In this document: positions 1 through 64,000 of the stretch, one piece after another | Layout: each line of letters begins with the position of its first letter | Numbering within the stretch: the stretch's first letter is position 1 | Source: Dehalococcoidia bacterium | Lineage (GTDB): Bacteria > Chloroflexota > Dehalococcoidia > Lucifugimonadales > JAGWBF01 | Reading direction: 5' to 3' | DNA: 64,000 bases | Assembly (NCBI GenBank): GCA_965197405.1 | Contig: OZ240206.1 | Location: forward strand, 3,275,096 to 3,339,095 | Program-made: the position numbers and the translations under genes | The notes under the pieces: model-generated | What the model was told of the DNA's origin: nothing | The model's database searches: none | What the model saw: the letters and a program-made list of their open reading frames with translations, nothing else

Positions 1-339
1 CACTCTACCACCGGATGCGTCACAGTCCTGTAGGGGGGAATAGATAGCGACGATACGTCCCTATCTCCCCTCCATGCTGTCTGGGGGGTACAAAATGGCA
101 TCAGCGGGCCGATTGCCGGGGTCCGCCGACCCCCAAATCACTCCTGTTTGAGCTACGAAACGGGGGTGACGTGTCGCCTGACCGGTCAGGGACAATTATG
201 GGAAGCTGCGCTAAAATACAGGACGAGTCTGATGACAACTTGATTGCACTTTGGGAACCCTGACGTGTCAGCCGATAGGGAGGGAACTAGCTATGGCTGA
301 ACCTGTCCGGCGTGTCCGCAGAGCTGATCGGGGCAGGAT

Positions 340-575
340 TTGGCGTGTCGGCGGCATCCGCGGCCCAGTTTGGTCCATCAGTTTTGGCGCGAAACGATGT
401 GGGGGAGGGCGACGCGATTTTGGGTGGGCGGGCAGAAACGGACATCCTGGGCCAGCCAGCTAGGAATTTGCGCCACATTCGGAGGAAATTAACGGGAACG
501 AGTGAACACTTTGAGTAAGGGCTGGTTCCGGCGAAAAGTGGATGAAATTGCAAAAGCGGGCCACCCCTGTAGAGG
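340..575 (-). repeat. Inverted copy of the non-coding M module (upstream region of the regulator family). It forms the left arm of a long inverted repeat around 582..1500.
   Basis: The reverse complement matches 1590-1865. For example, 500-531 GAGTGAACACTTTGAGTAAGGGCTGGTTCCGG matches the reverse complement of 1661-1690 CCGGAACGCACCCTTTCTAAAAGTGTTCGC. Shadow ORFs 251..463(+) and 1595..2128(-) both translate to GPVW..RCGGG..GHPGP. The repeat is imperfect and its extent is approximate. Confidence 0.6.
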
Positions 576-581
576 ATGGAA

Positions 582-1046
582 ATGAGTGACGGACGGGCAT
601 CGAGGGCCGACGACGATAGGCCCGACCTCAAGTGGGTCGTGGAGTGGCTGGTCGAGCGGGAAGGACAGCGCAAGACGGCGGCCCTCCTGGGTGTGAACCG
701 AAAGACGGTGGCGCTGGCCCTGCGCCGGGAGCGGTTGACGGGCAATATGGCCCTTGCCGTCCGGCGGCTCATGGCCAACCTGGACGACCCGGAGTGGGAG
801 AGGACGCCGCCGCTGGACAGGTTGGAGGCGAGGATACAGGTGGCGCTCGAAGCGGCGCACGAACTGGCGGCGCTGGTGGAGAGTCTGACGCAGCGCGTGG
901 AGGCCCTGGAGGCGGCACGGGAGCCCGAGGACGACGCTATCAGCCAGGAGTCGGCGGATGCGCCCGACGCTGAGGGGCGGGGTCTGCGTCTGTTCAACTG
1001 GAGGCGGAGGCGTCAGTCGCAGGGCGAGGAAAAGAGCGATGGATGA
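582..1046 (+). CDS. Small HTH plus coiled-coil regulator-like protein, a short paralogue of 29417..30268 and 53756..54595
   Basis: HTH-like KTAALLGVNRKTVALALRR, then a heptad-rich helix (LEARIQVALEAAHELAALVESLTQRVEALEAA). The start was moved to the second ATG (582), behind GAGGA. The stop overlaps the next start (ATGGATGA). The upstream TTGCAAAAG box resembles TTTGCAGAGGGAG upstream of the paralogues. Confidence 0.6.
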   Translation: MSDGRASRADDDRPDLKWVVEWLVEREGQRKTAALLGVNRKTVALALRRERLTGNMALAVRRLMANLDDPEWERTPPLDRLEARIQVALEAAHELAALVESLTQRVEALEAAREPEDDAISQESADAPDAEGRGLRLFNWRRRRQSQGEEKSDG

Positions 1047-1500
1047 GCCCGTCCGCTGGGTGACGAAGGCGGAGGCCGCTGAGGAGCTGGAGGTCTCCCT
1101 CTCGACTCTGGACCGGAAGATCAGGCAGGGAGAGGTGGAGGTCCGCAGGGAGGGCCGCCGGGTGTTCGTGCGGATGGCGGGGGAGTACATCACCGACGAG
1201 GAGCTGCTGCGCCGGACGATCAACAGGGAGCATGAGCTTGAGGGGACCGTGCGGGAGTTGGAGCAGAGCGTATCCGAGTGGAAGCTGAGAGCGTCCGAGT
1301 TGGAGCGGGAGCGAGACGAGGCCAGGGAGGCCGCAGCCACTGCCAGAGGGCCGTATGTGAAGCTTGAGTTGGAGCACCAGAGGGAGGTCTCCGACCACGA
1401 GGTGACGACGTTAGCGCTCAACGTCTTCCGCGTGGCCGCCATTGTGCTGCTCGTGCTGCTGGTCGGCAGCGTCCTCCTGTGGTGGTTTGTGCTGAGGTAG
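1039..1500 (+). CDS. MerR/excisionase-type HTH protein with a coiled coil and a C-terminal membrane helix
   Basis: WVTKAEAAEELEVSLSTLDRKIRQGEVEV is a typical excisionase/MerR-like HTH. Central ELE/ERE heptads are present. The C-terminal VAAIVLLVLLVGSVLLWWFVL is hydrophobic. ATG 1039 overlaps the upstream stop. Confidence 0.6.
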   Translation: MDEPVRWVTKAEAAEELEVSLSTLDRKIRQGEVEVRREGRRVFVRMAGEYITDEELLRRTINREHELEGTVRELEQSVSEWKLRASELERERDEAREAAATARGPYVKLELEHQREVSDHEVTTLALNVFRVAAIVLLVLLVGSVLLWWFVLR

Positions 1501-1544
1501 GGGAAGCGCTGTCGGCCCGTCACCTCGGTCTCCGTCTCCGTCTT

Positions 1545-1865
1545 CAAGGGACGTAACGCACCCCCACTTCAATCGCCTTTTCGGGGGCCTAATGTCATTG
1601 GGACCCCGCTCCAACCGGACGGCTGATGTCATTCCCCACGTTTGGCGATGTCATTGCCGTCCGGAACGCACCCTTTCTAAAAGTGTTCGCTGGATTTGTC
1701 CGACATACCCCCGAAATCAGCCCGTTTGCATAGCTGAGTGGCCCCGGATGTCCGCTTCTCCCCCAGGTCCCATTTTCGTGTACTCCCCCTCCACATCGAC
1801 CGGCGGCCAACCGGATGGGCCAAACGGGGCCGCCGTCCCCACCGGTTCGGAGCCCCGGGAGACCG
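1545..1865 (+). repeat. M module, direct copy; right arm of the inverted repeat
   Basis: 1545-1700 aligns with 30352-30507 at high identity (GGGACGTnAnGCACCCCCACTTCAATCGC...AATGTCATTGGGA...GATGTCATTCCCCACGTTTGGCGATGTCATTGCCGTCCGGAACGCA...AAAGTGTTC). 1590-1865 is the reverse complement of 340-575. Confidence 0.75.
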
Positions 1866-3014
1866 GCATCGAGACCCCGATCCACCGCCAACAGACCCCG
1901 CCGCATGGTTGACGTGTCACCATGTCCCGGCCCCGGTGAGCGCTGCGTCAGCGCCCCTTCCGAGGGACTGGGAGCGCCGTTTCCGCCGCGTCCTGCACCC
2001 CCACGTCCATCCCCTTCCGCGCCCCGTTTTCCGTCGCACCCGCCCTTTTGCCGCCGCGTCATGCCCACCACCATCCAACGAGTTTCGTTGGATTTGGCCT
2101 GAACGCGCCCTTTCAACGAAGTGTTCACTTTTCTTCTCCTGTAGGGCGCGATTTACCCCTGCCCCAGCTATGAAATTGCCCCTGCGTCCACTTCGCCGTC
2201 AAACGCAATACCCTGTACAGCCCCTCCACATGGTCCGCACCCCTCCATGTCGGCGGAGCCTGGAAGGTGCATCACACGCGATGCACTTTATGAGGGACAT
2301 GCGCCACAGCCCGACCAGATGCAGATATCGCCCGGGCATACTCCGCAGGGGCAGGCCCTGGTTATCCCGACCCGGTGATCACCGGCGCCGCCGCCGGGAC
2401 CACCACCCCCACATCCTTTAGGGCTCCCATAGGGGAAGTGAACCCTCCCCCAAATCGCCTCTGCGGTCTCCCGGACTGCTCGCTCCCATTTAGCTCCGGG
2501 CCGGGCTGGGACGTGGTTTCATACCTGGCGACCGCCCCGACTTCCCTTTTGGGAACTGACGCCCAAATCGGGTGAACCAGCCCTTACCAGAAAGTGCTCG
2601 CAACAACGGCCCCGACTTCCCTATTTTCGTCCTGTTTCAGGTTCAAAACATCCCCCGATTTCCCTTTTGGGAACTGACGCCATTCCTTGTACACGGGTAT
2701 GACATCAGATCCGGCTCCTGAAGGGGAAATTGACGGCCACCCAACAGCCTGCGCAGCTACGGATGGCCCTGCGGAGGGTCGATTTGGCCCGACATGGCCG
2801 ATATGCGGCCGGTACCACCCGCTTGCCGACTTCCCTTTTGGGAACTGGACCCCCAATTTTGAGGAATCAGACCTTACGCGACGCTCCTCTGAAGACCCCG
2901 GCTCTCCCGCTCCAAACTGCTCGCTCCGGTTTAGCAGACTGCCCCGTTCACCCCGATTTCAGCTACGAAACCGCCCGAGCTGCAACTTCACGATTCACCC
3001 AATCTCCTGTACAC
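1683..3014 (+). repeat. Gene-free array of diverged ~100-nt units (GTGTTCRC / TCCTGTAGRGG / hairpin / CAGCTACGAAAC / CTCCTGTACAC)
   Basis: The best units are 2121-2220 and a half unit at 2960-3014, with degenerate units at 1683-1784 and 2470-2700. The same ordered motifs with the same ~100-nt span occur at 30490-30590, 31021-31120 and 54729-54829. ORFs on the track here are low-complexity P/R/G shadows. Confidence 0.65.
2535..2852 (+). repeat. Three and a half copies of a palindromic box, CCCGACTTCCCTTTTGGGAACTGAC
   Basis: Copies lie at 2535-2563, 2652-2681 and 2824-2852, with a half copy at 2610-2640. The core TTCCC-TTTT-GGGAA is a perfect 5-bp dyad. Confidence 0.7.
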
Positions 3015-3097
3015 GGGTGAGACCCCGCCATGTCCCCTGGAATCTCGCGCCCCAAGAGGGGGTTTGTCCGCGTGCTCTGCGCCAGCGCCGGAGACGC

Positions 3098-3146
3098 TTG
3101 ACAGGGGTGTCGGAAATGGCGCAATATCTTGGTAAGACTCGATAAC
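3098..3146 (+). promoter_or_regulatory. Candidate promoter plus GGTAAGACTCGATAAC box upstream of the RHH-PIN operon
   Basis: TTGACA (3098-3103), an 18-nt spacer, then CAATAT (3122-3127). The box at 3131-3146 recurs upstream of rec1 (5702-5717) and partly upstream of the second RHH gene (33687-33704). Confidence 0.35.
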
Positions 3147-3159
3147 AAGGGGTTTGAAC

Positions 3160-3417
3160 ATGCCGCGAACGACCAAGACCATTACTTTCTCGTTGCCGCC
3201 GGAGATGGCCGACAGGGTGGACGAGGTGATGAAGCAGCAGGGACGGTCCCGGAGCGAATTCCTCCGGGAGGCCGTGCTCCGCTACATCGAGGAGTGCGAG
3301 TGGAGACAACTGCTCCAGTACGGAGAGGCGAAGGCCAGGGAGAAGGGCATCGGTCCCGATGACGTGTCCCGGCTGGTGGAAGAGTACCGGGCTGAGGTTG
3401 GCTCGGTCCGTGCATGA
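3160..3417 (+). CDS. Ribbon-helix-helix (CopG/MetJ-type) antitoxin
   Basis: MPRTTKTITFSLPPEMADRVDEVMKQQGRSRSEFLREAVLRYI is a classic RHH beta-strand plus two helices. Its stop overlaps the PIN start (ATGA). The start is taken at ATG 3160 rather than TTG 3154. Confidence 0.8.
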   Translation: MPRTTKTITFSLPPEMADRVDEVMKQQGRSRSEFLREAVLRYIEECEWRQLLQYGEAKAREKGIGPDDVSRLVEEYRAEVGSVRA

Positions 3418-3821
3418 GAGTCGTCCTCGACACCAACGTCATAGTCTCCGGCCTGAACTTCCCCGGCAATGAGCGCCTGGTGCTCGAACTGGCTCTCAGG
3501 GGACGGTTCGAGCTTTATGTGTCCACCTTCATCCTGGAGGAAGCTGCCGGGGTGCTGGGGCGTAAGTTCGATTGGGACGCGGAACGCTCGTCCCAGGCTC
3601 TCAGCGCGCTTGGGAATGCCGCGACGGTCATCTACCCCCGTAGACTCCCGGAGGTGATCGAGGGGGGCCACGCCGACAACCGCATCCTGGAGTGTGCCGT
3701 GGAGGCTTCCGCCGATTACCTGGTCACCGGCGACCGGCGGCACCTGTTGCCGCTTGGGACACACGAGGGAGTGAGAATCCTCAACGCTCCCCGCTTCCTG
3801 TCGGCGCTGGGAGAAGGATGA
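3414..3821 (+). CDS. PIN-domain toxin (VapC-like ribonuclease)
   Basis: MRVVLDTNVIVSG (first acidic residue). It continues ...LEEA..., ...ADNRILECAVEASADYLVTGDRRHLL, the PIN acidic quartet pattern. It is 135 aa and coupled to the RHH gene. Confidence 0.8.
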   Translation: MRVVLDTNVIVSGLNFPGNERLVLELALRGRFELYVSTFILEEAAGVLGRKFDWDAERSSQALSALGNAATVIYPRRLPEVIEGGHADNRILECAVEASADYLVTGDRRHLLPLGTHEGVRILNAPRFLSALGEG

Positions 3822-3879
3822 CACCAGACTGTATCTGGCCGACTTCGTTCGTTGAAGAATTTAGCAAGGAGGTGTTTTG

Positions 3880-5013
3880 ATGTCGCGAAAGTCATCAAAG
3901 CGCACCCCACATGACGAAGCGGTGGCAATCATCGAGCAACTCGTGACCAAGAACCTGGGAGGAAACCTCGAAGCCACGGCGTCATGTAACCAGTGCAGAG
4001 AAGAGCTTACGATAAACCTCGTAGCAGGAGGTTCCAGCGTCAGCCGAGAGAAGCTCGTGGGAACGGTGCGCCCCGACATCAGCCTGCTCGATGAGAATGG
4101 CGAGCCTGTCAGGTTCATAGAAGTGGTGGACAGCCATGCTCCCGAGGGGACGGTCCATGAGCAGGCCCTGCAAGAAGGCACTGAGGTGGTAGAAATCCAT
4201 CTAAGGGCCGAAAGGGAGTTCACAGGGAGAAGAAGGAACAAGGCTCTGGACGCGTCCCTGACAGCCAAAGCGAGATTAGAGGAGCTCGCCGCTGGACGGA
4301 TAGTTCTAGACGCCCACAACCTTCTTTGCCGCAGACCCAAGTGCAGGGAGTGTGACGCACCGCTACCGCTGAGAACGGTAACGGTCAGCACGAAGGACTG
4401 CTGGAAATGCGGCCAGAACGTGAACGTCGCTACGGGAGACAAAGACGGTGGGAGCCTTGAGCAAGACTATTTCACCACCGAGGAGATCGAATTCGCTCGG
4501 GAGAATGGGGTAACTCTGGAGCGCAGATTCAGCTCCACCGTTGGAGGAAAGTACCTGGCTAACGTGTGCACCGGGTGCGATCAAATCCAAGGGAACTGGT
4601 TCCTGTACATGGACCCGTATCACGACAGGTTCAATCTACACAAGGCGGAGCGACAGGTATACGGACCCTGCGACCGGTGCGCCACCCGCTACTGTATGAG
4701 TCATGGGGAGTACATGGACTATAGAGGCAGCAGCCAATGCCCGTCCTGCCTGGAAGAAGCAGAAAGAGTCATGTGCCCGAACAACCCGGACAGAGAATGC
4801 TTCTATCCCCAAAGGTGTGAAGAGGGCGGGTGCTACTTCCTGAACCGGGAACAACAGAGACGAGAGCAGCTAGAGCAGGCGGAACAGCAGCAACGGATAG
4901 AGCAGGAACGTCGCGAGCAGCAGCAACGGGAACGGCAAGAGCAGCGCGAACAAGAGCAGCGCCAATGGGCAGAGCTTCAGGAATGGTTCGACCAACGTCA
5001 AGGGCCGAGTTGA
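3880..5013 (+). CDS. Cys-rich multi-zinc-ribbon protein with an N-terminal CoiA/PD-(D/E)xK-like segment and a Q/E/R-rich tail
   Basis: CNQC..., then VRPDISLLDENGEPVRFIEVVDSH (a D...E-x-x nuclease-like core). Several CxxC pairs are present (CRRPKCREC, CWKCG, CTGCD, CDRC, CPSC). The C-terminal ~50 aa read REQQRREQLEQAEQQQRIEQERREQQQRERQEQREQEQRQ. AAGGAGG lies 10 nt upstream of ATG 3880. Confidence 0.6.
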   Translation: MSRKSSKRTPHDEAVAIIEQLVTKNLGGNLEATASCNQCREELTINLVAGGSSVSREKLVGTVRPDISLLDENGEPVRFIEVVDSHAPEGTVHEQALQEGTEVVEIHLRAEREFTGRRRNKALDASLTAKARLEELAAGRIVLDAHNLLCRRPKCRECDAPLPLRTVTVSTKDCWKCGQNVNVATGDKDGGSLEQDYFTTEEIEFARENGVTLERRFSSTVGGKYLANVCTGCDQIQGNWFLYMDPYHDRFNLHKAERQVYGPCDRCATRYCMSHGEYMDYRGSSQCPSCLEEAERVMCPNNPDRECFYPQRCEEGGCYFLNREQQRREQLEQAEQQQRIEQERREQQQRERQEQREQEQRQWAELQEWFDQRQGPS

Positions 5014-5014
5014 C

Positions 5015-5641
5015 ATGATTGACATTGACGGTCTTATGGGGAGCCTGGCGGACTCGCGGAAGGTGTTTCATTCGGAAGCAGACTTCCAGCACGCCCTGGC
5101 ATGGCATATGCACCAGGCCATGCCGGAAAGCCAGGTCAGGTTAGAGGTCGATGTCATGCAGGTAGAACACCAGAGGAGGTTCCTAGACATCTGGCTTCCG
5201 TTGGAAGGGATCGCTATCGAATTGAAGTACAAGACTCGGGGATTGGAACTGGAGCAAGACGACGAGCCCTTTGTCCTCCGCAACCAAAGCGCACAAGACC
5301 AAGGGCGGTATGACTTTCTCCTCGACATTCAGAGACTTGAGCTTATGCGCTCTAATCTGGAGCAATGCAAGGCTGCATATGCTGTGTTGCTGACCAACGA
5401 CTCTTCATACTGGAAGGTTCCCACGCAAAGAGACACGGTGGACGCCGACTTTCGTGTACACGAGGGGCGGGCGGTTTCGGGAGCATTGGCGTGGACGGCC
5501 CGGGCGAGTTCGGGAACGGTCCGGGGCCGAGAATCGCCGATACAGATACGGGACTCTTATCGTCTTCGCTGGCGGGAGTATTCCAACTTCCCTGGGAAGT
5601 CATACGGCAGCTTCCGGTATCTTGCGGTTTCAGTGGAGTGA
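5015..5641 (+). CDS. PD-(D/E)xK nuclease-fold protein
   Basis: RRFLDIWLPLEGIAIELKYKT gives a D...E-x-K motif in the usual beta-strand context. The ATG lies 1 nt after the upstream TGA (TGACATG), so the two genes are coupled. Confidence 0.6.
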   Translation: MIDIDGLMGSLADSRKVFHSEADFQHALAWHMHQAMPESQVRLEVDVMQVEHQRRFLDIWLPLEGIAIELKYKTRGLELEQDDEPFVLRNQSAQDQGRYDFLLDIQRLELMRSNLEQCKAAYAVLLTNDSSYWKVPTQRDTVDADFRVHEGRAVSGALAWTARASSGTVRGRESPIQIRDSYRLRWREYSNFPGKSYGSFRYLAVSVE

Positions 5642-5737
5642 TAGAGGCAGCGGCCGACAGCCGTTCCTTGACAATGGCCCCCTGGGTGAGTCATGATACT
5701 GAGTAAGACTCGGTAATTACAGGCAATGGAGGACAGC

Positions 5738-7390
5738 ATGAAGAAGCATCTACAGCCCCTAACGCCGGCGGCCCTCTACGCCAGGGTGTCCAGCGACCGG
5801 CAGGACGTGGACCTGTCCGTGTCCGCCCAGCTACGGGCGCTCAAGGAATACGCCAGGGCCAACGACTACTCCGTGGCCCGCGAGTACGTGGACGAGGCCG
5901 AGAGCGGCCGCGTCGCCGACAGGCCCCAGTTCAGGGAGATGATCGAGGAGGGCGGCAAGCCGAAGGCCCCCTTCGACGTGATCCTCGTATGGAAATTCAG
6001 CCGCTTCACCCGCAAGCGCGAGCACGCCGTAGCCTTCAAGTCCCAGCTGCGGCGCAAGGGCATCCGGGTGGTGTCCATCACCGAGCAGGCCGAGGACAAC
6101 GCCACCGGCAGGCTGCTTGAGGGAATCATCGAGAGCGTGGACGAATATTACAGCGAGAATTTGGCGCAGGAGGTCGTCCGGGGGATGAGGGAGGCCGCTT
6201 CCAGGGGCTTCTTCCTCGGCTCCAACGCCCCCTTCGGCTACAGGAAGATCAAGGTCAGCGACGGGGCGAAGGAGCGCCCCACCCTTGAGGTTGACCCGGC
6301 CACAGCCCCCGTGGTGCGGGAGCTATTCGAGAAGTCCCTGCGGGGCAGCGGCCTCAAGGAGCTATGCAAGGAGCTGAACGACCAGGGCATCACCAACAGG
6401 GGCAAGCGCTGGTACAAGGGAACGCTCCACTACGTGCTGCGAAACGAGGCGTACACCGGCACCGCCGTATGGGGCAAGAGCAGCAAGGGCCAGGAAGCCG
6501 CCGACCCTGTGCGTGTTGAGGGAGCGTGGCCCGCGCTGGTGTCGAGAGAGCTGTTCGAGGACGTGCAGCAGGCGATGAGCGAGCGCGCCCCGAAGGTGCA
6601 GAGGCCCGGTAGAGTTGGGAGCAAGTTCCTGCTGAGCGGGTTGCTCAAGTGCGGGGTGTGCGGCAGGCCCTACTCGGCCCAGGGAGCCAAGAGCGGCCAG
6701 TTCGCCTACTACATCTGCGGGACCCTGTTCAGGGAGGGAGCGGGGACGTGCAGCGCCCGCTACCTGAACGCCCCGAAGCTGGAGACGTTCGTGGTGGAGA
6801 AGATCAGGGAGCGTATCCTCAACGAGGAGACCATCGTGGCCCTCGTGACGCTGGTGGCCGAGGAGATCGACGCGATGGCCGGCGAGCTGTCCGGCAGGCT
6901 GAAGGTCGTCGAGGCGGAGCTATCCGACGTGAGGAAGCGTCTTGAGAAGCTCTACGAGGCCATTGAGACGAGCGAGTTGACCCTGGAGGTCCTGTCGCCC
7001 CGCATCATGTCTCTGAGGCACCGTGAGGAGCAGCTGGAGGCTGCGAGAGAGGACGCCGAGACCCAGATTGAGCAGAGGAGAGTGGAGCTGCCCAACACCG
7101 AGGAGGTAGCGCGGTACGTGGCTGACTTCCGGGACTTCCTGAAGGATGGGACGATCCCCGAGCGGAAGGCGCTCATCCGCAACTTCGTTGAGGGCATCAA
7201 GGTGACTGGTGACGAGGCTACGCTGACGTACACGGTCCCCATGCCGAGCGACGGAGCGATCTCGGAATCGGCCTCGGTTCTTGATTTCGTCAAGTCCAGC
7301 CCACCACCGCTTACGGTAGATACCGCCATCTTCGAGATGTCGCTCGGCAGCCTGTCGGCGCACCGAGGTCTGTCGATTCCTGTAGTGTGA
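5738..7390 (+). CDS. Large serine recombinase (rec1)
   Basis: The resolvase catalytic N-terminus reads AALYARVSSDRQDVDLSVSAQ. A recombinase domain follows, then a zinc ribbon (CGVCGRPY...YYICG...C) and a long coiled coil. The start is taken at ATG 5738, just after GGAGGA. It is paralogous to 33937..35619. Confidence 0.9.
   Translation: MKKHLQPLTPAALYARVSSDRQDVDLSVSAQLRALKEYARANDYSVAREYVDEAESGRVADRPQFREMIEEGGKPKAPFDVILVWKFSRFTRKREHAVAFKSQLRRKGIRVVSITEQAEDNATGRLLEGIIESVDEYYSENLAQEVVRGMREAASRGFFLGSNAPFGYRKIKVSDGAKERPTLEVDPATAPVVRELFEKSLRGSGLKELCKELNDQGITNRGKRWYKGTLHYVLRNEAYTGTAVWGKSSKGQEAADPVRVEGAWPALVSRELFEDVQQAMSERAPKVQRPGRVGSKFLLSGLLKCGVCGRPYSAQGAKSGQFAYYICGTLFREGAGTCSARYLNAPKLETFVVEKIRERILNEETIVALVTLVAEEIDAMAGELSGRLKVVEAELSDVRKRLEKLYEAIETSELTLEVLSPRIMSLRHREEQLEAAREDAETQIEQRRVELPNTEEVARYVADFRDFLKDGTIPERKALIRNFVEGIKVTGDEATLTYTVPMPSDGAISESASVLDFVKSSPPPLTVDTAIFEMSLGSLSAHRGLSIPVV
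7296..7330 (+). other. att-like core inside the rec1 3' end
   Basis: CCACCACCGCTTACGGTAGATACC aligns codon for codon with rec2 (CCACCAAACTTGACGGTAGACAGA) and rec3 (GGACTTCCGTTTACGGAAGATACC). Similarity between the three genes stops just downstream. Confidence 0.45.
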
Positions 7391-7432
7391 TGCGTGGGGG
7401 TGGAGGAACGCAAGGTTAGAGAGGGCCTACGC

Positions 7433-9808
7433 CTACGCCCCCTCCCCCTTCTCCATCCGGTAGCCGACGCGAGGCTCAGTGAGAATGTATGTGGGGTTGT
7501 TGGCGTCGTCGCCCAGCTTGCGGCGGAGCTGCTTGGCGGCGGTGCGCACCCGCCGCGAGTCGCCCGACCTCCGCAGGCCCCAGACCCGTCGCAGCAGCCG
7601 GTCGTAGGTCAACACGCGACCGGCGTTGACCGAAAGCTCGAAGAGCAGTCCGTACTCGATGGCGGTCAGCCGCACGGGACGCCCGGCCAGTGTCACGCGA
7701 CGCTCGGCGTAGTCGACGGCCAGCTCCCCCAGCACGAAGGGTTCCGACGGCTCGGCCCATTCGGGCGCTTCCCGCTTGCGCAGGGCCGCCTTGATCCTGG
7801 CCACAAGCTCCATCGGCGAGAAGGGCTTGACCACGTAATCGTCGGCCCCATTCGCGAAGGCCCTGGCGATGGTCTCTTCCTGGCCGTAGGCTGACAGGAA
7901 GATAACCGGAACGTCGGCCATGTCGAGGATGCCCCGCATCAGCTCGATGCCGTCGGTCCCCGGCAGCATCAGGTCCAGCAGCACCAGGTGGGGGTCGTTC
8001 GCCTCCACCAGGCTGAGCGCCTCCTCCGGGTCTCCGGTCAGGACCGGGGCGTAGCCCGCATTCGTGAGCGCGTCCCGGACGTGCCTGAGCGTCTGCGGGT
8101 CGTCGTCCACCGCGAGGATGCGTTCCCGTTCCCTCTCCGACCGCCCGGAGCGCACCGGGAGATTGGCGGCCCCGATACCGGCGTCCTGGGCCACCGGAAT
8201 GGTGAAGGTGAACCGCGCCCCCAGGCCCGGCCCGTCGCTCTCGGCCCATATCCGGCCCCCGTGGGCCTCCACTATCCCCTTGCAGATGGCGAGGCCCAGG
8301 CCGGACCCCGCGATGTCCCGTCCCCGGTCCTCGCCGTCGATGCGGGAGAACTTCCGAAACAGGTGCGGCAGCCGCTCGGCGGCGATCCCTCTGCCCTCGT
8401 CCGTGACCGAGACGGCCACGTGGTAGCCCTCCCGCACGGCGGACACCCCTATGGCCGACGCCTCGTGGGAGTGCCGGGCCGCGTTGGAGAGCAGGTTGTT
8501 CAGCACCTGGATGATGCGCCTCCCATCCGCCATGACCAGTGGCAACTCCGGCGAGAGGTCGATGCGGAGGTTGTTCCTGCCCCCTCCGCTCTGGAACCTG
8601 CTCCTGGCCTCGTCCACCAGGCTCGCCACCTCCGCCGGCGCGGGGGCGACCGGCAGCTCGCCCGTCTCGATGCGCGCCACGTCCAGCAGGTCGCCGATCA
8701 GGTCGCGCATGTAGTCGGCCTGCTCGCCGATGATGCGGAAGAACTGGAGCATCTCGGCGGGGTCCAGGTCGGACGCCGCCTCCGTCAGCGTGGCGGCGGA
8801 GCCCTTGATGGCGGCCAGCGGCGTCCTCAACTCGTGGCTCACCATGCCCAGGAACTCGGCCCGCAGCCGCTCCAGCTCCTCCAGCGGCGTCATGTCCTGT
8901 AGGGTGACGACCACTGAAACGACCTCGCCCCCCTCCGAGCGGATGGGCGTGGCGTTGACCAGGGTGGTGACGCTCCCCCCGTCGGGGACCTCGATGACGA
9001 TCTCCTCGGCGCGCACCGTCTCGCCCGTGCTCAGCGCCTGGGCCAGAGGGAACTCCTCCAGGGAGACCTCCCGGCCGTCGGCCCGCCGGAAGGTCAGCAT
9101 GTCGAGGAGCTGCTCCGCAGAGCCATCGGGCATGTGCAGGCCGCTGACGATCCTCCTGGCCTCCCGGTTGACCGACGTCACGCCGCCCGTCTTCGCGTCG
9201 AACACCAGGACGCCCACCGGCGAGGTGTCGATCAGAGTCTCCATGTCGGCCCTGGCCCGCTGCTCGTCGCGGTGCCTGCGGGCGTTGGCGATGACCAGCG
9301 CCGCCTGGGAGGCGAACATCACCAGGGTCTCCTCGTCTTCGGGGGTGAACTCCAGATCCTTCTCGCCCACGTAGAAGGCCCCGACGCTCTCCCCAAGGTG
9401 GCGGATGGGCGCGGCAAGAAAGGGCAGCGGGGAGCTCACCGCCATCGGCGGGCGGAACTCGGGCAGGCCCAACTCCCTGACGTAGCTGTGGAAGTCCCGC
9501 AGCCGCAGCGGTTCACTGATGCTGCTCAGGTACTCGAAGAACAGCATCCCGTTGGGAAATTCGGCGAACCGCCGGCTCTCCTCGGGAGTCAGCCCGGAAT
9601 AGAGGAAGTCCTGTACCTGTCCCGATTCGTTTAGGAGGGTGATGACGCCGTAGCGCGCCCCGGTCAGGGAGCAGGCTGAGTCCAGCACCCCCTGGAGCAC
9701 CGTGTCGAAGTCGAGGCTCTCGTTGATGCGCAGGCTGGCCTGGCTGAGGCGGGCCAGCCGGTCCCGCAGCTCCGCTATCTCCCGCTGAGGCTCGTCTGCC
9801 TGTTCCAT
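7433..9808 (-). CDS. Hybrid sensor histidine kinase fused to a complete OmpR-type response regulator (GAF-PAS-HisKA-HATPase-REC-wHTH)
   Basis: H-box SHELRTPLAAI. N/G boxes NLLSNAARHS, DEGRGI and GSGLGLAI. The receiver reads ILAVDDDPQ...LVLLDLMLPG...VVKPF. The winged helix reads LTAIEYGLLFEL...LRRKLGDD...ILTEPRVGYRM. The start is taken at ATG 9808, behind GAGGGGGGAA. Confidence 0.85.
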   Translation of the reverse strand: MEQADEPQREIAELRDRLARLSQASLRINESLDFDTVLQGVLDSACSLTGARYGVITLLNESGQVQDFLYSGLTPEESRRFAEFPNGMLFFEYLSSISEPLRLRDFHSYVRELGLPEFRPPMAVSSPLPFLAAPIRHLGESVGAFYVGEKDLEFTPEDEETLVMFASQAALVIANARRHRDEQRARADMETLIDTSPVGVLVFDAKTGGVTSVNREARRIVSGLHMPDGSAEQLLDMLTFRRADGREVSLEEFPLAQALSTGETVRAEEIVIEVPDGGSVTTLVNATPIRSEGGEVVSVVVTLQDMTPLEELERLRAEFLGMVSHELRTPLAAIKGSAATLTEAASDLDPAEMLQFFRIIGEQADYMRDLIGDLLDVARIETGELPVAPAPAEVASLVDEARSRFQSGGGRNNLRIDLSPELPLVMADGRRIIQVLNNLLSNAARHSHEASAIGVSAVREGYHVAVSVTDEGRGIAAERLPHLFRKFSRIDGEDRGRDIAGSGLGLAICKGIVEAHGGRIWAESDGPGLGARFTFTIPVAQDAGIGAANLPVRSGRSERERERILAVDDDPQTLRHVRDALTNAGYAPVLTGDPEEALSLVEANDPHLVLLDLMLPGTDGIELMRGILDMADVPVIFLSAYGQEETIARAFANGADDYVVKPFSPMELVARIKAALRKREAPEWAEPSEPFVLGELAVDYAERRVTLAGRPVRLTAIEYGLLFELSVNAGRVLTYDRLLRRVWGLRRSGDSRRVRTAAKQLRRKLGDDANNPTYILTEPRVGYRMEKGEGA

Positions 9809-10121
9809 TTCCCCCCTCGAACCGGGCTGCCGACGGCCATGAGCCGCCGCCGCGCCGGATGCGGGATTCGGGACGCGAACCGCCCGGCCAGCCCCAATTA
9901 TAGCTGGCCCGGGCAAAACTCACAACAGATTCGGTTGGAAAAGTCTTGACTCTCACAGATACCTCACAGACATTTTGGTAAAATGCGGTGCATGGCTGCC
10001 CATTTTTCGGGAGATATTCACTTGGCACTCGACAGGCCGATAGACGGAGTGGAGAAAGTGGCCGCACCGGCCGCGTTCGAGACTGCCTTCCGTTGCCTAA
10101 CTAGCACAGACGTTCACCCCC

Positions 10122-10318
10122 CTGACAAGGGTATGTATTTCATTCGGGACTTACCCAGTTGAACGTGAGACCCATATAGTGGAGTAGGCTTTGTCAGATG
10201 CAAGATCGCTCTCCAATATCCACTACCAGACCCATTCCGTCATTCCGGCGAAGGCCGGAATCCAGGGGTGGCGGGGCTGGTTCGTAGCTATAATCTCGTT
10301 CTTACATACCCTTGTCAG
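10122..10318. mobile_element. MITE-like element (197 bp) with 16-bp perfect terminal inverted repeats
   Basis: CTGACAAGGGTATGTA (10122-10137) pairs with TACATACCCTTGTCAG (10303-10318). The interior is AT-richer and carries the hairpin CGTCATTCCGGCGAAGGCCGGAATCCAG (10239-10266). Both flanks are C-runs. Confidence 0.7.
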
Positions 10319-10584
10319 CCCCCCCCGATTTTCCCTTCGCTCTAGCACCCTCGCCCCCTCCGGCTCATACCGGCAGGCCCGGCCCTCTCCCATCGCCGCT
10401 CCCTCTGAGCGCGCGCCCGAAACCTTCAGAGTCCTCGAAGGACGCTTGCCCGGGCGCTTGCCGCGTGCCAGCGTCCGATGCCTTCAACCATGCACCGCAC
10501 CGCGCCCTCCGCGCCGCCATTGGCTGACGCCTGTGGACCGGACTGGGGGCGTCCCATACCTCCGCACAAGGACGAGGAGGGGCC

Positions 10585-13500
10585 ATGACTCGCACCGATA
10601 GACGACGATTCCCCGTCCTGCTGGCCGTCATAGCGGCCCTGGCCCTGGCGATGGCCATGCCCTTCTCCATGGTCCATGCCCAGTCGGTCTCGGAGGGCGT
10701 CGACGACTGTCCCCGCAACACCACCACCACTTGCGAGGTGGAGGTGGGCGGCTCCGTCATGGGCACGATCGGCAACGACCTCGACACCGACTGGTTCAGG
10801 GTAGAGTTGAAGGCGGGCCGGACCTACCGGATCGACATGAAGGGCGCGATTCTCGTCGCCCCCGACACCCTCCTGGACCGCGAGCTCACCCTGCGCCTCC
10901 CGCAGATCAACACGATCCGTGGGAGGAATGGCGGTCAGCTTGTCAACACGTTTGGCCGCGACGAATCAAGCGCCCACCACCTGTTCCGTGTGACGTTTCA
11001 CGCCCATGCCGATGGCGCCCATTACATCGCGGCGAGCGGCGAGTCGTTCGAGAAGGGCGGCTACAAGCTGCGCGTCATCGACATCACGCGGGACGACGAC
11101 GCCACGCCGGTCGCCGTGACTGTCCAGTTCGGCGCGGCCAGCTACACCGCCACCGAGGGCGGGACCGCCGCCACGGTCACCGTCAATCTGAGCGCCGACC
11201 CGGAGCGTTCCGTGACAATCCCCGTCACCGCCGCAGGCGCAAACGGGGCCGGGAGCGGCGACTACACCCTGTCGGAGACGTCGGTGACCATCGACAGCGG
11301 CGAAACCTCGGCCACCTTCATCGTCACCGCCACCGACGACAGCGTGGACGACGACGGCGAGAGCGTGAACCTGAGCTTCGGCACTCTGCCCGACGCGGTG
11401 AGCCGCGGGGCGCTGGCCACCGCGTCGGTGAGCCTGGTCGACGACGACGGCGCCGACACCACCGCCCCGACGGTGGACTCGGCGACTGTGTCCCAGGACG
11501 GCACCAGCATCGACGTCGTCTTCGACGAGGACCTGGACGCCACCGGCTCGGAGCCCGCGGCGTCGGCGTTCGGGGTCACCGTCGACGGAGGCACTGCGGT
11601 CAACCCGGCGAGCGTGGCGATCAGTGACGACACGGTCACCCTGACCATGGCCTCCGCCGACGCCATCGCGGCGGGCGCGGCGGTCACCGTCGCCTACGAC
11701 AAGCCGACTTCCAACGCCCTGGCCGACGCCGCGAGCAACGAGGTCGAGTCGTTCACCGGCACGGACGCGATTGCCGCGTCCAACCGTCCGGCTGCTCCGG
11801 GCAAGCCGCAGAATGTTCAGCTCGTCTTTGAGGAGACGACGAGCGGCTATGACGCGAAGCTCTCGTGGGATGCGCCCGACGATCTCGGCGGCGGCACATT
11901 CCAAAGTTACAACTGGTTCCTGACCAAATCGGTAGGCGATGGCAACCTAGTCATCGAGTCGGACGACAGTCAGCAGACTGCGCCTGCGGCTGACTCGCCG
12001 ATCAGGGAGAGCCTGCCCTCGCCGGAGATTGGCGATGTCTACAAACTAACTGTCACGGTGTGGAACGAGGCCGCCTCCGCCTCCGCTGCGCGCAGTGCAA
12101 TCTTCGTGCACGGCGAAACGGGGGTGCCCGAGGTCACGCAGGCTGCAATTAGAAGTGACGGGCTGCTGCTTGCCTGGAGTGCGCCCGAGATCGCTTCAAG
12201 CCTGGATGTCACCGGCTACCAGGCCCGCTACAAGCTGACCGGCGCGGCCGACGTCGACGACAGCTGGACGACGGTTGCGGCCGGCGCCACCAGCCCGTAC
12301 ACAATCACGGGCCTCGCGGACAGCGCCGGCTACAACGTGCGGATGCGGGCGGTCATTGAATGGAACAGCGGCGACTATTACGGCGACTGGTCGGAAGCGA
12401 AGCGTGCGGACAACCCCTCGATCGTCGCCGGCGGGGTGGAAGTGAGCTCAGACCCGGATAGCGACAACACCTACGGACGAGGCGAGACCATCGAGTTCAC
12501 GGTCGAATTCAACGAGGCGGTGACAGTCACCGGCGAGCCGGAGTTCGAGTTCTGCCTTGGGGCTGTTGACGCTTCCTGTACGGAGGGCACGGACCCGCCA
12601 GCGCGGCGGCGGGCCGCGCACAGCTCCGGCGACGGCACTGACAAGCTGGTGTTCAGCTATGTCGTGGGCCTGAGATTCACCGACCTCGACACGGACGGCA
12701 TCCGGATCGGCGACAGCGCCATCAGGCTCGGCGACGACGAAAAGATCGTCAGCGCCGACACTGAAACTGCGGCCTATCTCAGCCATGCGGCGCTCGGCAT
12801 CCAGACGGGCCACAGGGTGGACGACTCCAACGTGGCTGACACGACGGCGCCGTCGGTGTCGTCGGCGAAGGTGTCGGAGGACGGTATGACCATCCTTATC
12901 GTCTTCGACCAGGCGCTGGACAGCAGCTCGACAGTGGAGACCGGGGAGTTCGCGGTGACGGTGGGCGCGGCGTTGCCGAGGAAACCGTTGGGCGCGGCGC
13001 TGAGCGGCGCCGATACGGTGACACTGACCATCCACGACCCCCTCAACGTCACCCCGACCACGGCGATTGCGGCGGGCGAGACGGTGAGTGTGGCGTACAC
13101 CGCGCCGGCCACGGGCGGCCTGCAGGACAACAGCAGCAACAAGGCAGCGGGGTTCACCGAGAACGTGATCAACCGGCCCGCCAAGCCCACCGGGTTGACG
13201 CTGACCGACGGCCACGAAAAGCTGACAGCGTCGTGGACGGCGCCCACTGCGACAGGCGGCAGCGCCATCACCCGCTACGACGTGGAGTGGAAGACCGCCG
13301 CCCAGACCTGGGCCGAGGCCGCCACCGCCGGGCAGTCCGCAACCGCCGCGGCCGATGCCACCACCCATGAGATCACCGGCCTGACCAACGACACCGAGTA
13401 CACGGTGCGGGTGCGGGCGGTGAACGGCGCGGGGAACGGCCCGTGGAGCACGGAGGAGTCGGAAACGCCGGCAGTTCCCGCCAACAAGAATGCCGACCTT

Positions 13501-16500
13501 GCCGACCTGAGCATTGAGGGCGTCACCGTGGAGGGCTTTGACAAGGACACCCTCTCCTACGAGGTCGTGGTCGTCCTCCCGGCCCGCTCAGGCGTCAACT
13601 TTGTCACCATCGAGACTACGACGGTGAACGACCAGGCCACGGTCGGTTACCTCCCCGTCGCCACCGACGCCAGCGTCGCCAGCCCCGGCTACCAGGTGAC
13701 CGTGCTCCTTAGGACGCCGACCACGTACAGGATCACGGTCACCTCGGCGGACGGGAGCGTGACCAAGGAGTACGCGATCGAGATCACGCGCTACACGCTG
13801 CCCGGCGCGCCGCGCAGGCTGGACGCGAGGGCCAGCCACCGGCAGGTCGAGCTCTCCTGGAACGATCCGGACAACAGCGACATCGAGAGCTACCAGTACC
13901 GGGTGAGCGGCGACGGCGGCAACACCTGGGACCCGGACTGGACCGAGATCAACGGCAGCGGCGCCTCGACCACCGGCCTTACGCTGACCGACCTGGACCA
14001 CCGCACGGAGTACAAGTTTGAGGTGCGGGCGGTGGTTCAGGGAGCCGCGGGCGCGGCTGCGTCGGTCACCGCCACGCCGGACGACGACTTTCCCAACGAC
14101 ACCACCACCACCGGGGAGTTGGACGTGGGCGGCTCGGTCACGGGCAACATCGAATTCGGAGATGACGTGGACTGGTTCAAGGTCGTGCTGGAGGCGGGCA
14201 CGCGATACCAAATCGACCTTGAGGGCGCGGATACCGGCCGCGGCACCCTGGTAGACCCGGCTATAGAATTCCTCGCCGATTCGATGGGCGACGGGATTGC
14301 AGATACAGAAGACTCCGATAATGGCGTGGGCAAGAACGCCCGGGCTATCTACACGCCAACCGCGGCCGGCGCCTACTACGTGAGTGTATCGTCTGAGACC
14401 TCAGCGCCGGGCACCTACACGGTGTCGGTGATCGTGCTGGGCGCGAACGGCGCCTCGGAGGCCGACACGGACTTTCCCGACACGACCTCCACCACCGGCC
14501 GGGTCGAGGTCGGGGCCTCGGCCACGGGCAACATCCACACCGGTGGCAACAGGGACGCGTTCCGCGTCGACCTGAACGCAGGCAAGGTCTACCAGGTCGA
14601 CCTGGAGGGAGCGGGGACCAACAGGGGCAGCCTGGATGACCCGCAACTGTTCGCGATCGCCGATTCGACTGGTTCTTCGATATCCGGGGGGGACAACAAT
14701 GACATCAGCAGCAGCAACCTCAACAGCCGGGTGACCTTCACGCCGACCGACGCCGGCAGCTACTACGTGTTGGTCAGGGGCAACGGCACGAGCACCGGCA
14801 CCTACACGCTGTCGGTGCGCGACGTCACGCCGCCCGACGCTCCGGGCGGCCTGGACGCGCAGGCCAGCTACCGGCAGGTCGACCTCTCCTGGAACGATCC
14901 GGACAACAGCGACATCGACAGCTACCAGTACCGGGTGAGCGACGACGGCGGCAACACCTGGGACCCGGACTGGACCGAGATCGACGGCAGCGACGCCTCG
15001 ACCACCGGCCTTACGCTGACCGACCTGGACCACCGCACGGCGTACAGGTTTGAGGTGCGGGTGATGGTTCAGGGAGCCGCGGGCGCGGCTGCGTCGGTCG
15101 CCGCCACGCCGGCGGCGACCACCGTGCCCCACGACTGGGACCTGCGGCCGCCGGGCGTGGCCACGGGGAAGACTTTCCGCCTGCTGATCGTCACCTCCGA
15201 CAGGCGCAACGGTCAATCGGGGGATGTCGACGATTACAACGACCACGTGCAGGATGCAGCGGCTTCGGGCCATTCGGACATCCAAGACTACAGTTCGGAG
15301 TTCCGGGCGCTGGTCGGGACCAAGGGCGGCGCCTCGCCCAGGGACAACACCCACTCGAATAAGAACAGCGACGGGCGGGGCGAGCAGATCTGGTGGCTGA
15401 ACGGCCCCAGGGCCGCCAACGACTACGACGATTTCTACGACGGCTCCTGGGACCACACCAACCCGGTGAGGCTCGAATCGGGCAACTCCCGTACCTTCTA
15501 CGACGTGGACGACAATGACGAGCAATTTTATAAGCGGATAATCTGGACGGGCGCCACGGCCGAGGGGGCTCGCTCCGGCAGCAGGCACCTGGGAAGCGAC
15601 GACGGTGAAGGCTATGTCGGCGTTCCCTACTTCGAGAACGGCCCGTTGCGACTTGGTGGCCGGTGGGTAACAACCAACAGATCCCTCCGTTTGTACGGTC
15701 TCTCTCCGGTCTTCCTCGTCGAGGCGCCGGACGCTCCCTACGCGACGACGGCCGCCATCACGACGGACCCGGCCAACGGGACCGACTACCGGACCGGCGA
15801 GGTGGTCAAGGCCACTGTGACCTTCAGCGAGGACGTGACGGTGACGGGGACGCCGCAGTTGCCGCTGCAAATCGGCGGCGATGAGCGCGACGCTGACTAC
15901 GCGGCCGGCGACAGCAGCTCCACCGTGCTGTCGTTCTCATACGTTGTCACCGACGATGACACCGACCGGAACGGCATCTCCATCGACGCCTTCGCCCTGA
16001 AGCTCAACGGAGGCACCATCAAGCGCACGGACACCGACGTGGACGCGGCGCTGACCCATACACGCGTCCTCGACGACGATGACCACAAGGTGAACCTGCC
16101 GCCGCTCATCACCGGCGTCGAGGTGACGTCCACCCCGCAGGCGGCCAACGACACCTACGGGCTGGGGGAGGACATCGAGATCACCGTCACCTTCAGCGAG
16201 GCGGTGAACGTCACCGGAGACGTCGAGTTCGGGATCAGCGCCGGCGGGCCGAAGCAGGCGCGGCTCAAGAGCGGCAGCGGCACCACCGAACTGGTGTTCG
16301 CCTACAAGGTGCAGGCCGCCGACGAGGACGACGACGGCATCTGGATCGGCAACCACAACACCGACCACCCGACCTTCGACCTCCAGGCCGGCCAGTCCGT
16401 CGTCGGCGTCGACTCGGGACGCCCCGCCTTGCTGGAGCACAGCGTGGAAGGCACCCAGGGCGGCCACAAGGTGGACGGCGACAATACAGCAGCCGACGCC

Positions 16501-19500
16501 ACCCTGTCGGCGCTGTCGCTGAGCGGGATCACTTTGGACCAGACGTTCACCGCGGGCGCTGCGGGCACGGCGGTCACCAGCTTCACCGCCACGACGGATG
16601 CCGCCCCCACCACGGTGACGGCCATTCTGACGGCCACGCCCACCCAGAGCGGCGCCAGCGTGGCGATCACTCCCGCCGACGCCGACATCAACACCACCGA
16701 CCACGAGGTGGACCTGGACGTCGGCGACACTGTCATCACCATCGCGGTGACCTCCAGCAACGGCGACGTAGTGCGCACATACACCATCACCGTCACCCGC
16801 CCGGCGGGGATCGGGGTGCCTCACGACTGGGACCTGAGGCCGCCGGGCATCGCCACGGGGAAGACGTTCCGCCTGCTGATCGTCACCTCCGACAGGCGCA
16901 ACGGTGAATCGGGGGATGTCGACGATTACAACGATCACGTGCAGGATGCGGTGGCTTCGGGCCATTCGGCCATCCAAGACTACAGCTCGGGTTTCCGGGC
17001 GCTGGTCGGGACCAAGGGCGGCGCCTCGCCCAGGGACAACACCCACTCAAATAAGGATAGCGACGGGCGGGGCGAGCAGATCTGGTGGCTGAAGGGCCCC
17101 AAGGCCGCCGACAACTACGTCGATTTCTACGACGGCGACTGGGACCACACCAACCCGGTGAGGCTCGAATCGGGCAACTCCCGTACCTTCTACGACGTGG
17201 ACGCCAATGAACAACAATTTAATCGCCGGATAATCTGGACGGGCTCCCGGTACGACGGGGTTCGCTCCGGTAGCAGGCACCTGGGAAGCGACGGCGGGCA
17301 AGCCTATGTCGGCGTTCCCTACTTCGAGAACGGCCCGTTGCGATATGGTAGCCGGCGCGTAGATACCTACAGATCCCTCAGTTTGTACGGTCTCTCTCCG
17401 GTCTTCCTCGTAGAGGCGCCGGACGCTCCCTACGCGACAACGGCCGCCATCACAACGGACCCGGCCAACGGGACCGACTACCGGACCGGCGAGGTGGTCA
17501 AGGCCACCGTGACCTTCAGCGAGGATGTGACGGTGATGGGGACGCCGCAGTTGCCGCTGCAAATCGGCGGCGAGGAGCGCGACGCTGACTACGCGGCCGG
17601 CGACAGCAGTTCCACCGTGCTGTCGTTCTCATACACAGTCACCGACGACGACACCGACCGGGACGGCATCTCCATCGACGCCTTCGCCCTGAAGCTCAAC
17701 GGAGGCAGCATCAAGCGCGAGGACACCAACGTGGACGCCGCGCTGACCCATACGCGCGTCCTCGACGACGATGACCAGCTCGTCAACCTGCGCCCCCTTA
17801 TCACGGACATTGAGGTGACCTCCACCCCCCAGGCGACCAACGCCAACGACACCTACGGGCTGGGGGAGGACATCGAGATCACCGTCACCTTCAGCGAGGC
17901 GGTGAACGTCACCGGAGACGTCGACTTCGGCCTCTCCGTCGGCGGGGCGAAGCGGGCGCGGCTGGCGCGCGGCAACGGCACCACCGAGCTGGTGTTCGCC
18001 TACACGGTGCAGTCCGGCGACGACGACGACAACGGCATTTTCATTGGCAACCAGGACTCTACCAACGCCACACTAGCCCTCCAGGACAGCCAGACCATCG
18101 TCGGCGCCGTCTCGGGCCTCCGCGCCGATCTCGACCACGATGAGGAGGGAAGAAAGGACGACCACAAGGTGGACGGCAGCCTGACCGCAGCCGACGCCAC
18201 CCTGTCGGCGCTGTCGCTGAGCGACATCACCCTGGTCCCGGCGTTCGCCCCCGGCGCCACGGCATACACCGCCACGACGAGACTCTCCTCCACCACGGTT
18301 ACCATCGCCATCTCCCAGGGTCAGAACGGGGCCACCGGTAGAATCACCGCCCCCGCCGACGCCGACCTCAACGCAAGCGGCCACCAGGTCAACCTCGCAG
18401 AAGACGCCGACACCGTCATCACCATCACGGTGACCTCTTCCAACGGCGACTCGATGCGCACCTACACCGTCACGGTCACCCGCCAGCCGGCGATCGAAGA
18501 CGACGCCACCCTGTCGGTGCTGGCGCTGAGCGGCGGAATCACCCTGGCCCCGGCGTTCGACCCACGCACCACGGCCTACGCCGCCACGACCACGGCCACC
18601 ACCACCACGGTGACGGCCACCGCCAGCCAGAGCGGCGCCAATATGGACATCGATCCCGACGACGCCGACACCAACACGACGGACCACGATGTGAACCTCG
18701 CAGAAGGCGACACCGTCATCACCGTCACGGTGATCTCCAGCAACGGCGACTCGACCCGCACCTACACCGTCACGGTCACCCGCGAGGCCGCAAACGGGAA
18801 CAGGTCCGCCCCGCCGCCGCCCAAAAACGTGCGGGCGGTCGAGGAGAAGGGCGGGGTCAGGCTGACCTGGCAGCCCCCCGACGGCCCCGCGGTCACCGGA
18901 TACCGCATCGAGCGCCGCCCCGCCGACGGGCAGGGCAGCGGTCCCCAGCGTTCCCACGGGCAGCCCAGGGACCACCACACCCTGGTGGAGGACACCGGCA
19001 GCGCCGATACCGGCTATACCGATGAGAGCGCGGAACAGGGCGTCGGGTACGAGTACCGGGTGACCGCCCGCAACGAGTCCGGCCCGGGCGAGGGCTCGGA
19101 CTGGGTGAGGTCCGGGCCGGAGCCGGCATCCAACGCTCCGGCCACCGGCGCGCCGACCATCAGAGGCACGGCGCAGGTGGGAAAGACATTGACGGCGGAC
19201 ATCACCGGCATCTCCGACGCCGACGGTCTGAGCGGCGAGACGTTCAGCTACCAGTGGGTATCCGGTGACGGAACAACCGATACGGATATCGAGGGTGCGA
19301 CCGGCTCGACCTATACCCTCGCAGCAGCCGACCAGGGCAGGTCGGTCAAGGTCAGGGTGACCTTCACCGACGACGGCGGCAACGAGGAGACCCTGACCAG
19401 CGCGCCCACGGGTCCGGTGCTGGGCGACGGCCCGCCGGGAGCGCCCCGCAACCTCACCGCCACCCCGGGAAACCAGGAGGTCACCCTTTCCTGGGACCCG

Positions 19501-21660
19501 CCCGCCGACAACGGCAACCCGCCCGCGACGAGATACCGCATCGAGTGGAGGGTCGACGGCAAGGACTACGACAGGAACGATTGGGGCACATCGCAAGAGA
19601 CGACCTATACGACGAACGCCCAGGCCAACCTGGCCAATGGAGTCAAGTACGTCTTCCGGGTAAAGGCCGGGAACGGCAGCGGCAACAGCTACGGACCATA
19701 CGGCCCGGCCTCCGAGGAGGTGAGCGCCACTCCCACCTCCGGCTCGGCGGTGGACCTGGGCACGCCGGTGCTGTCGGACACGGAGAACCTGCATCACCGC
19801 ATGGTGCAGCTGGACTGGCAGGACATAGAGGACGCCGGGTGGTACGTAGTCCAGTATTACCACGTCGAAGACGAAGAGTGGCTGGACCTGCCCGCCGAGG
19901 GAGTGGAAATCGCGTTCCACGGTTCCAGCGCGGTGGTGAGCAACCTGCATGGGCTCTCGTGGCTGCGGGTTGGTGCGGCCAGCTGCGACGGGGCATCGGA
20001 GTGGTCGCAAATCGAGCAGTTGTTCGGGACCAACGCATCGGACTGGGAGGGAGTGCCCGTACCGGAGGTGGAGGAGGGCGACGAGATCGAGCCATGCCCC
20101 GTGGTCCTGGGCACTCCGGTGCTGTCGGACACGGAAATCCTGCATCACGGCATGGTGCAGCTGGACTGGCAGGACATAGAGGACGCCGGGTGGTACGTGG
20201 TCCAGTACTACCACCTGGAAGACGAAGAGTGGTTGGACCTGCCCGCCGAGGGAGTGGACATCGCGTTCCACGGTTCCAGCGCGGTGGTGAGCAACCTGCA
20301 TGGGCTCTCGTGGCTGCGGGTTGGTGCGGCCAGCTGCGACGGGGCATCGGAGTGGTCGCAGATCGAGGAGTCGTACGGAACCAACGCATCGGACTGGAAG
20401 GGTGTGCCCGTACCCGAGGTGGCGGAGGGCGACGAGATCGAGCCATGCTCAGAAGACGCGGACACGCCTGACAACAGCCCGGCGACGGGCGCGCCCACCA
20501 TCAGTGGCACGGCCCAGGTGGGCGAAACGCTGACGGCGAACACATCGGGCATCGCCGACGCGGACGGGCTTAGCAACGTCCAGTACAAGTACCAGTGGCT
20601 TGCAGACGACTCCGACATATCGGGAGCGACCAACGCCACCTACACCCTGACCGATAGCGAAGAGAGCAAGGCCATCAAGGTGCAGGTGAGCTTCACCGAC
20701 AACGCCGATAACGAGGAGACGCTGACCAGCACGGCAACGGACGCGGTGTCGGCAGCGCCCACGCCCAATTCTCCCGCCACCGGCGCGCCGGCCATCAGCG
20801 GAACGGTGCAGGTGGGCGAGACGCTGACGGCGAACACATCTGGGATCGCCGACGCCGACGGGCTTAGCAACGTCCAGTACGAGTACCAGTGGCTTGCAGA
20901 CGACGCCGAAATCGCAGGCGCTACCGGCTTGACCTACACCCTGACCGATAGCGAAGAAAGCAAGGCCATCACGGTGCAGGTGAGCTTCACCGACGACGCC
21001 GATAACGGGGAGACGCTGACCAGCGCGGCGACGGGCGCGGTTGCCGGTGCGCAACCCACGGAGCCGCCGGCCAAGCCCACTGGCCTCGAAGCCACGGCGA
21101 CCCACGACTCGGTGACCCTCACCTGGGACGACCCCGGCGACGACTCCATCACCGGCTACGTCATCCTGCGGCGCATTCCCGGGGTGGACCCGGAGGGCCA
21201 CTTCGATGTGCTGGTGGCGAACACGGGGACGGCGGCAACCACCTATACCGACGACACCGTGTCGGCGGAGACTCGCTATACCTACCGGATCAAGGCGATC
21301 AACGGGGCCGGAACGAGTGAGCGTTCCCGCTGGTTCCACATCGACACTCCGGCAGCGCCCGTACCCGACAAGCCCACGGGCCTCGAAGCCACGGAGTCGC
21401 ACGGCCAGGTGGTCCTCACGTGGGACGACCCCCAGGACGACTCCATCACCGGCTACGTGATACTGCGGCGCGTCCGCGAGAACGATACAGGGGGCGATTT
21501 CAGCGTATTGGTCGCGGACACGGGCACTGCGGCGCTGACCTACACAGACGATACGGTGGCGGCCGGCCTCACGTACACCTACCGCATCAAGGCCATCAAC
21601 GAGCACGGAACAAGCGAGCGGTCCCTCTGGTTCCACATCGACATCCCGGAGGCCCCGTAG
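10585..21660 (+). CDS. Giant secreted multidomain adhesin (3691 aa) with PPC-like, Calx-beta, Ig-like, fibronectin-III and cadherin-like beta-sandwich domains and an unnamed ~200-aa module
   Basis: The signal peptide reads MTRTDRRRFPVLLAVIAALALAMAMPFSMVHAQS. There are three pre-peptidase-C-like domains (GGSVxGxI...DxDWFxVxLxAGxxYxIDL). A Calx-beta segment follows (ASYTATEGGTAATVTV...DDSVDDDGESV). Many Fn3 domains are present (LSWxxP..., YRV/YRIKA). Cadherin-like beta-sandwich domains read DATLSALSLSGITL...RTYTITVTR. Confidence 0.9.
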   Translation: MTRTDRRRFPVLLAVIAALALAMAMPFSMVHAQSVSEGVDDCPRNTTTTCEVEVGGSVMGTIGNDLDTDWFRVELKAGRTYRIDMKGAILVAPDTLLDRELTLRLPQINTIRGRNGGQLVNTFGRDESSAHHLFRVTFHAHADGAHYIAASGESFEKGGYKLRVIDITRDDDATPVAVTVQFGAASYTATEGGTAATVTVNLSADPERSVTIPVTAAGANGAGSGDYTLSETSVTIDSGETSATFIVTATDDSVDDDGESVNLSFGTLPDAVSRGALATASVSLVDDDGADTTAPTVDSATVSQDGTSIDVVFDEDLDATGSEPAASAFGVTVDGGTAVNPASVAISDDTVTLTMASADAIAAGAAVTVAYDKPTSNALADAASNEVESFTGTDAIAASNRPAAPGKPQNVQLVFEETTSGYDAKLSWDAPDDLGGGTFQSYNWFLTKSVGDGNLVIESDDSQQTAPAADSPIRESLPSPEIGDVYKLTVTVWNEAASASAARSAIFVHGETGVPEVTQAAIRSDGLLLAWSAPEIASSLDVTGYQARYKLTGAADVDDSWTTVAAGATSPYTITGLADSAGYNVRMRAVIEWNSGDYYGDWSEAKRADNPSIVAGGVEVSSDPDSDNTYGRGETIEFTVEFNEAVTVTGEPEFEFCLGAVDASCTEGTDPPARRRAAHSSGDGTDKLVFSYVVGLRFTDLDTDGIRIGDSAIRLGDDEKIVSADTETAAYLSHAALGIQTGHRVDDSNVADTTAPSVSSAKVSEDGMTILIVFDQALDSSSTVETGEFAVTVGAALPRKPLGAALSGADTVTLTIHDPLNVTPTTAIAAGETVSVAYTAPATGGLQDNSSNKAAGFTENVINRPAKPTGLTLTDGHEKLTASWTAPTATGGSAITRYDVEWKTAAQTWAEAATAGQSATAAADATTHEITGLTNDTEYTVRVRAVNGAGNGPWSTEESETPAVPANKNADLADLSIEGVTVEGFDKDTLSYEVVVVLPARSGVNFVTIETTTVNDQATVGYLPVATDASVASPGYQVTVLLRTPTTYRITVTSADGSVTKEYAIEITRYTLPGAPRRLDARASHRQVELSWNDPDNSDIESYQYRVSGDGGNTWDPDWTEINGSGASTTGLTLTDLDHRTEYKFEVRAVVQGAAGAAASVTATPDDDFPNDTTTTGELDVGGSVTGNIEFGDDVDWFKVVLEAGTRYQIDLEGADTGRGTLVDPAIEFLADSMGDGIADTEDSDNGVGKNARAIYTPTAAGAYYVSVSSETSAPGTYTVSVIVLGANGASEADTDFPDTTSTTGRVEVGASATGNIHTGGNRDAFRVDLNAGKVYQVDLEGAGTNRGSLDDPQLFAIADSTGSSISGGDNNDISSSNLNSRVTFTPTDAGSYYVLVRGNGTSTGTYTLSVRDVTPPDAPGGLDAQASYRQVDLSWNDPDNSDIDSYQYRVSDDGGNTWDPDWTEIDGSDASTTGLTLTDLDHRTAYRFEVRVMVQGAAGAAASVAATPAATTVPHDWDLRPPGVATGKTFRLLIVTSDRRNGQSGDVDDYNDHVQDAAASGHSDIQDYSSEFRALVGTKGGASPRDNTHSNKNSDGRGEQIWWLNGPRAANDYDDFYDGSWDHTNPVRLESGNSRTFYDVDDNDEQFYKRIIWTGATAEGARSGSRHLGSDDGEGYVGVPYFENGPLRLGGRWVTTNRSLRLYGLSPVFLVEAPDAPYATTAAITTDPANGTDYRTGEVVKATVTFSEDVTVTGTPQLPLQIGGDERDADYAAGDSSSTVLSFSYVVTDDDTDRNGISIDAFALKLNGGTIKRTDTDVDAALTHTRVLDDDDHKVNLPPLITGVEVTSTPQAANDTYGLGEDIEITVTFSEAVNVTGDVEFGISAGGPKQARLKSGSGTTELVFAYKVQAADEDDDGIWIGNHNTDHPTFDLQAGQSVVGVDSGRPALLEHSVEGTQGGHKVDGDNTAADATLSALSLSGITLDQTFTAGAAGTAVTSFTATTDAAPTTVTAILTATPTQSGASVAITPADADINTTDHEVDLDVGDTVITIAVTSSNGDVVRTYTITVTRPAGIGVPHDWDLRPPGIATGKTFRLLIVTSDRRNGESGDVDDYNDHVQDAVASGHSAIQDYSSGFRALVGTKGGASPRDNTHSNKDSDGRGEQIWWLKGPKAADNYVDFYDGDWDHTNPVRLESGNSRTFYDVDANEQQFNRRIIWTGSRYDGVRSGSRHLGSDGGQAYVGVPYFENGPLRYGSRRVDTYRSLSLYGLSPVFLVEAPDAPYATTAAITTDPANGTDYRTGEVVKATVTFSEDVTVMGTPQLPLQIGGEERDADYAAGDSSSTVLSFSYTVTDDDTDRDGISIDAFALKLNGGSIKREDTNVDAALTHTRVLDDDDQLVNLRPLITDIEVTSTPQATNANDTYGLGEDIEITVTFSEAVNVTGDVDFGLSVGGAKRARLARGNGTTELVFAYTVQSGDDDDNGIFIGNQDSTNATLALQDSQTIVGAVSGLRADLDHDEEGRKDDHKVDGSLTAADATLSALSLSDITLVPAFAPGATAYTATTRLSSTTVTIAISQGQNGATGRITAPADADLNASGHQVNLAEDADTVITITVTSSNGDSMRTYTVTVTRQPAIEDDATLSVLALSGGITLAPAFDPRTTAYAATTTATTTTVTATASQSGANMDIDPDDADTNTTDHDVNLAEGDTVITVTVISSNGDSTRTYTVTVTREAANGNRSAPPPPKNVRAVEEKGGVRLTWQPPDGPAVTGYRIERRPADGQGSGPQRSHGQPRDHHTLVEDTGSADTGYTDESAEQGVGYEYRVTARNESGPGEGSDWVRSGPEPASNAPATGAPTIRGTAQVGKTLTADITGISDADGLSGETFSYQWVSGDGTTDTDIEGATGSTYTLAAADQGRSVKVRVTFTDDGGNEETLTSAPTGPVLGDGPPGAPRNLTATPGNQEVTLSWDPPADNGNPPATRYRIEWRVDGKDYDRNDWGTSQETTYTTNAQANLANGVKYVFRVKAGNGSGNSYGPYGPASEEVSATPTSGSAVDLGTPVLSDTENLHHRMVQLDWQDIEDAGWYVVQYYHVEDEEWLDLPAEGVEIAFHGSSAVVSNLHGLSWLRVGAASCDGASEWSQIEQLFGTNASDWEGVPVPEVEEGDEIEPCPVVLGTPVLSDTEILHHGMVQLDWQDIEDAGWYVVQYYHLEDEEWLDLPAEGVDIAFHGSSAVVSNLHGLSWLRVGAASCDGASEWSQIEESYGTNASDWKGVPVPEVAEGDEIEPCSEDADTPDNSPATGAPTISGTAQVGETLTANTSGIADADGLSNVQYKYQWLADDSDISGATNATYTLTDSEESKAIKVQVSFTDNADNEETLTSTATDAVSAAPTPNSPATGAPAISGTVQVGETLTANTSGIADADGLSNVQYEYQWLADDAEIAGATGLTYTLTDSEESKAITVQVSFTDDADNGETLTSAATGAVAGAQPTEPPAKPTGLEATATHDSVTLTWDDPGDDSITGYVILRRIPGVDPEGHFDVLVANTGTAATTYTDDTVSAETRYTYRIKAINGAGTSERSRWFHIDTPAAPVPDKPTGLEATESHGQVVLTWDDPQDDSITGYVILRRVRENDTGGDFSVLVADTGTAALTYTDDTVAAGLTYTYRIKAINEHGTSERSLWFHIDIPEAP
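13798..15110 (+). repeat. Two near-identical ~280-bp Fn3-coding repeats flanking two PPC-like domains
   Basis: 13798-14078 and 14830-15110 share long identical runs (TCCTGGAACGATCCGGACAACAGCGACATCGA...GGCGGCAACACCTGGGACCCGGACTGGACCGAGATC...). The offset is about 1032 bp. Confidence 0.85.
15124..18490 (+). repeat. Tandem duplication of a ~1.69-kb coding block within the adhesin
   Basis: GTGCCCCACGACTGGGACCTGCGGCCGCCGGG at 15124 recurs at 16816. Both copies encode VPHDWDLRPPG...FRLLIVTSDRRNG..., two Ig-like domains and one cadherin-like beta-sandwich. Identity is high throughout. Confidence 0.9.
19759..20460 (+). repeat. Two tandem 351-bp near-identical coding repeats
   Basis: GGCACGCCGGTGCTGTCGGACACGGAGAACCTGCATCAC... 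(19759) matches GGCACTCCGGTGCTGTCGGACACGGAAATCCTGCATCAC... (20110). The encoded peptides differ at only a few residues. Confidence 0.9.
20476..21060 (+). repeat. Two tandem ~294-bp coding repeats (SPATGAPxISGTxQVGETLTANTSGIADADGLSNVQYxYQWLADD...)
   Basis: Copies start at 20476 and 20770. A diverged third copy lies near 19135. Confidence 0.85.
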
Positions 21661-21975
21661 CGGGTATCGAGGACTGCGAAGGTCAGGGAGCCGTCCGCAC
21701 GAGCGACGGCAGAAAGTTGCCCGACGAGTTGGCGCCGACCGTCAGCGGTCGGGGCCGGTAGAGGGCAACGAAAAAAGCCCGCACACATGGATAAAACTAG
21801 GGAGGCCGCCACCCTCCGGCAAAGCGGAGCCGTGGCCTCCCCCAGGGCTCCGGGTTGGACCGACTGCGGGAGGGAGCTTGCACTCCGCACACCGTCCCGC
21901 CTGGGGTTTCCGGACGGCCCGGACATCGCAGTTGGAGAGAGATCGCAGCCGTCCTGCGGAAGGACCGCCGATTCC

Positions 21976-22077
21976 ATGCCTCGACAGCGCATCCACCACA
22001 GCAGAGTGACCTACCAGGTCCCCCAAGACTTCCCGGAGCGGCTGGAGCGGTTCAAGGAGGAGTCGGGGCTGTCGTGA
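21976..22077 (+). pseudogene. Remnant of a small HTH-type gene (N-terminal 33 codons)
   Basis: MPRQRIHHSRVTYQVPQDFPERLERFKEESGLS ends at TGA. It lies about 40 bp before the inferred IS1380 left end. The call rests on resemblance to the N-termini of small DNA-binding proteins, recalled from memory only. Confidence 0.3.
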
Positions 22078-22117
22078 GGGCGTCGGGTCAGTGTCCTGAA
22101 GCGGCAAGAGGGTGCTC

Positions 22118-23700
22118 CTGTGAATCTGGGATAATGGTTTTGGAACAGCAAAGCCGACCCCAGAACAAGGAGCACCCAATAGATGCTACCACGCAACCAT
22201 CCCGATCGCATCCAAATCGCGTTTGACGACCCCCGCCTGGTGGCCAATGCTGGGCTGCTGCTCCCGGTGACCCTAGCCCAGCACCTGGGCCTGCGTGAAG
22301 TCGTCGACAGCCACGTCGACCTGGGAGACGCGCCGGGGCGGGCGAACCCGGGAGACAAGCTGCTGACCCTGGTGGCCTCGGCGCTGGCTGGGGGCGACTG
22401 CATTGACGACGCCGACGTGTTGCGTAGGGGCGGGACAGCTGGCGCCATCGGCTGCGTAGTCAAGGCGCCATCCACCCTGGGAACTTTCCTGCGCAGCTTC
22501 CGGTGGGGCCACGTCCGCCAGTTGGATCGGGTGAGCCGGGAGCTGCTGTCCCGGGCCTGGGCCGCTGGTGCGGGACCCGGCGAAGGGCCGTTGACCATCG
22601 ACCTAGACTCCACCATCTGCGAGACCTACGGACTGGCCAAGGAGGGGGCGTGTCACCATGGTTACACTGGCCAGCGGGGCTATCACCCGCTGCTGGCCAT
22701 CGCCGCCGGCACTGGCGACGTGCTGATGTCTCGGCTGCGCGAGGGCCGGGCCAACACCGTTCGGGGCGCCGCCCACTTCCTGCGGGAGACCGTGAGCCGG
22801 GTGCGCCATGCTGAGGCTACAGGACAACTCACGGTGCGGGCCGACAGCGGCTTCTATGCCCACGCCCTGGTCGCCGCCTGCCGCGAGATGGATGTCCGCT
22901 TCTCCATCACCATCCGCCAACACGCCCGCCTCAGGGAGTTGATTGAGGCGATTCCCGAGGAGGACTGGACGCCCGTCCCCTACTGGATGGACGGCGGCGC
23001 CGACGTGGCCGAGACCACCTACACTCCCTTCCAGGGTGAGCCCGCAGCCGCCCCAGTGCGGCTCATCGTCCGGCGGGTGAAGCCCACGCCCGGTTCCCAA
23101 CTGGTCCTCTTCGCCAGCTACAGCTATCACGGCTTCATCACCGACCGGGACGGGGAAACCCTGGAACTGGAGGCCGACCATCGCCGCCACGCCGAGATCG
23201 AGAATGCCATCCGAGACCTCAAGCACGGCGTCGGCCTCAACCATTTCCCCTCGGGCCGCTTCCCCGCCAACGGCGCCTGGCTGGCCGTCCAGGTGCTGGC
23301 CCATAACCTGGCCCGCTGGACCGCGCGCATCGGTCTGGGCGAGGGGGTGGTGACCACCAAGACCCTCCGGCGGCGCTTCTTCTCCCTGGCCGGACGGCTC
23401 ACCCGCTCGGCCCGCCGCCTCACTTTGCATCTGCCACAGGGCTGGCCTTGGAAAACCCAGTTCACTCGCGCCCTGGCTCGATTGCGAGCCCTGCCTTTGC
23501 CTGCCTGACGGCACCGACGGCGCCTGACCCGTCCACCAGACTACCCAACCGCCCCACAGAGTCGCACCGGCCCGGTCCGCGATTGTCTTCCCCTGCATGC
23601 TGTCCCGCCGACCCCGCCCCAGCGCCGCTGCCAGGACCGCCATCGGCGCCCCCAACGACAACCAAAGGCCGCCACCGGCCCCATTTATCGGAATCGAGCG
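22118..23700 (+). mobile_element. IS1380-family insertion sequence (ends approximate)
   Basis: Contains transposase ORF 22183..23508. The candidate imperfect inverted repeats are GTGAATCTGGGATAATGG (about 22120) and CCATTTATCGGAATCGAG (about 23680, reverse complement CTCGATTCCGATAAATGG). A length of about 1.6 kb fits the family. Confidence 0.55.
22183..23508 (+). CDS. IS1380-family DDE transposase
   Basis: The N-terminus is typical of the family: DRIQIAFDDPRLVANAGLLLPVTLAQHLGL...GDKLLTLVASALAGGDCIDDADVLR. Later motifs are HGYTGQRGYHPLLA and ...HRRHAEIENAIRDLKHGVGLNHFPSGRF. Confidence 0.85.
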   Translation: MLPRNHPDRIQIAFDDPRLVANAGLLLPVTLAQHLGLREVVDSHVDLGDAPGRANPGDKLLTLVASALAGGDCIDDADVLRRGGTAGAIGCVVKAPSTLGTFLRSFRWGHVRQLDRVSRELLSRAWAAGAGPGEGPLTIDLDSTICETYGLAKEGACHHGYTGQRGYHPLLAIAAGTGDVLMSRLREGRANTVRGAAHFLRETVSRVRHAEATGQLTVRADSGFYAHALVAACREMDVRFSITIRQHARLRELIEAIPEEDWTPVPYWMDGGADVAETTYTPFQGEPAAAPVRLIVRRVKPTPGSQLVLFASYSYHGFITDRDGETLELEADHRRHAEIENAIRDLKHGVGLNHFPSGRFPANGAWLAVQVLAHNLARWTARIGLGEGVVTTKTLRRRFFSLAGRLTRSARRLTLHLPQGWPWKTQFTRALARLRALPLPA

Positions 23701-23959
23701 CGGACCGTCGCGTCCCACGGCCCTCACCCCTTGTTCCAACCCCAAGGCCGCTCCGCGTCGGTGGACGTCGTTGGCGGCGGTCCCGTAGGGGGCCGAGGAA
23801 AGGCCAAGCCGCGAGGGGACGGCCCGGCGCGGCGTCCCGCCGGTGGAGACGGATTCGAGTCCGGGCCGCAGGCCGCAGCCTGCGCCATCGAGGGCCGCCG
23901 TCCGCGCAACGAGGGACCCGCCCGGTAGAGAGAACGCCAGGACATGCAGGAGGAGCGTC

Positions 23960-25111
23960 ATGAACGAGGAGCATGACGGGATGGACCAGGGGAATCCATC
24001 GGAAGAAGAGTACCAGAGGTTCCGCAGGATGATGGACGGCATGGGCCGCGAGGGCCTTCGCCGGATGGTCGAGCATCTGACGGAGAGGATCGAGGCGAAC
24101 CCCCGCGACGCCGAAGCCCTGTCCGCGAGGGGGCTGGCGTACAGCGAGCTGGGGGAGCACCGCCAAGCCGTCGAGGACTACGGCAGGATCATCGCCCTGG
24201 ACCCCAGCAACGCGGGAGCCCACCTCGGCAGGGCTCGCGCCTACTCCGCTATGGAGGAACACCGCCAGGCGGTGGAGGACTACGACGCCGCCATCCGCCT
24301 GGCCCCCGGCGACGCCGTGGCGCACTACAGCCGGGGGGCGTGCAAGGCGGAGCTGGGCGACCTGGCCGGAGCGATGAGCGACTTCGACGTGGCCGTCACC
24401 ATGGCCCCCGGCGACGCCGACGCCCACTACAACCGGGGATTGACCCAGGTGGCGATGGGCAAGCGCCACCGGGCGGTGAAGGACCTGAGCAGGGCCATAG
24501 ATTTGAATCCCAAACTCGCCGACGCCCACTACCACAGGGGCATGGCATACCGCGACATGGGCCGGATGGACAGGGCGCTGAGGGACTTCGGCGCCGCCAT
24601 CGGGCTCGAAGAGAGGTACGGCCTCGCCTTCTACGCCAGGGGGATCACCAACGTCAACCTGGGAGCGCACGAGGCCGCGCTGGGCGACTTCGACGCCGTG
24701 CTGGGGCTCGACCCCGACAACGCCTCTGCGCTCCGGGGCAGGGGAGTCGCCCTGGGCAACCTGGGCCGCTACGACGAGGCGGTCGGGGACTTCGACCGGT
24801 CCCTGGAGCTGGACCCCGGCAACGCCGAGGCCCTCGCGGCCCGGGGGCTGGCCCACGCCAGCCTGGAGCGGCACGAGCTGGCCATAGAGGACTACAGCAG
24901 GATCCTGGACATCGACCCCCGGAACAGGGACGTCCTCTACAGCCGGGGGATCGCCCGCATGTACGCGGCCCGGTTCGAGAGCGCCATCGAGGACTTCGAG
25001 GCCATCCTCGGCATCGAGCCGGGGCACGCCGCGGCGCGGGGGGCGAGGGAGTTGGCCCGCGAGGCGCTGGAGATGCAGGGAGGCGCGGGCCAGGGGCAGG
25101 CGGCGCGGTAG
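23960..25111 (+). CDS. Tetratricopeptide (TPR) repeat protein
   Basis: About ten consecutive 34-aa repeats of the form A..YSRG.AY..LG....A..D...AI.L.P..A.A. The start is taken at ATG 23960, behind AGGAGGAG. Confidence 0.85.
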   Translation: MNEEHDGMDQGNPSEEEYQRFRRMMDGMGREGLRRMVEHLTERIEANPRDAEALSARGLAYSELGEHRQAVEDYGRIIALDPSNAGAHLGRARAYSAMEEHRQAVEDYDAAIRLAPGDAVAHYSRGACKAELGDLAGAMSDFDVAVTMAPGDADAHYNRGLTQVAMGKRHRAVKDLSRAIDLNPKLADAHYHRGMAYRDMGRMDRALRDFGAAIGLEERYGLAFYARGITNVNLGAHEAALGDFDAVLGLDPDNASALRGRGVALGNLGRYDEAVGDFDRSLELDPGNAEALAARGLAHASLERHELAIEDYSRILDIDPRNRDVLYSRGIARMYAARFESAIEDFEAILGIEPGHAAARGARELAREALEMQGGAGQGQAAR

Positions 25112-25133
25112 CGCCGCCGCGCGGACGTGACTT

Positions 25134-26873
25134 CTAGGTGAGGCTCCCCCTGCCTCTGTTTCGGAGGCAGGGAAGCCGGGCGATGATTTCGGGCAACAAA
25201 AAAGGGCGGCATACATGGGAAGCCGGGGGAGGCCGCTGCCGCATCGACGACGGCCTCCCCCCAGAGTGACGAGCCTGTCCCACAAACCGGATGCAGCGAG
25301 GATGGTTGGGGGAAGGTGTAGGGTGCCGGGCTGAAAATCTGGTGGTGAACGAGGCGCGGCGACGAGCGGCGCGGCAGCGGTTGCTCGGGGCGGGAGAAAC
25401 GCGGGTAGCGTATCCCTTGGAACGCTGCGCTTTAGGCCGCCGTCCCCGCTTCTGGAGCCGGTAGAGGCTGGCCAGGTTGAAGGCGGTGGCCAAGAGCGTC
25501 CATTCGGCCCGTACTCCGGCCAGCCCCCGCAGCAGGAACCGCCTGGCCCCGTGGCATTCCTTCAGAATCCCGAACACCGGCTCGACCAGTTGCTTGCGCA
25601 ACCGGTACCGGGCTTTCGCTGCTCCGGTGGCCATCAGTTCCCGGTGGCGGCGCAACCAGAGTTCGTGCTCGCTCACCTTGATCGACCGCCCCTGCCGGTC
25701 CTTGGTGCATTCCCCAAAGGCCGGGCAGGACCGGCAGACCGCCCTTGGCGCCCGGTAACGGCGTACCCCGTAGCCGGTCCGGTGCTTCAACGATTCCACA
25801 AACTCCAGCCTCGCCCCTAGGGGGCACTGGTAGGTGTCGGTCTCAGCTTGGTGAATGAATTGCTCCTTATGGTAAGGAGCCAGCCGCTGACCACTATCGG
25901 CTCCGGGCATGAGAACTTGGTGGCCGCCGCTCTCGCAGGCCAACAGGTTCGCCCCCGAATGGTAGCCGGCGTCGGCCAAGGTTACGGTCTCAAGTCCCTT
26001 GGTGTTCCCAGCCGATTCCTCGATCATCGGTAGCAGCCAAGGGTGGTCGTCGGTACTGGAACTGATTCCCACTGCCGTGATGAGCATCCCTGACGCTCCC
26101 TCCGGGGTCTCCGGTTCCCCCAAGGGCGCCGCTACCGCTTGCGCGTTGTAGCCGGTGATGAAACCGTTTCTGGTCCGTAACAAGCCCGCGTCCGGGTCGG
26201 TGAGGTTCGCCCGGCTGGCTCCTTCACCAGCTTCAACCAGCTTCAGGGCCTCTTGCACCTTCCGGCGGAGTTCTTGAGCGTCGGCCAACTCTTGGGGCAG
26301 GCTGGGCGCCGCCGGCTCATCACTCTGGGCGTTGCCAGCTTCCAACCGGCGGATGGATTCCTCCACTCCCTTCAGCAACCTCCTAAGCCCCTTGGCGTCC
26401 AGGGTGCGGTCCTTGGAGGCGTTGCCCGAGATTCGCGTCCCGTCCACCGCCTGCAACACCAAGTTCACCAGCCCCGCCTCTACCGCCGTCTTTACCGTCC
26501 GCCGGAACAGCCCCCGCATCTTCTCCCGGTGTTCGCAGTAAAACCGCCACAGGGTGTTGTGGTCGGGACGCTGATTCCCGCTCAACCACATGTAGGGCAA
26601 CTGCTCCCGGCAGGCCGTCTCCAGCTTGCGGGTGGAGCGCACTCCGGTCATGAAGCCGTAGAGCCAGACCCCAAGGAGCATCCGGGGGTGGTAGGCCGCC
26701 GCCCCACGCTCCTCTCCCTGTGGGCTGACCCCCAACTCCTCCCAGCCGGACCTATCGATGCTGTCGACGAAGACGGCAACGAAACGGGCCCCATGATCCT
26801 CGGGCAGCATATCATCCAAAGTTGGCGGCAACAGCCAAGCCTGTTCCCGGCTGAACTCTCGAAGCGGCATCAC
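25134..26873 (-). CDS. IS1182-family transposase; the ORF reads through the inferred IS end
   Basis: The N-terminus reads REFSREQAWLLPPTLDDMLPEDHGARFVAVFVD...YHPRMLLGVWLYGF. The DDE region reads ...ADAGYHSGANL... and ...ERVFGILK-like PVFGILKECHGARRFLLRGL. The last ~110 aa are low-complexity and probably not native. Confidence 0.75.
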   Translation of the reverse strand: MMPLREFSREQAWLLPPTLDDMLPEDHGARFVAVFVDSIDRSGWEELGVSPQGEERGAAAYHPRMLLGVWLYGFMTGVRSTRKLETACREQLPYMWLSGNQRPDHNTLWRFYCEHREKMRGLFRRTVKTAVEAGLVNLVLQAVDGTRISGNASKDRTLDAKGLRRLLKGVEESIRRLEAGNAQSDEPAAPSLPQELADAQELRRKVQEALKLVEAGEGASRANLTDPDAGLLRTRNGFITGYNAQAVAAPLGEPETPEGASGMLITAVGISSSTDDHPWLLPMIEESAGNTKGLETVTLADAGYHSGANLLACESGGHQVLMPGADSGQRLAPYHKEQFIHQAETDTYQCPLGARLEFVESLKHRTGYGVRRYRAPRAVCRSCPAFGECTKDRQGRSIKVSEHELWLRRHRELMATGAAKARYRLRKQLVEPVFGILKECHGARRFLLRGLAGVRAEWTLLATAFNLASLYRLQKRGRRPKAQRSKGYATRVSPAPSNRCRAARRRASFTTRFSARHPTPSPNHPRCIRFVGQARHSGGRPSSMRQRPPPASHVCRPFLLPEIIARLPCLRNRGRGSLT

Positions 26874-26993
26874 TCCCTCCCGGCACCGGCGTACCTTGCG
26901 TCCACCAATAATCTACTCCTCATTACCCCTCATGTCTCCGCTGCCAAGCCCATGCCTTCATCATTTCAGCCGCAAAGGGAATTATGAGACAGG
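25274..26993 (-). mobile_element. IS1182-family insertion sequence (ends inferred)
   Basis: The imperfect terminal inverted repeats are CCTGTCCCACAAACCGG (25274-25290) and GGGAATTATGAGACAGG (26977-26993, reverse complement CCTGTCTCATAATTCCC). The element is about 1.72 kb and contains ORF 25134..26873. Confidence 0.55.
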
Positions 26994-26997
26994 CTCT

Positions 26998-27030
26998 GAC
27001 GGGCCCGGCGCAGTACCGCCGGGCCGTCGC
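26998..27030 (-). terminator. GC-rich hairpin just downstream of the 4xHTH gene
   Basis: GACGGGCCCGGCG-CAGTA-CCGCCGGGCCGTC lies 11 nt beyond the stop at 27041. It directly abuts the inferred IS1182 end. Confidence 0.4.
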
Positions 27031-27040
27031 CCACGCCTCG

Positions 27041-28153
27041 CTAGGCGGCTGCCATCTCCGGCTGCTTCAGCATGGCGAAGTAGCCGGGCATCAGGACGGG
27101 CGTCATCGACAACCGGCCCATGCCGTCGTACCCGGCGCGGTAGGCGTACTCCGCCTTCGCGCCCCAGGGTACCCGGCCGCCGACCCGGACGGCGGGGCCG
27201 CCGAGCCTGCCGCGGCGCCCCGGCCCACCGGCGCCGTGCACCACCATCCCGCTCCGCTCGCCCTTCCGCCAGCCCAGCACTTTCACCTCGGCGGGCATGA
27301 CCCGCTCCTCCGACTTCGCGCGCCGGAACAGCACGGCGTGCAGCCTCTTCAGCACGCCCGCCGACGGTGTGGACTTGCCGTTCATGATCTGGGAGAGGTA
27401 CGAGGAGCTGATGCCCGCTCGCCGTGCGACCTCGTTCTGGCTGAACCCGTGAGCGTCCATGCGGTCCCACACGGCCTTCGTGTCGACGCAGGCAGGCTGC
27501 GCTGACGCGACCGTCGCCTCGGCCTCCAGCGCCGCCTCGACCAGCGCCTGGACCCTCACGCCCATGCCCCTGCGGCCGCGGGACACCTCCGACATGTAGC
27601 TGGCGGACACCCCGACCCGCTCGGCCAGCTCCCGCATGGTCATGCCCAGGGCGCGGGCGCGCTCCCGGACGTAGCTGCTCTGCCCGCTCACCACGCTCGC
27701 CGGGCGGTTGGCGCACTGCGCGGGCGCGATCTTCGCCGGGGCCTTGAGCGCCGACTCGATCCGGGTCTGGACCTTGACGCCCATGTGCTTGCGGCCACGG
27801 GCCACCTCCGACATGTATCCGTAGGACACCCCGGCGCGGTCGGCCAGGTCCCGCATGGTCATTCCCATCTCGCGGGCGCGCTCCCGGATGAAGCTGCTCT
27901 CGCCGGTCACGACGCCGCCCTGGCGGTAGACGGTCCCCTGGCCGGGGACCTCTCCCAGGACCGCAGCGACCTTCTGGCGCATCTTGGGAGTCCACGGCCT
28001 GCCCCCGTTCGCAAACTGCGACAGGTATCCCGCACTCACGCCCATCAGGGCCGCGAGCTCCTTCATGGTGACCCCCCACCGCCTCGCAGCAGCCCTCAGC
28101 TCGGTCTCCGCCGTCCTCGTCGTCGTTCCGGTTGCCATCGTTGCCGTCGTCAT
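27041..28153 (-). CDS. Protein with four tandem XRE-type helix-turn-helix domains
   Basis: The four HTH units are MKELAALMGVSAGYLSQFANG, MRDLADRAGVSYGYMSEVARG, MRELAERVGVSASYMSEVSRG and SQNEVARRAGISSSYLSQIMNG. Each is followed by a K/R-rich helix. The gene is paralogous to 49418..50539. AGGAGG lies 8 nt upstream. Confidence 0.85.
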   Translation of the reverse strand: MTTATMATGTTTRTAETELRAAARRWGVTMKELAALMGVSAGYLSQFANGGRPWTPKMRQKVAAVLGEVPGQGTVYRQGGVVTGESSFIRERAREMGMTMRDLADRAGVSYGYMSEVARGRKHMGVKVQTRIESALKAPAKIAPAQCANRPASVVSGQSSYVRERARALGMTMRELAERVGVSASYMSEVSRGRRGMGVRVQALVEAALEAEATVASAQPACVDTKAVWDRMDAHGFSQNEVARRAGISSSYLSQIMNGKSTPSAGVLKRLHAVLFRRAKSEERVMPAEVKVLGWRKGERSGMVVHGAGGPGRRGRLGGPAVRVGGRVPWGAKAEYAYRAGYDGMGRLSMTPVLMPGYFAMLKQPEMAAA

Positions 28154-28196
28154 CGGTCCGTCCTCCTTCTGTTGTGTTGTGTTGCCTCTGGCCTGC

Positions 28197-28247
28197 GCCC
28201 GCTTGCGGGCAAAGAAGAAGGGCCGTCCCCGGATGGGAACGGCCCTT
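28197..28247 (-). terminator. Two hairpins followed (on the minus strand) by CTTCTTCTTTG, in the 5' leader of the 4xHTH gene
   Basis: On the minus strand, AAGGGCCGT..ACGGCCCTT is followed by CTTCTTTG, then GCCCGCAAGCGGGC, about 45-95 nt upstream of the ATG. The same arrangement occurs at 51507-51558, and a single hairpin lies at 50565-50597. Confidence 0.45.
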
Positions 28248-28513
28248 GTGAGTTGGGATGTGCTGCGACAGGGCCGCAGCGGTCAGCGACCGAGCGGCAG
28301 CCCGCCGAGGCTCAGAGCGAAGACCTCAGAACCGCCGCAAAGCCTGCTGCCCGTGCCGGACGTGCATAGCCGCCTCCTTTCTGTTGTTGACCCGCGCGGC
28401 ATCCACGGCGCGAGTCTTCGGTGATGGGGTTGACGCTGGACGCACTCCGCCCACGGTCGGATGCCGGACGCGGGAGACGGAGTGGGGGTGAAAGAAGACG
28501 CAGCTCGCCCCAG

Positions 28514-28539
28514 AGCCTGCCCCGTACTTGATACGGGGG
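28514..28539. repeat. REP-like palindromic element AGCCTGCCCCGTACTTGATACGGGGG
   Basis: The stem is CCCCGTA/TACGGGG with a 5-nt loop. Further copies lie at 52331-52355, 52371-52395 and 53363-53387. Confidence 0.75.
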
Positions 28540-28563
28540 TGATTCGTTGGGGAATCGACTCCG

Positions 28564-28830
28564 GGGGAGTTGCTACGAGGGGAGCGGCCGGCCTACGGTT
28601 CAGACGCAGGTCAGCGCATGGGAGAAAGACGCAGATTGCCCAGGGTGCAGAACGTCATGGGGAAGCTGCTATGAGGGGAGCGGCCGGCCTACGACTCAGA
28701 CGCAGGTCGGCGCATGGGAGAAAGACGCAGCTTGCCCAGGATGCGTAGCGTGCAGGTTGGGGAGAAGCTGCGAGACGTGAAGCGGCCAGCCTGCTTGCAA
28801 CGGCAGACCGGCGCGTGTCGAAGGTGCGGC
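28564..28830 (+). repeat. About 95-bp tandem direct repeats (two good copies plus one degenerate)
   Basis: 28564-28648 and 28659-28744 are near-identical (GAGGGGAGCGGCCGGCCTACGnnTCAGACGCAGGTCnGCGCATGGGAGAAAGACGCAGnTTGCCCAGG). The third copy, from 28758, is eroded. Confidence 0.8.
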
Positions 28831-28960
28831 CCGGCTGCGTGTCAGCCATGCCGCGGGCATGAGGAGCCGGTCGGACGCAAGACGCACTCCGACCAGCTTG
28901 CTGAGGACAAGGCGCAGAGCGCGCTTCGTCCCGTGCGTCAGGCGGATGAGGCGATCAACC

Positions 28961-29215
28961 CCGAACCGCCAGACCAGTGCCCAACGAGTGAAGCGATCAA
29001 CTCCGACCGCCAGGCGGGTGTCCAGTGACGGAAGCGATCAACTCCAATCGCCGGACTGGGTGTCCAGCGGGAGAAGGGCTTATCACTCCGACCGCCGGAC
29101 TGGACCGAGGACGAAGGACCAGCGTCAACTCCGTCGTATCAGCCCGCGCTGGTTGCGAAGGACCAACGTCAAACTCCGCATTGCCAGCATTCCCTCGTGG
29201 GCGACCGGGGGAGAG
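28961..29215 (+). repeat. Six degenerate tandem repeats of ~42 bp (iteron-like)
   Basis: Units start at 28961, 29003, 29044, 29088, 29130 and 29173. The consensus is GCGATCAACTCCGACCGCCGGACTGGGTGTCCAGnGnnGAAG. Stops occur in all frames across the units. Confidence 0.75.
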
Positions 29216-29416
29216 CGAATCATCCTCCGGTTGGACCCGTGCAACAGGGATCACGCACCCAGGTTTCTATGGTCGGAAACCTTGGAAAAAGCCTAACAGC
29301 ACAGTCATTATCAACGGCCCGAGACCCGCAAAAGAGGGCCTGCGGCCCCCCTTTCGCAAACCGCCGCCAAATCGTTCACTAAAGTTGCCTGCAAAGCCGC
29401 CGCAGGCCCGGCCCGG

Positions 29417-30268
29417 CTACCGCCACAACAGTCGGAGGGTCAGCGTGTTCAGAAGCTCCCGCTTCTTCAGCGCTCTCCGCGTGTCGAAGAGCGCTGTCCG
29501 GCGATGGGTGACCTGACCGTTGCGGTCGAAGCCCCTCAGCGGAAACCTAGCCGGGGGGAGGGTCATGCCGTGCTCCTCCAACAACGCCAGCTCCAACGCC
29601 AGGAACCGCTCCTCGGTGCGCAGCCAGTCCAGGCTCTTCCCGGCGTTGGGGTGAACGTCCTTCAGCTCCCGCCACTCGACGATGAGCGCCCACGCCTTCC
29701 CGAACACCTCCTCGTCGTCCTCGGCGGGCTCCAGGGTCACGAGGTCGGGATACTCTCGCCGCAACCTGGGCCTCGGCGGAGGTTTTCTGCCCATGCCCCG
29801 CGCACCGCTCTCCGAGCCGTCCGCTGCCGCCTGGGAGGGACCGGCGCCGGCGTGACCGGCCCCGGTCCCCTGGGCATCGCTTCGCTTCAGGGCTTCGACC
29901 CGGCCCTCGACGGCGGCCACACGCCTCCGCACCTCCTTGCCCAGGGCGTCATAGTCCTTTGCCAACGCCTCATGCCCCTTCTCCAACGCCTCGACCCGGC
30001 TCTCCAGCTTCTCGTTGCGCTCCCGCTGCCGGGCCGCAGCCGACCCGACACCCTCCTGCAACGCACGCTCCAGGGCCTGCCTCACCCGCCTCGACAGCTG
30101 CCCCGTCCTGGCGCACTCGGCCACCGTCCGCTGGTCCAGTTCCAGCACCCGCGCAGCGCCCTTGTATCCCTTGTCCCGCACCAGTTCTTGCAGCAGCGCC
30201 ATGAGCCTCATGTGGTAGACGTTCTCCACGTCTTTGCTGCTGTCGATGCCGTGTTCGGTGGTCTTCAT
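29417..30268 (-). CDS. HTH / coiled-coil regulator with a conserved uncharacterised C-terminal domain (paralogue of 53756..54595)
   Basis: The N-terminal part reads MRLMALLQELVRDKGYKGAARVLELDQRTVAECARTGQLS. A coiled coil follows (ESRVEALEKGHEALAKDYDALGKEV). The C-terminal part reads YPDLVTLEPAEDDEEVFGKAWALIVEWRE...LDWLRTEERFLALELALLEEHGMTLPP. The start is taken at ATG 30268, behind TTTGCAGAGGGAGAAAAG. Confidence 0.75.
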   Translation of the reverse strand: MKTTEHGIDSSKDVENVYHMRLMALLQELVRDKGYKGAARVLELDQRTVAECARTGQLSRRVRQALERALQEGVGSAAARQRERNEKLESRVEALEKGHEALAKDYDALGKEVRRRVAAVEGRVEALKRSDAQGTGAGHAGAGPSQAAADGSESGARGMGRKPPPRPRLRREYPDLVTLEPAEDDEEVFGKAWALIVEWRELKDVHPNAGKSLDWLRTEERFLALELALLEEHGMTLPPARFPLRGFDRNGQVTHRRTALFDTRRALKKRELLNTLTLRLLWR

Positions 30269-30351
30269 GGCTCTTTTCTCCCTCTGCAAACTCCGCTTGA
30301 GTCTCCGGTCAGCCACTGGCCAGCCCTTTTCCCGCTCTCAGGCCACGGTTT

Positions 30352-30590
30352 TCGGGGACGTCATGCACCCCCACTTCAATCGCATTTTCCGGGGCCTAAT
30401 GTCATTGGGAAGCCGCTCCCACGGTCCCGCCGATGTCATTCCCCACGTTTGGCGATGTCATTGCCGTCCGGAACGCACTCTTTCTGAAAGTGTTCACTGG
30501 TTACGTCCTGTAGGGGGGTGATTTACCCCTGTTCCAGCTACGAAACCACGACTCAGGCCGCTCTGCTACCAAACTGAAACTCCTGTACAC
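30352..30590 (+). repeat. M module plus one ~100-nt unit, upstream of the regulator gene
   Basis: 30352-30507 matches 1545-1700. The unit at 30490-30590 carries GTGTTCAC, TCCTGTAGGGG, the hairpin AGGGG..CCCCT, CAGCTACGAAAC and CTCCTGTACAC. Confidence 0.75.
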
Positions 30591-31020
30591 CCCCAATACT
30601 GCACGAAAGGGGCGGAAAAAAAGAGGGTCTATAACCCCCCGCATCCCTGCGCAGAGCCACAGGGGAACCGCCCATAGCACCCCGCATCCTTGCGCAGAGC
30701 TACCAGGGGTCTTATTTCCCGTTTGATTTGTTCACACTTTTTTGCGACTGACGCGGTCCGGTGAACCGCAGCACACCGCAGGGAGGTGAATGAGTTGGCG
30801 CGGAGACCATCGACCAATCGTCGGTCGGCGAAGTGGGGATCGCCGTCCCACTCCACCGAGCATCGAGGGAAGGTGCGGCGTGAGCAGCCCGTCCCGGCCC
30901 GCAAAAGTGCAACTGCCAGCTATGGCCTTTGCAACCCCGCCCCAACCCCAGCCGCCTACATAAACGCAACTCTCAGCTACGGGACCTGCATACGCACGCC
31001 GGAACGTACCCGCAAGTCAA

Positions 31021-31120
31021 AGTGTTCACTGTTTGTGTCCTGTAGAGGGGTGCTCCGCCCCATTTCAGCTACGAAACGGCCCGACTTGCATTTTTGCAAC
31101 CAACTTCATTTCTCTGTACA
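31021..31120 (+). repeat. ~100-nt unit (GTGTTCAC...TCCTGTAGAGGGG...CAGCTACGAAAC...CTCTGTACAC)
   Basis: The motif order and spacing match those at 2121-2220, 30490-30590 and 54729-54829. Confidence 0.7.
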
Positions 31121-31542
31121 CCCCAACGGCATCGCCAACGGGGGTATTCGCCCCAGGTCTTACAGGGGCGCTCACGTGAGCGCCCTCATGGGTAGTTATG
31201 CCCAACGTCTCGACCGCTCACACTGGACGGCAGGCGCCCGGCCCATGAGACGCCCAGAAGCGGGATAAGCGGGATGAGAAGCGATAGCGGAAGGAATCCA
31301 CAGGCCAATCGCCGGGCGGCGGCGAGGCGGGAATCGCCAACGCGCTCCGACGAGCATCGGCAGACCCTCAGGGAGGCGAACGAGTTGATGTTGAAATCCG
31401 CGATCCGGTCCAGGCGCAACGCTGAACGCTGCTTCGGCGGGCGCTCGAGACGGCTCTGCTGCCTGAAGGAGGCCGGCGGCCCGTCACAGACCTGAAACGA
31501 GAGGCCAGCAGCCCAACCGATTCGCCGCTGCGACTGCGCAAC

Positions 31543-31767
31543 ATGAGAGATCCCAGAAGAAACAACGGACGAAAGAGGCCCGGAGGACAGGAGCTCGAAG
31601 ACGCCCTGGAGACCTCCATGCCGTCCTACACGCCTGAACATCGCAGGGCGGTCCTGAAGGGGCTGCGCATCCTGGCCCGCGTCGCCATCCGCTCCTACAT
31701 GGAGGAGAAGGCGGAGGCATCGTCCCGGCCCGAAGCCGTGGAGGACGGCGGCGAAGAGGAAGAATAG
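31543..31767 (+). CDS. Hypothetical small protein with an acidic tail (weak call)
   Basis: This is an ORF only. The MPSYTPEHRRAVLKGLRILARVAIRSYMEEK segment looks protein-like, but the N-terminal part is R/G-rich, so the true start may be internal (near 31618). Confidence 0.3.
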   Translation: MRDPRRNNGRKRPGGQELEDALETSMPSYTPEHRRAVLKGLRILARVAIRSYMEEKAEASSRPEAVEDGGEEEE

Positions 31768-31852
31768 TGAGCGCCCCTCAAACGCTGCACAGAGACGGCA
31801 CATTGCCGTTCTATGGCTTGGCGCGGTATACTTTACGGAACGGTATCTGGTA

Positions 31853-32158
31853 ATGGAGTCCGGCGTGCGGCGTTTCACCGATGAGCATGGAAACGAGGTC
31901 AGGCTCACCGACGAGCGACTCCGGCACATCCTGCGAAGGCACCCTGAAATGGCCTTCCAGTTGCACCGGTTCGCCGAGACCCTTGCCAGCCCAGACACGG
32001 TGACTCCCTCTAGGTCCAGTTCCTCGGTACAACTCTACTACCGGCTCTACCCGGACCTGCGGGACAGGAACCGATACATCTGCCTTGTGGTGAAGAGGGA
32101 GACGGGCTATTCGTTCATCCTCACCGCCTACCTGAGCCGAAGCATCAAAGGAGAGTGA
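31853..32158 (+). CDS. Putative toxin of an uncharacterised family (BECR-fold-like, ...RHILRRHPEM... motif)
   Basis: The pattern is EVRLTDERLRHILRRHPEM...ETLASPDTV...YYRLY...RYICLVVKRETGYSFILTAYLSRSIKG. It matches small proteins commonly paired with DUF2283-type partners, recalled from memory. It is 101 aa and lies 3 nt upstream of the partner gene. Confidence 0.5.
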   Translation: MESGVRRFTDEHGNEVRLTDERLRHILRRHPEMAFQLHRFAETLASPDTVTPSRSSSSVQLYYRLYPDLRDRNRYICLVVKRETGYSFILTAYLSRSIKGE

Positions 32159-32161
32159 CCC

Positions 32162-32593
32162 ATGACGCGCAAGAAGGTGTTTGTCTCATACGATCATGAA
32201 GGGGACATGCTTGAGGTTCTGTGGGCGTTCCGGGAGGGGTACTTCACCCCCACCGAAGACGAGCGCGTCCTCAAGCGGCTGGACGACGACGGCGAGGTGA
32301 TCGGTTTTCTCATCCACGACATGAGCACGCTCAGGGAGCCCAGTCCCGTCGAGTTCGAGCTGGAGTCCGAGTCCCCCGACGATGACGTCGCCAACGTCAC
32401 GGTGAAGGAGGCGGCCACCCGGTTGGGCGTGTCGGAACGGAGGGTGCGTCAGCTTGCCCGCAACGGAAGGGTACGGGGAGCGACGAAGGCCGGATCGGAG
32501 TGGCTGATTCCCACGCCGGTTGAGGTGATTCCAGGAAGGCGAGGTCCCGTTGGTGTGGCAGGACGTGTCGGCGAAGCAGAAGCTAACCGCTAG
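32162..32593 (+). CDS. DUF2283-like N-terminal domain fused to an excisionase/MerR-type HTH (putative antitoxin)
   Basis: VFVSYDHEGDMLEVLW matches the YDxxxDxLyi signature. The C-terminal HTH reads VTVKEAATRLGVSERRVRQLARNGRVRGATKAGSEWLI. Confidence 0.6.
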   Translation: MTRKKVFVSYDHEGDMLEVLWAFREGYFTPTEDERVLKRLDDDGEVIGFLIHDMSTLREPSPVEFELESESPDDDVANVTVKEAATRLGVSERRVRQLARNGRVRGATKAGSEWLIPTPVEVIPGRRGPVGVAGRVGEAEANR

Positions 32594-32637
32594 GCCAGCT
32601 ATGCAGCATCGAAGAAACTCCCGAGGTTACTTGCGCC

Positions 32638-33441
32638 ATGAACACCCAAAATTCAGAGTTAGTCCGCATAATCACAACCATAAGCAACAGAGTCCAACAA
32701 TTCGTAGACATCGTTACCCCTTACGCGGAGCCTGTGGCACGCGGTTTGGTAGCGATGGCCAAATGGGGCCAAATGACCAAGGTGCTGAATGCCGCAGGTT
32801 GGTTACCTCACTATACTACCCCTCTCAACCTAGTCGAGGACTGCTCCGGCGATGCCTACGCCGTTCGCAGTAAACTCAACGAATACTACGAGCAGAATTG
32901 GTCCAGCGTACGTAGGACCATTGAATCCCATCTCGCTGAGTACAATGTTGATGAAGAAGCAAAGGCGACGTTTCGCGAGGCACTTGACGCCCATGGCTAT
33001 GGGCTCCACCGGAGCGTGTGCCGTGTACTATTTCCGGAAATAGATCGAGTGCTACGCACCGAACTGTTTGGGCGCAAAACCGGGAGTGAGAAGTATAAGA
33101 AGGTTGTCGAAACACTGGTCAATGACAAAGTGTTGGAAGATTTCTTGCCCGGAGGATGGTTCGACTTCGACTACTTTGGGCACCTAACTGCATCGATCAG
33201 GGACCGCTCCGATGATGCGTTGGACGAAAGGATATTTGGCCTGTTTAGCAGGGTAGACGAAGACGACTTACAGAGGGTTGGGCAGGATCCGGTGCCTAAT
33301 CGCCACGCTGCGATGCATGGCCTCGTCTCTTACTCGTCGCCGCAAAATAGTCTCAACACTATATTCGTTGCCGATTATATGTTCAGGTTAATCGGCTCAT
33401 TTAGAAACGCTCAGACTGAAGGAGAGCAGGCAAACAACTAA
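32638..33441 (+). CDS. Hypothetical protein with a C-terminal HEPN-like Rx4H motif, in a lower-GC island
   Basis: PVPNRHAAMHGLVSY carries R-x4-H, followed by G, in a predicted helical C-terminal region. The local composition is visibly AT-richer than the flanks. Confidence 0.55.
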   Translation: MNTQNSELVRIITTISNRVQQFVDIVTPYAEPVARGLVAMAKWGQMTKVLNAAGWLPHYTTPLNLVEDCSGDAYAVRSKLNEYYEQNWSSVRRTIESHLAEYNVDEEAKATFREALDAHGYGLHRSVCRVLFPEIDRVLRTELFGRKTGSEKYKKVVETLVNDKVLEDFLPGGWFDFDYFGHLTASIRDRSDDALDERIFGLFSRVDEDDLQRVGQDPVPNRHAAMHGLVSYSSPQNSLNTIFVADYMFRLIGSFRNAQTEGEQANN

Positions 33442-33653
33442 CTATGAGATCGCTCAAAACAACCCTATATGAGCCCTGGAGTTCCCCGACGCTATTGTAC
33501 GTTGAGTTGACTCCACAGACAGGGCTGATTTCTCGCGACTGAGTCCTAGCAGCGTCCTCAACGCCCAGAGCTACCAGGGTCCCCCCGGGCCAGCACTGGG
33601 CATCAGGTCTGTCCCTTTCCATGAGGCAGTCGGCGGTATGGGAAGCGACTCCC

Positions 33654-33704
33654 TTGACAACGGAGGTCCGATTCGTCCATGATAAGGGTAAGACATATTG
33701 TTAC
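33654..33704 (+). promoter_or_regulatory. Candidate promoter and GGTAAGAC box upstream of the RHH-rec2 operon
   Basis: TTGACA (33654-33659), an 18-nt spacer, then CATGAT/TGATAAG. GGTAAGACATATTGTTAC (33687-33704) shares the GGTAAGAC 8-mer with 3131-3138. Confidence 0.3.
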
Positions 33705-33722
33705 ATCAAGAGACAAAAAAAC

Positions 33723-33944
33723 ATGCCGAAGAAACGAAGGACCGTCACCTTCTCTCTGCCGCCGGAGATGGACGACCAGCTCAGGCAGGCGGTCAGGGAG
33801 GACGGCCGCACGCTGAGCGAGCTTCTGCGCGAGGCGTTCCGCCTCTACCTGGAGGAGAGGGAGTGGCGCAGACAGGAGAGGACGCAGATGCGGCGCTCGC
33901 GCCGAACCAGCAGGAAGCAACAAGGAGGAGCAACAGATGAGTGA
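33723..33944 (+). CDS. Ribbon-helix-helix protein coupled to the recombinase gene
   Basis: MPKKRRTVTFSLPPEMDDQLRQAVREDGRTLSELLREAFRLYL parallels the antitoxin at 3160..3417. Its stop overlaps the rec2 start (ATGAGTGA). No toxin gene follows. Confidence 0.75.
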   Translation: MPKKRRTVTFSLPPEMDDQLRQAVREDGRTLSELLREAFRLYLEEREWRRQERTQMRRSRRTSRKQQGGATDE

Positions 33945-35619
33945 ACGAAACGACCGCACGCCGGCGGCCCTCTACGCCAGGGTCTCCAGCGACCGCCAGG
34001 ACGTGGACCTGTCCGTGTCCGCACAGATGAGGGCGCTCAGGGACTACGCCGACAAGAACGACTACGAGGTCGTCCGGGAGTACGTGGACGAGGCGGAGAG
34101 CGGACGCGTGATGAACCGCCCGGAGTTCCAGAAGATGCTGGACGAGGCCAAGAGGACCGAGGCGCCCTTCGAGGAGATATTGGTCTGGAAGTTCTCCCGC
34201 TTCACCCGCAAGCGCGAGCACGCCGTCATTCTGAAGTCCATGCTCAGGCGCAAGGGCCTCCGCGTCGTCTCCATCACCGAGCAGGCCGAGGACAACCCCA
34301 CGGGCAGGCTCCTGGAAGGCATCATCGAGACCGTGGACGAGTTCTACAGCGAGAATTTGGCGATGGAGGTCTTGCGCGGAATGCGCGAGGCCGCATCCCG
34401 TGGCTTCTGGGTCGCTCCGATGGCCCCCTACGGCTACAGGAAGGTCAAGGTGCAGGACGGACCCAAGGAGAGGCCCGCCCTGGAGCCGGACCCCGAAACG
34501 AACGGCATCGTCAAGCGCATCTTCGACTTGGCCGAGACTCGCAAGGGGATGATGAAGATCGTCCGCATCCTCAACGACGAGGGCATCTCCAGCCCCAGGG
34601 GTAAGCTCTGGAACAAGCCCACCGTCCACAACATCCTCAGAAACGAGGCGTACCTGGGCACCCTCGTCTGGGGCAACAACGCCAAGGACGGGGCCGAGCC
34701 GGTGCGGGTGGACAAGGCGTTCCCCGCCACCGTCGCCAAGGCCCAGTTCGACCGGGTGAACAGGATACTGCGCTCCCGCGCCCCCAAGGTCTCCCACCCC
34801 CGCAGAGTCGGAAGCACCTTCCTGCTGAGCGGACTGGTCAAGTGCTACAGGTGCAAGAGGGCGCTATCGGGCCGGTACTCCAGCAGGGGCACGTTCCCCT
34901 ACTACGTCTGCCACTCCTTCGTAAAGCGCGCGCCCGGGTCCTGCGACTCGCCCAGGGTTGACGCACGGCAGTTCGAAGAGCTGGTCGTCGGCCTGATTCG
35001 CTCCAACATCCTGACCGAGGGCAACATTCGGAGCCTGGTCAATGTCGTGGACGAGCAGATGGACGACGTGGCCGGCGACGAGCGCAAGCGGCTGGAGACC
35101 ATCGAGAAGGAGCTTGCCGACGTGAGGGGCAGGCTCGACCGGCTCTACGACCTCGTGGAGACGACGACCGAGTTCAACATGGCCGACTTCGCCCACCGCA
35201 TCCGAGACCACAAGGAGCGTCAGGAGCGCCTTGAGTCCGCCGCTGAGGGGGCGAGGGCAATCCTGGCCCAGCGCAGGGCGGTCCTCGACGACGTGAAGAC
35301 GATCACGGCCTACGCCAAGGACATGAGCAGGTTCCTGCAAAAGAGCGAGCTGACGGAGCGCAGGGCCTTCATCGAGACCTTCGTGAAGGAGATCGAGCTT
35401 CTGCCCGACAACGCCGTCGTCCGCTACACCGTTCCGATGCCCGACGATAGCTTGATTCCGGGAAAAAAAGTCCAGGAGATACCGCTGAACGGCTCGGTGG
35501 TATCTTCCGTAAACGGAAGTCCACCAAACTTGACGGTAGACAGAACCGAGCCGTTCAACGCCATCTCCTCGGCGTCTCTCCCCGGTATGGGGCTGTCGTC
35601 GGGCATCGGAATCGTGTAG
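33937..35619 (+). CDS. Large serine recombinase (rec2)
   Basis: The N-terminus reads AALYARVSSDRQDVDLSVSAQMRAL. A recombinase domain, a zinc ribbon (CYRCKR...YYVCHS...C) and a coiled coil follow. AAGGAGGAG lies upstream. The last ~65 codons are antisense to rec3. Confidence 0.9.
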   Translation: MSERNDRTPAALYARVSSDRQDVDLSVSAQMRALRDYADKNDYEVVREYVDEAESGRVMNRPEFQKMLDEAKRTEAPFEEILVWKFSRFTRKREHAVILKSMLRRKGLRVVSITEQAEDNPTGRLLEGIIETVDEFYSENLAMEVLRGMREAASRGFWVAPMAPYGYRKVKVQDGPKERPALEPDPETNGIVKRIFDLAETRKGMMKIVRILNDEGISSPRGKLWNKPTVHNILRNEAYLGTLVWGNNAKDGAEPVRVDKAFPATVAKAQFDRVNRILRSRAPKVSHPRRVGSTFLLSGLVKCYRCKRALSGRYSSRGTFPYYVCHSFVKRAPGSCDSPRVDARQFEELVVGLIRSNILTEGNIRSLVNVVDEQMDDVAGDERKRLETIEKELADVRGRLDRLYDLVETTTEFNMADFAHRIRDHKERQERLESAAEGARAILAQRRAVLDDVKTITAYAKDMSRFLQKSELTERRAFIETFVKEIELLPDNAVVRYTVPMPDDSLIPGKKVQEIPLNGSVVSSVNGSPPNLTVDRTEPFNAISSASLPGMGLSSGIGIV

Positions 35620-36375
35620 CGCACCACGGCGTTGTCGGGCGTGACGACGATCTCCTTCACGAAGCTCTCGATGAAGGCCCTTCGCTCGGTCAACTCGCTC
35701 TCGTTCAGGAACATGCTCATGTCCAAGGCGTAGGCCGTGATGGTCTCCACGTCGTCCAGGACCTCTCTGCGCTGTGAAAGCATCGCCCTGGCCTCCTCCG
35801 CCGTGGCCTCAAGCCTCTCCCGGTGCTCTCTGATGCGGGGCTTGAAGTCGTCGATGTCCAGGTCGGTGGTCTCCGCCAAGTCGTAGAGCCGTCCCAGCCT
35901 TCGCTTCACGTCCACCAGCTCCGCCTCTATCGTCTCCAGCTTCTGCCGCTGCTCCTTGGCCACCCCGTCCATCTCCTCGTCCACCATCTTCACCAACGCC
36001 CTGATGTTGGACTCGGTGAGCACGTTCTCCCGAATCTTCCCTACGACCTTCTCCTCGAAGCGCCGGGCGTTGAGCCTGGGGGCGTCGCAGGTGCCACTGC
36101 CCCGCTTGAGGAGGGACTGGCAGACGTAGTAGGCGAACTTCCCGCTCTTGGCGTCTTGGCCGGAGAGCGCCCGGTTGCACGCCTTGCACCTGACAAGCCC
36201 GCTGAGAAGATAGGTGCTGCCCACTCTACGAGGATGGCTCTTCCTGGGTGCGCGGGAGCGCAGCTTGCGGTTCACCCTGCGGAACCGGGACTTGGAGACG
36301 ATGGCGGGGAATGCCTTCTCCACCCGCACCGGGTCCGCCTTGTCCTTGGCGTCGACGCCCCAGACCAGGATATGG
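35424..36375 (-). pseudogene. 5'-truncated large serine recombinase (rec3), lacking the catalytic domain
   Basis: It aligns with rec2 from LVWG..AKD..PVRV(E/D)KAFPA to the C-terminus. Homology begins abruptly near 36373. No resolvase domain is present. The GTG at 36329 on the track is an ORF-finder start only. Confidence 0.8.
35487..35556. other. 70-bp imperfect palindrome with an inner core; putative serine-recombinase crossover site
   Basis: GAACGGCTCGGT (35487-35498) pairs with ACCGAGCCGTTC (35545-35556). The inner core at 35496-35525 is GGTGG-TAT-CTTCCG-TAAA-CGGAAG-T-CCACC. Confidence 0.6.
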
Positions 36376-36543
36376 ATTATCCAATCAACACCAAAAAATC
36401 AGGTACACATGGGGGGTTGGGCTTGACGATTGATCACGAAGCCCAATGTGGTTCGAACCCTCGGGGTGGCCCGTAAAGGGGCAAGGGGGTCCACCCGGTA
36501 TACTCCTGGGCGACCCCCTTGCGATGGAGCACGACTATGCTCG

Positions 36544-36750
36544 TTAGGCCCGTACCCGACGCAGCAAGTACCAGCCTCCCCCTATCAGCGCCGGGACTCC
36601 AATGACTAGCAGCACGATTGCCCATACAGGGAACCCGCCGCCCTCCTCTTCGGGGGTCACAGGTGTCGGAGTAGTTGCAACCGTTGGGGTTGGCGCAGGT
36701 GGCACTGTGGTAGCCGTCGGCGCGACTGTTGGAGTAGGTAGAATCTCCGT
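36544..36750 (-). pseudogene. Orphan 3' fragment encoding a Pro/Thr linker, a TM helix and a basic tail (surface-protein C-terminus)
   Basis: My own translation of the third minus frame gives ...PTPTVAPTATTVPPAPTPTVATTPTPVTPEEEGGGFPVWAIVLLVIGVPALIGGGWYLLRRVRA*. No start codon gives 60 aa or more, so it is absent from the ORF track. Confidence 0.5.
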
Positions 36751-37148
36751 AGGCCCACGCCCTCGGCAGCCATGCCCTGGGCGATGAGCTTGGACTGAAG
36801 GGCCTGTATGTGGGAGGGTGCGAGCCGCGCCACTTGCAGGTGGCCGAGGTGGGGTGTGATGTGCAGGCGTATGATGCCCTCGTAGCGCTCCTTGGTGCGC
36901 TGGCGGCGGTTGGGGGCGATGATCTCATGGAGCCACTGGTCGAGCCAGTCGCGGAGGAGTATCTTGCCGGTGGGCAGGGTGAGGCCCTTGTCGAGGGTGG
37001 AGAGGAGTTCCCGGAGCTTGCGCTGAGCCTGGGCCTTGGTGCCGCGTACGGTGAGGTACTTGCGCTTGCGCTTGCCGAGGCCGTCCTGCCCGGTGTCGAG
37101 GGTTATCTCCCAGGAGCCGTCGCTGCGCCGCCGGAGGCTGCCTTTCAT
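36750..37148 (-). pseudogene. N-terminal fragment of a tyrosine (phage-type) integrase
   Basis: MKGSLRRRSDGSWEITLDTGQDGLGKRKRKYLTVRGTKAQAQRKL is arm-binding-like. RERYEGIIRLHITPHLGHLQVARLAPSHIQALQ is the SAM-like N-domain. No catalytic domain follows. The breakpoint is approximate. Confidence 0.65.
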
Positions 37149-37151
37149 GGG

Positions 37152-37331
37152 TTAGCTGTGTGCCCAAACCTGTATTTTGTATCCGTCTTCTGTTTTCTCT
37201 ACCTTTTCAGGGTCATACCCAAGACGGATGTCTTCTAGCCCCGCATCTTTCGCCATCCTTTCCCATTGTGTAACCAGGTTCTTGAGTTCGGTCTTGGTTG
37301 GTGCCTCGATAGTGCTGAATATGCCGGCCAT
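37152..37331 (-). CDS. Small hypothetical protein (59 aa, below the ORF-track cutoff)
   Basis: My own translation gives MAGIFSTIEAPTKTELKNLVTQWERMAKDAGLEDIRLGYDPEKVEKTEDGYKIQVWAHS*. A strong AGGAGG lies 7 nt upstream. The stop is 3 nt before the integrase-fragment ATG. Confidence 0.5.
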   Translation of the reverse strand: MAGIFSTIEAPTKTELKNLVTQWERMAKDAGLEDIRLGYDPEKVEKTEDGYKIQVWAHS

Positions 37332-37357
37332 AGCTTAGCCTCCTAATTCAATCTCTG

Positions 37358-37594
37358 CTAGTCCACCCGTCCATTATGCCGGATGCACTCCTGAACCAGG
37401 GCCAGTTGAGGAGATCTCAGTAGGCCCTTTCGTTCCCTTGCCAACTCAAGCATCTCCTGGCACAACTCGTCAATGACTGTGGTGGGTGCTGGCAAGTAGC
37501 GTACCTCAACGGTGGGTTCAGGTGTGCAGGCGACGATGGCGACGATGGCAGCCGTGATGAAGGCAAGCAACAGGTGCCGGAGGCTGCCTTTCAT
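37358..37594 (-). CDS. Small putative lipoprotein
   Basis: MKGSLRHLLLAFITAAIVAIVAC is a signal peptide with a lipobox-like IVAC. Its first 20 nt are identical to the integrase-fragment start. Confidence 0.45.
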   Translation of the reverse strand: MKGSLRHLLLAFITAAIVAIVACTPEPTVEVRYLPAPTTVIDELCQEMLELARERKGLLRSPQLALVQECIRHNGRVD

Positions 37595-37600
37595 GAGACG

Positions 37601-38023
37601 TTATTCCCTCTCGGGCGGAACTTCCTTGCCAGAAAGGAAGTCCTCCCCCGTCTCCGAGAGAAGTGTTCCCATTGTTATCTCCGCAAGTTTGATTATGACC
37701 TCGCTGCTCTCGGATAAGAGGCTTATTGATTTGATAGCAGCTTTGCCCAATCCCCGCTGAAACATGGGAAGCACGGTCACTGGAATGCCATGCAAGCGCC
37801 ATTCCCTAGGACTGCCCTCGCGTGACCAGGGCCATTCCTTCGCTGTACAGTCGGAGTATTCTTCTATGGTGCCATCAGCGCGCTCAAGGCGAGCGTGTGC
37901 GGCTTCGATTGTTCTGACCCTACGGACTGTTCCGTCCATGTCGGGGATTTCCGTTTCAGTTATTTTGACCGCCTGGGTTCTCCTTAATACGTTGGTCTTG
38001 TCCGCGAAGTTAGGGGCTGCCAT
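37601..38023 (-). CDS. Hypothetical protein
   Basis: This is an ORF in a lower-GC stretch. The start is taken at ATG 38023 (MAAPNFADK...), 1 nt after the TGA of a 56-codon upstream ORF. No motif was recognised. Confidence 0.4.
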   Translation of the reverse strand: MAAPNFADKTNVLRRTQAVKITETEIPDMDGTVRRVRTIEAAHARLERADGTIEEYSDCTAKEWPWSREGSPREWRLHGIPVTVLPMFQRGLGKAAIKSISLLSESSEVIIKLAEITMGTLLSETGEDFLSGKEVPPERE

Positions 38024-38255
38024 CTCAGCGCACCCTTGAGCCAGGCTGGAAGTCGTCATCCAGCCACCCCACGAAATAGCCTGCGTAGCGGGCGTGGGTA
38101 TCCTTGGACGTCGTCTTCATCTCCGACGCCTCCACCTCCCTCTTGTACTGCTCGAGGGCTTCCTTGACCTTCTCCAGGGTATCCCGGTCCACCTAAGAAC
38201 CTGTCTACGTTCTCAGGATATGTTAAATTGAGACTATTACCAAGGCAGGGTAATC

Positions 38256-38636
38256 ATGTCTCATTCCTATCCCAGCGACATCTGCCGGGAGCAATTTGCC
38301 CGGATTCTTCCCACGTTGGAGTCGGCCCGCCGACGGACCAAGCCCCGCACCGTGGACTTGTACGACGTTTTCTGCGGGGTGCTCTACCTCCTGAAAAGCG
38401 GGTGCCAGTGGCGGATGCTCCCTGCGGACTTCCCCGATTGGCGCACTTGCTACAAGTATTTCCGGCAATGGAGTGAGCGGCCCGACCCGGAGAAAGAGTC
38501 CATTCTGGAGCAGGTCTTAAAAACAATTGGTTGGAGCGGCCCGACGGAGCAATGGTCGAAAAGAGCAGACCAGCTTCTGCATCGTGGACGCCCAGAGCGT
38601 CAAGAACACGGACAGCGCCGAGAACAAGGGCTATGA
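38256..38636 (+). CDS. IS5-family transposase, OrfA (DUF4096-like N-terminal part)
   Basis: LYDVFCGVLYLLKSGCQWRMLPADFPDWRTCYKYFRQW is the typical N-terminal module of this family. It overlaps OrfB. Confidence 0.8.
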   Translation: MSHSYPSDICREQFARILPTLESARRRTKPRTVDLYDVFCGVLYLLKSGCQWRMLPADFPDWRTCYKYFRQWSERPDPEKESILEQVLKTIGWSGPTEQWSKRADQLLHRGRPERQEHGQRREQGL

Positions 38637-39048
38637 CTCGGGCAAGAAGGTGTCCGGGATTAAGCGTCACATCGCGGTGGACACACAGGGGCTGCCCCAT
38701 GCGATTCATGTGACCACCGCCAACGTTACGGACCGGGCTGGGGCTTTGGCGATGTTTGACCAACGCCGGGCCGACCTGAGCCGGGTGCAGCAAGTGCTGG
38801 TCGATGGGGGTTACACCGGGAAGCCCTTTGCCGCAGCGGTGCAGAGCCTGTTGGGAGCCTCGGTGGAAGTGGTGAAACGCAATGAACTGCACATTTTCGT
38901 GGTGCTGGCGCAGCGATGGGTGGTGGAGCGGTCTTTTGCCTGGCTGGAGAAGTGCCGCCGACTCTGGAAGAACTGCGAGAGAAAGCTCAATACCAGTCTG
39001 CAAATGGTGGTTCTCGCCTTCCCGGTGCTAATCCTGAAAAGATTGTAA
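38527..39048 (+). CDS. IS5-family transposase, OrfB (DDE domain), in the +1 frame relative to OrfA
   Basis: The sequence reads FCIVDAQSVKNTDSAENKGYDSGKKVSGIKRHIAVDTQGLP...VLVDGGYTG...VVERSFAWLEKCRRLWKNCE. The frame opens just after the A-run TTAAAAACA (38517-38525). Confidence 0.8.
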   Translation: MVGAARRSNGRKEQTSFCIVDAQSVKNTDSAENKGYDSGKKVSGIKRHIAVDTQGLPHAIHVTTANVTDRAGALAMFDQRRADLSRVQQVLVDGGYTGKPFAAAVQSLLGASVEVVKRNELHIFVVLAQRWVVERSFAWLEKCRRLWKNCERKLNTSLQMVVLAFPVLILKRL

Positions 39049-39072
39049 CCAGGCTCTTAGACATGCTCCTCC

Positions 39073-39756
39073 TTACTCCTGTGCGTTCACCCTCCACCGC
39101 GCCGAGCGGCTCGGTCCCGTTTCCAGGCGCGTGATGAAGCCCTGTTGGGACAGCTTCCGGCACAGCTTGCTGATGTAGCTATACTCAACCCCCATCCGCG
39201 AGGCCAGCTTTTCATATCCCTGGTCGTAGACCCCGTCCTCGGCGTAGTGAGACATCAACCTCAGCAGGGTCTTATGGTTATTGGGCGGGGGGCGTTCCTC
39301 CAACATCTGCAAGATCCGGTGCGCGTTGCGGGGTGCTGATATGCCGTCCTTCCAGCGTTGTACGGCATGGCGATGAACGCCCATCCTCTTGGCGATCACG
39401 TTCACCGGCCAGCCCATCGCCATGAGTGCGGTGATGGCGTCGGGGACGGTCGCAGCCTCTCGCCCTTTCGCTACGGCTGGCGGCTCCTCCGCCAGCATCC
39501 TGACCAGCGAGATGCGACGATGTAATCGGGGTCTGGTATGACCGAGCGACCAGTGTTGCACGCTCTTCAGTGTTGCTCCCAGCGTCCGGGCGATGTCTAT
39601 GGGCCGCCAGCCTTTGCCCTTCAACTCTTCAATGACTTGCGGGACGGGCACCTCGACCACCATAGCCTCGCTTTTCACCGGCCGAGTGTGTATAGAGAAG
39701 GGCCTGACCGGAGGGCGTGTAGGTCGCCCACCCCCCCCGGCCAGGCCCAGAAGCAA
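39073..39756 (-). CDS. Protein with three HTH-like units
   Basis: The three units are WRPIDIARTLGATLKSVQHWSLG, WPVNVIAKRMGVHRHAVQRWKDG and YEKLASRMGVEYSYISKLCRKL. The true start may be ATG 39663 (MVVEVPVPQ...). Confidence 0.6.
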   Translation of the reverse strand: MLLGLAGGGGRPTRPPVRPFSIHTRPVKSEAMVVEVPVPQVIEELKGKGWRPIDIARTLGATLKSVQHWSLGHTRPRLHRRISLVRMLAEEPPAVAKGREAATVPDAITALMAMGWPVNVIAKRMGVHRHAVQRWKDGISAPRNAHRILQMLEERPPPNNHKTLLRLMSHYAEDGVYDQGYEKLASRMGVEYSYISKLCRKLSQQGFITRLETGPSRSARWRVNAQE

Positions 39757-39772
39757 GTCGCTACTCTATCCT

Positions 39773-41875
39773 CTATCGGGAACGGGTGACGAATACCCCC
39801 ACGGCTCCGAGCGCCGCCACTATGGCGATGACCAGTGCGACTATGGGCAGGGCTCCGCCGCCGCCAGCCTCACCCTGGGCGCCGGGAGTTCCTGCCTCAC
39901 CCTGGAGACCCTGAATGCCCTGGGGGCCGACCTCACCCTGCGGGCCTTGCGGGCCAGGTTCGCTCCGCGGGCCGCTCGGCCCTTCCTTACCCTGTGGCCC
40001 CTGAAGACCCTGTTCTCCCTGGATACCCGGCTCTCCCCGCTGGCCCTGTGGCCCTTGCATACCCTGGGTATCCGGCGGGCTGGGCGGGGCGGGCGGTCCC
40101 TGCTCGCCCTGGAGACCGCGCGGTCCCTGTTTACCCTGTGGCCCCTGGAGACCTTGCTCACCCTGGAGACCCTGTTCTCCCTGTGGCCCCTGAAGGCCCT
40201 GTTCGCCTTGCTGTCCCTGAAGACCCTGCTCACCCTGGAGGCCTTGCTCGCCCTGGAGACCCTGCTCTCCTTGGGGGCCCTGTTCTCCTTGGAGGCCCTG
40301 TTCTCCCCGGGATCCCGTATCGCCCTGCTCTCCCTGGCCCCCCCTGCCGCCGCCGCTGCCGCGTGGCCCGGCCGGACCCTGTGGGCCACGCGCGCCTGTG
40401 GGGGCCTGAACCCTGACGGTGGTGGAGGGGCTGATGGGGGTCGAGATTCCCTGGTCGTTCTTGAGAACGCCGGACAATGTGCCGGTTGCCGTCGTGGACG
40501 GAGCGGTCACCACGTAGGTGAACCTTGTTTCATCCAGTAGCGTGAAGGTCACCTTTTGACCGTCCATTGCCACGCTTATATCAGATGGCTTGACGGAATC
40601 TGTCTTGTAGCTGAAATCGCTGGGTAGCGTCTCCACCACCTGGCCGAATCTGCCGTAGTTGGCAACCCGTATGGTCACCGTCAGGTCCGCGCCATAGTCC
40701 ACCTGTGACGCGGACAAGCTGCGGGTGGCCGTGGGCACCGGGACGTCCACCGTTACACTGGACTCTCTGATGGTGTGCATGTTGCCTTGGTCATCGCTGA
40801 GGGTTCCCGTGAAGGGATGGCTGCCCCCGGTGCTGGAGGCCGTGACCTTGTAGCTGAAAGTCGTATCACCCAGGAGGGTGAATGCGACCTCCTGGCCGTC
40901 CACCGCTGCCCGTATATTGGAGGGGTCAACGGAGCGTGCCACGTAGCTGAACCCGTCGGGGAGGGTTTCCGTCACCTTCCCGAAGCTGCCGTAGTTGCTG
41001 GCCCGGATGGTTACTGTAATCTCGCCCCCAGGGGCAACCGAGGGCGGGGAGAAGGACCTGGTGGCGCCGGGTTCCGTCTGTCCAGCCGTGACGGTCACGT
41101 TGGAAGCGCTTATTGAACGGATGTCTCCCGTGTCGTCGTTCACTGTGCCACGGAATGTATGACTGCCCGCCGTGTCCGAGGCGGTCACCTTGTAGCTGAA
41201 GCTCAGGTTCGCGCCCAGAAGGGTGAAGCGGACATCCTGTCCACTCGTGGTGGTCCTGATGTTGGATGGGTTGGTGGAGTTTGGCACGTAGCTGAACCCG
41301 TCGGGGAGGGTTTCCGTCACCTTCCCGAAGCTGCCGTAGTTGCTGGCCCGGATGGTTACTGTAATCTCGCCCCCAGGGGCAACCGAGGGTGGGGAGAAGG
41401 ACCTGGTGGCGCCGGGTTCCGTCTGTCCAGCCGTGACGGTCACGTTGGAAGCCCTTATTGAACGGATGTCTCCCGTGTCGTCGTTCACTGTGCCACGGAA
41501 TGTATGACTGCCCGCCGTGTCCGAGGCGGTCACCTTGTAGCTGAAGCTCAGGTTCGCGCCCAGAAGGGTGAAGCGGACATCCTGTCCACTCGTGGTGGTC
41601 CTGATGTTGGACGGGTTGGTGGAGTTTGGCACGTAGCTGAACCCGCCGGGGAGGGTCTCCACGACCCTCCCGAAGCTGCCGTAGTTGCTGGCCCGGATGG
41701 TTACTGTAATCTCGCCCCCAGGGGCAACCGAGGGCGGGGAGAAGGACCTAGTGGCGCCGTGGCCGCTGGCGCCGGCCTGGCCCGAAGGCCAGACCGACAG
41801 TCCGATTACCAGGAGCAGTCCCACTATCACGGTTGCCAGCCAGAGCGGTGGCAATGTCGTTATGTTTCTGACCAA
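39773..41875 (-). CDS. Secreted, membrane-anchored protein with five ~115-aa beta-sandwich repeats and a long collagen-like Gly-X-Y region
   Basis: The N-terminal signal/TM reads [23 protein letters not shown]. The repeat reads [42 protein letters not shown]...SYKVTAS..., five times. About 55 G-X-Y triplets follow ([16 protein letters not shown]...). The C-terminal anchor is a TM helix plus a basic tail ([26 protein letters not shown]). Confidence 0.85.
39850..40400 (-). repeat. Collagen-like triplet-repeat coding region
   Basis: A 9/18-bp periodic CCCTGnAGnCC pattern on the plus strand translates to GEQGLQGxQG repeats on the minus strand. Confidence 0.85.
40440..41815 (-). repeat. Tandem 345-bp coding repeats; the three promoter-proximal copies are nearly identical
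   Basis: 41123-41467 and 41468-41812 are almost base-identical. 40930-41122 repeats the same sequence. Two further copies (40440-40930) are diverged. Confidence 0.85.
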
Positions 41876-41919
41876 GCTATTCCTCCTAATCTATGCTCTG
41901 TACGCCTCCGCTCCGGGGC

Positions 41920-44900
41920 TTAGCTTGCTAGTAGACCTTCAAAGAAGAGGTCAATGAGGTCGAGCACCTGCTCGCGGGTGATGCTGGCGTCAGGGGCGAA
42001 GAAGTCGTCAATGGCGTCCAGCACCTCTTCCCTGTCTATCTTGTCGTTCTTGTTGTTGTCGTAGAGGTCCTTCACGGTCTCCGGCTCCGGTTCGTCGGTG
42101 ACGGTGATGGTGACATCAATGGAGTCGCTCGCCCTATCTGGGTCTGTGGCCGTGACCGTCACCATATAGGTGGGCTTGGTCTCGTAGTCCAACGCCACGG
42201 CGGTCATCAGTTGGCCGGTCTCATCGTCTATGGCGAAGTCAGCCCCATCCGTCCCGCCGAGGGTGTAGGTCAGGGTATCGCCCGTGTCGGCGTCGGCGGC
42301 CGCTACCGGTGCGCCGATGTCCATGCCCGCCGCCGTGTTCTCGGCGATATCGCGGGCGCCAAGTTCGGTAGACGGGAAGGCAGGCGCGTCATTCACGTCG
42401 GTGACGTTGATGGTCACGTCGATGGAGTCGGTGCCGCCGTTGCCGTCGTTGGCGTTCACCGTGACCATGTAGGTCATCTTGGTCTCGTAATCCAGGGCCG
42501 CCTTCGTCCTCAGCTGGCCGGTCGTGCTGTCTATGGCGAAGGAAGCCGCGCCAGTGCCGCTAAGGGTGTAGGTCAGGGTGTCGGCGTCGTCGGCGTCCGT
42601 GGCAGCTATGGCTGCGCCGATGAGTCTACCTGCTGGCTGGTTCTCGACTATACTGCGGGTCGCCGTCTCAGCAGGGAACATGGGCATGTTCTCGTTCACG
42701 TTGGTGACCATGACGGTGACGGTAAGGGAGCCACTCTCCTCATCTGGGTCTGTAGCTGTAACCATGACCGTGTAGGTCGCCTTGGCCTCGTAGTCGGGGG
42801 GACTGTTGAACATGAGCACGCCGCCTTCGATGGTGAAATCGCCCATGTCGGCTCCCGACAGGCTCCAGGTAATCATGTCGTTCTCAGGGTCGGTGGCCGT
42901 GTAGGTGGCCACAGGGCCCGTGCCGTTCTCCTCGTAATCTGGTGTGGCGTCTCCGCTCACCATTGGCGCTTCGTTCACGCCGGTGACGGTTATGGTCAGG
43001 TCGATGGTGGCCATTTCGCCGCCGCCGGTAGCCTTCACCGTGACCATGTAAACGTTGTCGGTGTTGGCGTCCGCCGGGGCCTCAAAGTTGGGCGGGCTAC
43101 TGAACTCGAGCGTCCCGCCTGTGATGTTGAAGGCCCCCCCGTCGTCGCCCTCCACGGACCAAGTGGCCGTGTCTGGACCGGTCGTGGTGTAAGTGGCCAC
43201 GGGGCCCGTGCCGTTCTCCATGTAATCGTCGGGGCTGGCCGGGCCGGAGATCGTACCGAGTTCGGGCACGTCGGTGACGGTTATGGTCACGTCGATGGTG
43301 TCCGTTTCGCCGCCGCCGGTAGCCTTCACCGTGACCATGTACTCGTTGTCGGTGTTGGCGTCCGCCGGGTCCTCGAAGTTGGGCGGGCTACTGAACTCGA
43401 GCATCCCGCCGCTGCTGATGCTGAAGGCACGTCTGTCGTCGCCCTCCACGGACCAAGTGGCCGTGTCTGGACCGGTCGTGGTGTAGGTGGCCACGGGGCC
43501 CGTGCCGTTCTCCATGTAATCGTCGGGGCTGGCCGTGCCGGAGATCGTACCGAGTTCGGGCACGTCGGTCACTTCCACCGTTACATCGAGGGTGCCGATA
43601 TCTTCGGAGTCGCTGGGGGTCGTGACCTTCAGGGTTACCTCGTAGGTGTTGGAGTTGTCATTCTCGCCGCCCATTGGGTTCTCGTAGTCGGGGGCGGTCT
43701 TGAACTTGAGCGTCCGGCCCGCGTCCGTGCGTTCGAGCTTGAAGTGGCCGGCGTCGGGGCCTTCCAGGTTCCCCCACACTGCCGTGTCTTCGTTGTCGCC
43801 GGAAACGGTGTAGGTGCCCACGGTGGTGTCTTCCTGGTTCTCGGCGTAATCGGAGACTCTGGTGGCGTCACCAGATATGGACAGGTTCGCCACCGGTATT
43901 GGCGTCTCGTTTACGTCGTTGACGCGTATGTTGGCGTCTATACCGTCCGAGTTGCCCATTGGCATGGCGGAGTCGGTAGCCGTAACTCGCAGCCCTTCGA
44001 TTATCCGGTGTTGCCCGCCGTCGGGGCCCATTTCCTCCAACTCATCCAGGGCCTCATAGTTCAACCTGCTCCGGGTCAGAATCTCGCCGGAGGACGGGAC
44101 TATCTGGAACAGATTGTCGTAGGTCCCGGCATCGAGGGTATAGGTCAGCTTCTTGCCGTCGGCGCTGCCCGTGTCCTCGGGGTCCGTTGCCGTCACCGTG
44201 CCAAGGACGCTCCTGTTTATCGAGATACTTGGCAGGGTGTCGTCGCTGTTCTCAGCTATCAGCCGTGTGGAGGCGTCATCGGCGAAGCTGGGGGCTTCGT
44301 CCACGTCGTCCACCCTGATCCATATCACTCTGTCGTTCTTTTCGTCGTCTTCTGGATTGGGGTGATTGACCCCGCCGTGGGACCTCAGGTTGGCGAAGGC
44401 AACCCTCACCACGATCTTGTAGATGTTGTCGCCCTCTTCGTCGCCTGTGCCCCTGTCTTTCGGGTCCTCAAAGTTGGGCGCGTCGTGATCTTCGCCGGTG
44501 CCGATGGCGAACAGGAGCGTGGTATCGGATGTGTTGAACCGGGAGAACCGGAAATTGTCACACAGACCTTCGTTGGTCGCATCATAGTGACAGTCGATGC
44601 TTCCAGGGTTGTTCCTGTTGTGCGAATCAGGGGAGGTCTGTAGTTCCAAGCCCGGAGTAGCATCGGTTGTCAAAAGGGACCACTTCAAGCCGCCCAGGTT
44701 CGTTTTCTGCGTGTAGCTGTTATAGAGGGCGGCTATCTCCTTTGTGTTCTCATCGACCCGTATGCGTTGCTCCACCCCCTCTATCTCCGGCACGTCGAGC
44801 ACTTCAATGGTCACGGTAACCGTGTCCATCCGGCCGGCTGGGTCAGTGGCCGTGACCATAACCGTGTAGGTGCTCTTGGTCTCGAAGTCCAGTGCCATCT

Positions 44901-47409
44901 TCGTGCTGATCAAACCGCGCTGGCCTGCCGGAGTAGCAGCGTTCTGGATCGAGAAGTACTTGTTGGCGTCAGCCCCGCTCAGATCGAACTGCAAATTGGC
45001 AGTGTCGTTAGTGACGTGTTCGTCAGCGCGCGGGTCGGCCTCCCGGTCTGCCCGTTCTTCCAAAAAGCCGTCAAAGACGTTCAATCTGCCGGTGGAGACA
45101 ACCTGATGCCCGACAGTGGCGGTATCGGTGTCAGTCCGAGCCTCAAGCTCCGTCTTCGTGAGTTGTATGGTTTGGTTTTCCAGTACGTACCTTGTGTAGC
45201 TCGTGACTTCGTCCTCTGCCTTACGGTTGGCAATGAGGGTCACGTCAGCAACGTCATCCGAGTAGAACTTGGGAGGCGTATTTAGGCCGCTCTCATCCAC
45301 GAGAGGGGTTGTTGTGTCGTCAGGATCAACATCATTGGCCCGCACTTCAACTGGCGTAACACCTGACAGTGGATACGTAGCCGTTTCAGCGTTGCCGCCG
45401 CCGTCCGTGTACCTCGCGGTGACGGCCAGCACACCAGCCTCTCCGGTTGCCGGGGTGTAGGTGGAAGTATCGCCCGAAGATTTGACGGTGTCTGCCGCAA
45501 CCGTATTGCCATCCACCGTCCATGTCCAAGTGATTAATGTCGGTATGTCGTCCTGGTCTTTCAGGGTGGCCGTGATCGGCGTGCCAACCTGGGCCTGTAC
45601 ATGCGACAGGGTGATCGTCCCTTCGTCATTCGAGTCGGCCACCCGGATGGTGACGTCTCTCCGCCCTATCTCCCAGTCCTCGTCCCAGGCGACCACCGTG
45701 ATTTCGTAGACGTTGTCCCCCGGGGTCCCGCCTTTATCTGCCGCATTCTCGAGGTCAGGCGCGCTCTTGAATCGGAGCACCGGGGACGCTGCCATAGCAG
45801 GCGTAGTAACCGTCGGGGGTGGCCCGGTGTCGACTACTGCGCCGTCTACATCAGCCGAGTTTGTGTAAGCACTTTCCGACCCTACAAACTGGAACTTGCT
45901 GGCATCGTCGCCAGTGATCTGCCACTCGATATCTCTATCTGCGGCGTTCAAAGTTCCGTCGTCGTCCAGGTCGTTGTCGGTTGCCATGTAGGTAGCCTGG
46001 TTGTCTGCTGTAACGTCAGCAGGGGAAGGGTGAGCAGGGCTAGGTGGCTCAGCGTCGCTTTGGGTAGGGTCTCTAAACAGAAGAAGGTGGCTTGTGCCAT
46101 CAGAGTCTTGATTCTCGAAGTAGGTCAACGCGGCCGGGCCCATTACCTGTGGGGCTTCGACCTCGTCAAGCACGTGGATGGTCACGATGGCCCGGCCAAT
46201 TTCACCGGACGGGTCCGTGGCATTGGCCGTAACTTCCAACTGAATGCCGTTGGCCGGATCGTCGTCTCGGTCGGCGAGACCACTTTCCTTGTTCAGTGGA
46301 GACTTGGTCATAATCTGGCCGGTTATCTGGTCGATGGAGAAGAGTCCATCGTCTAGAGTGTCGCCATCCCCGGTAGTATCTGCAACGCCGTCACCCAGCG
46401 AGTAGGTCAGCACGTCGCGGGGGCCGCCGGGGTCGCTGGCGTGGTTCCATGCCAGATGGTCGTTGTCGGTGGCGAACACCGGCGGGCCGACCTTCATTCC
46501 AGGCGGGGTGTTCTCCTCTATCCGCCTGCTGGTTTGCATGCCGTCCTCAGTAGGGTCCTCGTCCTCGTCCCGGAACATGGGAGCAACGTTCGCGGCAGGC
46601 GCGGCCCGCACGGCGAATTTGGACTCTAGAGACACCCCGATATAGTCTGTCCCGTGCGAGTCCTGGTACTGCGCAGTGGCCCGCAGTTTCTTCCCCACGT
46701 CACCGGCTCGCGGCGTGTAGGCGGCATTCACTGCCAAGTCAATTTCTTCAAAGACGCCAGAGCCAGTGTCGGTCTCCACCTCCCATTGCCAGTCGGGGGT
46801 GCGGAGTCCTCTGATGTCACCGTCAGCCAACGTAGCCGTAAGCGTCTCCCCGACCTCGGGCTGGCGGTTTGAGAAAGTTACGGTCCCTGGCTCTTCCTTG
46901 CCTCTGACCTGGACCGTTATCTGCACACGCAAAAACTTCTCGCCGTCTCCGACTTTCGCCATTACCTTGTAGACGTTCATATCTGCAAGGCTTCCAGTGT
47001 TAACCGACGACCGCGGATTCTCGTAGTCGGGCGGACTCTTGAAAGTCAACACGGCCGAATCCCGGTCGATGCTGAAGTGGCCATAGTCGGGGAAAGCGGT
47101 CAAATCGGCCGCGCTGCCGGCCGGGTCGTTCTCGTCGACGACCAATTCCCAGACCTTTACGACCTGAGTGAAGTCCTTCTCTAGCGCTGACAGTTTGGCC
47201 ACCTGGCCTATGCCATGCTCTACGAATTCGTAGTAGCAAACCGCTTTCCTGTCGTCAGCAGTCGTGCCCACTGTTTGGCATCCCTCGGTCTGCGTCTGCG
47301 CCCCGACGGGCCGGATGGCCAAGAACGCCGCCACGAGAGCCAGCAGCGTCACCAAGATGATTCCCTTGTATGCCATGCTTCCGTATCTAGTTGCCATTAT
47401 GTCGTACAC
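41920..47409 (-). CDS. Giant cadherin-repeat surface protein (1829 aa) with a C-terminal EF-hand/dockerin-like module
   Basis: It contains many ~100-aa units ending in cadherin-type DxNDxxP/DVNExP junctions (VTDVNDAPAFP, VTGVNEAPMV, VTNVNENMPMFP, VNDVNETPIP). The signal-like N-terminus is MAYKGIILVTLLALVAAFLAIRPVGAQ, so the start may be 47376. The C-terminus reads DLYDNNKNDKIDREEVLDAIDDFF. Confidence 0.85.
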   Translation of the reverse strand: MYDIMATRYGSMAYKGIILVTLLALVAAFLAIRPVGAQTQTEGCQTVGTTADDRKAVCYYEFVEHGIGQVAKLSALEKDFTQVVKVWELVVDENDPAGSAADLTAFPDYGHFSIDRDSAVLTFKSPPDYENPRSSVNTGSLADMNVYKVMAKVGDGEKFLRVQITVQVRGKEEPGTVTFSNRQPEVGETLTATLADGDIRGLRTPDWQWEVETDTGSGVFEEIDLAVNAAYTPRAGDVGKKLRATAQYQDSHGTDYIGVSLESKFAVRAAPAANVAPMFRDEDEDPTEDGMQTSRRIEENTPPGMKVGPPVFATDNDHLAWNHASDPGGPRDVLTYSLGDGVADTTGDGDTLDDGLFSIDQITGQIMTKSPLNKESGLADRDDDPANGIQLEVTANATDPSGEIGRAIVTIHVLDEVEAPQVMGPAALTYFENQDSDGTSHLLLFRDPTQSDAEPPSPAHPSPADVTADNQATYMATDNDLDDDGTLNAADRDIEWQITGDDASKFQFVGSESAYTNSADVDGAVVDTGPPPTVTTPAMAASPVLRFKSAPDLENAADKGGTPGDNVYEITVVAWDEDWEIGRRDVTIRVADSNDEGTITLSHVQAQVGTPITATLKDQDDIPTLITWTWTVDGNTVAADTVKSSGDTSTYTPATGEAGVLAVTARYTDGGGNAETATYPLSGVTPVEVRANDVDPDDTTTPLVDESGLNTPPKFYSDDVADVTLIANRKAEDEVTSYTRYVLENQTIQLTKTELEARTDTDTATVGHQVVSTGRLNVFDGFLEERADREADPRADEHVTNDTANLQFDLSGADANKYFSIQNAATPAGQRGLISTKMALDFETKSTYTVMVTATDPAGRMDTVTVTIEVLDVPEIEGVEQRIRVDENTKEIAALYNSYTQKTNLGGLKWSLLTTDATPGLELQTSPDSHNRNNPGSIDCHYDATNEGLCDNFRFSRFNTSDTTLLFAIGTGEDHDAPNFEDPKDRGTGDEEGDNIYKIVVRVAFANLRSHGGVNHPNPEDDEKNDRVIWIRVDDVDEAPSFADDASTRLIAENSDDTLPSISINRSVLGTVTATDPEDTGSADGKKLTYTLDAGTYDNLFQIVPSSGEILTRSRLNYEALDELEEMGPDGGQHRIIEGLRVTATDSAMPMGNSDGIDANIRVNDVNETPIPVANLSISGDATRVSDYAENQEDTTVGTYTVSGDNEDTAVWGNLEGPDAGHFKLERTDAGRTLKFKTAPDYENPMGGENDNSNTYEVTLKVTTPSDSEDIGTLDVTVEVTDVPELGTISGTASPDDYMENGTGPVATYTTTGPDTATWSVEGDDRRAFSISSGGMLEFSSPPNFEDPADANTDNEYMVTVKATGGGETDTIDVTITVTDVPELGTISGPASPDDYMENGTGPVATYTTTGPDTATWSVEGDDGGAFNITGGTLEFSSPPNFEAPADANTDNVYMVTVKATGGGEMATIDLTITVTGVNEAPMVSGDATPDYEENGTGPVATYTATDPENDMITWSLSGADMGDFTIEGGVLMFNSPPDYEAKATYTVMVTATDPDEESGSLTVTVMVTNVNENMPMFPAETATRSIVENQPAGRLIGAAIAATDADDADTLTYTLSGTGAASFAIDSTTGQLRTKAALDYETKMTYMVTVNANDGNGGTDSIDVTINVTDVNDAPAFPSTELGARDIAENTAAGMDIGAPVAAADADTGDTLTYTLGGTDGADFAIDDETGQLMTAVALDYETKPTYMVTVTATDPDRASDSIDVTITVTDEPEPETVKDLYDNNKNDKIDREEVLDAIDDFFAPDASITREQVLDLIDLFFEGLLAS

Positions 47410-47567
47410 TCCTTGCTACTATGTTTATCACAAACGGGTATAACCGCAGGGCCACCCCTGCCTATCCGCTCTCGTCGAGGACAGGCAGGGGGGCTGCGGC
47501 CATAGCAGAGGAGGTGAGAGTATTCCTTGAAATGTCCCCTGGTCAAATTACCTCACTCATTACTACG

Positions 47568-47870
47568 CTAGAATGCCCGCCCACACCACTTCACCTCTCC
47601 GAAGATGATCATGTGCTCCTCCAGGGGGAACGCTTTATGGGTCGGGTTGTCGCTCAGGAACCACCACCGTCTACAGTATTTGGCCCGCTTCACCAGCATC
47701 CGGTGCCTGTCCTGTAGCACGAGAATGTGGTCACCAAGCAGCGATGACCGGCCGTAGTCCACCAGGATGGCGTCGCCCCCCTCAAGAGTGGGTGACATCG
47801 AGTCTTCCATCACCCGGAGCACAGCGGCGTTTTCGTCGTCAATGTGCTCCCGATCCATCGTATCATCCAC
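47568..47870 (-). CDS. Stand-alone S24 (LexA/UmuD-type) peptidase domain protein
   Basis: VMEDSMSPTLEGGDAILVD carries the GDSM-type Ser. ...MLVKRAKY carries the Lys. ...LSDNP..., ...IIFGEVKW. No HTH lies in frame upstream, since there is a stop at 47898. The start is GTG 47870 or ATG 47858. Confidence 0.65.
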   Translation of the reverse strand: MDDTMDREHIDDENAAVLRVMEDSMSPTLEGGDAILVDYGRSSLLGDHILVLQDRHRMLVKRAKYCRRWWFLSDNPTHKAFPLEEHMIIFGEVKWCGRAF

Positions 47871-48571
47871 TATGAAACTACAAACCTCGATTGCTTGTCA
47901 AGGGGGCGAAGCAACCTACTGCGCCGGGGTTGTGGCGCTTCCCGCAGGAGGGCCTGGGCCTTCAGGCGATCACCTTTCCGAGCCGCGCGCCCGGTAAGAG
48001 TCAGGACAGGCTCGCCCACATCCGAGGGCGCGGCCCACACCACCGCGGTCTGTCCGTCTTCGGGGTATGCCAGCCCCTGAAAGTCGGGGGGGGGGTAAGC
48101 GGGGCGCGGGAGGCCCCCGGCGGGGCGGGAAGCGCCCGCGCCCACAAGCGTCAATGGGAGATAAACAGGGTTGAACACGGTGTTGCGGTTACCCCTCGGT
48201 TCTATGATTACGCGCCCGCCGTCAGTGATTTCCACGTACAGGCTATGGCTGTCCATCAGGTCCATGCCCAGCAGGGGTACGACGCCCACTGCGTCAATGT
48301 CAATGTATCGTGGCCGACCGTCCCAGACCACTGTGGCGCCGTGGACGTTGAAGGCCACCACCGTACCGTCAGCCAGAGCCGACCGGCTGCGGATCACAAA
48401 GGGCAACTCCAACTCAGCCACCAGCTCCGGCGGCAAGGCGAGATTGCCGCTGTACCCGGTGTCTATCACGGCTTCTATCTCCCGCTCCCGGTCCTCCGGA
48501 CCTCGTACCGGAAGGCTCACTACCGCTTCAAGAAAGCCGTTCACCACACCCTCGATCACTTGGATCTCCAC
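47870..48571 (-). CDS. Retropepsin-like (clan AA) aspartic protease with a ~100-aa low-complexity C-terminal extension
   Basis: EIEAVIDTGYSGNLALP contains the D-T-G active-site motif in a ~125-aa domain (...LLGMDLM...LYVEITDGGRVIIEP). The tail is P/A/R-rich. Confidence 0.65.
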   Translation of the reverse strand: MEIQVIEGVVNGFLEAVVSLPVRGPEDREREIEAVIDTGYSGNLALPPELVAELELPFVIRSRSALADGTVVAFNVHGATVVWDGRPRYIDIDAVGVVPLLGMDLMDSHSLYVEITDGGRVIIEPRGNRNTVFNPVYLPLTLVGAGASRPAGGLPRPAYPPPDFQGLAYPEDGQTAVVWAAPSDVGEPVLTLTGRAARKGDRLKAQALLREAPQPRRSRLLRPLDKQSRFVVS

Positions 48572-48828
48572 AGGGAACTGTCCCCGAAGGTGCGCAACGT
48601 CGGATGCCCCACCCGCACCAACCAGGCATCGGCGTCCGGGCGTCGGGCACGCAGACGCTCCGCTGCGGCAAGGACGCTACCGGCGATGGCGTAGTCCCCG
48701 CTGTCCACGTCGATGGCGACGTACTCGCCATGATGGTCCGCCTCAACAAGATGGCGGATGTCCCTATCGTATACCTCGTCGCCGAGGCGACCCGTCTCCT
48801 CGGCAGGCCGGCGGACTGGCGTTGCCAT
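48556..48828 (-). CDS. Small DUF5678-like protein, the usual partner of such aspartic proteases
   Basis: HHGEYVAIDVDSGDYAIAGSVLAAAERLRA resembles the GkWVAI..dg..v..g.s..ea pattern. It overlaps the protease start by 16 nt. Confidence 0.45.
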   Translation of the reverse strand: MATPVRRPAEETGRLGDEVYDRDIRHLVEADHHGEYVAIDVDSGDYAIAGSVLAAAERLRARRPDADAWLVRVGHPTLRTFGDSSLWRSK

Positions 48829-48865
48829 CTCTTCGACCCCTTTCGCAGGGCATTGTTCCTACCGA

Positions 48866-48892
48866 TGCGATTCTACCATATTGCGGTGGTTT
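48866..48892 (-). other. att-like site resembling the rec1 3'-end core
   Basis: The reverse complement ACCACCGCAATATGGTAGAATCGCATC matches rec1 7304-7330 CCACCGCTTACGGTAGATACCGCCATC, about 18 of 25 positions with one gap. It is intergenic and lies directly left of the AT-rich island. Confidence 0.4.
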
Positions 48893-48903
48893 TAGACAAA
48901 AAA

Positions 48904-49058
48904 GGGGTGCACACCAGGGCAATCGCATATAAAGTAAATTCGTAATTAAGGACCTCCAGAATTACCATGTTGGATGTATATTATACTCGTATTTAGGTTG
49001 ATTTATGGGCAGCATTGACTTATTTTAGGCTATGATGCGATCACCCTGGGGTGCACAC
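48904..49058. repeat. AT-rich 106-bp core bracketed by ~24-bp imperfect inverted repeats
   Basis: GGGGTGCACACCAGGGCAATCGCAT (48904-48928) pairs with ATGCGATCACCCTGGGGTGCACAC (49035-49058), matching at 20 of 24 positions. The core is the most AT-rich stretch of the window. Confidence 0.6.
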
Positions 49059-49241
49059 GGGTCTTTTCATTTTCTGTAAAACCGCACATCGTCATTCCGG
49101 CCTGTCTGCGGCAGGCAGGGAATCCAGTGGGAGCCCAAGCTGTAGATTCCCACTTTCGTGGGAATGACGGGTGTGGACATTAGACACTTTTCACGGACCT
49201 GCCTCACCATCAGGCAGGGTTGAGCGACTTTGAAAAGACCC
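49059..49241. mobile_element. MITE-like element (183 bp) with 11-bp terminal inverted repeats and a 13-bp flanking direct repeat
   Basis: GGGTCTTTTCA (49059-49069) pairs with TGAAAAGACCC (49231-49241). The flanks are CCTGGGGTGCACAC and CCTGGGGGTGCACAC. The interior has GTCATTCCGGC..GGGAATCCAG (49091-49126) and the inverted ATTCCCAC..GGGAATGAC (49147-49167). Confidence 0.65.
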
Positions 49242-49309
49242 TGGGGGTGCACACATGGCCTGGCGGTCCGGGCCGAAAAGCAAGAAAGGCGACATATATG
49301 AACGAGCCT

Positions 49310-49341
49310 GGGGAGGCCGCCGCTGCGTTGGCGGCCTCCCC
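49310..49341 (-). terminator. Hairpin downstream of the second 4xHTH gene
   Basis: GGGGAGGCCGCC-gctgcgtt-GGCGGCCTCCCC lies 77 nt beyond the stop. On the minus strand it is followed by a T-containing tract (...CGCCTTTCTTGCTTTTCGG). Similar GGGAGGCC hairpins lie at 21800-21841 and 25243-25279. Confidence 0.5.
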
Positions 49342-49417
49342 TTCTCCAGTGCGGTCCAGCGACCCGTGTCGACCACCTTCGTTTCCCGCTCCAAGCAGAG
49401 CGCCCATTAGAAAAGGA

Positions 49418-50539
49418 CTAAGCTGCCGTCGCCTCCGGCTGCTTCAGCATGGCGGAGTAGCCCCGCTCGACGACGTGGGTCACTGACAACCGGCCCGCGC
49501 CGTCGTATCCGGCACGGTAGGCGTACTCCGCCTTAGCGCCCCATGGCACCCGGCCGCCGACCCGAATGGAGCCGCCGCCGTCCTTACTGCCACGCCCAGG
49601 CCCACCGGCGCCGCGCACCACCATCCCGCTCCGCTCGCCCTTCCGCCAACCCAGCACCTTCACCTCGGCGGGCATGACCCGCTCCTCCGCCTTCGGCCGC
49701 TGGAACAGGACCCGGTGCAGCTTCTTCAGAACCCCCGGCGACGGATTGTTCCTGCCGGTCATGATCCTCGAAAGATGCCCGGAGCTGACGCCGGCACGAC
49801 GGGCAACCTCGTTCTGACTGAGCCTGTGAGCATCCATCCGACCCCACACGGCTTCACGATCAACGCCGGTGCGCCTCGCAGGGGCAACCTTCGCCGGAGC
49901 CTCCAGCACCGACGCGACCCGCGCCCGGACCTTCACGCCCATGTTCCGGTGACCGCGCGACACCTGGGTCATGTAGCCGTAGGACACCCCCACCCGGTCG
50001 GCCAGGTCCTGCATGCTCATACCTTGCTCACGAGCACGCTCCCGGATGTAGCTGCTCTCCCCGCTCACCACGCATCCCTGACGGTTGGCGCACTGTGCGG
50101 GGGCGATCTTCGCCGGAGCCTTTAGCGCCGACTCAACCCTGGCCTGTACCTTCACGCCCATGTGCCTGCGGCCCCGAGATACGTCCGACATGTAGCCGTA
50201 GGACACGCCTGCGCGGTCGGCCAGGTCCTTCATGGTCATGCCCAGGGTGCGGGCGCGCTCCCTGATGAAGCTGCTCTCCCCGGTCACCACGCCGCCCTGG
50301 CGGTAGACGGTCCCCTGGCCGGGGACCTCTCCCAAGACCGCCGCGACCTTCTCCCGCATCTTCGGCGTCCACGGCCTGCTCCCGTTCGCAATCTGCGAAA
50401 GGTAGCCAGCGGACACGCCCATCAGCGCCGCAAGCTCCTTCATGGTGAGCCCGCGCCGCCTGGCCGCGGCCCTGAGCTCGCTCTCAGCTCCCGCCGTCTC
50501 CTTGGTCCGATTGGTCTGTGCCGTCGTTGCCGTCGTCAT
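49418..50539 (-). CDS. Protein with four tandem XRE-type HTH domains (paralogue of 27041..28153)
   Basis: The four units are MKELAALMGVSAGYLSQIANG, MKDLADRAGVSYGYMSDVSRG, MQDLADRVGVSYGYMTQVSRG and SQNEVARRAGVSSGHLSRIMTG. The C-terminal 90 aa are nearly identical to the paralogue. AGGAGG lies upstream. Confidence 0.85.
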   Translation of the reverse strand: MTTATTAQTNRTKETAGAESELRAAARRRGLTMKELAALMGVSAGYLSQIANGSRPWTPKMREKVAAVLGEVPGQGTVYRQGGVVTGESSFIRERARTLGMTMKDLADRAGVSYGYMSDVSRGRRHMGVKVQARVESALKAPAKIAPAQCANRQGCVVSGESSYIRERAREQGMSMQDLADRVGVSYGYMTQVSRGHRNMGVKVRARVASVLEAPAKVAPARRTGVDREAVWGRMDAHRLSQNEVARRAGVSSGHLSRIMTGRNNPSPGVLKKLHRVLFQRPKAEERVMPAEVKVLGWRKGERSGMVVRGAGGPGRGSKDGGGSIRVGGRVPWGAKAEYAYRAGYDGAGRLSVTHVVERGYSAMLKQPEATAA

Positions 50540-50992
50540 GTCGCTTCCTCCTTGTAATGAAGAAGCGGGACCGCCCCCCTGTGGGAGACAGTCCCGCTCG
50601 GTATCGCGTCCCGGTGGCCGGGACTGCCTCCGTGAGTGGCGTTGTGGCCGTGTCGCACGGCCGGTTGCGGCGTACCCATAGGGGACGCCGTGTGCAAGGC
50701 AAGTCCCCTGAGTCAGATCAAGGGCAAGCCTCGTCTCGCATCGAGCACAGGTCTTCTCCGTTGAAGAGGGTCGGGAGAGGACCCATGCGATGGCTGTGGA
50801 GTTGGGAAAAGGGGGATGGAGGCCCGCAGGGAGTGCGGGCTGAGGGAGTGGGGAGGGCCGGAGACCCTCGATAGAGGCTGCTACCGGGCGGCTCGCTCCG
50901 CCCGTTCAAGCAGGCGCAGCCCAGGTCCCTGCGAGTCGCAGAGGCCCGGGGAGGACGTGCGTTTCAGTTCGGGATTGCGCCGAGAGTGCGAG

Positions 50993-51469
50993 TCAAGCCT
51001 TCACCAAGGGCCTCAGCCCCCGCAGGCTGCGCCGGGAGACCAGCTTGCCGGTCTTCCAGCGCAGCCCAAGGACCGCCGCGACCTCAAGGGTCCCGCCGTC
51101 GCTCGTGGGAACCAGCGCGGCGGCCCGGCCCACGTCCTGGCTGTAGAGCATCACGTCGCGCCCCCCGAAGCGCCGCCTCACCAGGTCCGTCCACTCGGCG
51201 TAGGCCCACCGAGCCTGATGCGGCTCAGCCTTCGTCGTGTCCATGCCGGCGAGTACCGCCAGAGCTGCGTCAACGTCCCCGGCCTGCCTGAGCCGCCGCG
51301 CCTCGTGAACGCTCTTGGCCACGCTCGGTGTCTCCGTCGCCAGTGCCGTCTCCGGCTGCTCCGAGAACAGCGCCGCCATCACCCGGTCCACCAGCTCTTC
51401 GAGGCTGCGCCGGGGCTTTCCCACCGTCGCCATCGTCCGATTGCCAGTTGCCAATGTTGCTGTTGTCAT
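50993..51469 (-). CDS. Hypothetical protein sharing the MTTAT... N-terminus and 5' leader of the 4xHTH genes
   Basis: The protein begins MTTATLATGNRTMATVGKPRR.... AGGAGG lies 6 nt upstream of the second ATG. The leader hairpins (51507-51558) match 28197-28247. No domain was recognised. Confidence 0.5.
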   Translation of the reverse strand: MTTATLATGNRTMATVGKPRRSLEELVDRVMAALFSEQPETALATETPSVAKSVHEARRLRQAGDVDAALAVLAGMDTTKAEPHQARWAYAEWTDLVRRRFGGRDVMLYSQDVGRAAALVPTSDGGTLEVAAVLGLRWKTGKLVSRRSLRGLRPLVKA

Positions 51470-51591
51470 CATGTACCTCCTGTGCGTTGTGTTGCCTTTG
51501 CGTTGCGCCCGGTTGCGGGCAAAGAAGAAGGGCCGGCTCTGGTTGGAACCGACCCTTCTGGTTGGGACGTGCTATGTGTGGCTCAAGTCCG

Positions 51592-52146
51592 TCAGCGGCG
51601 GAACCTCCCTGCCCGGCGTCGCATCAGGGCTCGTGACGTCAGCCACGAGCCTACGCTGAACCCAAGACAGTTGAGGATCGCCACCTCCAGGCCATGGCCG
51701 AGCAGCAACGGAGCGGAGAATGCCAGCCCAGCCACGCCATACCACTCGAACCTCCACCTAGGCCACTCCCTGAGCCACCAGAGCCTGTCAACCGGCTCGG
51801 CCAGAGATTCGTAGGCGCTCCGAAGGGGCCACCCTATCTGCACCCCCAGGGCGTCCGCCGCCACTTCGTGAGAGCAGCCCCCAGTGTGGCAGCGCGCGTC
51901 AATGCCGTTGCCGCCGGGCCTTTGCTTGAACGCCAGCCGGTCCGACTCCCCGCCATGGCAGACCGCCGTCGTCCAGAACCAGCCCCGCTCGAAGCTGACG
52001 TGATGCGGCAGCCGATTGGCGATCCACAATGCGCTTGGTCCCACGTACTGCTCCCTCACGTCCATGCCTCCCTCGTCGTCGATGTCCGTCCGTTCCGATT
52101 CCATGTCGCCTCCTTCCCCAATGTCGTGTGTCCGCAATGCTTCCAT
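51592..52146 (-). CDS. Membrane protein with a degenerate primase-type zinc-ribbon-like segment
   Basis: VCHGGESDRLAFKQRPGGNGIDARCHTGGCS resembles CxxCGGxDRF...C..CG ribbons, with His replacing Cys. Two C-terminal hydrophobic helices are present (WYGVAGLAFSAPLLLGHGL, VAILNCLGFSVGSWL). The start is taken at ATG 52146, 10 nt after AGGAGG. Confidence 0.4.
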   Translation of the reverse strand: MEALRTHDIGEGGDMESERTDIDDEGGMDVREQYVGPSALWIANRLPHHVSFERGWFWTTAVCHGGESDRLAFKQRPGGNGIDARCHTGGCSHEVAADALGVQIGWPLRSAYESLAEPVDRLWWLREWPRWRFEWYGVAGLAFSAPLLLGHGLEVAILNCLGFSVGSWLTSRALMRRRAGRFRR

Positions 52147-52330
52147 GCTTGTCATACCTCCTTCATGTGCTTGAACTTCGATGTCCTTGACTGCGTGAAC
52201 CCGTGTCGCAGTTCCAACGCCGCAGCCGACCACGAGCCGAATGCGGGACGCCGGAGTGAGAGAAGAAGCGGCCTAGGGCAAAAGACCTACGGAGCAGCCG
52301 CGAAGACGTGAGTGCTCGGCCGGTGCGAAG

Positions 52331-52395
52331 AGCCTGCCCCGTACTTGATACGGGGGCGCACCTCGACCAAAGCCTGCCCCGTATTCGATACGAGG
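52331..52395. repeat. Two adjacent REP-like palindromic elements
   Basis: AGCCTGCCCCGTACTTGATACGGGGG lies at 52331-52355 and AGCCTGCCCCGTATTCGATACGAGGG at 52371-52395. Confidence 0.75.
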
Positions 52396-52729
52396 GTGTC
52401 CGAGGGGCCGAAGCGGAATGCGCCGTGGCCGCTGCGAATATGTCCCTCCGGGGCGGCCTTCTGGAGAGCGCGATGCTCGATCCCTCCGGTCTGACCCCCT
52501 GGGCGGCTGTTCGGAGAGCGCAGTGCTCAGTCCTATGCAGCCGGTCCCGGATTCGGGGGACGGGAACCCTCCAGGTTTCTCGGCGGGAAACGCTGGAAAA
52601 GCCTGAAACTGACTCCATTATTGCCGAACGCCCGTGCGAAAGGAAGGGTTTAGCGTCATCCACGCCCAAAGTGTTCTGTTCAGTTCCACGAAACCCTAAG
52701 CGCCGTTCCGACATGGGCTAGTACCGTTT

Positions 52730-53756
52730 CAATTTAATTCTATTGGATATACATGTTTGAGCTTACTGCGAGCGTCCCCCGGTCGTGGCCGAGGGCAGGC
52801 TCTGGGTGGAGAACCGCCAGTCTATGATGGCGGCGGCCTCATTGCGCTCGCGTTCGAGCGCCGCGACCTCCCGTTTCAGCAACACTTCATCGCCGGTCCG
52901 GCGGTCCAGACACTGCCTGCTGAAGACGCTCAACTCGATCTCAGCCATGTTCAACCAGCTTCCGTGATTGGGTGTGTGGTGAAACTCCAGGCGTTTGGCT
53001 ATGCGGCGCGCCTCGGACGGCGCAAACGCTTCGTAGAGCGAGCCGGGCTTGTGGGTGTTGAGATTGTCCAGCACCAGCCGGATCACTGTGGCGTCAGGAT
53101 ATGCCTCGTCCACCAACCACTTCATCCGGTGCGCGAAGTCCACGGCAGTCCGGCACCCGGTCACCTCGACGTGCCTCCACCCACCCTTCGGTTCACAGAA
53201 CATGAACAGGTTCCGGGTCCCGTTTCGCTGGTACTCGGTGTCATAGCGCTCCACCCGTCCGGGCTTGGCTTTGACGGGCGGCCTCACGTCCCCGAGCAAC
53301 TGCTTGGAGGACTCGTCGAAACACACCACCGGACGCTCCCGGTCGTACTCTTCGCAGTACAGAGCCTGCCCCGTACTGGATACGGGGTGCGCTTCCTGCT
53401 TGCCGTCCAACTTGCGCTCCCGGCCCGGCCTTGGCTTGTCATTGATGGCGGCCTCAAGTCCTTCCTCGACGGACCGCTTCCGCACTCTGGCAACGGTGGC
53501 GGCATTGGTCAAAAGCACACCCGCTATCTCAGCGTCCCGAAGTCCTTCATCCGCTTTGAGCAGCGCCAGCGCCCGCTTGACGGTGCGGACTGACGGCTTG
53601 CCCCGGTGGGAAACCTCATTGAGACGGGAGCGTTCGGATTCAGCCAGCTTGACTTTATACTTGATGGCAGCCATGTCTGGATACTCCCTCACAGAAAGAT
53701 CATACCCAAGTATGGCTGCCTTCTCATATCCTTGTAAATCTATCTGGAAACAGTAC
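52730..53756 (-). mobile_element. IS630-family insertion sequence flanked by a TA duplication
   Basis: The terminal repeats are GTACCGTTTCAATTTAATTC (52730-) and the reverse complement of the right end, GTACTGTTTCCAGATAGATT (-53756). TA lies at 52728-29 and 53757-58. The element contains ORF 52763..53692. Confidence 0.75.
52763..53692 (-). CDS. IS630-family transposase, probably internally deleted
   Basis: The N-terminal HTH reads SVRTVKRALALLKADEGL...IAGVLLTNAATVARVRKR. The DDE region reads VVCFDESSK...NLFMFCEP...LVLDNLNTHK...EFHHTPNHGSWLNMAEIE. It is 309 aa, and the segment normally between the HTH and DDE parts is replaced by HPVSSTGQALY, encoded by a REP-like hairpin. Confidence 0.75.
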   Translation of the reverse strand: MREYPDMAAIKYKVKLAESERSRLNEVSHRGKPSVRTVKRALALLKADEGLRDAEIAGVLLTNAATVARVRKRSVEEGLEAAINDKPRPGRERKLDGKQEAHPVSSTGQALYCEEYDRERPVVCFDESSKQLLGDVRPPVKAKPGRVERYDTEYQRNGTRNLFMFCEPKGGWRHVEVTGCRTAVDFAHRMKWLVDEAYPDATVIRLVLDNLNTHKPGSLYEAFAPSEARRIAKRLEFHHTPNHGSWLNMAEIELSVFSRQCLDRRTGDEVLLKREVAALERERNEAAAIIDWRFSTQSLPSATTGGRSQ

Positions 53757-54595
53757 TAGTTTCTCCAGAGGTTGAAGGTCAGGACCCTCCGCACCCACCG
53801 CCGCAACTCCACCCAGGCTAGGGCCTTATGTACATCGTGGAGGGTCTCCTTGCGCCAGTTCAGCTGATCACTGCGCCACATGCCCGTCAGAGGCATCGTC
53901 TCCGGCGGCAGGGTCAGCCCGTGTTGTTCCAGCATGGCAACCTCCAGCGCCCGGACGCGCTCCTCGATGCGAAGCCACTCCAGGCCCTCGCCGGTGCCCC
54001 TGTGCCCCGCCTTCCAGATCTCGCGCCACTCGTGGATGAGCGGCCACGCCTCGCCGTAGACCTCCTCGTCATCGGACGCGGGCTCCTTCGTCACCAGCTC
54101 GGGGTACAGCCGCTTCGGGACGCTGGCCGCCGCCGGCTTTCCGGTTTCCTGCGCCACTTTGGACACCGCCCGGGCGCCCCGGGGAGTCACAGGCTGAGCC
54201 GGCCCCCGCCCCATGGGCTTCGGCTCTCTGACCTGCTCCTCACGCAGCGCCTGAAGATCTTCATTCATCGCTTTGCGGGCATCTTCGAGGCCGCTTAGGA
54301 ACTCTATCTCCAACGCATCCACCCGCCGGTCCAGGGCGTCAATCCGCTCGCGCTGTTGGGCCGCCTGTTCGTTGCCGTCCGCCATCACGTGCCGCTCCAG
54401 CGCCATCCGCACCAGTTCGGACAGCTCCCCGCGCTCCATGCTCGTCTGCACGGTCCTGGGATCCAACCCCAGAGTCTCCGCCGCTCCCTTCAGCCGCTTC
54501 TCCCGAACCATCCCACGCAGCAGGGTCATCAGCCTCATGTCGTGCCGCTCATCGCCGCTTGCGGTCCTTGCCTGCTGGCTTCCGTTTTCTGACAT
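53756..54595 (-). CDS. HTH / coiled-coil regulator with a conserved C-terminal domain (paralogue of 29417..30268), divergent from the T4SS operon
   Basis: The N-terminal part reads MRLMTLLRGMVREKRLKGAAETLGLDPRTVQTSMERGELS. A coiled coil follows (IDALDRRVDALEIEFLSGLEDARKAM). The C-terminal part reads YPELVTKEPASDDEEVYGEAWPLIHEWRE...LEWLRIEERVRALEVAMLEQHGLTLPP. The start is taken at ATG 54595, behind TTTGCAGAGGGAGGAAGGA. Confidence 0.75.
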   Translation of the reverse strand: MSENGSQQARTASGDERHDMRLMTLLRGMVREKRLKGAAETLGLDPRTVQTSMERGELSELVRMALERHVMADGNEQAAQQRERIDALDRRVDALEIEFLSGLEDARKAMNEDLQALREEQVREPKPMGRGPAQPVTPRGARAVSKVAQETGKPAAASVPKRLYPELVTKEPASDDEEVYGEAWPLIHEWREIWKAGHRGTGEGLEWLRIEERVRALEVAMLEQHGLTLPPETMPLTGMWRSDQLNWRKETLHDVHKALAWVELRRWVRRVLTFNLWRN

Positions 54596-54613
54596 TCCTT
54601 CCTCCCTCTGCAA

Positions 54614-54829
54614 AATCGCGGTTTATAGCTTGGGGTTTTGCGACCCAAGGGCCGGTCTGCCGTCTGCAAACTTGCCGTTTTCATACGGGGGATTTGCCCT
54701 CCCCGCAGCAACCGGCCCCTGACACAAAGTGTTCGCCGTTTTCGTCCTATAGGGAGGGCTTCCCTTCCTCTTTCAGCTTGCCCAAGACCCACTTTGCAAA
54801 CTTGCAGACCGACTCCATTCCCTGTACAG
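54614..54829 (+). repeat. Divergent-promoter region with three TGCAAAnTnGC boxes and one ~100-nt unit
   Basis: The boxes are CTCTGCAAAATCGCGG (54606-), GTCTGCAAACTTGCCG (about 54660) and CTTTGCAAACTTGCAG (about 54793). The unit at 54729-54829 carries GTGTTCGC, TCCTATAGGGAGG, CAGCTTG and CCCTGTACAG. Confidence 0.55.
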
Positions 54830-54995
54830 CCCCATGACATCAAACCGGCCCCTCGCCGGGTAATCCCCTGGAAGGGATTGCATGTATGAAACGGTTTCAT
54901 GGATGAAATCCCTTCCGAGGGATAATGCTCGTCTTCCCGCGCCTCCACACTCGGTGGCAACCATCACGAGCCCATCGACGAGGAGGAGGCGAAAC

Positions 54996-55613
54996 GTGGG
55001 AGTTCCATCGACCATCCGAAAGTCCCTTGGCAGAGCCGGGCGGCTGATGCCCCTGGCCGCCGCGCTGCTCCTGGCGGCGCTTCTGGCGATCCCCGCAAGC
55101 AACACGGCCCTGGCCCAGTCCCCGCCCGGCGACGAGATCGTCCTGGTCAACGCAGACCGGGAGTTCGTCGAGCGCAAGGGCGGAGGACAGTTCGTCGCCC
55201 GCCCCGTCTTCGACCGCAAGATCGCAAACCTCTTCTACGCCATCCGGGACGCCGACACCGGCGACTGGATCAGCGCCATGTACCGGGTGAAGGGCGGCGA
55301 GAAGAAGCGCAGCGACGGCTGGGAGTACTCGTGGGAGTACCCAGACCTGAAAGAGCACCTCGAGCTCGACCGGGACCGGGCCTACCTGCTGGTCATGCTG
55401 GCCGAGGCCGAGGACGGCAAGAGGGGCGACTTCTACGCCGTCATACCCATCCACCAGCCGGGGCGCATCTGGGACAAGATTCTGTCCGCCCTAAGCCCGG
55501 CGCGCTGGGCCAAAGCCTTCGCCGGCTGGGTCATCGAGGGCGTCCACGGGACCCTCTGCGGAGTTGTCGAGCGGGCGTCCGGCGAGGACGCCGACAACTG
55601 CCGAGGAGGGTAG
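54996..55613 (+). CDS. Secreted protein; first gene of the T4SS operon
   Basis: GTG 54996 lies behind GGAGGAGG. The signal peptide reads ...LGRAGRLMPLAAALLLAALLAIPASNTALAQS. No domain was recognised. Confidence 0.55.
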   Translation: MGVPSTIRKSLGRAGRLMPLAAALLLAALLAIPASNTALAQSPPGDEIVLVNADREFVERKGGGQFVARPVFDRKIANLFYAIRDADTGDWISAMYRVKGGEKKRSDGWEYSWEYPDLKEHLELDRDRAYLLVMLAEAEDGKRGDFYAVIPIHQPGRIWDKILSALSPARWAKAFAGWVIEGVHGTLCGVVERASGEDADNCRGG

Positions 55614-55615
55614 AC

Positions 55616-56596
55616 GTGGCCGACATCATCACCGGCACCCCTCCCGATCTGACCTACGGCCACTGGCTGGTGCAGCAGGCGTGGATGGTCGTCTGGGCCG
55701 TCACCTCCGCCGCCCTGGTGGTCATCCTCGGCTGGATGGGCCTCTCGTTCATCATCTCCGACCACGTGGGCCGCGCCCAGGCGGGGTGGCGGGAGATGGT
55801 CCCCCGCCTGGTCCTCGGCCTGGTGGCCGCCGCGTCGTCCCTCTGGTGGTGCGCCCTGGTCCTGGACGTGGCCGACGCCGTGTCCGGCTTCATTGCCTAC
55901 TCCCTGAACGTCACCCCCGGCGACATGCTGCGCTCGACCCTGAGCACGCTGATGACGGCGGTGCAGGCCGGGAGCGTGGGCATGGCGCTGCTGCTGGCGG
56001 CGCTCTACCTGGTCTACGGCTTTTTCGTGCTCTACGTCCTGGTGCAGATGGTGCTGCGCCTGGCCCTCATCGACATCCTGCTGGCCCTGGCCCCCATCGC
56101 GTTGGGGCTATGGATACTGCCCCACACGGCGGGCTGGGGCCGCCACTGGCTCCGGCTCTTCATGACGACGGTGTTCCAGCAGGCCATCCAGCTCATCGCC
56201 CTGGCGTTGGGCTTCGGGTTCCTGCGCGAGTTCGCCGCGATAGCGGCCTTCGAGCCGGTGCAGGACCTGATCTGGAAGCTGCTCATGTCCCTGGCCTTCA
56301 TCTACATGGCGAGCCGCGTCCCCGCCATGTTGGGCAACGCGGGCACCTTCGACTCATGGCTCTCGATGCTCTACTTCGGCATGAACCTGCCCTCGTCGCT
56401 GATGCGGTCGGCCCGGACCATCGGGCTGCTGGCGGGCGGGGCCGCAGGGGGTCCGGGAGGGATGGCGGTGGGCGCGATGGCGGCCAGCGCGGGCGTCTCG
56501 GCAGCCGCGAGCGGCCTCAGCTCGGCGGCTTCGATGGCGACCCCATCGGGCGGCGGAGACGCGGGCGGCGACGCCCCCAAAAGCGCCGACGAGTAA
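55616..56596 (+). CDS. Polytopic membrane protein, VirB6/TrbL-like
   Basis: GTG 55616 lies 2 nt after the upstream stop and behind GAGGAGGG. It has six or more hydrophobic helices (WMVVWAVTSAALVVILGWMGL, LVLGLVAAASSLWWCALVL, MALLLAALYLVYGFFVLYVLV, LALIDILLALAPIALGLWIL, ...). The tail is G/A-rich. It sits upstream of the pilin-like and VirB4 genes. Confidence 0.6.
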   Translation: MADIITGTPPDLTYGHWLVQQAWMVVWAVTSAALVVILGWMGLSFIISDHVGRAQAGWREMVPRLVLGLVAAASSLWWCALVLDVADAVSGFIAYSLNVTPGDMLRSTLSTLMTAVQAGSVGMALLLAALYLVYGFFVLYVLVQMVLRLALIDILLALAPIALGLWILPHTAGWGRHWLRLFMTTVFQQAIQLIALALGFGFLREFAAIAAFEPVQDLIWKLLMSLAFIYMASRVPAMLGNAGTFDSWLSMLYFGMNLPSSLMRSARTIGLLAGGAAGGPGGMAVGAMAASAGVSAAASGLSSAASMATPSGGGDAGGDAPKSADE

Positions 56597-56741
56597 CGAC
56601 AACTACAACCCATGCGGCGCGGCCCGGCCCAATCAAGAACGCGAAGGAGGTGGGAGCGATGTGCAGCTAGCCGAGCGGAGACAGCGAGACCGATAGAGAC
56701 CAGCAAGAGACTCCGAAACGGAGTCCGAGAGGAGAGAAGGA

Positions 56742-57011
56742 ATGGAAGACCTGACACAGACCATATCGAACCTGGTGGGCATCCTGCTGGGCGTCGTGGG
56801 GGCCATTGGCGTGGGCTTCTTCATCTACGGGGCCTACCTGTACCTCACGGCCAGCGGAGCGCCCCACCAGATGGAGCGCGGCAAGAGCGCCATGATGACC
56901 GCCCTGGCGGGCATCGTCCTGGCGATGGTGGCCTACGGCGTCGTGGAGTTGGTGATGAACGCGGTGGTGGGATCGCCGGTGGACCCCAACGTGCCCAACC
57001 CCACGGAGTAG
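56742..57011 (+). CDS. VirB2/TrbC-like small membrane protein (pilin-like) 1
   Basis: It is 89 aa. Two hydrophobic helices are separated by a short charged loop (LVGILLGVVGAIGVGFFIYGAYLYL-TASGAPHQMERGKS-AMMTALAGIVLAMVAYGVV). GGAGAGAAGGA lies upstream. Confidence 0.6.
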   Translation: MEDLTQTISNLVGILLGVVGAIGVGFFIYGAYLYLTASGAPHQMERGKSAMMTALAGIVLAMVAYGVVELVMNAVVGSPVDPNVPNPTE

Positions 57012-57036
57012 GCGGACGCAGGAAGGAGAGAGAGCT

Positions 57037-58737
57037 ATGAGAGAACATGAGGTGCCGACCCACGTGCAGGCCGAGGACAGGGTGCTGCTGTGGTTCACGT
57101 TTCCCCAGGTGGTGGCGATGACGGCGGTGTGCGCCCTGTCCTACGGCGCATACCGCTACGCCCCCGTCGGGCCGTCCGAGATGAGGATGGCGATTGCCGT
57201 CCTCATGGGCCTGGTTGGGCTGGTCGCCGTCGTCGGGAAGATAGGCGGTCGGCGGCTGCCCCTGGTGGCCGCCGACCTGTTGAAGTACCGGCTTGGGGCG
57301 AGGCTCTACGCCGGGCCGCCGTCCGAGCTGATGCGGAGCGAGCCGCCCGCCCCGGCCCAGCAGGTGAAGGGCGGCCCCGGCCCCCTGCGGCTGATGGCGA
57401 GGCGGGCGGGCAAGACCCTGCGCCGCCTCCGCCCCAAGCGCAAGGGCCGGGGGCGGAAGGGCGGGCGGATGCCCTTCCGCCCCCACCGCTGGTTCGGCAA
57501 GCCCAAGAGGACGGAGGCTGACAAGGACAACATCAACGGCAAGGACAAGCGCAAGAAGAAGCCGAAGGGCTTCCTCGCGGTCATGGCCGCCGTCGCTCTG
57601 GCGGCGGCGGTCGCCGTCCCACAGGCGGCCCTTGCCGACGACCACGAGCCGTGGCGGGATGAGATCGACTTCGAGGTGACGGAGCCGGTGGAGGGGCGGC
57701 GGCTCTTCGTCGAGGGACTCACCGTCTCCGGCGACCGGGCCGCCGTCACCCTGCGGGCCGCCACCGCCCTGGACATCCGGGTGCGGGCCTTCGGCGGGCC
57801 GGAGGGCAGTTGGCTGCGCTTCTGGGGATCGGCCTCCCTGGACGAGGGGGAGAGCATCGACTATTCCCTCCCGCTGCACGGACCCGCTCCGTCCTTCACC
57901 TTCTCGTGGGAGGACACGCTGGGGCAGGCTGGGGCCGTCACCGTCGAGGGCGGACAGATCCCGTACCCCCTTCCGGCCATCGACGGGGAGCTCTGCGACC
58001 TGCGGGTCGTCTCCCTGAGCTGGAGTCCGGGGGTCGTCGAAGGAGCCGTCGCCTCCGAGTGCGTGTCCACCATCGAGCACCCGGTCGAGCTTCAGACGGT
58101 GGCCGGACACGCCAGCGTCACCGAGACGGCGCTGATGGACGCCGAGGTGACGGCCATCGCCGGAACCCTCACGGTCGCCGGAAGCGGCTCCCAGGCCAGC
58201 GCGTCCTTCGTGCCGGGCGGCGAAACCCGCTTCCGGCTTCCCGTCGGAGCGGGCGAGGCCGTCCACGCCGTGTCCATTGAGGCCGACCTTGAGGCGAGTC
58301 TCAGCATCCCGATGCCCCCGCTGACGCGGCTCACCCACCACCCGGCCCGGGTCGAACACGTCACCAAGACCGTGCATCTCCATCGCCCGGGGGACAGCGA
58401 CTCCGACAGTGAGACGGCGACGGCCACCTGCGAGGACGGCTCCACGTCGTCCGCCACCGCGACGGCCTACGCCTACGTCCCCAGCGCCACCATCGCCAGG
58501 CAGGTGACGGTGAACGTCCAGCACAAGGAACACGTGAAGGCCGAGACGGTAGAGCGGTCGCCCATCGGCCGGAGCCGTGATGAGGCCCTGGCCCTGGCGT
58601 CGAGTGTCGGGGCCGACGACCCCTTCCAGGCGCTGGTCCTGCCGGAGCCTGAGCCGGTTGACCCGCCCGCCGAGCAGGAGCCCGCAGACGGCCTGAGCGA
58701 CTGGTTCAGTATCCTGGGATGGGAGTGGCCCTGGTGA
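57037..58737 (+). CDS. PrgI/VirB3-like N-terminal membrane module fused to a ~480-aa extracytoplasmic region
   Basis: MREHEVPTHVQAEDRVLLWFTFPQVVAMTAVCALSYGAY matches the PrgI-family opening (vP..v..eDki..glt..Q). A second TM helix, a K/R-rich segment and a third TM helix (FLAVMAAVALAAAVAV) follow, then a long soluble part. Confidence 0.6.
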   Translation: MREHEVPTHVQAEDRVLLWFTFPQVVAMTAVCALSYGAYRYAPVGPSEMRMAIAVLMGLVGLVAVVGKIGGRRLPLVAADLLKYRLGARLYAGPPSELMRSEPPAPAQQVKGGPGPLRLMARRAGKTLRRLRPKRKGRGRKGGRMPFRPHRWFGKPKRTEADKDNINGKDKRKKKPKGFLAVMAAVALAAAVAVPQAALADDHEPWRDEIDFEVTEPVEGRRLFVEGLTVSGDRAAVTLRAATALDIRVRAFGGPEGSWLRFWGSASLDEGESIDYSLPLHGPAPSFTFSWEDTLGQAGAVTVEGGQIPYPLPAIDGELCDLRVVSLSWSPGVVEGAVASECVSTIEHPVELQTVAGHASVTETALMDAEVTAIAGTLTVAGSGSQASASFVPGGETRFRLPVGAGEAVHAVSIEADLEASLSIPMPPLTRLTHHPARVEHVTKTVHLHRPGDSDSDSETATATCEDGSTSSATATAYAYVPSATIARQVTVNVQHKEHVKAETVERSPIGRSRDEALALASSVGADDPFQALVLPEPEPVDPPAEQEPADGLSDWFSILGWEWPW

Positions 58738-59051
58738 GGCGTCTATTGACGGCAACCCTTCTGGCCGGGGCTGCGCTGGCGACCACCGGCGCGGCCCCGC
58801 CCGAGGAGCAGGCCATGCTGGACGCCTTCGACCGGGTGTTGACTGCGATGGCCTACGCCGCCTCCGGACTCTGCCTCTTCGCCATCGTCTGGGCGGGCTT
58901 CGTCCTGATGGCCGAGGGAGCCGAGGAGCGGGGCGGCGGCAAGGCCAAGAGCGCCGTCGTGATGGCCGTCGTCGGCCTGGTGCTGGTCCTTCTGGCCAAG
59001 GCCGTCGCCGCGCTGCTGCGCAGCGGCCTCGTCCCGTTCCCCACCCCCTAG
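58734..59051 (+). CDS. VirB2/TrbC-like small membrane protein (pilin-like) 2
   Basis: The signal peptide is VRRLLTATLLAGAALATTGAA. Two helices follow (YAASGLCLFAIVWAGFVLM-AEGAEERGGGKAKS-AVVMAVVGLVLVLLAKAV). GTG 58734 overlaps the upstream TGA. ATG 58719 is the alternative start. Confidence 0.6.
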   Translation: MRRLLTATLLAGAALATTGAAPPEEQAMLDAFDRVLTAMAYAASGLCLFAIVWAGFVLMAEGAEERGGGKAKSAVVMAVVGLVLVLLAKAVAALLRSGLVPFPTP

Positions 59052-59070
59052 CGCAAAGGAGAAGACCGAG

Positions 59071-61311
59071 TTGAAGAAGCCGATTGAACGAATCAAGACA
59101 ACCGGAGCGGAGGGGCCGCCGGATAGCGCAGCCGTTCCGCAGGACATTTCAACCGAACCCCAGGACCCGGCCCCCAAGCCGCCGCCACCCCTACCCCCGT
59201 TCTTCATGCTCTCCCACTTGGAGGAGGACGGCCCCGTGCGCCTGGACGGGGTGAAGCTCGGCGTGTGCGAGGTGATGGGCCTCGAAATAGACGAGCCGAA
59301 GCTGGGGGCTTTCGCCGGGGCGCTCAACGCCTGCGACTTCCCCGTGCAGCTCCTCATCCGTCAGCACCCGCCGCGCCTTGGCGGGCTGCGGGACAAGCTC
59401 ACGGAGGCCCAACCGGGCAACCTGCCGCCGCAGACCGAGGCCGCGTCGGAGTCGCTTCGCAGGCTGTTGACCGACCTGGAGGCCCGCGATGGCATCCTCG
59501 ACCGGCGCTTCTACGCCGTGTGCGAGTTCGGGCGGTTCGACGAGCTGCGCGGCCTGCTGGCGCGGGCCGGGCTGTCCGTCCACCCCTTCAACGGCAGGCG
59601 TCTGCGGATGCTGATGCTGGCCTCGGCCCTGGGCGGCACCCCCGCCGAGATGGACGAGGAGACGCCGGTGGAGGTGGAGATGCGCCGCCGCGAGGTGCGC
59701 GTCGGAGACCGCCTGGTCCGCTCCCTCCACCTGGGCAAGTGGCCCCGCTCCCTGGCCCCCGGCTTCCTCCAGAGCCTCATGGCCGCAGGCGCGCCGATGG
59801 ACCTGTCCATCCACGTGGGGTCGATTCCCGCTGAGCAGGCGGCCAGGACGCTGGAGTGGCAGAAGGTCCGCTTCGAGTCCGCCCAGTCGCTGTCCTTCAA
59901 GCGGGGCCGCACCATGTCCCCGGAGGCGGAGATCGCCCTGGAGGACGTGACCCGGCTCAGGGACGAGGTGCAGCGGGGACGCGAAAGGCTCTTCCACGCG
60001 TCGCTCTCCATCACCCTTCACGCCAAGGACGAGACGTCGCTCAAAGAGATGACCCAGCGGGCCAAGGCCCACTTCGCCGCCACGCTGGGCAAGCTGGACC
60101 CCCTGGCCTTCCGCCAGCGCGAGGGCATCCTGTCCACCCTGCCCCTGGCCCTCAACGCCGTGGCCGTGTGGCGGACGCTGGACACGTCGTCGCTGGCGAG
60201 GCTGTTTCCCTTCTCGCCGCCGGACCTGGACACCCGGAGCGGCACCCTCTATGGCATCGACATGCGGGCCTGCGCCCCGGTGGTCTACGACCCCTGGGAC
60301 GGGACGCACCTGAACGCCAACACCGCCGTCCTCGCAAGGTCGGGCAGCGGCAAGTCCTTCGCCACCAAGCTGGGGATGCTCAGGGGCCTGTGCCGGGGCG
60401 TCACCGCCTACGTCATCGACCCCGAGGGCGAGTACGCGGACATGGCAAGGGCGGCAGGAGGGCGAGTCATCTCCCCAGGCGTTCCGGGCCAGGGCATGAA
60501 CCCCTTCGTCATCGACAGGGGCGACTCGGAGGAGCTGCTCCAGCGCATCGGCAGCCTGAGAAGGCTCATCGAGGTGATGGTGGGCGAGAGCCTCGGCGCG
60601 GAGCGCAGGGCCTCCCTCGACCACGCCCTGGCGGGCTACTACGCCCACACCAGAGAGCGGACCGGCTTCCGCGACTTCTACGCCTACCTCGAAGGGGAGG
60701 CGAACGACCTCTCTCGCCTGTTGCGGCCCTTCGCCACCGGCAGCCTGCGCAACCTGCTCTCCGACGAGGGCGACGACCTGCTGGGCAACGAGGCCCTGGT
60801 GACGGTCTTCGACCTGCGGCTGCTGGAGCCGGAGCTTCGGCCCGCCGCCGCGATGGTCTGCACCGAGACGGTGTGGGCGGCGGCGGCCCAGGACCCCAAG
60901 CCGAGGCTGCTGGTGGTGGACGAGGTGTGGTCGATCATGCAGCACCCCGAAGGCGCGGCCTTCATGGTCAGCATGGCGAAGCGGGCGAGGAAGCACCGCC
61001 TCGGTTTGCAGTTCATAACACAGGACGTCCAGGACCTTCTCTCCGAGGACTCATCGCGCACCATCACCGGACATTCGGGAAGGGCGCTCCTCCAGAACGC
61101 CGCCTTCAAGCTCCTGCTCCAGCAGGACGCCGCCGCCATCAGCACGGTCGGCGACGCCTTCGACCTGCCCCAGGACCTCCAACGCTGGCTGCTGTCGTGC
61201 CCGCGCGGAGACGGCCTGTTGCTGGCGAAGGGCAACCGCTTCCCCGTGCGCATCGAGGCCACCCCGGAGGAGACGGCCGTGATCGAGTGGAGGCAGGGCG
61301 GTCACAGGTAG
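59071..61311 (+). CDS. VirB4/TrbE-family T4SS ATPase
   Basis: Walker A reads ARSGSGKSFATK. Walker B reads RLLVVDEVWSIM. The C-terminus reads LQFITQDVQDL, and the size is 746 aa. The TTG start lies behind AAAGGAGAAG. Confidence 0.85.
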   Translation: MKKPIERIKTTGAEGPPDSAAVPQDISTEPQDPAPKPPPPLPPFFMLSHLEEDGPVRLDGVKLGVCEVMGLEIDEPKLGAFAGALNACDFPVQLLIRQHPPRLGGLRDKLTEAQPGNLPPQTEAASESLRRLLTDLEARDGILDRRFYAVCEFGRFDELRGLLARAGLSVHPFNGRRLRMLMLASALGGTPAEMDEETPVEVEMRRREVRVGDRLVRSLHLGKWPRSLAPGFLQSLMAAGAPMDLSIHVGSIPAEQAARTLEWQKVRFESAQSLSFKRGRTMSPEAEIALEDVTRLRDEVQRGRERLFHASLSITLHAKDETSLKEMTQRAKAHFAATLGKLDPLAFRQREGILSTLPLALNAVAVWRTLDTSSLARLFPFSPPDLDTRSGTLYGIDMRACAPVVYDPWDGTHLNANTAVLARSGSGKSFATKLGMLRGLCRGVTAYVIDPEGEYADMARAAGGRVISPGVPGQGMNPFVIDRGDSEELLQRIGSLRRLIEVMVGESLGAERRASLDHALAGYYAHTRERTGFRDFYAYLEGEANDLSRLLRPFATGSLRNLLSDEGDDLLGNEALVTVFDLRLLEPELRPAAAMVCTETVWAAAAQDPKPRLLVVDEVWSIMQHPEGAAFMVSMAKRARKHRLGLQFITQDVQDLLSEDSSRTITGHSGRALLQNAAFKLLLQQDAAAISTVGDAFDLPQDLQRWLLSCPRGDGLLLAKGNRFPVRIEATPEETAVIEWRQGGHR

Positions 61312-61438
61312 AACTGCCAACAGATACAGAACGCGAGACAGGAGGAAGCAACGGATGAACGATGGAGATAGACCAAGAGACACGGAAAGACGGTACTGCG
61401 AACCATGCCAAGACCCCAATAGAAGAAGGAGAACAAAG

Positions 61439-64000
61439 ATGAAATCGAACCCGATGAAGTGGCTGATGAACGACGGAGAGAAGAAGAGGCCCGTGCTGCT
61501 GGCGGTGACCCCGCCCCGCGCAGGCGAACGAACCCTGCTGGGGGTGGAGAACCTGCTCCAGTCCATCGCGGTGCCGGAGCCGTTCTCCCTGGAGTTGGCC
61601 GGGGACGCCGACGGCGTGATTCTGATGGCCCGCTGCCTCGACGACCAGGTGGCGCGCGCCCAGATCGCCGCCCACTATCCCCAGGCGCGCATTTACGAGG
61701 TACAGCCGGCGGACGACCCGTTTCGGACCGAAGAGGGCGAGCAGGCGTGGTCGATGACGCTCAGGGCCGACGGCCCCGAGTACGTGCCGCTCAGGGTCTT
61801 CAAGGACGACGACCTGCTCGACCCAGGGTCCGATCCCATCATCGCTCTCATGGGAGCCCTGTGCGACTTGAAGGACGGTGAGCGGGTCGTGTCGCGGCTC
61901 ATGCTGCGCTCCCTGGGACCCGACTGGTCGCAGGCCCACATGGAGAAGGCCCACCAACCTGCCGTGGAGCAGAGGCGGGACCCATCCTACACCTACCAGA
62001 CCAGACCCCTGCGCATGGATGGCGTGACCATGGCCGTCCTCGGCGTCGCCGCCGTCGCCGCTCTTCAGGGCTACCTGTGGGTGCAGGACGGGGAGATATG
62101 GAAGACCGCGCTACTGGGAACGGGGACGGTCCTGGGGCTCGCCGCGGGCGGCTGGGCATGGCACCGCTGGAAAAAGGCCCGCAGCCGCGTCTACGACCCG
62201 CTGCTCATCAAGGAGAAGGTCTCCCGCATCGCCTTCGAAGCGGAGATACAGGTCACGGCGATACTGCCCACGGACGCGAACCCTAAGCGCGGAAGCGAAC
62301 TCCTGGATCGGGCGGCGGCGGCCTACCGGCACTACGACAATCCGGCGGGCGCGCGCTTCAAGGTCGGCAAAGTGCGGCCCGCCGCGCCCGACCCCCTGGC
62401 AATGCACCCGTCAGGCCCTGGCCTGTTCGGCAAGCGCAGCGTCCTGGGAGTCCGCGAGGCGGCGGCCCTCTGGCATCCGCCGGGGGCCAGGGACGAGACG
62501 CCCCTGGTGGAGCGGTCGGGCGCAAGGGCGCTCATTCCTTCCGCCAAGGGCGTCAGGGGCGGGGCGCTGGTGGGAGAGACCACGGCGGGCAGTCCCAGGG
62601 AGATACGTTTCTCCGAAGACCTGCTAAGACGCCACCACCTCTACGTCGCCCGCACCCGCATGGGCAAGTCCACCCTCATGCACCACGTCGTCGCCCACAA
62701 GATGGAGGAGAAGGCGGCGGGCAGGGACCCGGACGCCATCGTCGTCGTCGATCCCCACGCCGACCTTGTGGGGGGAGTGCTCAGTCACGTTCCCGAGTCG
62801 CTCATCGACCGGGTGCGCCTGATAGACCTAGCCGACGAGCGGGGAGCGCCCGGCATAAACCTGCTGGACACCCGCGTCTTCTCCGACCGTGACCGCACCG
62901 CCGACTCGGTGGTGCGCGTGGCTAAGGGCCTGTGGGACCAGTGGGGGCCGAGGATGCAGTCCATATTGGAGTTCACCGTCAAGACGCTCCACGAGGCCAA
63001 CGAGCGCACCAACGCCGACGAGCAGTACACCATCCTCGACGGCCTCAAGCTCCTCTCCGACGACAAGAACTTCCAGGACACTGTGCTGGCCAAGGTGAGC
63101 GACTCCTACCTGTCGGAGTGGTGGGCCAGGGACTTCAAGAACTGGACCTACCAGTACCGCGCCGAGGCGCTGGCTCCGGTGCAGACGAGGCTCAACTACT
63201 ACGCCTCCTCCAAGCGGGCGAGGGCCATCCTGGGCCAGCGCCGCTCCACCATAGACCTGAGAAAGACCATCCATGATGGCGGGATACTGCTGGTGTCCAC
63301 CGCCCAGGGAACGGCCGGCCGGGACGTGGCCGCCCTGGTGGGGGCATCGATCCTCAACCTGGTTGACGCCGTGATACGGGAGCAGGGAAGCCTGTCTCCA
63401 GAGAAGCGTCGGGGGGCGTTGGTGGTGGTGGACGAGATGCAGTCGATGCCCGGCGTGGACTACGAGTCGATGCTGTCGGAGCTTGGCAAGTTCGGCGCGT
63501 CGTTCATCCTCGCCGCCCAGAGCCTGGCCAAGCTGGACGACCTCTCCCGCACCATGCGCGACACCATCCTTGCCAACGTGGGGTGTCTCGCCGTCTTCCA
63601 GGTGGCGGGCAGCGACGCCAGGCAGCTTGTGTGGGAGCTGGGCAAGGAGCGGGTGACCGAGGACGACATCACCTCGCTGCCGGTGCACCACTGCTACGTC
63701 AGGGCCACGGTGGGAAAGGAGCGCATGGACGCCTTCTCGATGGCGGTCAGGGAGCCGGGGGGAGGAGACCCAGCGAGGGCCGCCCGCATCCGAGCCGACG
63801 CCGCTTCCTATGTCACGGCGGCGAAGGACATGGCCGCCGGTGAGGTGGAGTCGGCCAAGAAGGTGGGAGGCTCTCAGAAGGGCGTGAATGCCCCCAAGCC
63901 CAATAACGGGGAGGCGAAGACCGAGGAGCAGGGCGCTCCCCAGCCGCCCAAGAAGCATAAGCCGCGCACCCGCAACAACAATCCCTCCAAGGAGGGTGAC
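61439..64000 (+). CDS. Type IV coupling protein (VirD4/TraG/TraD-like P-loop ATPase), 3'-partial at the window end
   Basis: This ORF is not on the track because no stop occurs before the window end. My own translation gives 854 codons, open from ATG 61439 (AAGGAG upstream). Two TM helices are present (MAVLGVAAVAALQGYLWV, LLGTGTVLGLAAGGWAW). Walker A reads ARTRMGKSTLM and Walker B reads ALVVVDEMQSM. Confidence 0.8.
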   Translation, partial: MKSNPMKWLMNDGEKKRPVLLAVTPPRAGERTLLGVENLLQSIAVPEPFSLELAGDADGVILMARCLDDQVARAQIAAHYPQARIYEVQPADDPFRTEEGEQAWSMTLRADGPEYVPLRVFKDDDLLDPGSDPIIALMGALCDLKDGERVVSRLMLRSLGPDWSQAHMEKAHQPAVEQRRDPSYTYQTRPLRMDGVTMAVLGVAAVAALQGYLWVQDGEIWKTALLGTGTVLGLAAGGWAWHRWKKARSRVYDPLLIKEKVSRIAFEAEIQVTAILPTDANPKRGSELLDRAAAAYRHYDNPAGARFKVGKVRPAAPDPLAMHPSGPGLFGKRSVLGVREAAALWHPPGARDETPLVERSGARALIPSAKGVRGGALVGETTAGSPREIRFSEDLLRRHHLYVARTRMGKSTLMHHVVAHKMEEKAAGRDPDAIVVVDPHADLVGGVLSHVPESLIDRVRLIDLADERGAPGINLLDTRVFSDRDRTADSVVRVAKGLWDQWGPRMQSILEFTVKTLHEANERTNADEQYTILDGLKLLSDDKNFQDTVLAKVSDSYLSEWWARDFKNWTYQYRAEALAPVQTRLNYYASSKRARAILGQRRSTIDLRKTIHDGGILLVSTAQGTAGRDVAALVGASILNLVDAVIREQGSLSPEKRRGALVVVDEMQSMPGVDYESMLSELGKFGASFILAAQSLAKLDDLSRTMRDTILANVGCLAVFQVAGSDARQLVWELGKERVTEDDITSLPVHHCYVRATVGKERMDAFSMAVREPGGGDPARAARIRADAASYVTAAKDMAAGEVESAKKVGGSQKGVNAPKPNNGEAKTEEQGAPQPPKKHKPRTRNNNPSKEGD

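Follow-up and report, generated by a model that had tools for sequence, protein, structure and literature searches.

The regulatory locus at the left end of the window, the whole 64,000-nucleotide stretch of DNA analysed here, is most likely an ordinary modular mosaic of regulatory DNA that was built by cassette insertion and by exchange between tandem modules, and a segment that does not invert. Two copies of a non-coding module, M, lie there in opposite orientation around the gene R1 and an excisionase-like (Xis-like) gene, an arrangement that had been described in the initial annotation and that is borne out by both the alignment and the open reading frames (ORFs). The two enclosed genes are equally real, as R1 is 100% identical to a database protein of 154 aa (P0121) and its neighbor is HTH_17-like.

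The apparent inverted repeat would be the product of two independent events. In one, an optional cassette (window ~293-1038) consisting of R1 and a back-to-back M module, M', would have been inserted precisely where the Xis-like gene begins. Such a cassette repeats the divergent regulator/M arrangement seen at two other regulator genes of the window, R2 and R3, and its placement would give R1 the same direction as the Xis-like gene and couple the two in translation. The other event concerns the array that follows the Xis-like gene: its first module is, in the window copy, of the same subtype (E/F type) as M', and the presence of this E-type unit would vary as tandem M copies exchange unequally at the A-box, one of the landmarks listed in Table 1.

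The host element and its backbone

The element that hosts the locus is probably an integrative conjugative element (ICE) of Dehalococcoidia, in whose right-hand part the locus forms the junction of DNA processing and regulation. The ICE family is common, often with several copies per genome, in metagenome-assembled genomes (MAGs) of high-GC Dehalococcoidia. For comparison, a set of 92 places was assembled, comprising the window and 91 related element copies (denoted by L numbers); 79 of 80 loci stem from Dehalococcoidia MAGs, the exception being L023, which is labelled Acidobacteriota. The backbone consists, in order, of a Replic_Relax gene, the putative promoter P_xis, the Xis-like gene, one to three tandem M modules, variable cargo and a large serine integrase at the element end, with the optional R1 between the Replic_Relax and Xis-like genes. 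The Replic_Relax gene lies directly upstream in relatives, and the left part of the window's own copy falls off the window: window 1-285 aligns to L002 5713-5994, where the Replic_Relax gene ends at 5759. Genes resembling TrbL (55331..) and VirB4/TraC (59071..) follow R3 and its M module in another, paralogous segment of the window.

The recombinase of the element matches phrog_95 'integrase' (5e-116) and a CcrB-like NCBIfam model. Similarity of the window to 14 other element copies stops at 7304-7399, mostly at ~7305, which places the element boundary inside the 3' end of the integrase gene. The window copy therefore shows the large serine recombinase at a sharp similarity boundary that is expected of an ICE, and the enzyme is present with or without the arms of the repeat. 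PLSDB plasmids yielded no DNA match, and no tRNA that might mark an attachment site was found. Among the 15 best-ranked of 128 literature matches, no paper paired Dehalococcoidia with 'integrative and conjugative'.

Table 1. Features of the left end of the window and of the downstream backbone
Feature	Position	Strand	Evidence or remark
Replic_Relax (PF13814) gene, 3' end; remainder off window	1..47	+	frame stops at TAG 45-47
P_xis, putative promoter/operator of the Xis-like gene	166..271	+	dyads and sigma-70-like site
Diverged duplicate of the Xis-like gene 5' end, ATGGCTGAACCTGTCCGGCGTGTCC...	293..322	+	left edge of the R1 cassette
M' (F-type module), 221-bp unit containing the left arm (360-531)	323..543	-	repeats, alignment, absence from L092
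R1, 154-aa helical protein, probable HTH and coiled coil	582..1046	+	ORF; optional accessory regulator
Xis-like protein, 153 aa, N-terminal winged HTH (MerR/excisionase type)	1039..1500	+	HTH_17-like
Proximal part of the first post-Xis M	1548..1701	+	ATGTCATT x3 (1592, 1626, 1648), GGAAC-N17-GTTC 1663-1688, A-box 1681-1690
Right arm, E-type M variant	1661..1833	+	blastn and local alignment with the left arm
Segment missing in most relatives, one repeat unit between A-boxes 1681 and 2119	1693..2097	+	homology gaps
Second, canonical M	2098..2230	+	boxes: A 2119, CCTGTAG 2138, AGCTATGAAA 2166, CTGTACAGCCC 2213
RHH antitoxin / PIN toxin pair, cargo	3154..3821	+	Pfam RHH_1 9e-11, PIN_3 1e-17
Large serine recombinase (integrase), 554 aa	5726..7390	+	Resolvase, Recombinase and Zn_ribbon_recom domains

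Anatomy of the arms, the R1 cassette and the M modules

The homologous arms extend over ~172 bp each; their alignment has 180 columns, of which 126 are identical (70%), and contains several gaps. Local alignment of the reverse complement of 340-575 with 1545-1865 gave a score of 75, against 19.3 +/- 2.5 and a maximum of 31 for 500 dinucleotide shuffles; the inverted repeat is real and well beyond chance. Within it, blastn recovered 360-462 versus 1833-1731 (72% over 103 bp) and a repeat search 501-531 versus 1661-1691 (81% over 31 nt), and the longest exact inverted match between the arms is 9 nt (AAAGTGTTC). The left copy has no counterpart of proximal M, whose three ATGTCATT repeats lie at 1592-1655 on the right. 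Thus, of the ~235-320 bp inverted repeats proposed initially, the existence is confirmed and the length is not. The long inverted repeat is present in only 3 of the 26 places that carry R1, namely the window, L004 and L091.

The boundaries of the R1 cassette are visible in the comparison. In L002 and 65 other places, the Replic_Relax gene is followed straight by the Xis-like gene without R1, and a three-way alignment of window 200-330, L002 5912-6040 and window 990-1080 has the R1-less L002 running at 293 directly into the Xis-like gene. In L092, R1 is kept and exactly 323-543 is missing. M' carries a GGAAC-N17-GTTC element on the minus strand at 504-529 with an A-box, AAGTGTTCAC, at 502-511, and its motif GGGCTGGTTCC is invariant across 21 R1 loci. 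L070, L076 and L077 have another dyad in place of the A-box. Of the 26 R1-bearing places, 25 conserve M' with its GGAAC element (L092 being the exception), even where R1 identity drops to ~77-83%, and this strong conservation implies a function. The spacer at 293-500 is conserved though non-coding; a small conserved ORF in 293-460 was considered and rejected on account of frame-shifting indels between loci.

R1 itself belongs to a family of 558 homologues, and its gene ends in a stop codon that overlaps the Xis-like start. As noted at the outset, it points opposite to R2 (29417..30268, minus) and R3 (53756..54595, minus). As a regulator paralogue of these two, R1 has weak homology to their N-terminal part, with 26% identity at a pairwise E of 0.003 and, by hhalign, a probability of 47% at E = 2e-4. 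The structural model of R1 is of low confidence (pLDDT 56), too poor for a structure search, and a peptide-pattern scan of JGI metagenome contigs and IMG/VR did not find the protein.

M is a module of 130-180 bp that is conserved as DNA and not as RNA structure. It comprises optional ATGTCATT repeats, a GGAAC-N17/18-GTTC element and three conserved downstream boxes, is oriented toward the genes it precedes, and aligns with conserved boxes over 73 unique copies, in agreement with its initial description as a recurrent non-coding control module before plus-strand operons. In the window, GGAAC-N16-18-GTTC occurs 8 times against 2.1 expected. The segment 1548-1701 is 88% identical to 30355-30508 in direct orientation, and the copy at 54.7 kb is a loose relative (70% to 31018-31133). 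The direct copy at the right arm was said to have no gene to serve on its left, which is true and yet the normal condition, as an M module comes after the Xis-like gene in 47 or more of 87 places. This right arm represents a single 438-bp unit in the tandem M array. In L001/L003, L002, L087-L090 and L092, the homology breaks off at 1687-1701 of the window and restarts at ~2098, and the E-type variant 3' of the Xis-like gene is found also in L004, L005, L006, L008, L014, L025, L036 and L091, 6 of these 8 being without R1.

What the comparison shows is the layout of the locus, its fixed orientation, the independent occurrence of the two arms and the boundaries of the indels; that M acts as a promoter/operator, and which proteins would read it, we infer from these sequence features. 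Its -35-like GGAAC and -10-like GTT are separated by the ~17-18 nt of an extracytoplasmic function (ECF) promoter and face the regulated genes. In the parts of the elements covered by domain scans and gene lists, neither a gene for an ECF sigma factor (Sigma70_r2/r4) nor one for the anti-sigma factor that usually accompanies it was found, and the cognate sigma is possibly supplied by the host. GAAC-N17-GTTC is also a dyad and could be a dimer operator instead of a -35/-10 pair. Two further readings were discarded: a small conserved ORF inside canonical M, as the conserved boxes lie in different frames with frame-shifting indels, and a sigma-70 promoter in distal M (TTGCAA-17-TACACC), as it fits some subfamilies and not others.

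Turning to P_xis, TGAC-N2-GTCA-type dyads are located at 166-177, 178-189 and 260-271, and the sigma-70-like GGGACA-17-TAAAAT at 189-217 is the sole such site found in 1-3200. Across 21 R1-bearing loci the dyad CTGACCGGTCAG does not vary and CTGACGTGTCAG hardly does, and in R1-less elements this region immediately precedes the Xis-like start codon. The Xis-like protein (1608 homologues) has an N-terminal winged helix-turn-helix (wHTH) followed by ~100 residues of continuous helix and a hydrophobic C-terminal membrane anchor; a single long helix spans residues 53-152 and ends in the invariant tail LLxLLVGSVLLWWFVLR. Its scores stay below the cutoffs of Pfam HTH_17 (23 bits, cutoff 27) and TIGR01764 'excise' (19.7 bits, cutoff 28.8), it matches phrog_66 (E = 9e-5), and many close homologues have a precomputed PF12728 match. 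A Foldseek search with the structural model (pLDDT 84.8) returned nothing at E <= 0.001 because the long helix dominates; the N-terminal ~45 residues were placed on Pukovnik Xis, BldC, RdfS and RacA with probability 0.89-0.99 and a target-normalised TM of 0.46-0.66, all at E > 0.09. An excisionase is expected to be a small soluble protein consisting essentially of a wHTH, which this 153-aa protein is not.

Orientation of the segment and rival readings

No flanking gene is opposite to the R1-Xis orientation in the 92 places, as read from assemblies that each give one consensus in which a minor flipped sub-population would not show. The Replic_Relax gene is upstream and on the same strand as the Xis-like gene in 79 of 87 places, and undetected in the remainder; an integrase that is >70% identical follows downstream and co-directionally in 67 of 87, and in no place does it lie on the opposite strand. 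The other two places with both arms, L004 and L091, share the orientation of the window, which with n = 3 leaves the population test of orientation thin for exactly that configuration, and ten further R1 places have the same gene order. The full motif G[GC]AAC-N12-14-AAGTGTTC[AG]C has 51 occurrences on the Xis strand and 16 on the opposite strand across 86 loci, and each of these 16 is the copy that lies ~80 bp upstream of R1, so the arrangement is fixed and does not reflect flipping. Gain or loss of one arm is independent of the other, as shown by the 2x2 table of R1 against the E-type right module (2/19/6/60, odds ratio 1.05, p = 1).

With these observations in mind, it is highly improbable that a site-specific recombinase, whether the element's serine enzyme or one of the host, flips 532-1660 through the arms and thereby switches the genes served by the two M promoters. 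Oppositely oriented homologous arms do surround two genes for DNA-binding proteins, and the gene for a serine recombinase lies 4.2 kb downstream; however, the exact inverted core is no longer than 9 nt within gapped arms of 70% identity, and the enzyme is of the 554-aa integrase type, sits at the element end and is kept in 66 places without the left arm. The arms assort independently, no flipped configuration was seen in any of the 92 places, including the three with both arms, and inversion would put the universally co-directional Xis-like gene on the strand opposite to its neighbors. The invertible segment driven by the element's serine recombinase, as first proposed, finds no support on these grounds, and the comparison with syntenic elements in related genomes revealed no flipped configuration among the 91 related copies. 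The fallback offered with it, a fossil of an inversion or of a recombination between two element copies, comes closer to the truth: recombination is retained, probably as cassette insertion with unequal exchange, and inversion is not. A past inversion would mean that the R1/Xis-like segment once lay the opposite way until recombination between two M copies turned it around, leaving diverged arms behind. Relative to the genomic strand of their M modules, R1 is indeed opposite to R2 and R3, but the Xis-like orientation is identical in 66 places where neither R1 nor the left arm was ever present, the cassette is bounded on its left by the duplicated Xis-like 5' end, a signature of insertion rather than inversion, and the unit of a regulator gene back-to-back with M is intact at all three window loci. 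Since this unit is intact at R1, R2 and R3, R1 with M' is an ordinary unit inserted in one orientation and not a rearranged one. A fossil inversion is highly unlikely.

The arms might also encode, in two orientations, a structured small RNA or an RNA leader that acts in cis. The E/F-type leader has the conserved complementary boxes TGGCCCAGGATGTCC and GATGGGCCAAACNGGGCC and a consensus fold of -13.7 kcal/mol, but 0 compensatory changes were found in the 16 pairs predicted for this type, canonical M has essentially no consensus fold (-1.1 kcal/mol), and no Rfam family was matched in the window; an RNA function is thus very unlikely. A further idea leaves the DNA in place: M' might fire leftward against the rightward P_xis ~280 bp away, and transcriptional interference or antisense RNA would then set the expression of R1 and the Xis-like gene with no DNA rearrangement. 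Convergent promoters act by either of these means in the prgQ/prgX system of pCF10. Here the idea gains from the retention of M' with its GGAAC element in every R1-bearing place bar one (n = 26), from the conserved non-coding spacer and from the upstream position of P_xis, which has flanking dyads and must read through M' to reach R1. It loses from L092, which still keeps R1 without M', from the exchange of the A-box for a different dyad in three loci, and from the symmetry of GAAC-N17-GTTC, which makes M' readable rightward as R1's own promoter. Such convergent transcription seems doubtful; it is compatible with the modular mosaic, however, and not an alternative to it. A joint reading, in which M modules would be portable promoter/operator cassettes specific to the ICE family, M' and P_xis a convergent toggle, and the Xis-like protein, with its wHTH, coiled coil and membrane anchor, a tether of element DNA at the membrane rather than a classical excisionase, is unlikely. 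Under it, M may be read by an ECF-type sigma or by an element-encoded factor, and the toggle, if true, would set R1 and Xis-like expression and hence excision or transfer. A rare DNA inversion in a sub-population invisible to assemblies is still less likely than this joint reading.

An inversion switch at this locus would have added a new kind of phase variation, from a phylum that is uncultured; as the comparison speaks against it, the finding itself is an ordinary one. The descriptive value lies in a widespread, multi-copy ICE family of high-GC Dehalococcoidia with a clear backbone, whose operons have one conserved control module in common and whose variation is readable as cassette insertion plus unequal exchange at the M module. 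If confirmed as a promoter, the candidate ECF-type -35/-10 elements of M would aid the annotation of cargo operons in these MAGs.

Comparison with known systems

The serine invertases of the Hin/hix, Gin/gix, Cin and Pin switches are small proteins of ~180-200 aa that carry a C-terminal HTH and whose genes lie within the segment or beside it. Their crossover sites are short, nearly identical and inverted at the segment ends, and the segment is expected in both orientations across related genomes or in one population. The present locus resembles them in having inverted repeats around regulatory genes and a serine recombinase nearby. In contrast to these switches, the only serine recombinase of the element is a 554-aa integrase 4.2 kb away, the 172-bp arms are 70% identical without an exact core beyond 9 nt, and a single orientation is found across 92 assembled places. 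Nor do the repeats and the enclosed segment form one conserved unit, given the independence of the arms and the lack of the left arm in L092.

The sequence GGAAC, 17/18 nt and GTT(C) in nearly every M copy is like that of ECF (group 4) promoters, for which the Corynebacterium sigma-H/sigma-E consensus is GGAAC-N17-18-cGTT (PMC10012870). M departs from this consensus in having T rather than C before GTT and, on the -10 side, in being embedded in a 10-bp dyad, AGTGTTCACT. For the Xis-like protein, the N-terminal ~45 residues superpose on Pukovnik Xis (4j2n), RdfS (8dgl), BldC (6ama) and RacA (5i44), each at E > 0.09, and its layout resembles the wHTH and coiled coil of RacA more than an excisionase of 60-80 aa. 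Unlike excisionases with a tyrosine partner, it would have a serine enzyme as its recombinase partner.

Several ICEs and mobilisable elements use a large serine recombinase as their integrase, for example Tn5397 with TndX and SCCmec with CcrAB. The element described here is like them in its Resolvase, Recombinase and Zn-ribbon enzyme at the element end, in the relaxase-like gene and small HTH accessory genes upstream, and in the variable cargo between the regulators and the integrase. Candidate type IV secretion system (T4SS) genes are found in the paralogous segment of the window. It is set apart from the known members by its uncultured, high-GC Dehalococcoidia host, by a relaxase candidate of the Replic_Relax type, by the membrane anchor of its Xis-like protein, and by operons that are headed by a common, shuffled module of 130-180 bp.

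Gene order of the element family

The window carries a member of a family whose elements, in every case examined, encode the Xis-like protein. This protein has 1608 relatives in the database, and the top 120 are 73-94% identical and 149-154 amino acids long; the regulator R1, encoded just before it, has 558. Scanning one genome per species yielded 80 loci, 79 of them from Dehalococcoidia MAGs and often several per genome, the exception (L023) being labelled Acidobacteriota. Exact look-ups supplied eleven extra places; L001 and L003 denote a single place. The order is constant: a Replic_Relax (PF13814) gene, optional R1, the Xis-like gene, modules and cargo, and a large serine recombinase. The 0.1-6 kb between the Xis-like gene and the recombinase are taken up by non-coding modules and by cargo that varies: toxin-antitoxin pairs, a UvrD-like helicase and pentapeptide/FRG proteins.

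Coordinates of features in the window
Feature	Position	Strand	Remarks
Replic_Relax gene end	47
TGAC-N2-GTCA-type dyads	166-177, 178-189, 260-271, 1910-1919
Sigma-70-like site	189-217		GGGACA-17-TAAAAT
Inserted cassette	~293-1038		holds M' and R1
Diverged duplicate of Xis-like 5' end	293-320		ATGGCTGAACCTGTCCGGCGTGTCC
M'	323..543	minus	copy of control module M
Left arm	360-531
R1	582..1046	plus	optional regulator
Xis-like gene	1039..1500	plus	HTH_17-like
Right arm	1661-1833
29-nt motif	2535-2563, 2653-2681, 2824-2852		direct copies
Large serine recombinase	5726..7390		Resolvase + Recombinase + Zn_ribbon_recom; phrog_95 'integrase' 5e-116; CcrB-like NCBIfam match
Hybrid histidine kinase/response regulator	7433..9916	minus
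3691-codon ORF	10585..21660
Palindromic stretches	21310-21337, 21607-21634		297 bp apart
First further element piece	27041-35619		multi-HTH gene, R2 (minus), M, M, toxin-antitoxin pair (PBECR2/HTH_17), recombinase
Four-fold XRE-HTH gene	27041..28153	minus
Second large serine recombinase	33937..35619
Second further element piece	49418-64000		multi-HTH gene, IS630 element, R3 (minus), M, TrbL-like and VirB4/TraC-like genes
Four-fold HTH gene	49418..50539	minus	paralogue of 27041..28153

Similarity among element copies ends near 7305, about 85 bp ahead of the recombinase stop codon. Like an integrase, the recombinase thus sits at the boundary of the element, and the attachment junction probably lies within the 3' end of its gene. 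The kinase gene adjoins the recombinase, and an 83%-identical fragment of it stands at the opposite (left) flank of the element in L001 (1-225); the elements may share a neighbour or target, or may lie in tandem. Many loci (L002, L026, L027, L029, L034, L036, L054, L061, L073 and others) have another large serine recombinase gene, 40-57% identical, convergent with the first and directly after it, which suggests that elements abut or that the end structure involves two recombinases. The first further piece has neither a Replic_Relax nor a Xis-like gene. Taken together, the pieces resemble a family of integrative conjugative elements, and the window appears to be a hotspot where several elements, partial or in tandem, have accumulated.

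The inverted repeat and the origin of its arms

The initial annotation described a two-gene cassette between inverted repeats of ~235-320 bp and, as the element encodes a serine recombinase, suggested a possible invertible segment or else a fossil of an inversion or recombination between element copies. Both enclosed ORFs are as described, the start of the Xis-like gene overlapping the R1 stop codon, and the repeat exists. A gapped local alignment joins two matches, 360-462 with 1833-1731 (72% over 103 bp, inverted, by blastn) and 501-531 with 1661-1691 (81% identity, by a repeat search of the window), into arms that agree in 126 of 180 columns (70%). The alignment scores 75, compared with 19.3 +/- 2.5 (maximum 31) in 500 dinucleotide shuffles. 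The length does not stand, as the arms span about 172 bp. The part of the right copy at 1548-1660, with three ATGTCATT repeats and 88% identity to 30355-30508, is without an inverted partner. The longest exact inverted match between the arms is 9 nt.

The left arm belongs to an optional cassette. In elements lacking R1, such as L002, window position ~285 joins the Xis-like gene (1037) directly, and since alignment identifies 293-320 as a duplicate of the Xis-like 5' end (ATGGATGAGCCCGTCCGCTGGGTGAC), the cassette was inserted at the Xis-like start. Of the 92 places, 26 have R1. One of these, L092, lacks exactly the M' unit with the left arm, with microhomology of just 2-3 nt at the junction; M' is thus dispensable for keeping R1. 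The right arm is a unit of a tandem M array. In L001/L003, L087-L090 and L092 the match to the window ends at 1687-1701 and restarts at 2098, the missing interval being one repeat unit between A-boxes (conserved inside M) that lie 438 bp apart, at 1681 and 2119; a unit of this size is what tandem M copies would gain or lose by unequal exchange. M is not obligatory after the Xis-like gene, since in L083-L086 the match ends at 1503 and the next gene, with no M between, encodes a helicase. In these four R1-bearing elements the UvrD-like helicase gene, of 915-950 amino acids, starts ~105 bp past the Xis-like stop.

To look for inversion, the places were compared after orienting every locus by its Xis-like gene. 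Of the 87 places counted, 79 have Replic_Relax upstream and co-directional, and in 8 it was undetected (contig ends or divergent); 67 have the >70%-identical recombinase downstream, again co-directional, and in 20 it was out of reach. Neither gene was opposite to the Xis-like strand in any. Gene order and strands agree in five further R1 places. Both arms occur in the window, in L004, where the inverted match covers 104 nt with 69% identity, and in L091, which is 93% identical to window 1-2301 and collinear with it; all three have a single orientation. Of the 87 places, 8 have an E-type right module behind the Xis-like gene, and six of these lack R1; the two-by-two table of this module with R1 (2/19/6/60) gives an odds ratio of 1.05 (p = 1). 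The long inverted repeat is present in 3 of the 26 R1 places, eight others show a 32-39-nt A-box match only, and the remainder have no detectable inverted match.

An inversion switch is disfavoured because the arms are diverged and assort independently, the recombinase is of integrase type and located at the element boundary, and orientation is invariant in 92 places; a rare flipped sub-population, which assemblies would not show, is an unlikely reading. The repeat arose as a side effect of modular evolution: two copies of one control-module subtype happen to face each other, one having come with the optional regulator cassette and the other being a variable tandem-array unit.

Module M and the putative Xis-like promoter

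In the loci and the window together, 73 unique M copies could be aligned, giving a consensus that starts with optional ATGTCATT repeats, CCGGAAC, 12-13 nt, AAAGTGTTCACT and ~9 nt, and continues with TCCTGTAG, a G-run/C-run, TTCAGCTACGAA, ~35 nt and CTGTACA(C/G)CCC. The arms are an E/F-type variant that retains GGAAC and the A-box and has TAGCTGnnTGGCCCnGGATGTCCG, CCACATCG and GATGGGCCAAACnGGGCC as downstream boxes instead. An RNA-structure reading is unsupported: the RNAalifold consensus fold is -1.1 kcal/mol for canonical M and -13.7 kcal/mol, with zero compensatory pairs, for the E/F type, and an Rfam search gave no match. A coding reading was rejected, the conserved boxes sitting in differing frames among copies. 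Since no RNA structure is supported and the boxes are non-coding, M is best read as a DNA-level promoter/operator module.

The window contains eight occurrences of GGAAC-N17/18-GTTC where 2.1 would be expected, and four of them fall within M copies. The element is like the actinobacterial sigma-H/sigma-E promoter consensus, GGAAC-N17-18-cGTT (PMC10012870). No ECF sigma gene was present among the element parts examined. GAAC-N17-GTTC and AGTGTTCACT are dyads too and could be operators. Across 86 loci, 51 full M motifs lie on the Xis strand, every one before co-directional genes; because all 16 on the other strand precede R1 by ~80 bp, the inverted copy is a fixed part of the R1 cassette, mirroring the back-to-back regulator/M units of the minus-strand regulators R2 and R3. 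The GGAAC-N-GTTC pattern alone also surfaced two palindromic GGAAC...GTTCC...GGTTC stretches within the 3' end of the 3691-codon ORF; these are likely to represent a protein domain that is repeated.

In the spacers before R1 of 21 R1-bearing loci, the dyads CTGACCGGTCAG (178-189) and CTGACGTGTCAG (260-271) are invariant or nearly so, and an invariant GGGCTGGTTCC is the minus-strand GGAAC of M'. The sigma-70-like site is the sole one of its kind in 1-3200. This dyad/TAAAAT region directly precedes the Xis-like gene in R1-less elements and is therefore the likely Xis-like promoter (P_xis). In R1-bearing elements, transcripts from this putative promoter would have to cross M' before R1 and the Xis-like gene. 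A convergent-promoter interaction is possible. Three of the four TGAC-N2-GTCA-type dyads surround the putative promoter, the fourth lying in the E-type leader. The A-box of M' is replaced by such a dyad, GTGACCGGTCAC, in L070, L076 and L077. Farther downstream, the 29-nt motif CCCCGAyTTCCCTTTTGGGAACTGACGCC, with a TTCCC/GGGAA hairpin core, stands in three copies (83-97% identical) upstream of an RHH/PIN pair. The region 2609-2975, being 87% identical to L001 7758-8125, is a further non-coding block that the family conserves.

The encoded proteins

R1 is helical with a probable HTH and coiled coil, although modelled poorly, and its likeness to R2/R3 is weak. The Xis-like model (pLDDT 84.8) has a winged HTH at residues 5-47 and then one helix of ~100 residues (53-152) ending in an invariant hydrophobic tail, the predicted membrane anchor. 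Foldseek returned nothing at E <= 0.001 with this model; the N-domain aligns with Pukovnik Xis, BldC, RdfS and RacA at probabilities of 0.57-0.99, and matches to Pfam HTH_17 and TIGR01764 'excise' are sub-threshold. By its model, the protein appears excisionase-like in fold only, as its length, coiled coil and anchor misfit a classical excisionase. The layout of winged HTH, long helix and anchor is nearer to that of RacA, a DNA-tethering protein.

Follow-up and report, generated by a model that had tools for sequence, protein, structure and literature searches.

A non-coding unit of about 100 nt, present in four full copies in the window (the whole 64,000-nt stretch of DNA analysed here), may be the invariant core of an intergenic control region of ~400 nt in a family of integrative conjugative elements (ICEs) of the Dehalococcoidia. 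We give a probability of roughly 45% to this reading, which comes from comparison of sequences and in which the unit would be a putative double-stranded-DNA promoter/operator module co-regulating transfer and excision genes, and not an RNA. The putative control region is possibly also a transfer origin. That the host elements are ICEs follows from the fixed context of type IV secretion (T4SS), relaxase and serine recombinase genes in which the unit is found, and the unit family is most likely part of previously undescribed conjugative elements of uncultured Dehalococcoidia.

Unit copies in the window

The four full units lie where a sequence-only reading of this DNA had placed them, all on the plus strand, and are matched by nhmmer with E values of 1e-29 to 1e-32. 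Their common block order and spacing are also as reported, namely, AAAGTGTTCRC, N8, TCCTRTAG, a G-run/C-run inverted repeat, CAGCTACGAAA, ~35 nt, and YCCTGTACAS. Counting the leading AAA, the unit measures 103-104 nt (100-101 nt in the earlier description). Unit motifs are commoner in the window than in shuffled sequence. Open reading frames do not account for the units, as had been claimed: the copies (99, 100, and 101 nt) differ by frame-shifting indels, and the overlapping ORFs lack coding-type GC3. The full units, their degenerate relatives and the associated upstream regions are as follows.

2118-2220, plus strand: full unit of subtype D (nhmmer 97.3 bits), between the relaxase/pA/pB operon and the RHH-PIN-serine recombinase genes that follow
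30487-30590, plus strand: full unit of subtype A (104.7 bits), with the divergent reg gene starting 219 nt away
31019-31121, plus strand: full unit of subtype B (105.7 bits) with a TTGCATTTTTGCAA palindrome, second in an A-B array
54726-54829, plus strand: full unit of subtype C (97.8 bits) with a TGCAAACTTGCA palindrome, at the canonical site between reg and the T4SS operon
1674-1701, plus strand: truncated A-type unit, a 28-nt 5' fragment (GGAAC...AAAGTGTTCGC) after which D-type upstream sequence begins (nhmmer E = 0.018)
2560-2695, plus strand: degenerate unit of a TTCCC..GGGAA subtype, read from the sequence, with hairpin 1 deleted and the GTGTTC box changed to GTGCTC; the nhmmer match, 2626-2693, is its 3' part
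2947-3014, plus strand: 3' half-unit, CAGCTACGAAAC ... CTCCTGTACAC (nhmmer E = 1e-7)
497-530, minus strand: the promoter-like 5' part on its own and inverted, GGAAC-N14-AAAGTGTTCAC, divergent from pA (nhmmer and sequence reading)
1548-1673, plus strand: A-type upstream region, 88% identical to 30355-30508, in which ATGTCATT occurs as a direct repeat at 1592, 1626, and 1648, together with GCACCCCCAC boxes
30355-30486, plus strand: A-type upstream region, from repeat comparison and motif positions, with ATGTCATT at 30399, 30433, and 30455 and GGAAC at 30470
54600-54725, plus strand: C-type upstream region, read from the sequence, with two more copies of unit C's own palindrome (CTGCAAAATCGC, CTGCAAACTTGCC)

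Degenerate copies do exist, as the sequence-only reading held, but the extents that it gave them (1683-1784, 2470-2700, 2960-3014, and 26-161) are not those found with nhmmer, and 26-161 holds isolated boxes only, without a unit. The fragment at 1674-1701 is colinear with three other loci (L002, L016, L049), and repeats at 2535, 2653, and 2826 accompany the degenerate unit at 2560-2695. The A-B array is kept in L005, L009, L045, L063, L112, and L002+L075. The window as a whole comprises three elements arranged head-to-tail.

Neighboring genes

The genes that adjoin the units belong to a few types.

29417-30268, minus strand: reg, 283 aa, divergent from unit A; it combines a Cro/cII-like HTH with a long coiled coil and a helical domain at the C terminus
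53756-54595, minus strand: reg paralogue, 279 aa, divergent from unit C
54996-64000, plus strand: T4SS operon (Pfam matches and gene calls)
576-1500, plus strand: pA (reg-like HTH, 156 aa) and pB (an excisionase-like HTH_17 protein that has a transmembrane segment at its C-terminal end)
5726-7390, plus strand: large serine recombinase (Pfam matches), downstream of the first unit array

In the structural model of reg, an N-terminal HTH resembling N15 Cro and lambda cII is followed by a 60-residue coiled coil, and the modelled protein looks like a DNA-binding regulator; the fold search returned weak local HTH matches only, that to Cro/cII having a Foldseek E value above 1. Exact look-ups of three window proteins matched no record, and that of reg led to a 53-kb ENA contig that reaches at most one gene past the coupling-protein gene. 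The T4SS operon encodes a signal-peptide protein, a VirB6/TrbL-like protein, two VirB2-type pilins, a 566-aa protein, a VirB4/TraC ATPase, and a VirD4-type coupling protein that is less than 28% identical to any protein in the plasmid database. The short reg paralogue pA, encoded directly after the relaxase gene, forms with pB the tail of the relaxase operon, whose end is the unit array. The candidate relaxase (L014:1809-3956), which carries N-terminal wHTH domains, matches PF13814 (Replic_Relax) over the full domain length with E = 2.7e-5, at 24.8 bits against a cut-off of 25.3, and a relaxase fragment in L028 matches the same family at E = 1.3e-4. The serine recombinase has a paralogue at 33937-35619. 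One IS is inserted upstream of reg (52763-53692), and no other IS transposase in the window adjoins a unit.

Family size and genomic context

An exact-pattern scan returned 119 loci, and 114 fetched loci carry the unit. All 114 are from Dehalococcoidia/Chloroflexota MAGs, the five non-Chloroflexota matches to the pattern being without a unit. Together they hold 135 full-length copies, 132 of them distinct; the pattern fixed the 5' 26 nt of the unit, so that the apparent invariance of those positions is partly circular. Many MAGs have several copies.

The units had been described as lying only next to the element regulators, which is roughly true of the window but not of the 131 copies compared for context, where several arrangements recur. 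The commonest is reg on the minus strand, the unit and then the T4SS genes, the usual order being a divergent HTH/coiled-coil gene, the unit, a ~170-nt leader, and the type IV secretion operon. A further copy, or a short array, is found between the MOBC-like relaxase/HTH_17 operon and the large serine recombinase gene, and the order relaxase-pA-pB, unit(s), RHH-serine recombinase accounts for ~20 of the 131. Another ~10 have reg, unit, and serine recombinase. In L014 the unit stands between reg and the relaxase gene; L072 is similar, with no reg match within reach. Wherever the flanking genes could be recognised, an operon on the same strand follows the unit, and every derivative that lacks the T4SS genes keeps the unit.

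A candidate promoter

The motif GGAAC-N17/18-GTT, its spacing read from three window copies, spans the 5' edge of the unit, with GTT falling within the AAAGTGTTCAC box. An AAC is found at -17 or -16 from AAGTGTTC in 88 of the 106 distinct flanks, at positions outside the search pattern. The features that mark an ECF-type promoter (an AAC -35 element, a GTT/CGT -10 element, and 16-18-nt spacing, conserved across loci) are all present. ECF-sigma promoters of the SigR/SigH type have the form GGAAT-N18-GTT, and from this consensus we take the motif to be ECF-sigma-like. The likeness lies in the GGAAC, the 17/18-nt spacer and the GTT of the 88 flanks; the difference is that a cognate sigma/anti-sigma gene was not found in this window, where the scanned proteins include no sigma factor. 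A sigma-70 scan gave no convincing -35/-10 pair in or beside the units.

In loci with reg on one side of the unit and a gene on the other, a promoter is required in the ~450-nt spacer that contains the unit, the sole site for the two divergent promoters. The situation differs at unit D. A sigma-70-like promoter (TTGACA-N18-CAATAT) is present near 3099, ~900 nt after that unit and ahead of the RHH-PIN-recombinase operon; since the operon has its own promoter, unit D is not its proximal one.

A leader hairpin that behaves as RNA follows the unit at the T4SS operon.

54933-55002, plus strand: leader RNA hairpin in which CCTCCACACTC pairs with the Shine-Dalgarno sequence (GGAGGAGG) and with the GTG start of the first T4SS gene
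30723-30798, plus strand: remnant of the same leader hairpin, downstream of unit A, where the T4SS gene that would follow is deleted

Homologous leaders reach z = -5.8 by the shuffle method used for the units, for which they served as a positive control. Their plus strand folds better than the minus strand, and compensatory changes are present. The leader RNA must be transcribed from somewhere upstream of the leader.

Operator-like palindromes

The second hairpin of the unit (hairpin 2) is a perfect palindrome with a 1-4-nt center. It covaries, its sequence differing between subtypes, and is absent from subtypes A, D, and F; overall it is 58.7% paired, and its register shifts from one subtype to another. 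A unit's own palindrome recurs within the 215 nt upstream 0.73 times per locus, against 0.09 for foreign palindromes. The short loops, the losses in some subtypes and the recurrence upstream make a pattern typical of operator DNA. Short-centered palindromes are repeated near the promoter motif and vary together with the linked regulator, as operators do, with the linkage to the regulator confounded by common descent. Longer palindromes lie downstream of two units.

31159-31192, no strand: 34-bp DNA palindrome with a 2-nt center (CTTACAGGGGCGCTCA CG TGAGCGCCCTCATGGG), downstream of unit B
54870-54916, no strand: long palindrome downstream of unit C

Mismatches in the 34-bp palindrome are strand-symmetric (22 G.T against 19 A.C), and the palindrome looks like a DNA-type and not an RNA-type element. 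The sequence-only reading had offered a protein or recombinase binding array as one explanation of the units. Protein binding to double-stranded DNA fits the variable palindromes with 1-4-nt centers that recur outside the unit, as well as the symmetric mismatches of the 34-bp palindrome. A role as recombination site is not supported, the rearrangement breakpoints lying outside the unit, at the start codon of the gene downstream. For genome scanning, the case indicates that palindromic operators co-varying with their regulators can mimic RNA covariation; the checks that separate operator from RNA here are loop length, recurrence of the palindrome outside the candidate, and strand symmetry of the mismatches.

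Folding and covariation

The same reading favored a structured RNA, a leader or an sRNA family, on the strength of compensatory changes in the hairpin. These changes proved not to be real. Hairpin 1 is a nearly invariant G-run/C-run, 87% paired, and the four variants in the window mostly move the boundary between the two runs; across 119 distinct units its five pairs show both sides changed in 5 of about 595 cells. The outer stem and the long-range stem show no double change in the same 119 units. The long-range stem, which RNAalifold had proposed from the four window copies, was dropped for this reason, and with 128 units RNAalifold gives no consensus structure. For ten diverse units, neither strand folds more stably than its shuffled versions: mean z-scores are about -0.3 (plus) and -0.2 (minus), with a range of -2.3 to +1.1. 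The minus strand had seemed the more stable (-27.8 against -21.7 kcal/mol), an effect of composition as judged by z-scores from dinucleotide shuffles. Rfam has no match at gathering thresholds anywhere in the window and, at E <= 5, only chance-level matches around three of the four units, in agreement with the earlier statement that the unit could not be assigned to a known RNA family. No terminator follows the unit.

A functional structured RNA, either an operon-transcript leader (such as an element that would serve processive antitermination of the long transfer operon) or a discrete sRNA, is accordingly left unsupported by folding, covariation, and Rfam, and we consider it very unlikely. 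Several features would nevertheless suit it: most of the unit would be transcribed if GGAAC/GTT is the promoter, its length and orientation are fixed, hairpin 1 is mostly paired, long operons lie ahead, and a genuine RNA regulatory hairpin follows in the same leader. Besides the null results above, such an RNA is disfavored by the raw strand asymmetry, which is compositional and in any case toward the minus strand, and by hairpin 2, which is missing from several subtypes, shifts register, has 1-4-nt loops, and is found again upstream of where transcription would start.

The unit as a control module

The promoter/operator reading sees the unit as a scaffold of protein-binding sites around a rightward promoter, for which the ECF-sigma-like GGAAC-N17/18-GTT is the candidate. 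After the promoter motif come the conserved boxes TCCTGTAG, the G5/C5 inverted repeat, CAGCTACGAAA, and TCCTGTACAC, which would be read by proteins. Many subtypes add an element-specific palindrome that is repeated once or twice upstream of the promoter motif; these palindromes may be operators bound by reg, the Cro/cII-like HTH coiled-coil protein of the divergent gene, which could then bridge sites on either side of the promoter. The module would face whichever operon follows, whether that of the T4SS genes, the relaxase gene, or the serine recombinase gene, so that transfer and excision functions would form one regulon. Derivatives without the T4SS genes, and arrays of mixed subtypes, could respond to the regulators of co-resident elements.

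Some observations sit awkwardly with a promoter/operator. Near-invariant boxes over ~100 nt exceed the needs of a promoter, and intact arrays of at least two different subtypes are explained at least as easily by an origin of transfer (oriT). The absence of a sigma gene from the window, the weak match of reg to Cro/cII, and the lack of a proximal-promoter role for unit D also count against it.

Alternative functions

The main rival is an oriT, which we regard as possible although somewhat doubtful, and which can coexist with promoter function. The invariant boxes would hold the nick site and the recognition sequence of the MOBC-like (Replic_Relax) relaxase, accessory proteins from the reg/pA family would recognise the subtype palindromes and the direct repeats, and extra copies or mixed arrays would let derivatives without T4SS genes use several helper elements for their mobilisation. 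The location is that expected of an oriT, the unit being non-coding, on a conjugative element, and adjoining relaxase or T4SS genes: it heads the T4SS operon, recurs beside the relaxase operon, and in L014 stands in the order reg, unit, relaxase, HTH_17, a classic oriT-relaxase adjacency. Its retention in all the T4SS-less derivatives, and the position of the reg paralogue pA immediately after the relaxase gene, point the same way. The conserved inverted repeat of hairpin 1 is followed by an invariant CAGCT box, for which there is no MOBC nick consensus to compare. The direct repeats bound by TraX, a MOBC relaxase with a winged HTH, lie 70-120 bp from nic (PMC12857230). The candidate relaxase likewise has an N-terminal wHTH, and in A-type loci the three direct ATGTCATT repeats precede the unit by 25-90 bp. 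An invariant core with a variable inverted repeat that recurs upstream, in arrays of two or three mostly mixed units, parallels the subtypes of the pWBG749 family (PMC8136818). However, a full ICE has two direct copies, one before the T4SS operon and one after the relaxase operon, from which relaxase-mediated deletion or partial transfer would be expected, and the orientation into the downstream operon, seen where genes are recognised, is not something that an oriT requires. There is no DNA similarity to the plasmids of PLSDB (blastn, 72,556 plasmids), the relaxase assignment falls just below the Pfam threshold, and the nick-site consensus of MOBC relaxases is not known. The two functions may also be joined in a dual-purpose hub, an oriT core combined with the transfer-regulon promoter, in which swappable palindromes would define 'immunity/mobilisation subtypes' and arrays of mixed subtypes ahead of the serine recombinase gene would allow satellites that lack a T4SS to sense several co-resident helper ICEs and to be mobilised by them; we think this unlikely.

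Recombination and transposition explain the distribution less well. Units do lie upstream of serine recombinase genes, direct repeats flank the T4SS-relaxase module, the derivatives with reg, unit, and recombinase resemble deletions between such repeats, and array content varies among genomes, with degenerate and half units among the copies. These facts would suit an att/res-like site for the neighboring large serine recombinase, the arrays and half-units being scars of successive integrations. Such a role is nonetheless highly improbable, because conserved ICE genes on both flanks in most loci mean that the unit is not an element end, and the homology between T4SS-deleted and intact A-type loci stops ~215 nt beyond the unit, where the first T4SS gene has its start codon (30804-30806). 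Large serine recombinases use att sites of ~50 bp that share little except the central dinucleotide, and tail-to-tail recombinase gene fragments (34662-36369; L040) point instead to the 3' end of the recombinase gene as the place of integration. Integron attC core sites (RYYYAAC...GTTRRRY) are not visible in the unit sequence; likenesses to integron attC, Mu ends and Tn7 ends were dropped, their core motifs mismatching and the copies not being element ends. A selfish miniature repeat (MITE or REP-like) or an IS fragment, which the sequence-only reading had kept in mind, can be given almost no credence. The copies are multiple and their ends show a weak inverted symmetry (GTGTTCAC agrees with the reverse complement of CTGTACAC at 6 of 8 positions), but they are not dispersed, all but a few occupying the same syntenic positions of one element family, they lack target-site duplications, and the IS transposases of the window lie away from them, save for the IS upstream of reg.

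Comparison with known systems

The promoter/operator reading has partial precedents. SetCD boxes (SXT/R391) and AcaCD boxes (IncC plasmids, SGI1) are ~20-30 bp long and are bound by an FlhDC-like activator. The unit resembles them in placing one conserved cis box before transfer, DNA-processing, and excision operons and in T4SS-less mobilisable derivatives; it differs in being ~100 nt long, with several separate boxes, and no FlhDC-like activator was found here. In pIP501 and RP4, oriT overlaps the tra-operon promoter and is present once per replicon, and in pIP501 the relaxase gene is the first of the operon. There the intergenic head of a transfer operon is both promoter/operator and relaxosome site, as it may be here; the difference lies in the single copy per replicon, and no sequence similarity was found. 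HK022 put, EAR, and conjugation-operon leaders share with the unit a length of ~100 nt, two hairpins, and a position just after a promoter (a putative one here) and before long operons, whereas the unit lacks covariation, excess folding energy, and an Rfam match.

The oriT subtypes and mimics of the pWBG749 family, found on Staphylococcus aureus plasmids, have an identical core and a diverged inverted repeat that recurs ~50 bp upstream (ossA/ossB), and non-conjugative relatives carry two or three oriT copies, mostly of different subtypes (PMC8136818, PMC4652767). The likeness is that of a non-coding module of ~100-150 bp on a conjugative element, with a core, a variable repeat, and mixed multi-copy arrays. 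However, the sequences are not similar and the relaxase families differ, and the accessory protein of pWBG749 is a ribbon-helix-helix tetramer, SmpO, in place of which the candidate here is the HTH coiled-coil protein. Unlike the pWBG749 oriTs, the unit faces the downstream operon where genes are recognised and is present twice per full element, and its function is a predicted one.

Implications

The Dehalococcoidia are abundant and mostly uncultured, and we know of no genetic tools for them. A literature search found no published description of conjugation or of a conjugative element in the class. The present analysis outlines a widespread native family of Dehalococcoidia ICEs, with a T4SS, a MOBC-like relaxase, a large serine recombinase and a sharply defined cis module of ~100 nt that would be either the main promoter/operator or the oriT of the family. 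Either role, if true, would be of direct use in building shuttle or mobilisable vectors, and would aid the reading of horizontal gene flow in Dehalococcoidia genomes. Were the unit a dual-purpose hub, it would imply a helper-satellite network in the Dehalococcoidia.

The repeat family

The repeated ~100-nt module (hereafter the unit) is present in the window in four full copies, A to D, each of a different subtype. With their leading AAA they span:

30487-30590, plus strand, full unit A
31019-31121, plus strand, full unit B
54726-54829, plus strand, full unit C
2118-2220, plus strand, full unit D

The copies align with a mean column identity of 76% in the block order described by the sequence-only reading, and from the window (G+C 64.6%) a profile of the copies picks out these four and no others as full units, with E = 1e-29 to 1e-32. 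Short unit motifs are also over-represented there relative to dinucleotide shuffles. The repeat family noted earlier is genuine and far from random. The degenerate copies also reported were borne out in part; the profile finds three partial matches, and the copy proposed near the window's start consists of scrambled unit pieces:

2947-3013, partial unit
2626-2693, partial unit
1674-1701, partial unit
25-162, plus strand, scrambled unit pieces

The units are non-coding, as had been proposed, because units of 99, 100 and 101 nt, which cannot share a reading frame, are each common across the family, and ORFs running through units lack the GC3 signature of genuine genes in this genome.

One genome per GTDB species was scanned with the exact pattern AAGTGTTCRC-N8-TCCTRTAG, and at least 119 loci matched. 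Among the matches listed, 114 loci bear units, all in Dehalococcoidia/Chloroflexota MAGs, with at least 135 full-length units (132 distinct); the five listed in Bacteroidales, Accumulibacter and Thiotrichales have no unit. The 5' 26 nt are set by the search pattern, so that their apparent invariance is partly circular, but the unconstrained 3' three-quarters are still conserved (CAGCT, spacing, CCTGTACA(C/G)CCC). Many loci have paired units 430-600 nt apart.

The unit had been suspected to be a structured RNA (leader or sRNA), owing to conserved spacing and compensatory changes in a hairpin. However, the four hairpin "variants" are boundary shifts of the G-run and C-run. Across 119 distinct units, this hairpin 1 is 86.7% paired, yet changes on both sides in only 5 cells, and neither the CTG/CAG outer stem nor the long-range TGTAGGG/CCCTGTA stem has any both-side change. 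RNAalifold gives no consensus fold for 128 units, ten diverse units show no more stable folding than dinucleotide shuffles, whichever strand is taken, the minus-strand advantage in raw folding energy is compositional, and the suggested Rfam check returned no match for the unit. Neither the proposed covariation of this hairpin nor the structured-RNA reading is supported.

Gene contexts and resident ICEs

Proteins adjoining the units match no Pfam family. The one encoded divergently from the unit, reg, has 424 homologues; in its predicted structure an N-terminal HTH is joined by a coiled coil of 60 residues and a helical domain at the C-terminus, and fold comparison finds a weak similarity of the modelled HTH to N15 Cro and lambda cII. 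Genes 3' of unit C encode a signal-peptide protein, a VirB6/TrbL-like protein, two VirB2-type pilins, a VirB4/TraC ATPase and a VirD4-type coupling protein; together the genes make up a conjugative T4SS operon. In a survey of 131 units, the majority context is multi-HTH Xre (minus) ... reg (minus), unit, ~170-nt leader, T4SS (plus). About 20 of the 131 follow the order wHTH protein, pA (a short reg paralogue), pB (an HTH_17 protein), one to three units, RHH(-PIN), large serine recombinase, and about 10 the order reg, unit, serine recombinase. Locus L014, one of the scanned loci, has reg, unit, wHTH protein; L072 is similar, but no reg match lies within reach. The wHTH protein has a full-domain match, slightly below threshold (24.8 bits, cut-off 25.3, E = 2.7e-5), to Pfam Replic_Relax, a family counted as MOBC relaxases by CONJscan (PMC5357655), and is a candidate relaxase. 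The gene contexts together with this candidate therefore place the units in ICEs.

The multi-HTH Xre-type gene, which 28 loci conserve at a distance of 2-4 kb upstream from the unit, occurs twice in the window (27041-28153 and 49418-50539, both minus; 82% identical). Its ~370-aa product consists of Xre-type HTH domains, four or five in tandem, and is a candidate for the protein that reads the invariant, evenly spaced boxes of the unit. The 575-nt spacer from the relaxase gene end to pA contains scrambled unit pieces (497-530, minus; 25-162, plus), one of them an inverted GGAAC-N14-AAAGTGTTCAC divergent from pA. pA is a truncated reg paralogue, and the arrangement resembles a copy of the reg-unit module, mirrored and decayed.

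The window contains three related ICEs or remnants of ICEs in head-to-tail order:

1-7390, element 1, right end of an ICE
about 27000-35620, element 2, T4SS-deleted derivative, T4SS-relaxase module lost
from about 47500 to 64000, element 3, left part of an ICE

In element 2, the segment with unit A, its leader and the T4SS gene 1 start is fused to a B-type region. A like tandem pattern, with a recombinase end and the next Xre/reg start 10-20 kb on, is seen in CBDCTY010000002.1 (L056, L013). A 1.7-kb self-inverted repeat at 34662-36369 consists of two serine recombinase 3' halves tail to tail (genes 33937-35619, plus; 35424-36329, minus). Such tail-to-tail halves, present in L040 too, suggest that the elements use the 3' end of a resident recombinase gene as their integration site.

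The non-coding stretch 28460-29300, which separates the Xre-like gene from reg, has tandem ~96-nt repeats (28563-28690 vs 28659-28792) along with GAAGCGATCAACTCCGACCGCC-type repeats of shorter length. One short piece is found again at 52329-52398 and 53360-53392. Directly left of the element 3 Xre-like gene, 47568-48571 (minus) encodes a Peptidase_S24 (LexA/CI-type autocleavage) domain protein, also encoded in L120, that could be an SOS-responsive ICE master repressor. Giant repetitive surface-protein genes between ICE modules (10585-21660, plus; 39773-41875, minus; 41920-47409, minus) encode proteins of 3691 aa with internal repeats, 700 aa (collagen/DUF11) and 1829 aa (cadherin-domain), which may be mating adhesins or cargo. 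Of the small modules between units and recombinase genes (3154-3821, 33621-33944, 31853-32593), one is an RHH antitoxin with a PIN toxin, for which a separate sigma-70-like promoter lies near 3099, and another is a PBECR2 nuclease with a DUF2283/HTH_17 protein; no toxin gene was identified beside the second RHH protein (33621-33944). Four IS transposase genes are of different DDE families (22183-23508, 25134-26873, 38527-39048, 52763-53692); contig L120, which matches in other respects, lacks the last, inserted between the element 3 Xre-like gene and reg.

Palindromes, candidate promoter and leader

The other earlier suggestion, a protein-binding array, is supported: the palindromes are short-centred, those within the unit recur upstream of it, and mismatches in the one downstream are strand-symmetric. 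Roughly half the subtypes show a perfect palindrome at the hairpin 2 position (TTGCA-N4-TGCAA, TGTACA-ACA-TGTACA, TGCAA-AC-TTGCA, TTCC-N6-GGAA, TGGACA-AC-TGTCCA); it covaries, its centres are 1-4 nt and its register shifts between subtypes. Subtypes A, D and F have none there. Within 215 nt upstream of the unit, one or two further copies of the palindrome occur (rate per locus 0.73 for the unit's own vs 0.09 for foreign ones). In A-type loci three ATGTCATT repeats take its place there. About 25-60 nt 3' of the unit, most related loci have a perfect ~34-bp DNA palindrome, CCTATAGG-N6-TCA nn TGA-N6-CCTATAGG, with a 2-nt centre, covarying inner arms and balanced mismatches (G.T 22 vs A.C 19), after which comes GGTAGTTATGCC. 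Its window copies are:

31159-31192, downstream palindrome
54870-54916, downstream palindrome
2270-2297, downstream palindrome

It is probably a second operator. The properties of both palindromes point to double-stranded sites for dimeric proteins, and the covarying part of the unit is operator-like DNA.

Of 106 distinct flanks, 88 have AAC at position -17 or -16, which the search left unconstrained. The resulting GGAAC-N17/18-GTT, with GTT within AAAGTGTTCAC, matches SigR/SigH-type ECF promoters; we regard it as a candidate promoter at the unit 5' edge. A promoter scan saw no sigma-70-type promoter at the units.

In the leader, an RNA hairpin sequesters the start codon of T4SS gene 1 and its Shine-Dalgarno sequence (AGAGAGGTGAAC) by pairing them with GTTCACACTCTCT:

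54933-55002, leader hairpin, window
30723-30798, leader hairpin, window
L078:1560-1660, minus strand, leader hairpin in one of the scanned loci (-41.4 kcal/mol, z = -5.8)

The hairpin has compensatory changes between loci and G.U pairs, and the plus strand of the leader folds better than the minus (p = 9e-4). It appears to control the transfer operon at the level of translation. Since the leader forms a plus-strand RNA hairpin, transcription must enter from upstream of it on that strand; the reg-unit-gene spacer is the only place for two divergent promoters in such layouts.

Function of the unit

Most likely, with a probability of about 0.45, the unit is a DNA-level promoter/operator core, common to the control of transfer, DNA-processing and excision operons in a new Dehalococcoidia ICE family. 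These operons would be co-regulated through a single cis core. Ranked next is an oriT core, possibly overlapping a promoter, a serious but less probable alternative that may coexist with one. It would account for the position of the unit, the L014 layout, the place of pA beside the relaxase gene, the retention of the unit in T4SS-less derivatives and the intact arrays of differing subtypes, variable in composition between genomes, all of which parallel the oriT subtypes and mimics of pWBG749 (PMC8136818). They also parallel MOBC bind-site architecture (PMC12857230). However, a full ICE has two direct copies, ahead of the T4SS operon and after the relaxase operon, every unit whose flanking genes are recognised is oriented into an operon, and no similarity to known plasmids was found. 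A recombination site is unlikely, as conserved ICE genes flank most units on both sides and the deletion junction at the window A locus (30804-30806) falls at the T4SS gene 1 start codon, outside the unit. The fixed synteny of units excludes a MITE.

The ICE family lies in a lineage, the Dehalococcoidia, for which a literature search found no published description of conjugation, and its unit is a new representative of known kinds of element.

Follow-up and report, generated by a model that had tools for sequence, protein, structure and literature searches.

Genes at the locus

The window, a stretch of 64,000 nucleotides of Dehalococcoidia DNA, carries two adjacent nuclease-like genes, here called gene 1 and gene 2, between a toxin-antitoxin pair and a recombinase gene (Table 1). 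The reading frame of gene 1 runs from 3877/3880 to 5013 on the forward strand, and a strong Shine-Dalgarno sequence, AAGGAGG, lies 5 nt upstream of the ATG at 3880. A preliminary description had reported two open reading frames 1 nt apart, and both were present, with a single C between the TGA stop codon of gene 1 (5011-5013) and the ATG of gene 2 at 5015. The two genes are probably co-transcribed and read one after the other.

Table 1. Features of the locus in window coordinates.
Feature	Position	Strand	Basis
RHH (CopG-type) antitoxin gene	3154..3417	+	Pfam RHH_1 9.4e-11
PIN-domain toxin gene	3414..3821	+	Pfam PIN_3 1.3e-17
Gene 1, CoiA-superfamily nuclease-like protein, 377 aa	3880..5013	+	ORF, Shine-Dalgarno sequence, relatives
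Gene 1 aa 1-150, PD-(D/E)xK-type core with H11, inserted zinc knuckle C36/C39, D66, E81, D84, H86	3880..4329	+	
Gene 1 aa 150-320, cysteine-rich zinc-ribbon region	4327..4839	+	cysteine conservation
Gene 1 aa 321-377, Q/E/R-rich helical tail	4840..5010	+	composition, predicted helix
Gene 2, putative solo PD-(D/E)xK-type endonuclease-like protein, 208 aa, unnamed family	5015..5641	+	ORF
Large serine recombinase gene	5726..7390	+	Pfam Resolvase 2.6e-32, Recombinase 1.1e-24, Zn_ribbon_recom 4e-15
Mobile module from the RHH and PIN genes to the serine recombinase, with gene 2 and a variable cargo slot	3090..7320	+	blastn vs related loci

The Pfam matches of all three neighbors agreed with the earlier placing of the pair between an RHH-PIN module and a recombinase. 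The RHH and PIN genes overlap by 4 nt at the start of the PIN gene, as in a type II toxin-antitoxin pair; the antitoxin also matched an NCBIfam RelB-like antitoxin model under its cut-off (3.3e-9), and the toxin matched TIGR00305 over its cut-off (3.9e-10). The Resolvase, Recombinase and Zn_ribbon_recom matches were all over their cut-offs, which identifies a large serine recombinase, and the NCBIfam CcrB-like and XisF-like matches of the same protein were all under theirs.

Contigs from RNA libraries (four runs from three studies) gave heavy cover over the recombinase gene only, with many relatives at 90-99% identity. Gene 1 was overlapped by a single contig of 228 nt (4022-4241, 19 differences) and the end of gene 2 by a single contig of 311 nt (5372-5676, 29 differences). 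These contigs stem from relatives and may reflect DNA carry-over; they do not show that the genes form an operon or that this copy is expressed.

Gene 1 is related to CoiA at the superfamily level

The segment previously described as CoiA/PD-(D/E)xK-like, VRPDISLLDENGEPVRFIEVVDSH, corresponds to aa 63-86 of gene 1, and its residues D66, E81, D84 and H86 were invariant in the 41 relatives that we aligned. There are 18 cysteines in the protein, and CxxC pairs occur at six places (aa 36, 155, 174, 230, 264 and 287), in keeping with the at least five pairs noted earlier; in 10000 shuffles the sequence never reached six. C150, C155, C174, C177, C230, C233 and C264 were invariant in 49 close and distant relatives, while those from aa 267 on were confined to the close clade. 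In some distant relatives the protein ends in a Zn_ribbon_Top1 domain instead. The roughly 50-aa tail, said to consist of Q, E and R only, is real and is predicted to form a single long helix (aa 319-373, pLDDT 83-90), but Q, E and R make up 92% of aa 323-362 and 79% of aa 321-372, and "nearly" is the better word. Relatives in loci L104-L107, L109 and L114 have no such tail, and their alignment to gene 1 stops at about aa 324. We suggest that the zinc ribbons may bind DNA and that the coiled-coil tail may mediate oligomerization.

We aligned the gene 1 superfamily (A6, 49 sequences) with 12 PF06054 proteins (A5) using hhalign and obtained a probability of 96.0% with an E value of 4.6e-9 over 111 columns, a score that comes partly from CoiA_N, a domain absent from gene 1. 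The alignment paired RPD of gene 1 with IADV of CoiA, and IEVV with IEFQ. CoiA_N was carried by 17 of 27 distant gene 1 homologues, two plasmid relatives bear a CoiA family annotation, and the neighbors of gene 1 in a protein atlas were CoiA clusters (score 0.92). Gene 1 itself, which begins after CoiA_N in A6, matched neither CoiA_N (PF25164) nor CoiA_nuc (PF06054) in Pfam at E <= 1, and a search of the entire genome that the window comes from with the PF06054 model, in which the positive controls were detected, gave 0 matches at E <= 10.

In the CoiA proteins of A5 an E-x3-H-x3-K helix, a D and an E-x-Q are invariant. Gene 1 keeps the helix His, the core Asp and the core Glu as H11, D66 and E81, all invariant, and has K7 at the position of the helix Glu, V15 at that of the Lys and V83 at that of the Gln; D84, H86 and H93 are invariants specific to its clade. 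With the helix Glu and Lys missing and Val in place of the CoiA Gln, gene 1 may be inactive as a nuclease. Its core aligns with that of CoiA profile to profile, and this comparison places gene 1 in the CoiA nuclease superfamily as a distant and divergent member, which upholds the earlier CoiA/PD-(D/E)xK assignment at the superfamily level. It differs from CoiA not only in the absent N-terminal domain, the altered residues and the lack of a PF06054 match, but also in the zinc knuckle held within its core, in the roughly 170 aa of zinc ribbons and the Q/E/R coiled coil added to it, and in its location on a mobile module of Chloroflexota rather than in a competence regulon.

Gene 1 relatives comprised 197 close clusters and 392 representatives, and gene 1 itself was found at 36 loci, nearly all in Chloroflexota, among 185,579 species genomes; 34 of these loci were full-length. 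It had 0 matches in the phage record collection, and a cluster look-up of close relatives returned no names.

The CoiA link raised the question of whether one or both genes are housekeeping nucleases of DNA repair or recombination, with gene 1 a true CoiA-type D-loop resolvase. A recent preprint reports that CoiA of Streptococcus pneumoniae resolves D-loops during natural transformation (bioRxiv 10.1101/2024.02.06.579203), and many gene 1 loci have housekeeping genes as their only flanks. The same preprint, however, has CoiA confined to Bacillota, and gene 1 has no CoiA_N and does not match the CoiA_nuc model. Both genes are patchily spread (525 loci for gene 2 and 36 for gene 1 in the 185,579 genomes), occupy variable genomic positions and ride on a mobile module. 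We regard a housekeeping role as highly improbable.

Gene 2 represents a conserved putative nuclease family

The motifs FLDIWLP (aa 56) and IAIELKYK (aa 66) of gene 2 were located as quoted in the preliminary description, and the D...ExK core seen there proved well founded. E21, D58, E69 and K71 were invariant both in 39 close relatives (A1) and in 39 diverse sequences of 34-71% identity (A7), the latter drawn in part from an archaeal MAG and from plasmids that cultured bacteria carry. Gene 2 thus has the conserved elements of a PD-(D/E)xK enzyme, with E in the first helix, D in strand 2 and ExK in strand 3. In the C-terminal ~75 aa, W160 and Y182 were invariant and W186 and F200 nearly so. 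The family comprises 2446 clusters and spans many phyla, across which its conservation is unusually high (about 50% identity).

That no named system could be recognized in the pair was borne out by PADLOC-DB v2.0.0, which returned 0 families at E <= 1 for either protein. The best matches of both in Pfam, NCBIfam and PHROG were far under the family cut-offs, and neither model had a Foldseek match in the PDB at E <= 0.001. Conserved motifs and weak fold matches to PD-(D/E)xK proteins support the view that both proteins are nuclease-like. Compared with solitary restriction-type PD-(D/E)xK endonucleases (type II folds such as EcoRV, SwaI and BamHI, with type IV taken as a functional class), gene 2 differs in that its sequence matches no named family, in its cross-phylum identity and in its conserved C-terminal region bearing W, Y and F residues.

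Longer forms of gene 2 offered a hint to its mode of action. P0433 (445 aa) consists of two tandem gene 2 modules, 46% and 35% identical, the second partly degenerate, and this double module speaks for a dimer. We read gene 2 as probably a dimeric, restriction-like enzyme. With its E...D...ExK catalytic set, it would cut DNA alone as a homodimer. Other fused forms carry HARE-HTH, HATPase_c_4, DUF4062, Uma2, DUF429, DUF7662 or DUF7669, and since these include DNA-binding or sensor domains, gene 2 may serve as an effector domain. A 328-aa protein encoded at locus L016 was considered as the partner in the long forms of gene 2 and was rejected, having no BLASTP similarity to P0433 or P0415.

The recombinase next door suggested another role: gene 2 might assist that enzyme as an accessory or directionality factor, as XisH does with XisF. 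In fold, gene 2 resembled XisH (the fdxN element excision factor, PDB 2okf) no more closely than it resembled restriction enzymes, and there was no Pfam XisH match at E <= 1 and no other sequence match to XisH. Such a recombinase was not beside gene 2 in 67 of 80 loci, and it remained intact in the three loci where gene 2 is deleted (L083, L090 and L091), which makes gene 2 dispensable for keeping the recombinase gene intact. The invariance of the catalytic residues also weighs against such a factor, and we consider this role very unlikely indeed.

The two genes mostly occur apart

The preliminary description had treated the pair as one two-gene system and had named the lack of conserved co-occurrence as the finding that would speak against it. 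We examined the best 80 of the 525 gene 2 loci and found gene 1 adjoining and preceding gene 2 in 7, leaving 73 with gene 2 alone. Conversely, an intact gene 2 followed gene 1 in 7 of the 34 full-length gene 1 loci. Gene 2 was missing within 6 kb in 24 of the remaining 27, and in the other 3 (L083, L090 and L091) only its first 28 codons remained, between an intact gene 1 and the recombinase. Six loci of the same module had gene 2 intact with gene 1 replaced or absent. Gene 2 directly followed the PIN gene in L011, L012 and L018, the last of which was syntenic with the window on both sides. The proposal of a single system thus failed on co-occurrence. At L014, identity to the window was 91% for gene 1 and 78% for gene 2, and this discordance points to recombination between the two genes.

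It could still be argued that, within this Chloroflexota lineage, gene 1 and gene 2 form one functional two-component system. Gene 1, with its zinc ribbons, would then sense DNA or act as a scaffold, gene 2 would do the cutting, and translational coupling would hold the two at a fixed ratio. The 1-nt spacing between stop and start was kept in L002, L003, L004, L007, L009 and L014, with L006, where the frame of gene 1 ends early, as the exception. L005, where the body of gene 1 has been replaced, still has the last ~66 bp of gene 1 ahead of gene 2, and the pair moved as a block with slightly different surroundings in L006, L007 and L009. A lineage-specific functional link is therefore possible, but in view of the separate occurrences, the deletions of gene 2, the loci with PIN followed directly by gene 2 and the discordant identities at L014, we consider a two-component system distinctly unlikely. 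A prediction of the complex of the two proteins scored 0.00 (mark, 0.32), which counts neither for nor against the pair.

Gene structure, conservation, family links, slot variability and the independence of the two genes were all shown, and the reading that we favor, and consider reasonably probable, is that gene 1 and gene 2 are single-gene modules, independent of each other and separately mobile, that are stacked as cargo of a mobile element. The effort that a two-gene defense system would have called for can thus be saved on a pair joined by an accident of stacking.

Genomic settings of gene 2

Gene 2 relatives were found alone amid housekeeping genes, beside defense genes, in prophage head modules or as fusions. 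The immediate neighbors (129 genes at 67 loci) were housekeeping genes mixed with defense or mobile genes, and at many loci the only flanks were housekeeping genes. UzuA lay immediately upstream of gene 2 at 3 loci in 3 phyla, and other neighbors included AbiEii, DrmD, Mokosh-like, PDC-S01, S11, S15, S26, integrases and a transposase. Known defense genes adjoined gene 2 in 13 of the 67 loci. Two plasmid-borne prophages have a gene 2 homologue in the head module, one with terminase on one side of it and portal on the other, the second with the homologue behind the portal, capsid-protease and DUF2190 genes. PADLOC matches (E <= 1e-8) were found for 18 of the 129 immediate neighbors and for 12 of 101 ORFs located 5-8 kb away, a control taken from the same loci and not a genome-wide background; since matches were equally frequent at that distance, we claim no enrichment of defense genes beyond the raw counts.

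None of the 129 immediate neighbors at the 67 loci was a DNA methyltransferase, nor did the module in the window contain one; in some loci methyltransferases were found 3-7 kb from gene 2. We rejected gene 2 as half of a classical restriction-modification pair on the grounds that no cognate DNA methyltransferase is adjacent. Because it has no linked methyltransferase, gene 2 might tell its target by DNA modification or foreignness, in the manner of type IV restriction.

Several of these settings would also suit a selfish element. Gene 2, and perhaps gene 1, could be a free-standing homing-type endonuclease that spreads by cutting empty sites and has no part in defense. Both genes occur as single-gene insertions amid housekeeping genes (for example L040, L046 and L061, where the order is aspartyl-tRNA synthetase, gene 2, amidohydrolase), some genomes have two copies of gene 2 (L013/L015; L007/L009), and the tandem-fused form fits as well. 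The prophage homologue flanked by terminase and portal points the same way. Gene 2 is nevertheless rare in viruses, with 0 of 50,697 phage records and 8 loci among 2.9 million viral contigs, and no intron or intein context was seen around it. Its fusions to sensor-type and DNA-binding domains and the adjoining defense genes suit defense better, and we judge a homing role unlikely.

A mobile module with a variable slot

The position of the pair had been likened to the cargo position of mobile elements, and the relatives lent support to this, since their slot, in a recombinase-bearing module, holds other restriction-endonuclease-like genes. The slot between PIN and gene 2 was empty in three relatives. 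It contained a REase-ARP gene (4.7e-41) in L005, a DUF4238-like gene in L008, and DUF4238-like, REase-ARP/PDDEXK_13 and 328-aa genes in L016. This small module, from the RHH and PIN genes through the cargo and gene 2 to the serine recombinase, circulates among genomes of Dehalococcoidia and other Chloroflexota.

P2 and P4 prophages reportedly have variable hotspots for defense and other cargo, and Dehalococcoides is said to carry serine-recombinase islands. The module resembles integrative-element hotspots in having a backbone of a toxin-antitoxin pair and a recombinase and one slot that differs between close relatives. It differs from them in that its cargo genes match no named defense system and in that the window contains no tRNA gene, and hence no attachment site linked to one. 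No Rfam family was found in positions 1-12000, and a repeat search detected no terminal repeats around gene 1 or the module.

A defense role for gene 1 and gene 2 is plausible as a hypothesis. We tentatively propose, as a possibility and not as the expected outcome, that the gene 2 family consists of self-sufficient dimeric restriction-like endonucleases acting as single-gene defenses, that the module is a hotspot of "nuclease stacking" and that gene 1 is another such defense. If so, a family missed by current catalogues, with bacterial members and a representative in at least one archaeal MAG, would be spreading across phyla on islands, plasmids and prophages and acting against foreign or modified DNA, and gene 1 would be a CoiA-derived nuclease shifted from recombination to defense. 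As a large, well-conserved and unnamed putative nuclease family, gene 2 would be a tractable candidate for a single-gene defense or a selfish endonuclease. The module from RHH-PIN to the recombinase is a compact natural hotspot that could be mined for cargo genes in the poorly studied Chloroflexota.

We delimited the module by blastn of window positions 1-14000 against the related loci. Homology started at 3090-3132 in most of them and at 2918 in L003 and L016, and it ended at 7296-7320 in L002, L003, L005, L014 and L016 and at 7229 in L004. The right-hand break falls within the 3' end of the recombinase gene, and the RNA-library contigs from relatives also diverge there, at 7306.

Organization of the module

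The RHH, PIN, gene 1, gene 2 and recombinase genes form a single co-oriented run in the ORF list, and Pfam assigned RHH_1, PIN_3 and large serine recombinase domains to the flanking genes, in agreement with the preliminary description. An AAGGAGG motif lies 5 nt upstream of the gene 1 ATG, and a single base separates the gene 1 stop codon, TGA, from the gene 2 ATG. The two nuclease-like ORFs were confirmed as described, with the cited peptides found at their positions in both. At least five CxxC pairs had been reported in gene 1; we counted six, a number reached in 0 of 10000 shuffles. The gene 1 tail is 92% Q/E/R across 40 residues, and the claim that it contains only these residues did not hold.

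Neither protein came close to threshold in Pfam, PADLOC-DB v2, NCBIfam or PHROGs. This bears out the earlier statement that the pair was not recognized as a named system, and by these searches no named family contains gene 1 or gene 2.

Coordinates of the module genes, of repeats in the window, and of genes adjoining gene-2 homologues in other genomes (L-numbers in this table denote gene-2 loci)
Feature	Position	Strand	Source or remark
RHH gene	3154-3417	+	ORF list; Pfam RHH_1
PIN gene	3414-3821	+	ORF list; Pfam PIN_3
Gene 1	3877/3880-5013	+	ORF list
Gene 2	5015-5641	+	ORF list
Large serine recombinase gene, 554 aa	5726-7390	+	ORF list; Pfam
~32-nt direct repeat copies	2531-2568, 2649-2686, 2820-2857; partial 2606-2625		
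UzuA homologue	L024 7133-7939; L025 7132-7941; L057 5485-6294		PADLOC Uzume, E 2e-48 to 6e-54; gap to gene 2 56-83 bp
'LIELK' family	L016 6945-7931; L022, L029, L037, L051		Last four just downstream of gene 2

Gene 1 and gene 2 are mostly found apart

Gene 1 and gene 2 are independent of each other, and the slot that gene 1 occupies is variable. Among the best 80 of 525 gene-2 loci, gene 1 was directly upstream of gene 2 in 7 (L002, L003, L004, L006, L007, L009 and L014), all in close Chloroflexota relatives. Intact gene 2 was likewise present in 7 of the 34 full-length gene-1 loci; in three others (L083, L090 and L091) it was cut down to its first 28 codons, ahead of an intact recombinase, and it was absent from 24, in which the neighbors were mostly housekeeping genes, together with a small number of TA, HNH, Fic or methyltransferase genes. 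No other conserved partner of either gene was found in the loci examined. Conserved co-occurrence, on which the proposed two-gene cassette depended, was thus not found, and that reading is unsupported. A less likely rival explanation, that the genes form a lineage-specific two-part system, has the separate occurrences against it.

The reading of nuclease cargo on a mobile element was supported by the relatives, among which slot content varies. Gene 1 is missing from six further loci that carry the module from RHH-PIN to gene 2; the recombinase is present as well in five of these. PIN is followed directly by gene 2 in L011, L012 and L018 (gaps of 38-41 bp), while the slot holds a REase-ARP gene (4.7e-41) in L005, a DUF4238-like gene in L008, and DUF4238-like, REase-ARP/PDDEXK_13 and 328-aa genes in L016. 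Synteny between L018 and the window covers both flanks of the module, so loci with and without gene 1 differ by an indel at a single site. In L005 the final ~66 bp of gene 1 remain ahead of gene 2. That these are homing-type selfish genes is another, less likely rival.

In L014, gene 1 is 91% identical to that of the window and gene 2 only 78%, and a 267-aa gene after gene 2 is common to L014 and L008, which indicates that the gene-2 side was exchanged independently of gene 1. Gene 2 and the recombinase flank another variable slot, whose 266-267-aa protein (L008 8684-9487, L014 8684-9484) had no Pfam or PADLOC match.

The other 67 of the 80 gene-2 loci had no gene 1, RHH or PIN, and a distant recombinase-like match was present elsewhere in the locus in only 2 of them. 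The improbable rival that gene 2 is a recombinase accessory factor has these 67 loci against it.

The gene-2 family

We consider the gene-2 family the portion that merits a bench test. A word-indexed search yielded 2446 protein clusters at E ≤ 0.001 out of 2599 candidates, and 0 of 120 gene-2 clusters among the matches listed had a precomputed Pfam domain. The 525 loci came from a search in which each species was represented by one genome; the hosts of the best 80 were Chloroflexota, Acidobacteriota, Alpha- and Gammaproteobacteria, Nitrospinota, Nitrospirae, Calditrichaeota, Planctomycetes, Spirochaetia, Elusimicrobia, Deinococcota, Acidimicrobiia, Dadabacteria and Thermodesulfobacteriota, with one Bathyarchaeia MAG, and across these phyla gene-2 identity was still 44-57%. 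Residues E21, D58, E69 and K71 were invariant in 39 close and 39 diverse relatives (the latter at 34-71% identity, plasmids of cultured bacteria included), as were S20, D23, Q25, N128, W160, R172 and Y182. The AF2 model was good (pLDDT 80.7, pTM 0.82) and had no Foldseek match at E ≤ 0.001; the nuclease call therefore rests mainly on the invariant motif.

Long forms of at least 365 aa made up 76 clusters. One of them, P0433, is a tandem of two gene-2 modules (46% and 35% identical), the second with its catalytic residues partly replaced (E21 to Gln, K71 to Arg). Added domains in the 23 long forms scanned were DUF7662 (3), DUF7669 (4, one weak), DUF429 (2), HATPase_c_4 (2, one also with DUF4062), HARE-HTH (1), Uma2 (1) and PAD_porph (1), and these fusions argue that the module is a portable effector domain. 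Bacillota proteins of 405-469 aa (P0415-P0456, including P0433 at 445 aa) are about twice the module length; the 41 others are tandem-like by length only.

With the two ORFs, their conservation and their family links established, the invariant E/D/ExK set suggests that gene 2 would be a Mg-dependent DNA endonuclease, and the tandem fusion points to a homodimer as the probable working form of the protein with one module. DNA methyltransferases were found among 0 of 129 immediate neighbors of gene 2 (67 loci without gene 1). Because there is no such partner, the enzyme might spare its own DNA by recognizing modified or otherwise foreign DNA, with the conserved aromatic-rich C-terminal third as the candidate recognition part.

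Genomic context of gene 2

The same 129 neighbors included housekeeping proteins (aspartyl-tRNA synthetase, dihydroxy-acid dehydratase, lumazine synthase, ribulose-phosphate epimerase and HflX) as well as tyrosine integrases, a transposase, and AHJR-like, PDDEXK_4, DUF4238, DUF4143-ATPase, FRG, HEPN, Phd and SNF2 proteins. PADLOC matches at E ≤ 1e-8 numbered 18/129, compared with 12/101 for control ORFs 5-8 kb off, and adjacency to gene 2 is therefore not special, in raw counts and against a control from the same loci rather than a genome-wide background. Four of the 18 were ankyrin or MacB-type permease look-alikes, leaving 14 proteins in 13 loci. UzuA was immediately 5' of a co-oriented gene-2 homologue in three loci from three phyla, one an archaeal MAG, and the two may form a recurring block.

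Plasmids of cultured bacteria carried gene-2 homologues in 15 records, with 'hypothetical protein' or 'putative nuclease' as the annotation in every case; one on a Paracoccus plasmid follows portal, capsid-protease and DUF2190 genes, and one in a Peptoclostridium acidaminophilum prophage has the terminase large-subunit gene on one side and the portal gene on the other. Gene 2 had no match among sequenced phages and matched only 8 viral contigs. Housekeeping repair, another improbable rival, has the housekeeping neighbors on its side and the variable genomic positions and mobile module against it.

A 235-370-aa family with a nuclease-like 'LIELK' motif adjoins gene 2 in 5/80 loci, and the three members scanned (L016, L022, L029) resembled PDC-S11 faintly (E 0.003-0.006). 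In L079 the gene next to gene 2 (6797-7888) encodes a strong member of PDC-S11 (E 4e-152).

Relatives of gene 1

Close relatives of gene 1 formed 197 clusters and occupied 36 genomic loci, all Chloroflexota but one Latescibacteria MAG. An exhaustive representative search gave 392 matches, most of them ~300-aa proteins aligning to gene-1 residues ~30-250 with ~60-90 additional N-terminal residues. CoiA_N (PF25164) was detected in 17 of the 27 homologues scanned and PF06054 in none at E ≤ 0.01; the five closest had no domain, and at E ≤ 10 the genome that contains the window gave no match to the CoiA_nuc model. An alignment of 12 PF06054 proteins from Chloroflexota genomes was compared by hhalign with one of 49 gene-1 superfamily sequences; the probability was 96.0% (E 4.6e-9), and the 111 columns matched cover CoiA_N and the core. 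Aligned in this way, gene 1 retains H11, D66 and E81, has K7 and V15 at the relatives' helix Glu and Lys, and has Val at CoiA's Gln. Its protein-atlas neighbors are CoiA clusters (score 0.92), two plasmid relatives carry a CoiA family annotation, and Foldseek matched influenza PA endonuclease weakly (E 4.5e-3). These comparisons indicate that gene 1 is of CoiA-like ancestry, yet not a CoiA. Streptococcus pneumoniae CoiA is reported to be a D-loop resolvase and to be confined to Bacillota (bioRxiv 10.1101/2024.02.06.579203).

Cys150-Cys264 are invariant in all superfamily members, but cysteines beyond them are restricted to the close clade, as is the Q/E/R helix, which several members lack. The zinc ribbons would bind DNA, the protein would oligomerize through its tail, and it may cut branched or foreign DNA or, given its altered active site, may be inactive.

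Boundaries and surroundings of the module

Homology with relatives starts ~60 bp upstream of the RHH gene and ends at 7296-7320, among the final ~30 recombinase codons; RNA-library contigs of relatives part from the window at 7306. The window contains no tRNA. Two small overlapping HTH/coiled-coil ORFs (576-1046 and 958-1500, +; HTH_17 1.1e-4, under cut-off) are also conserved ahead of the module in L003, L014 and L018; the mobile element may therefore reach left of 3090. Just left of the module, non-coding positions 2475-3023, which matched no Rfam family, hold 3-4 direct copies of a ~32-nt unit. Pairs of 20-27-nt repeats at spacings of 320-441 nt suggest that a longer segment is duplicated there.

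In L003, L005 and L014 the recombinase gene is adjoined at its 3' end by another serine-recombinase gene, convergent with it and 39-54% identical. The recombinase gene of the window has many 90-99% relatives at high summed depth in RNA-library contigs, some of them labeled sponge metagenome; cover was much lower on the cargo genes, in contigs that cannot show transcription levels. Farther downstream, one 3691-aa ORF (10585-21660, +) begins with a signal-like N-terminus and contains numerous repeated segments, Ig/FN3-like and others; it probably encodes a giant surface protein.
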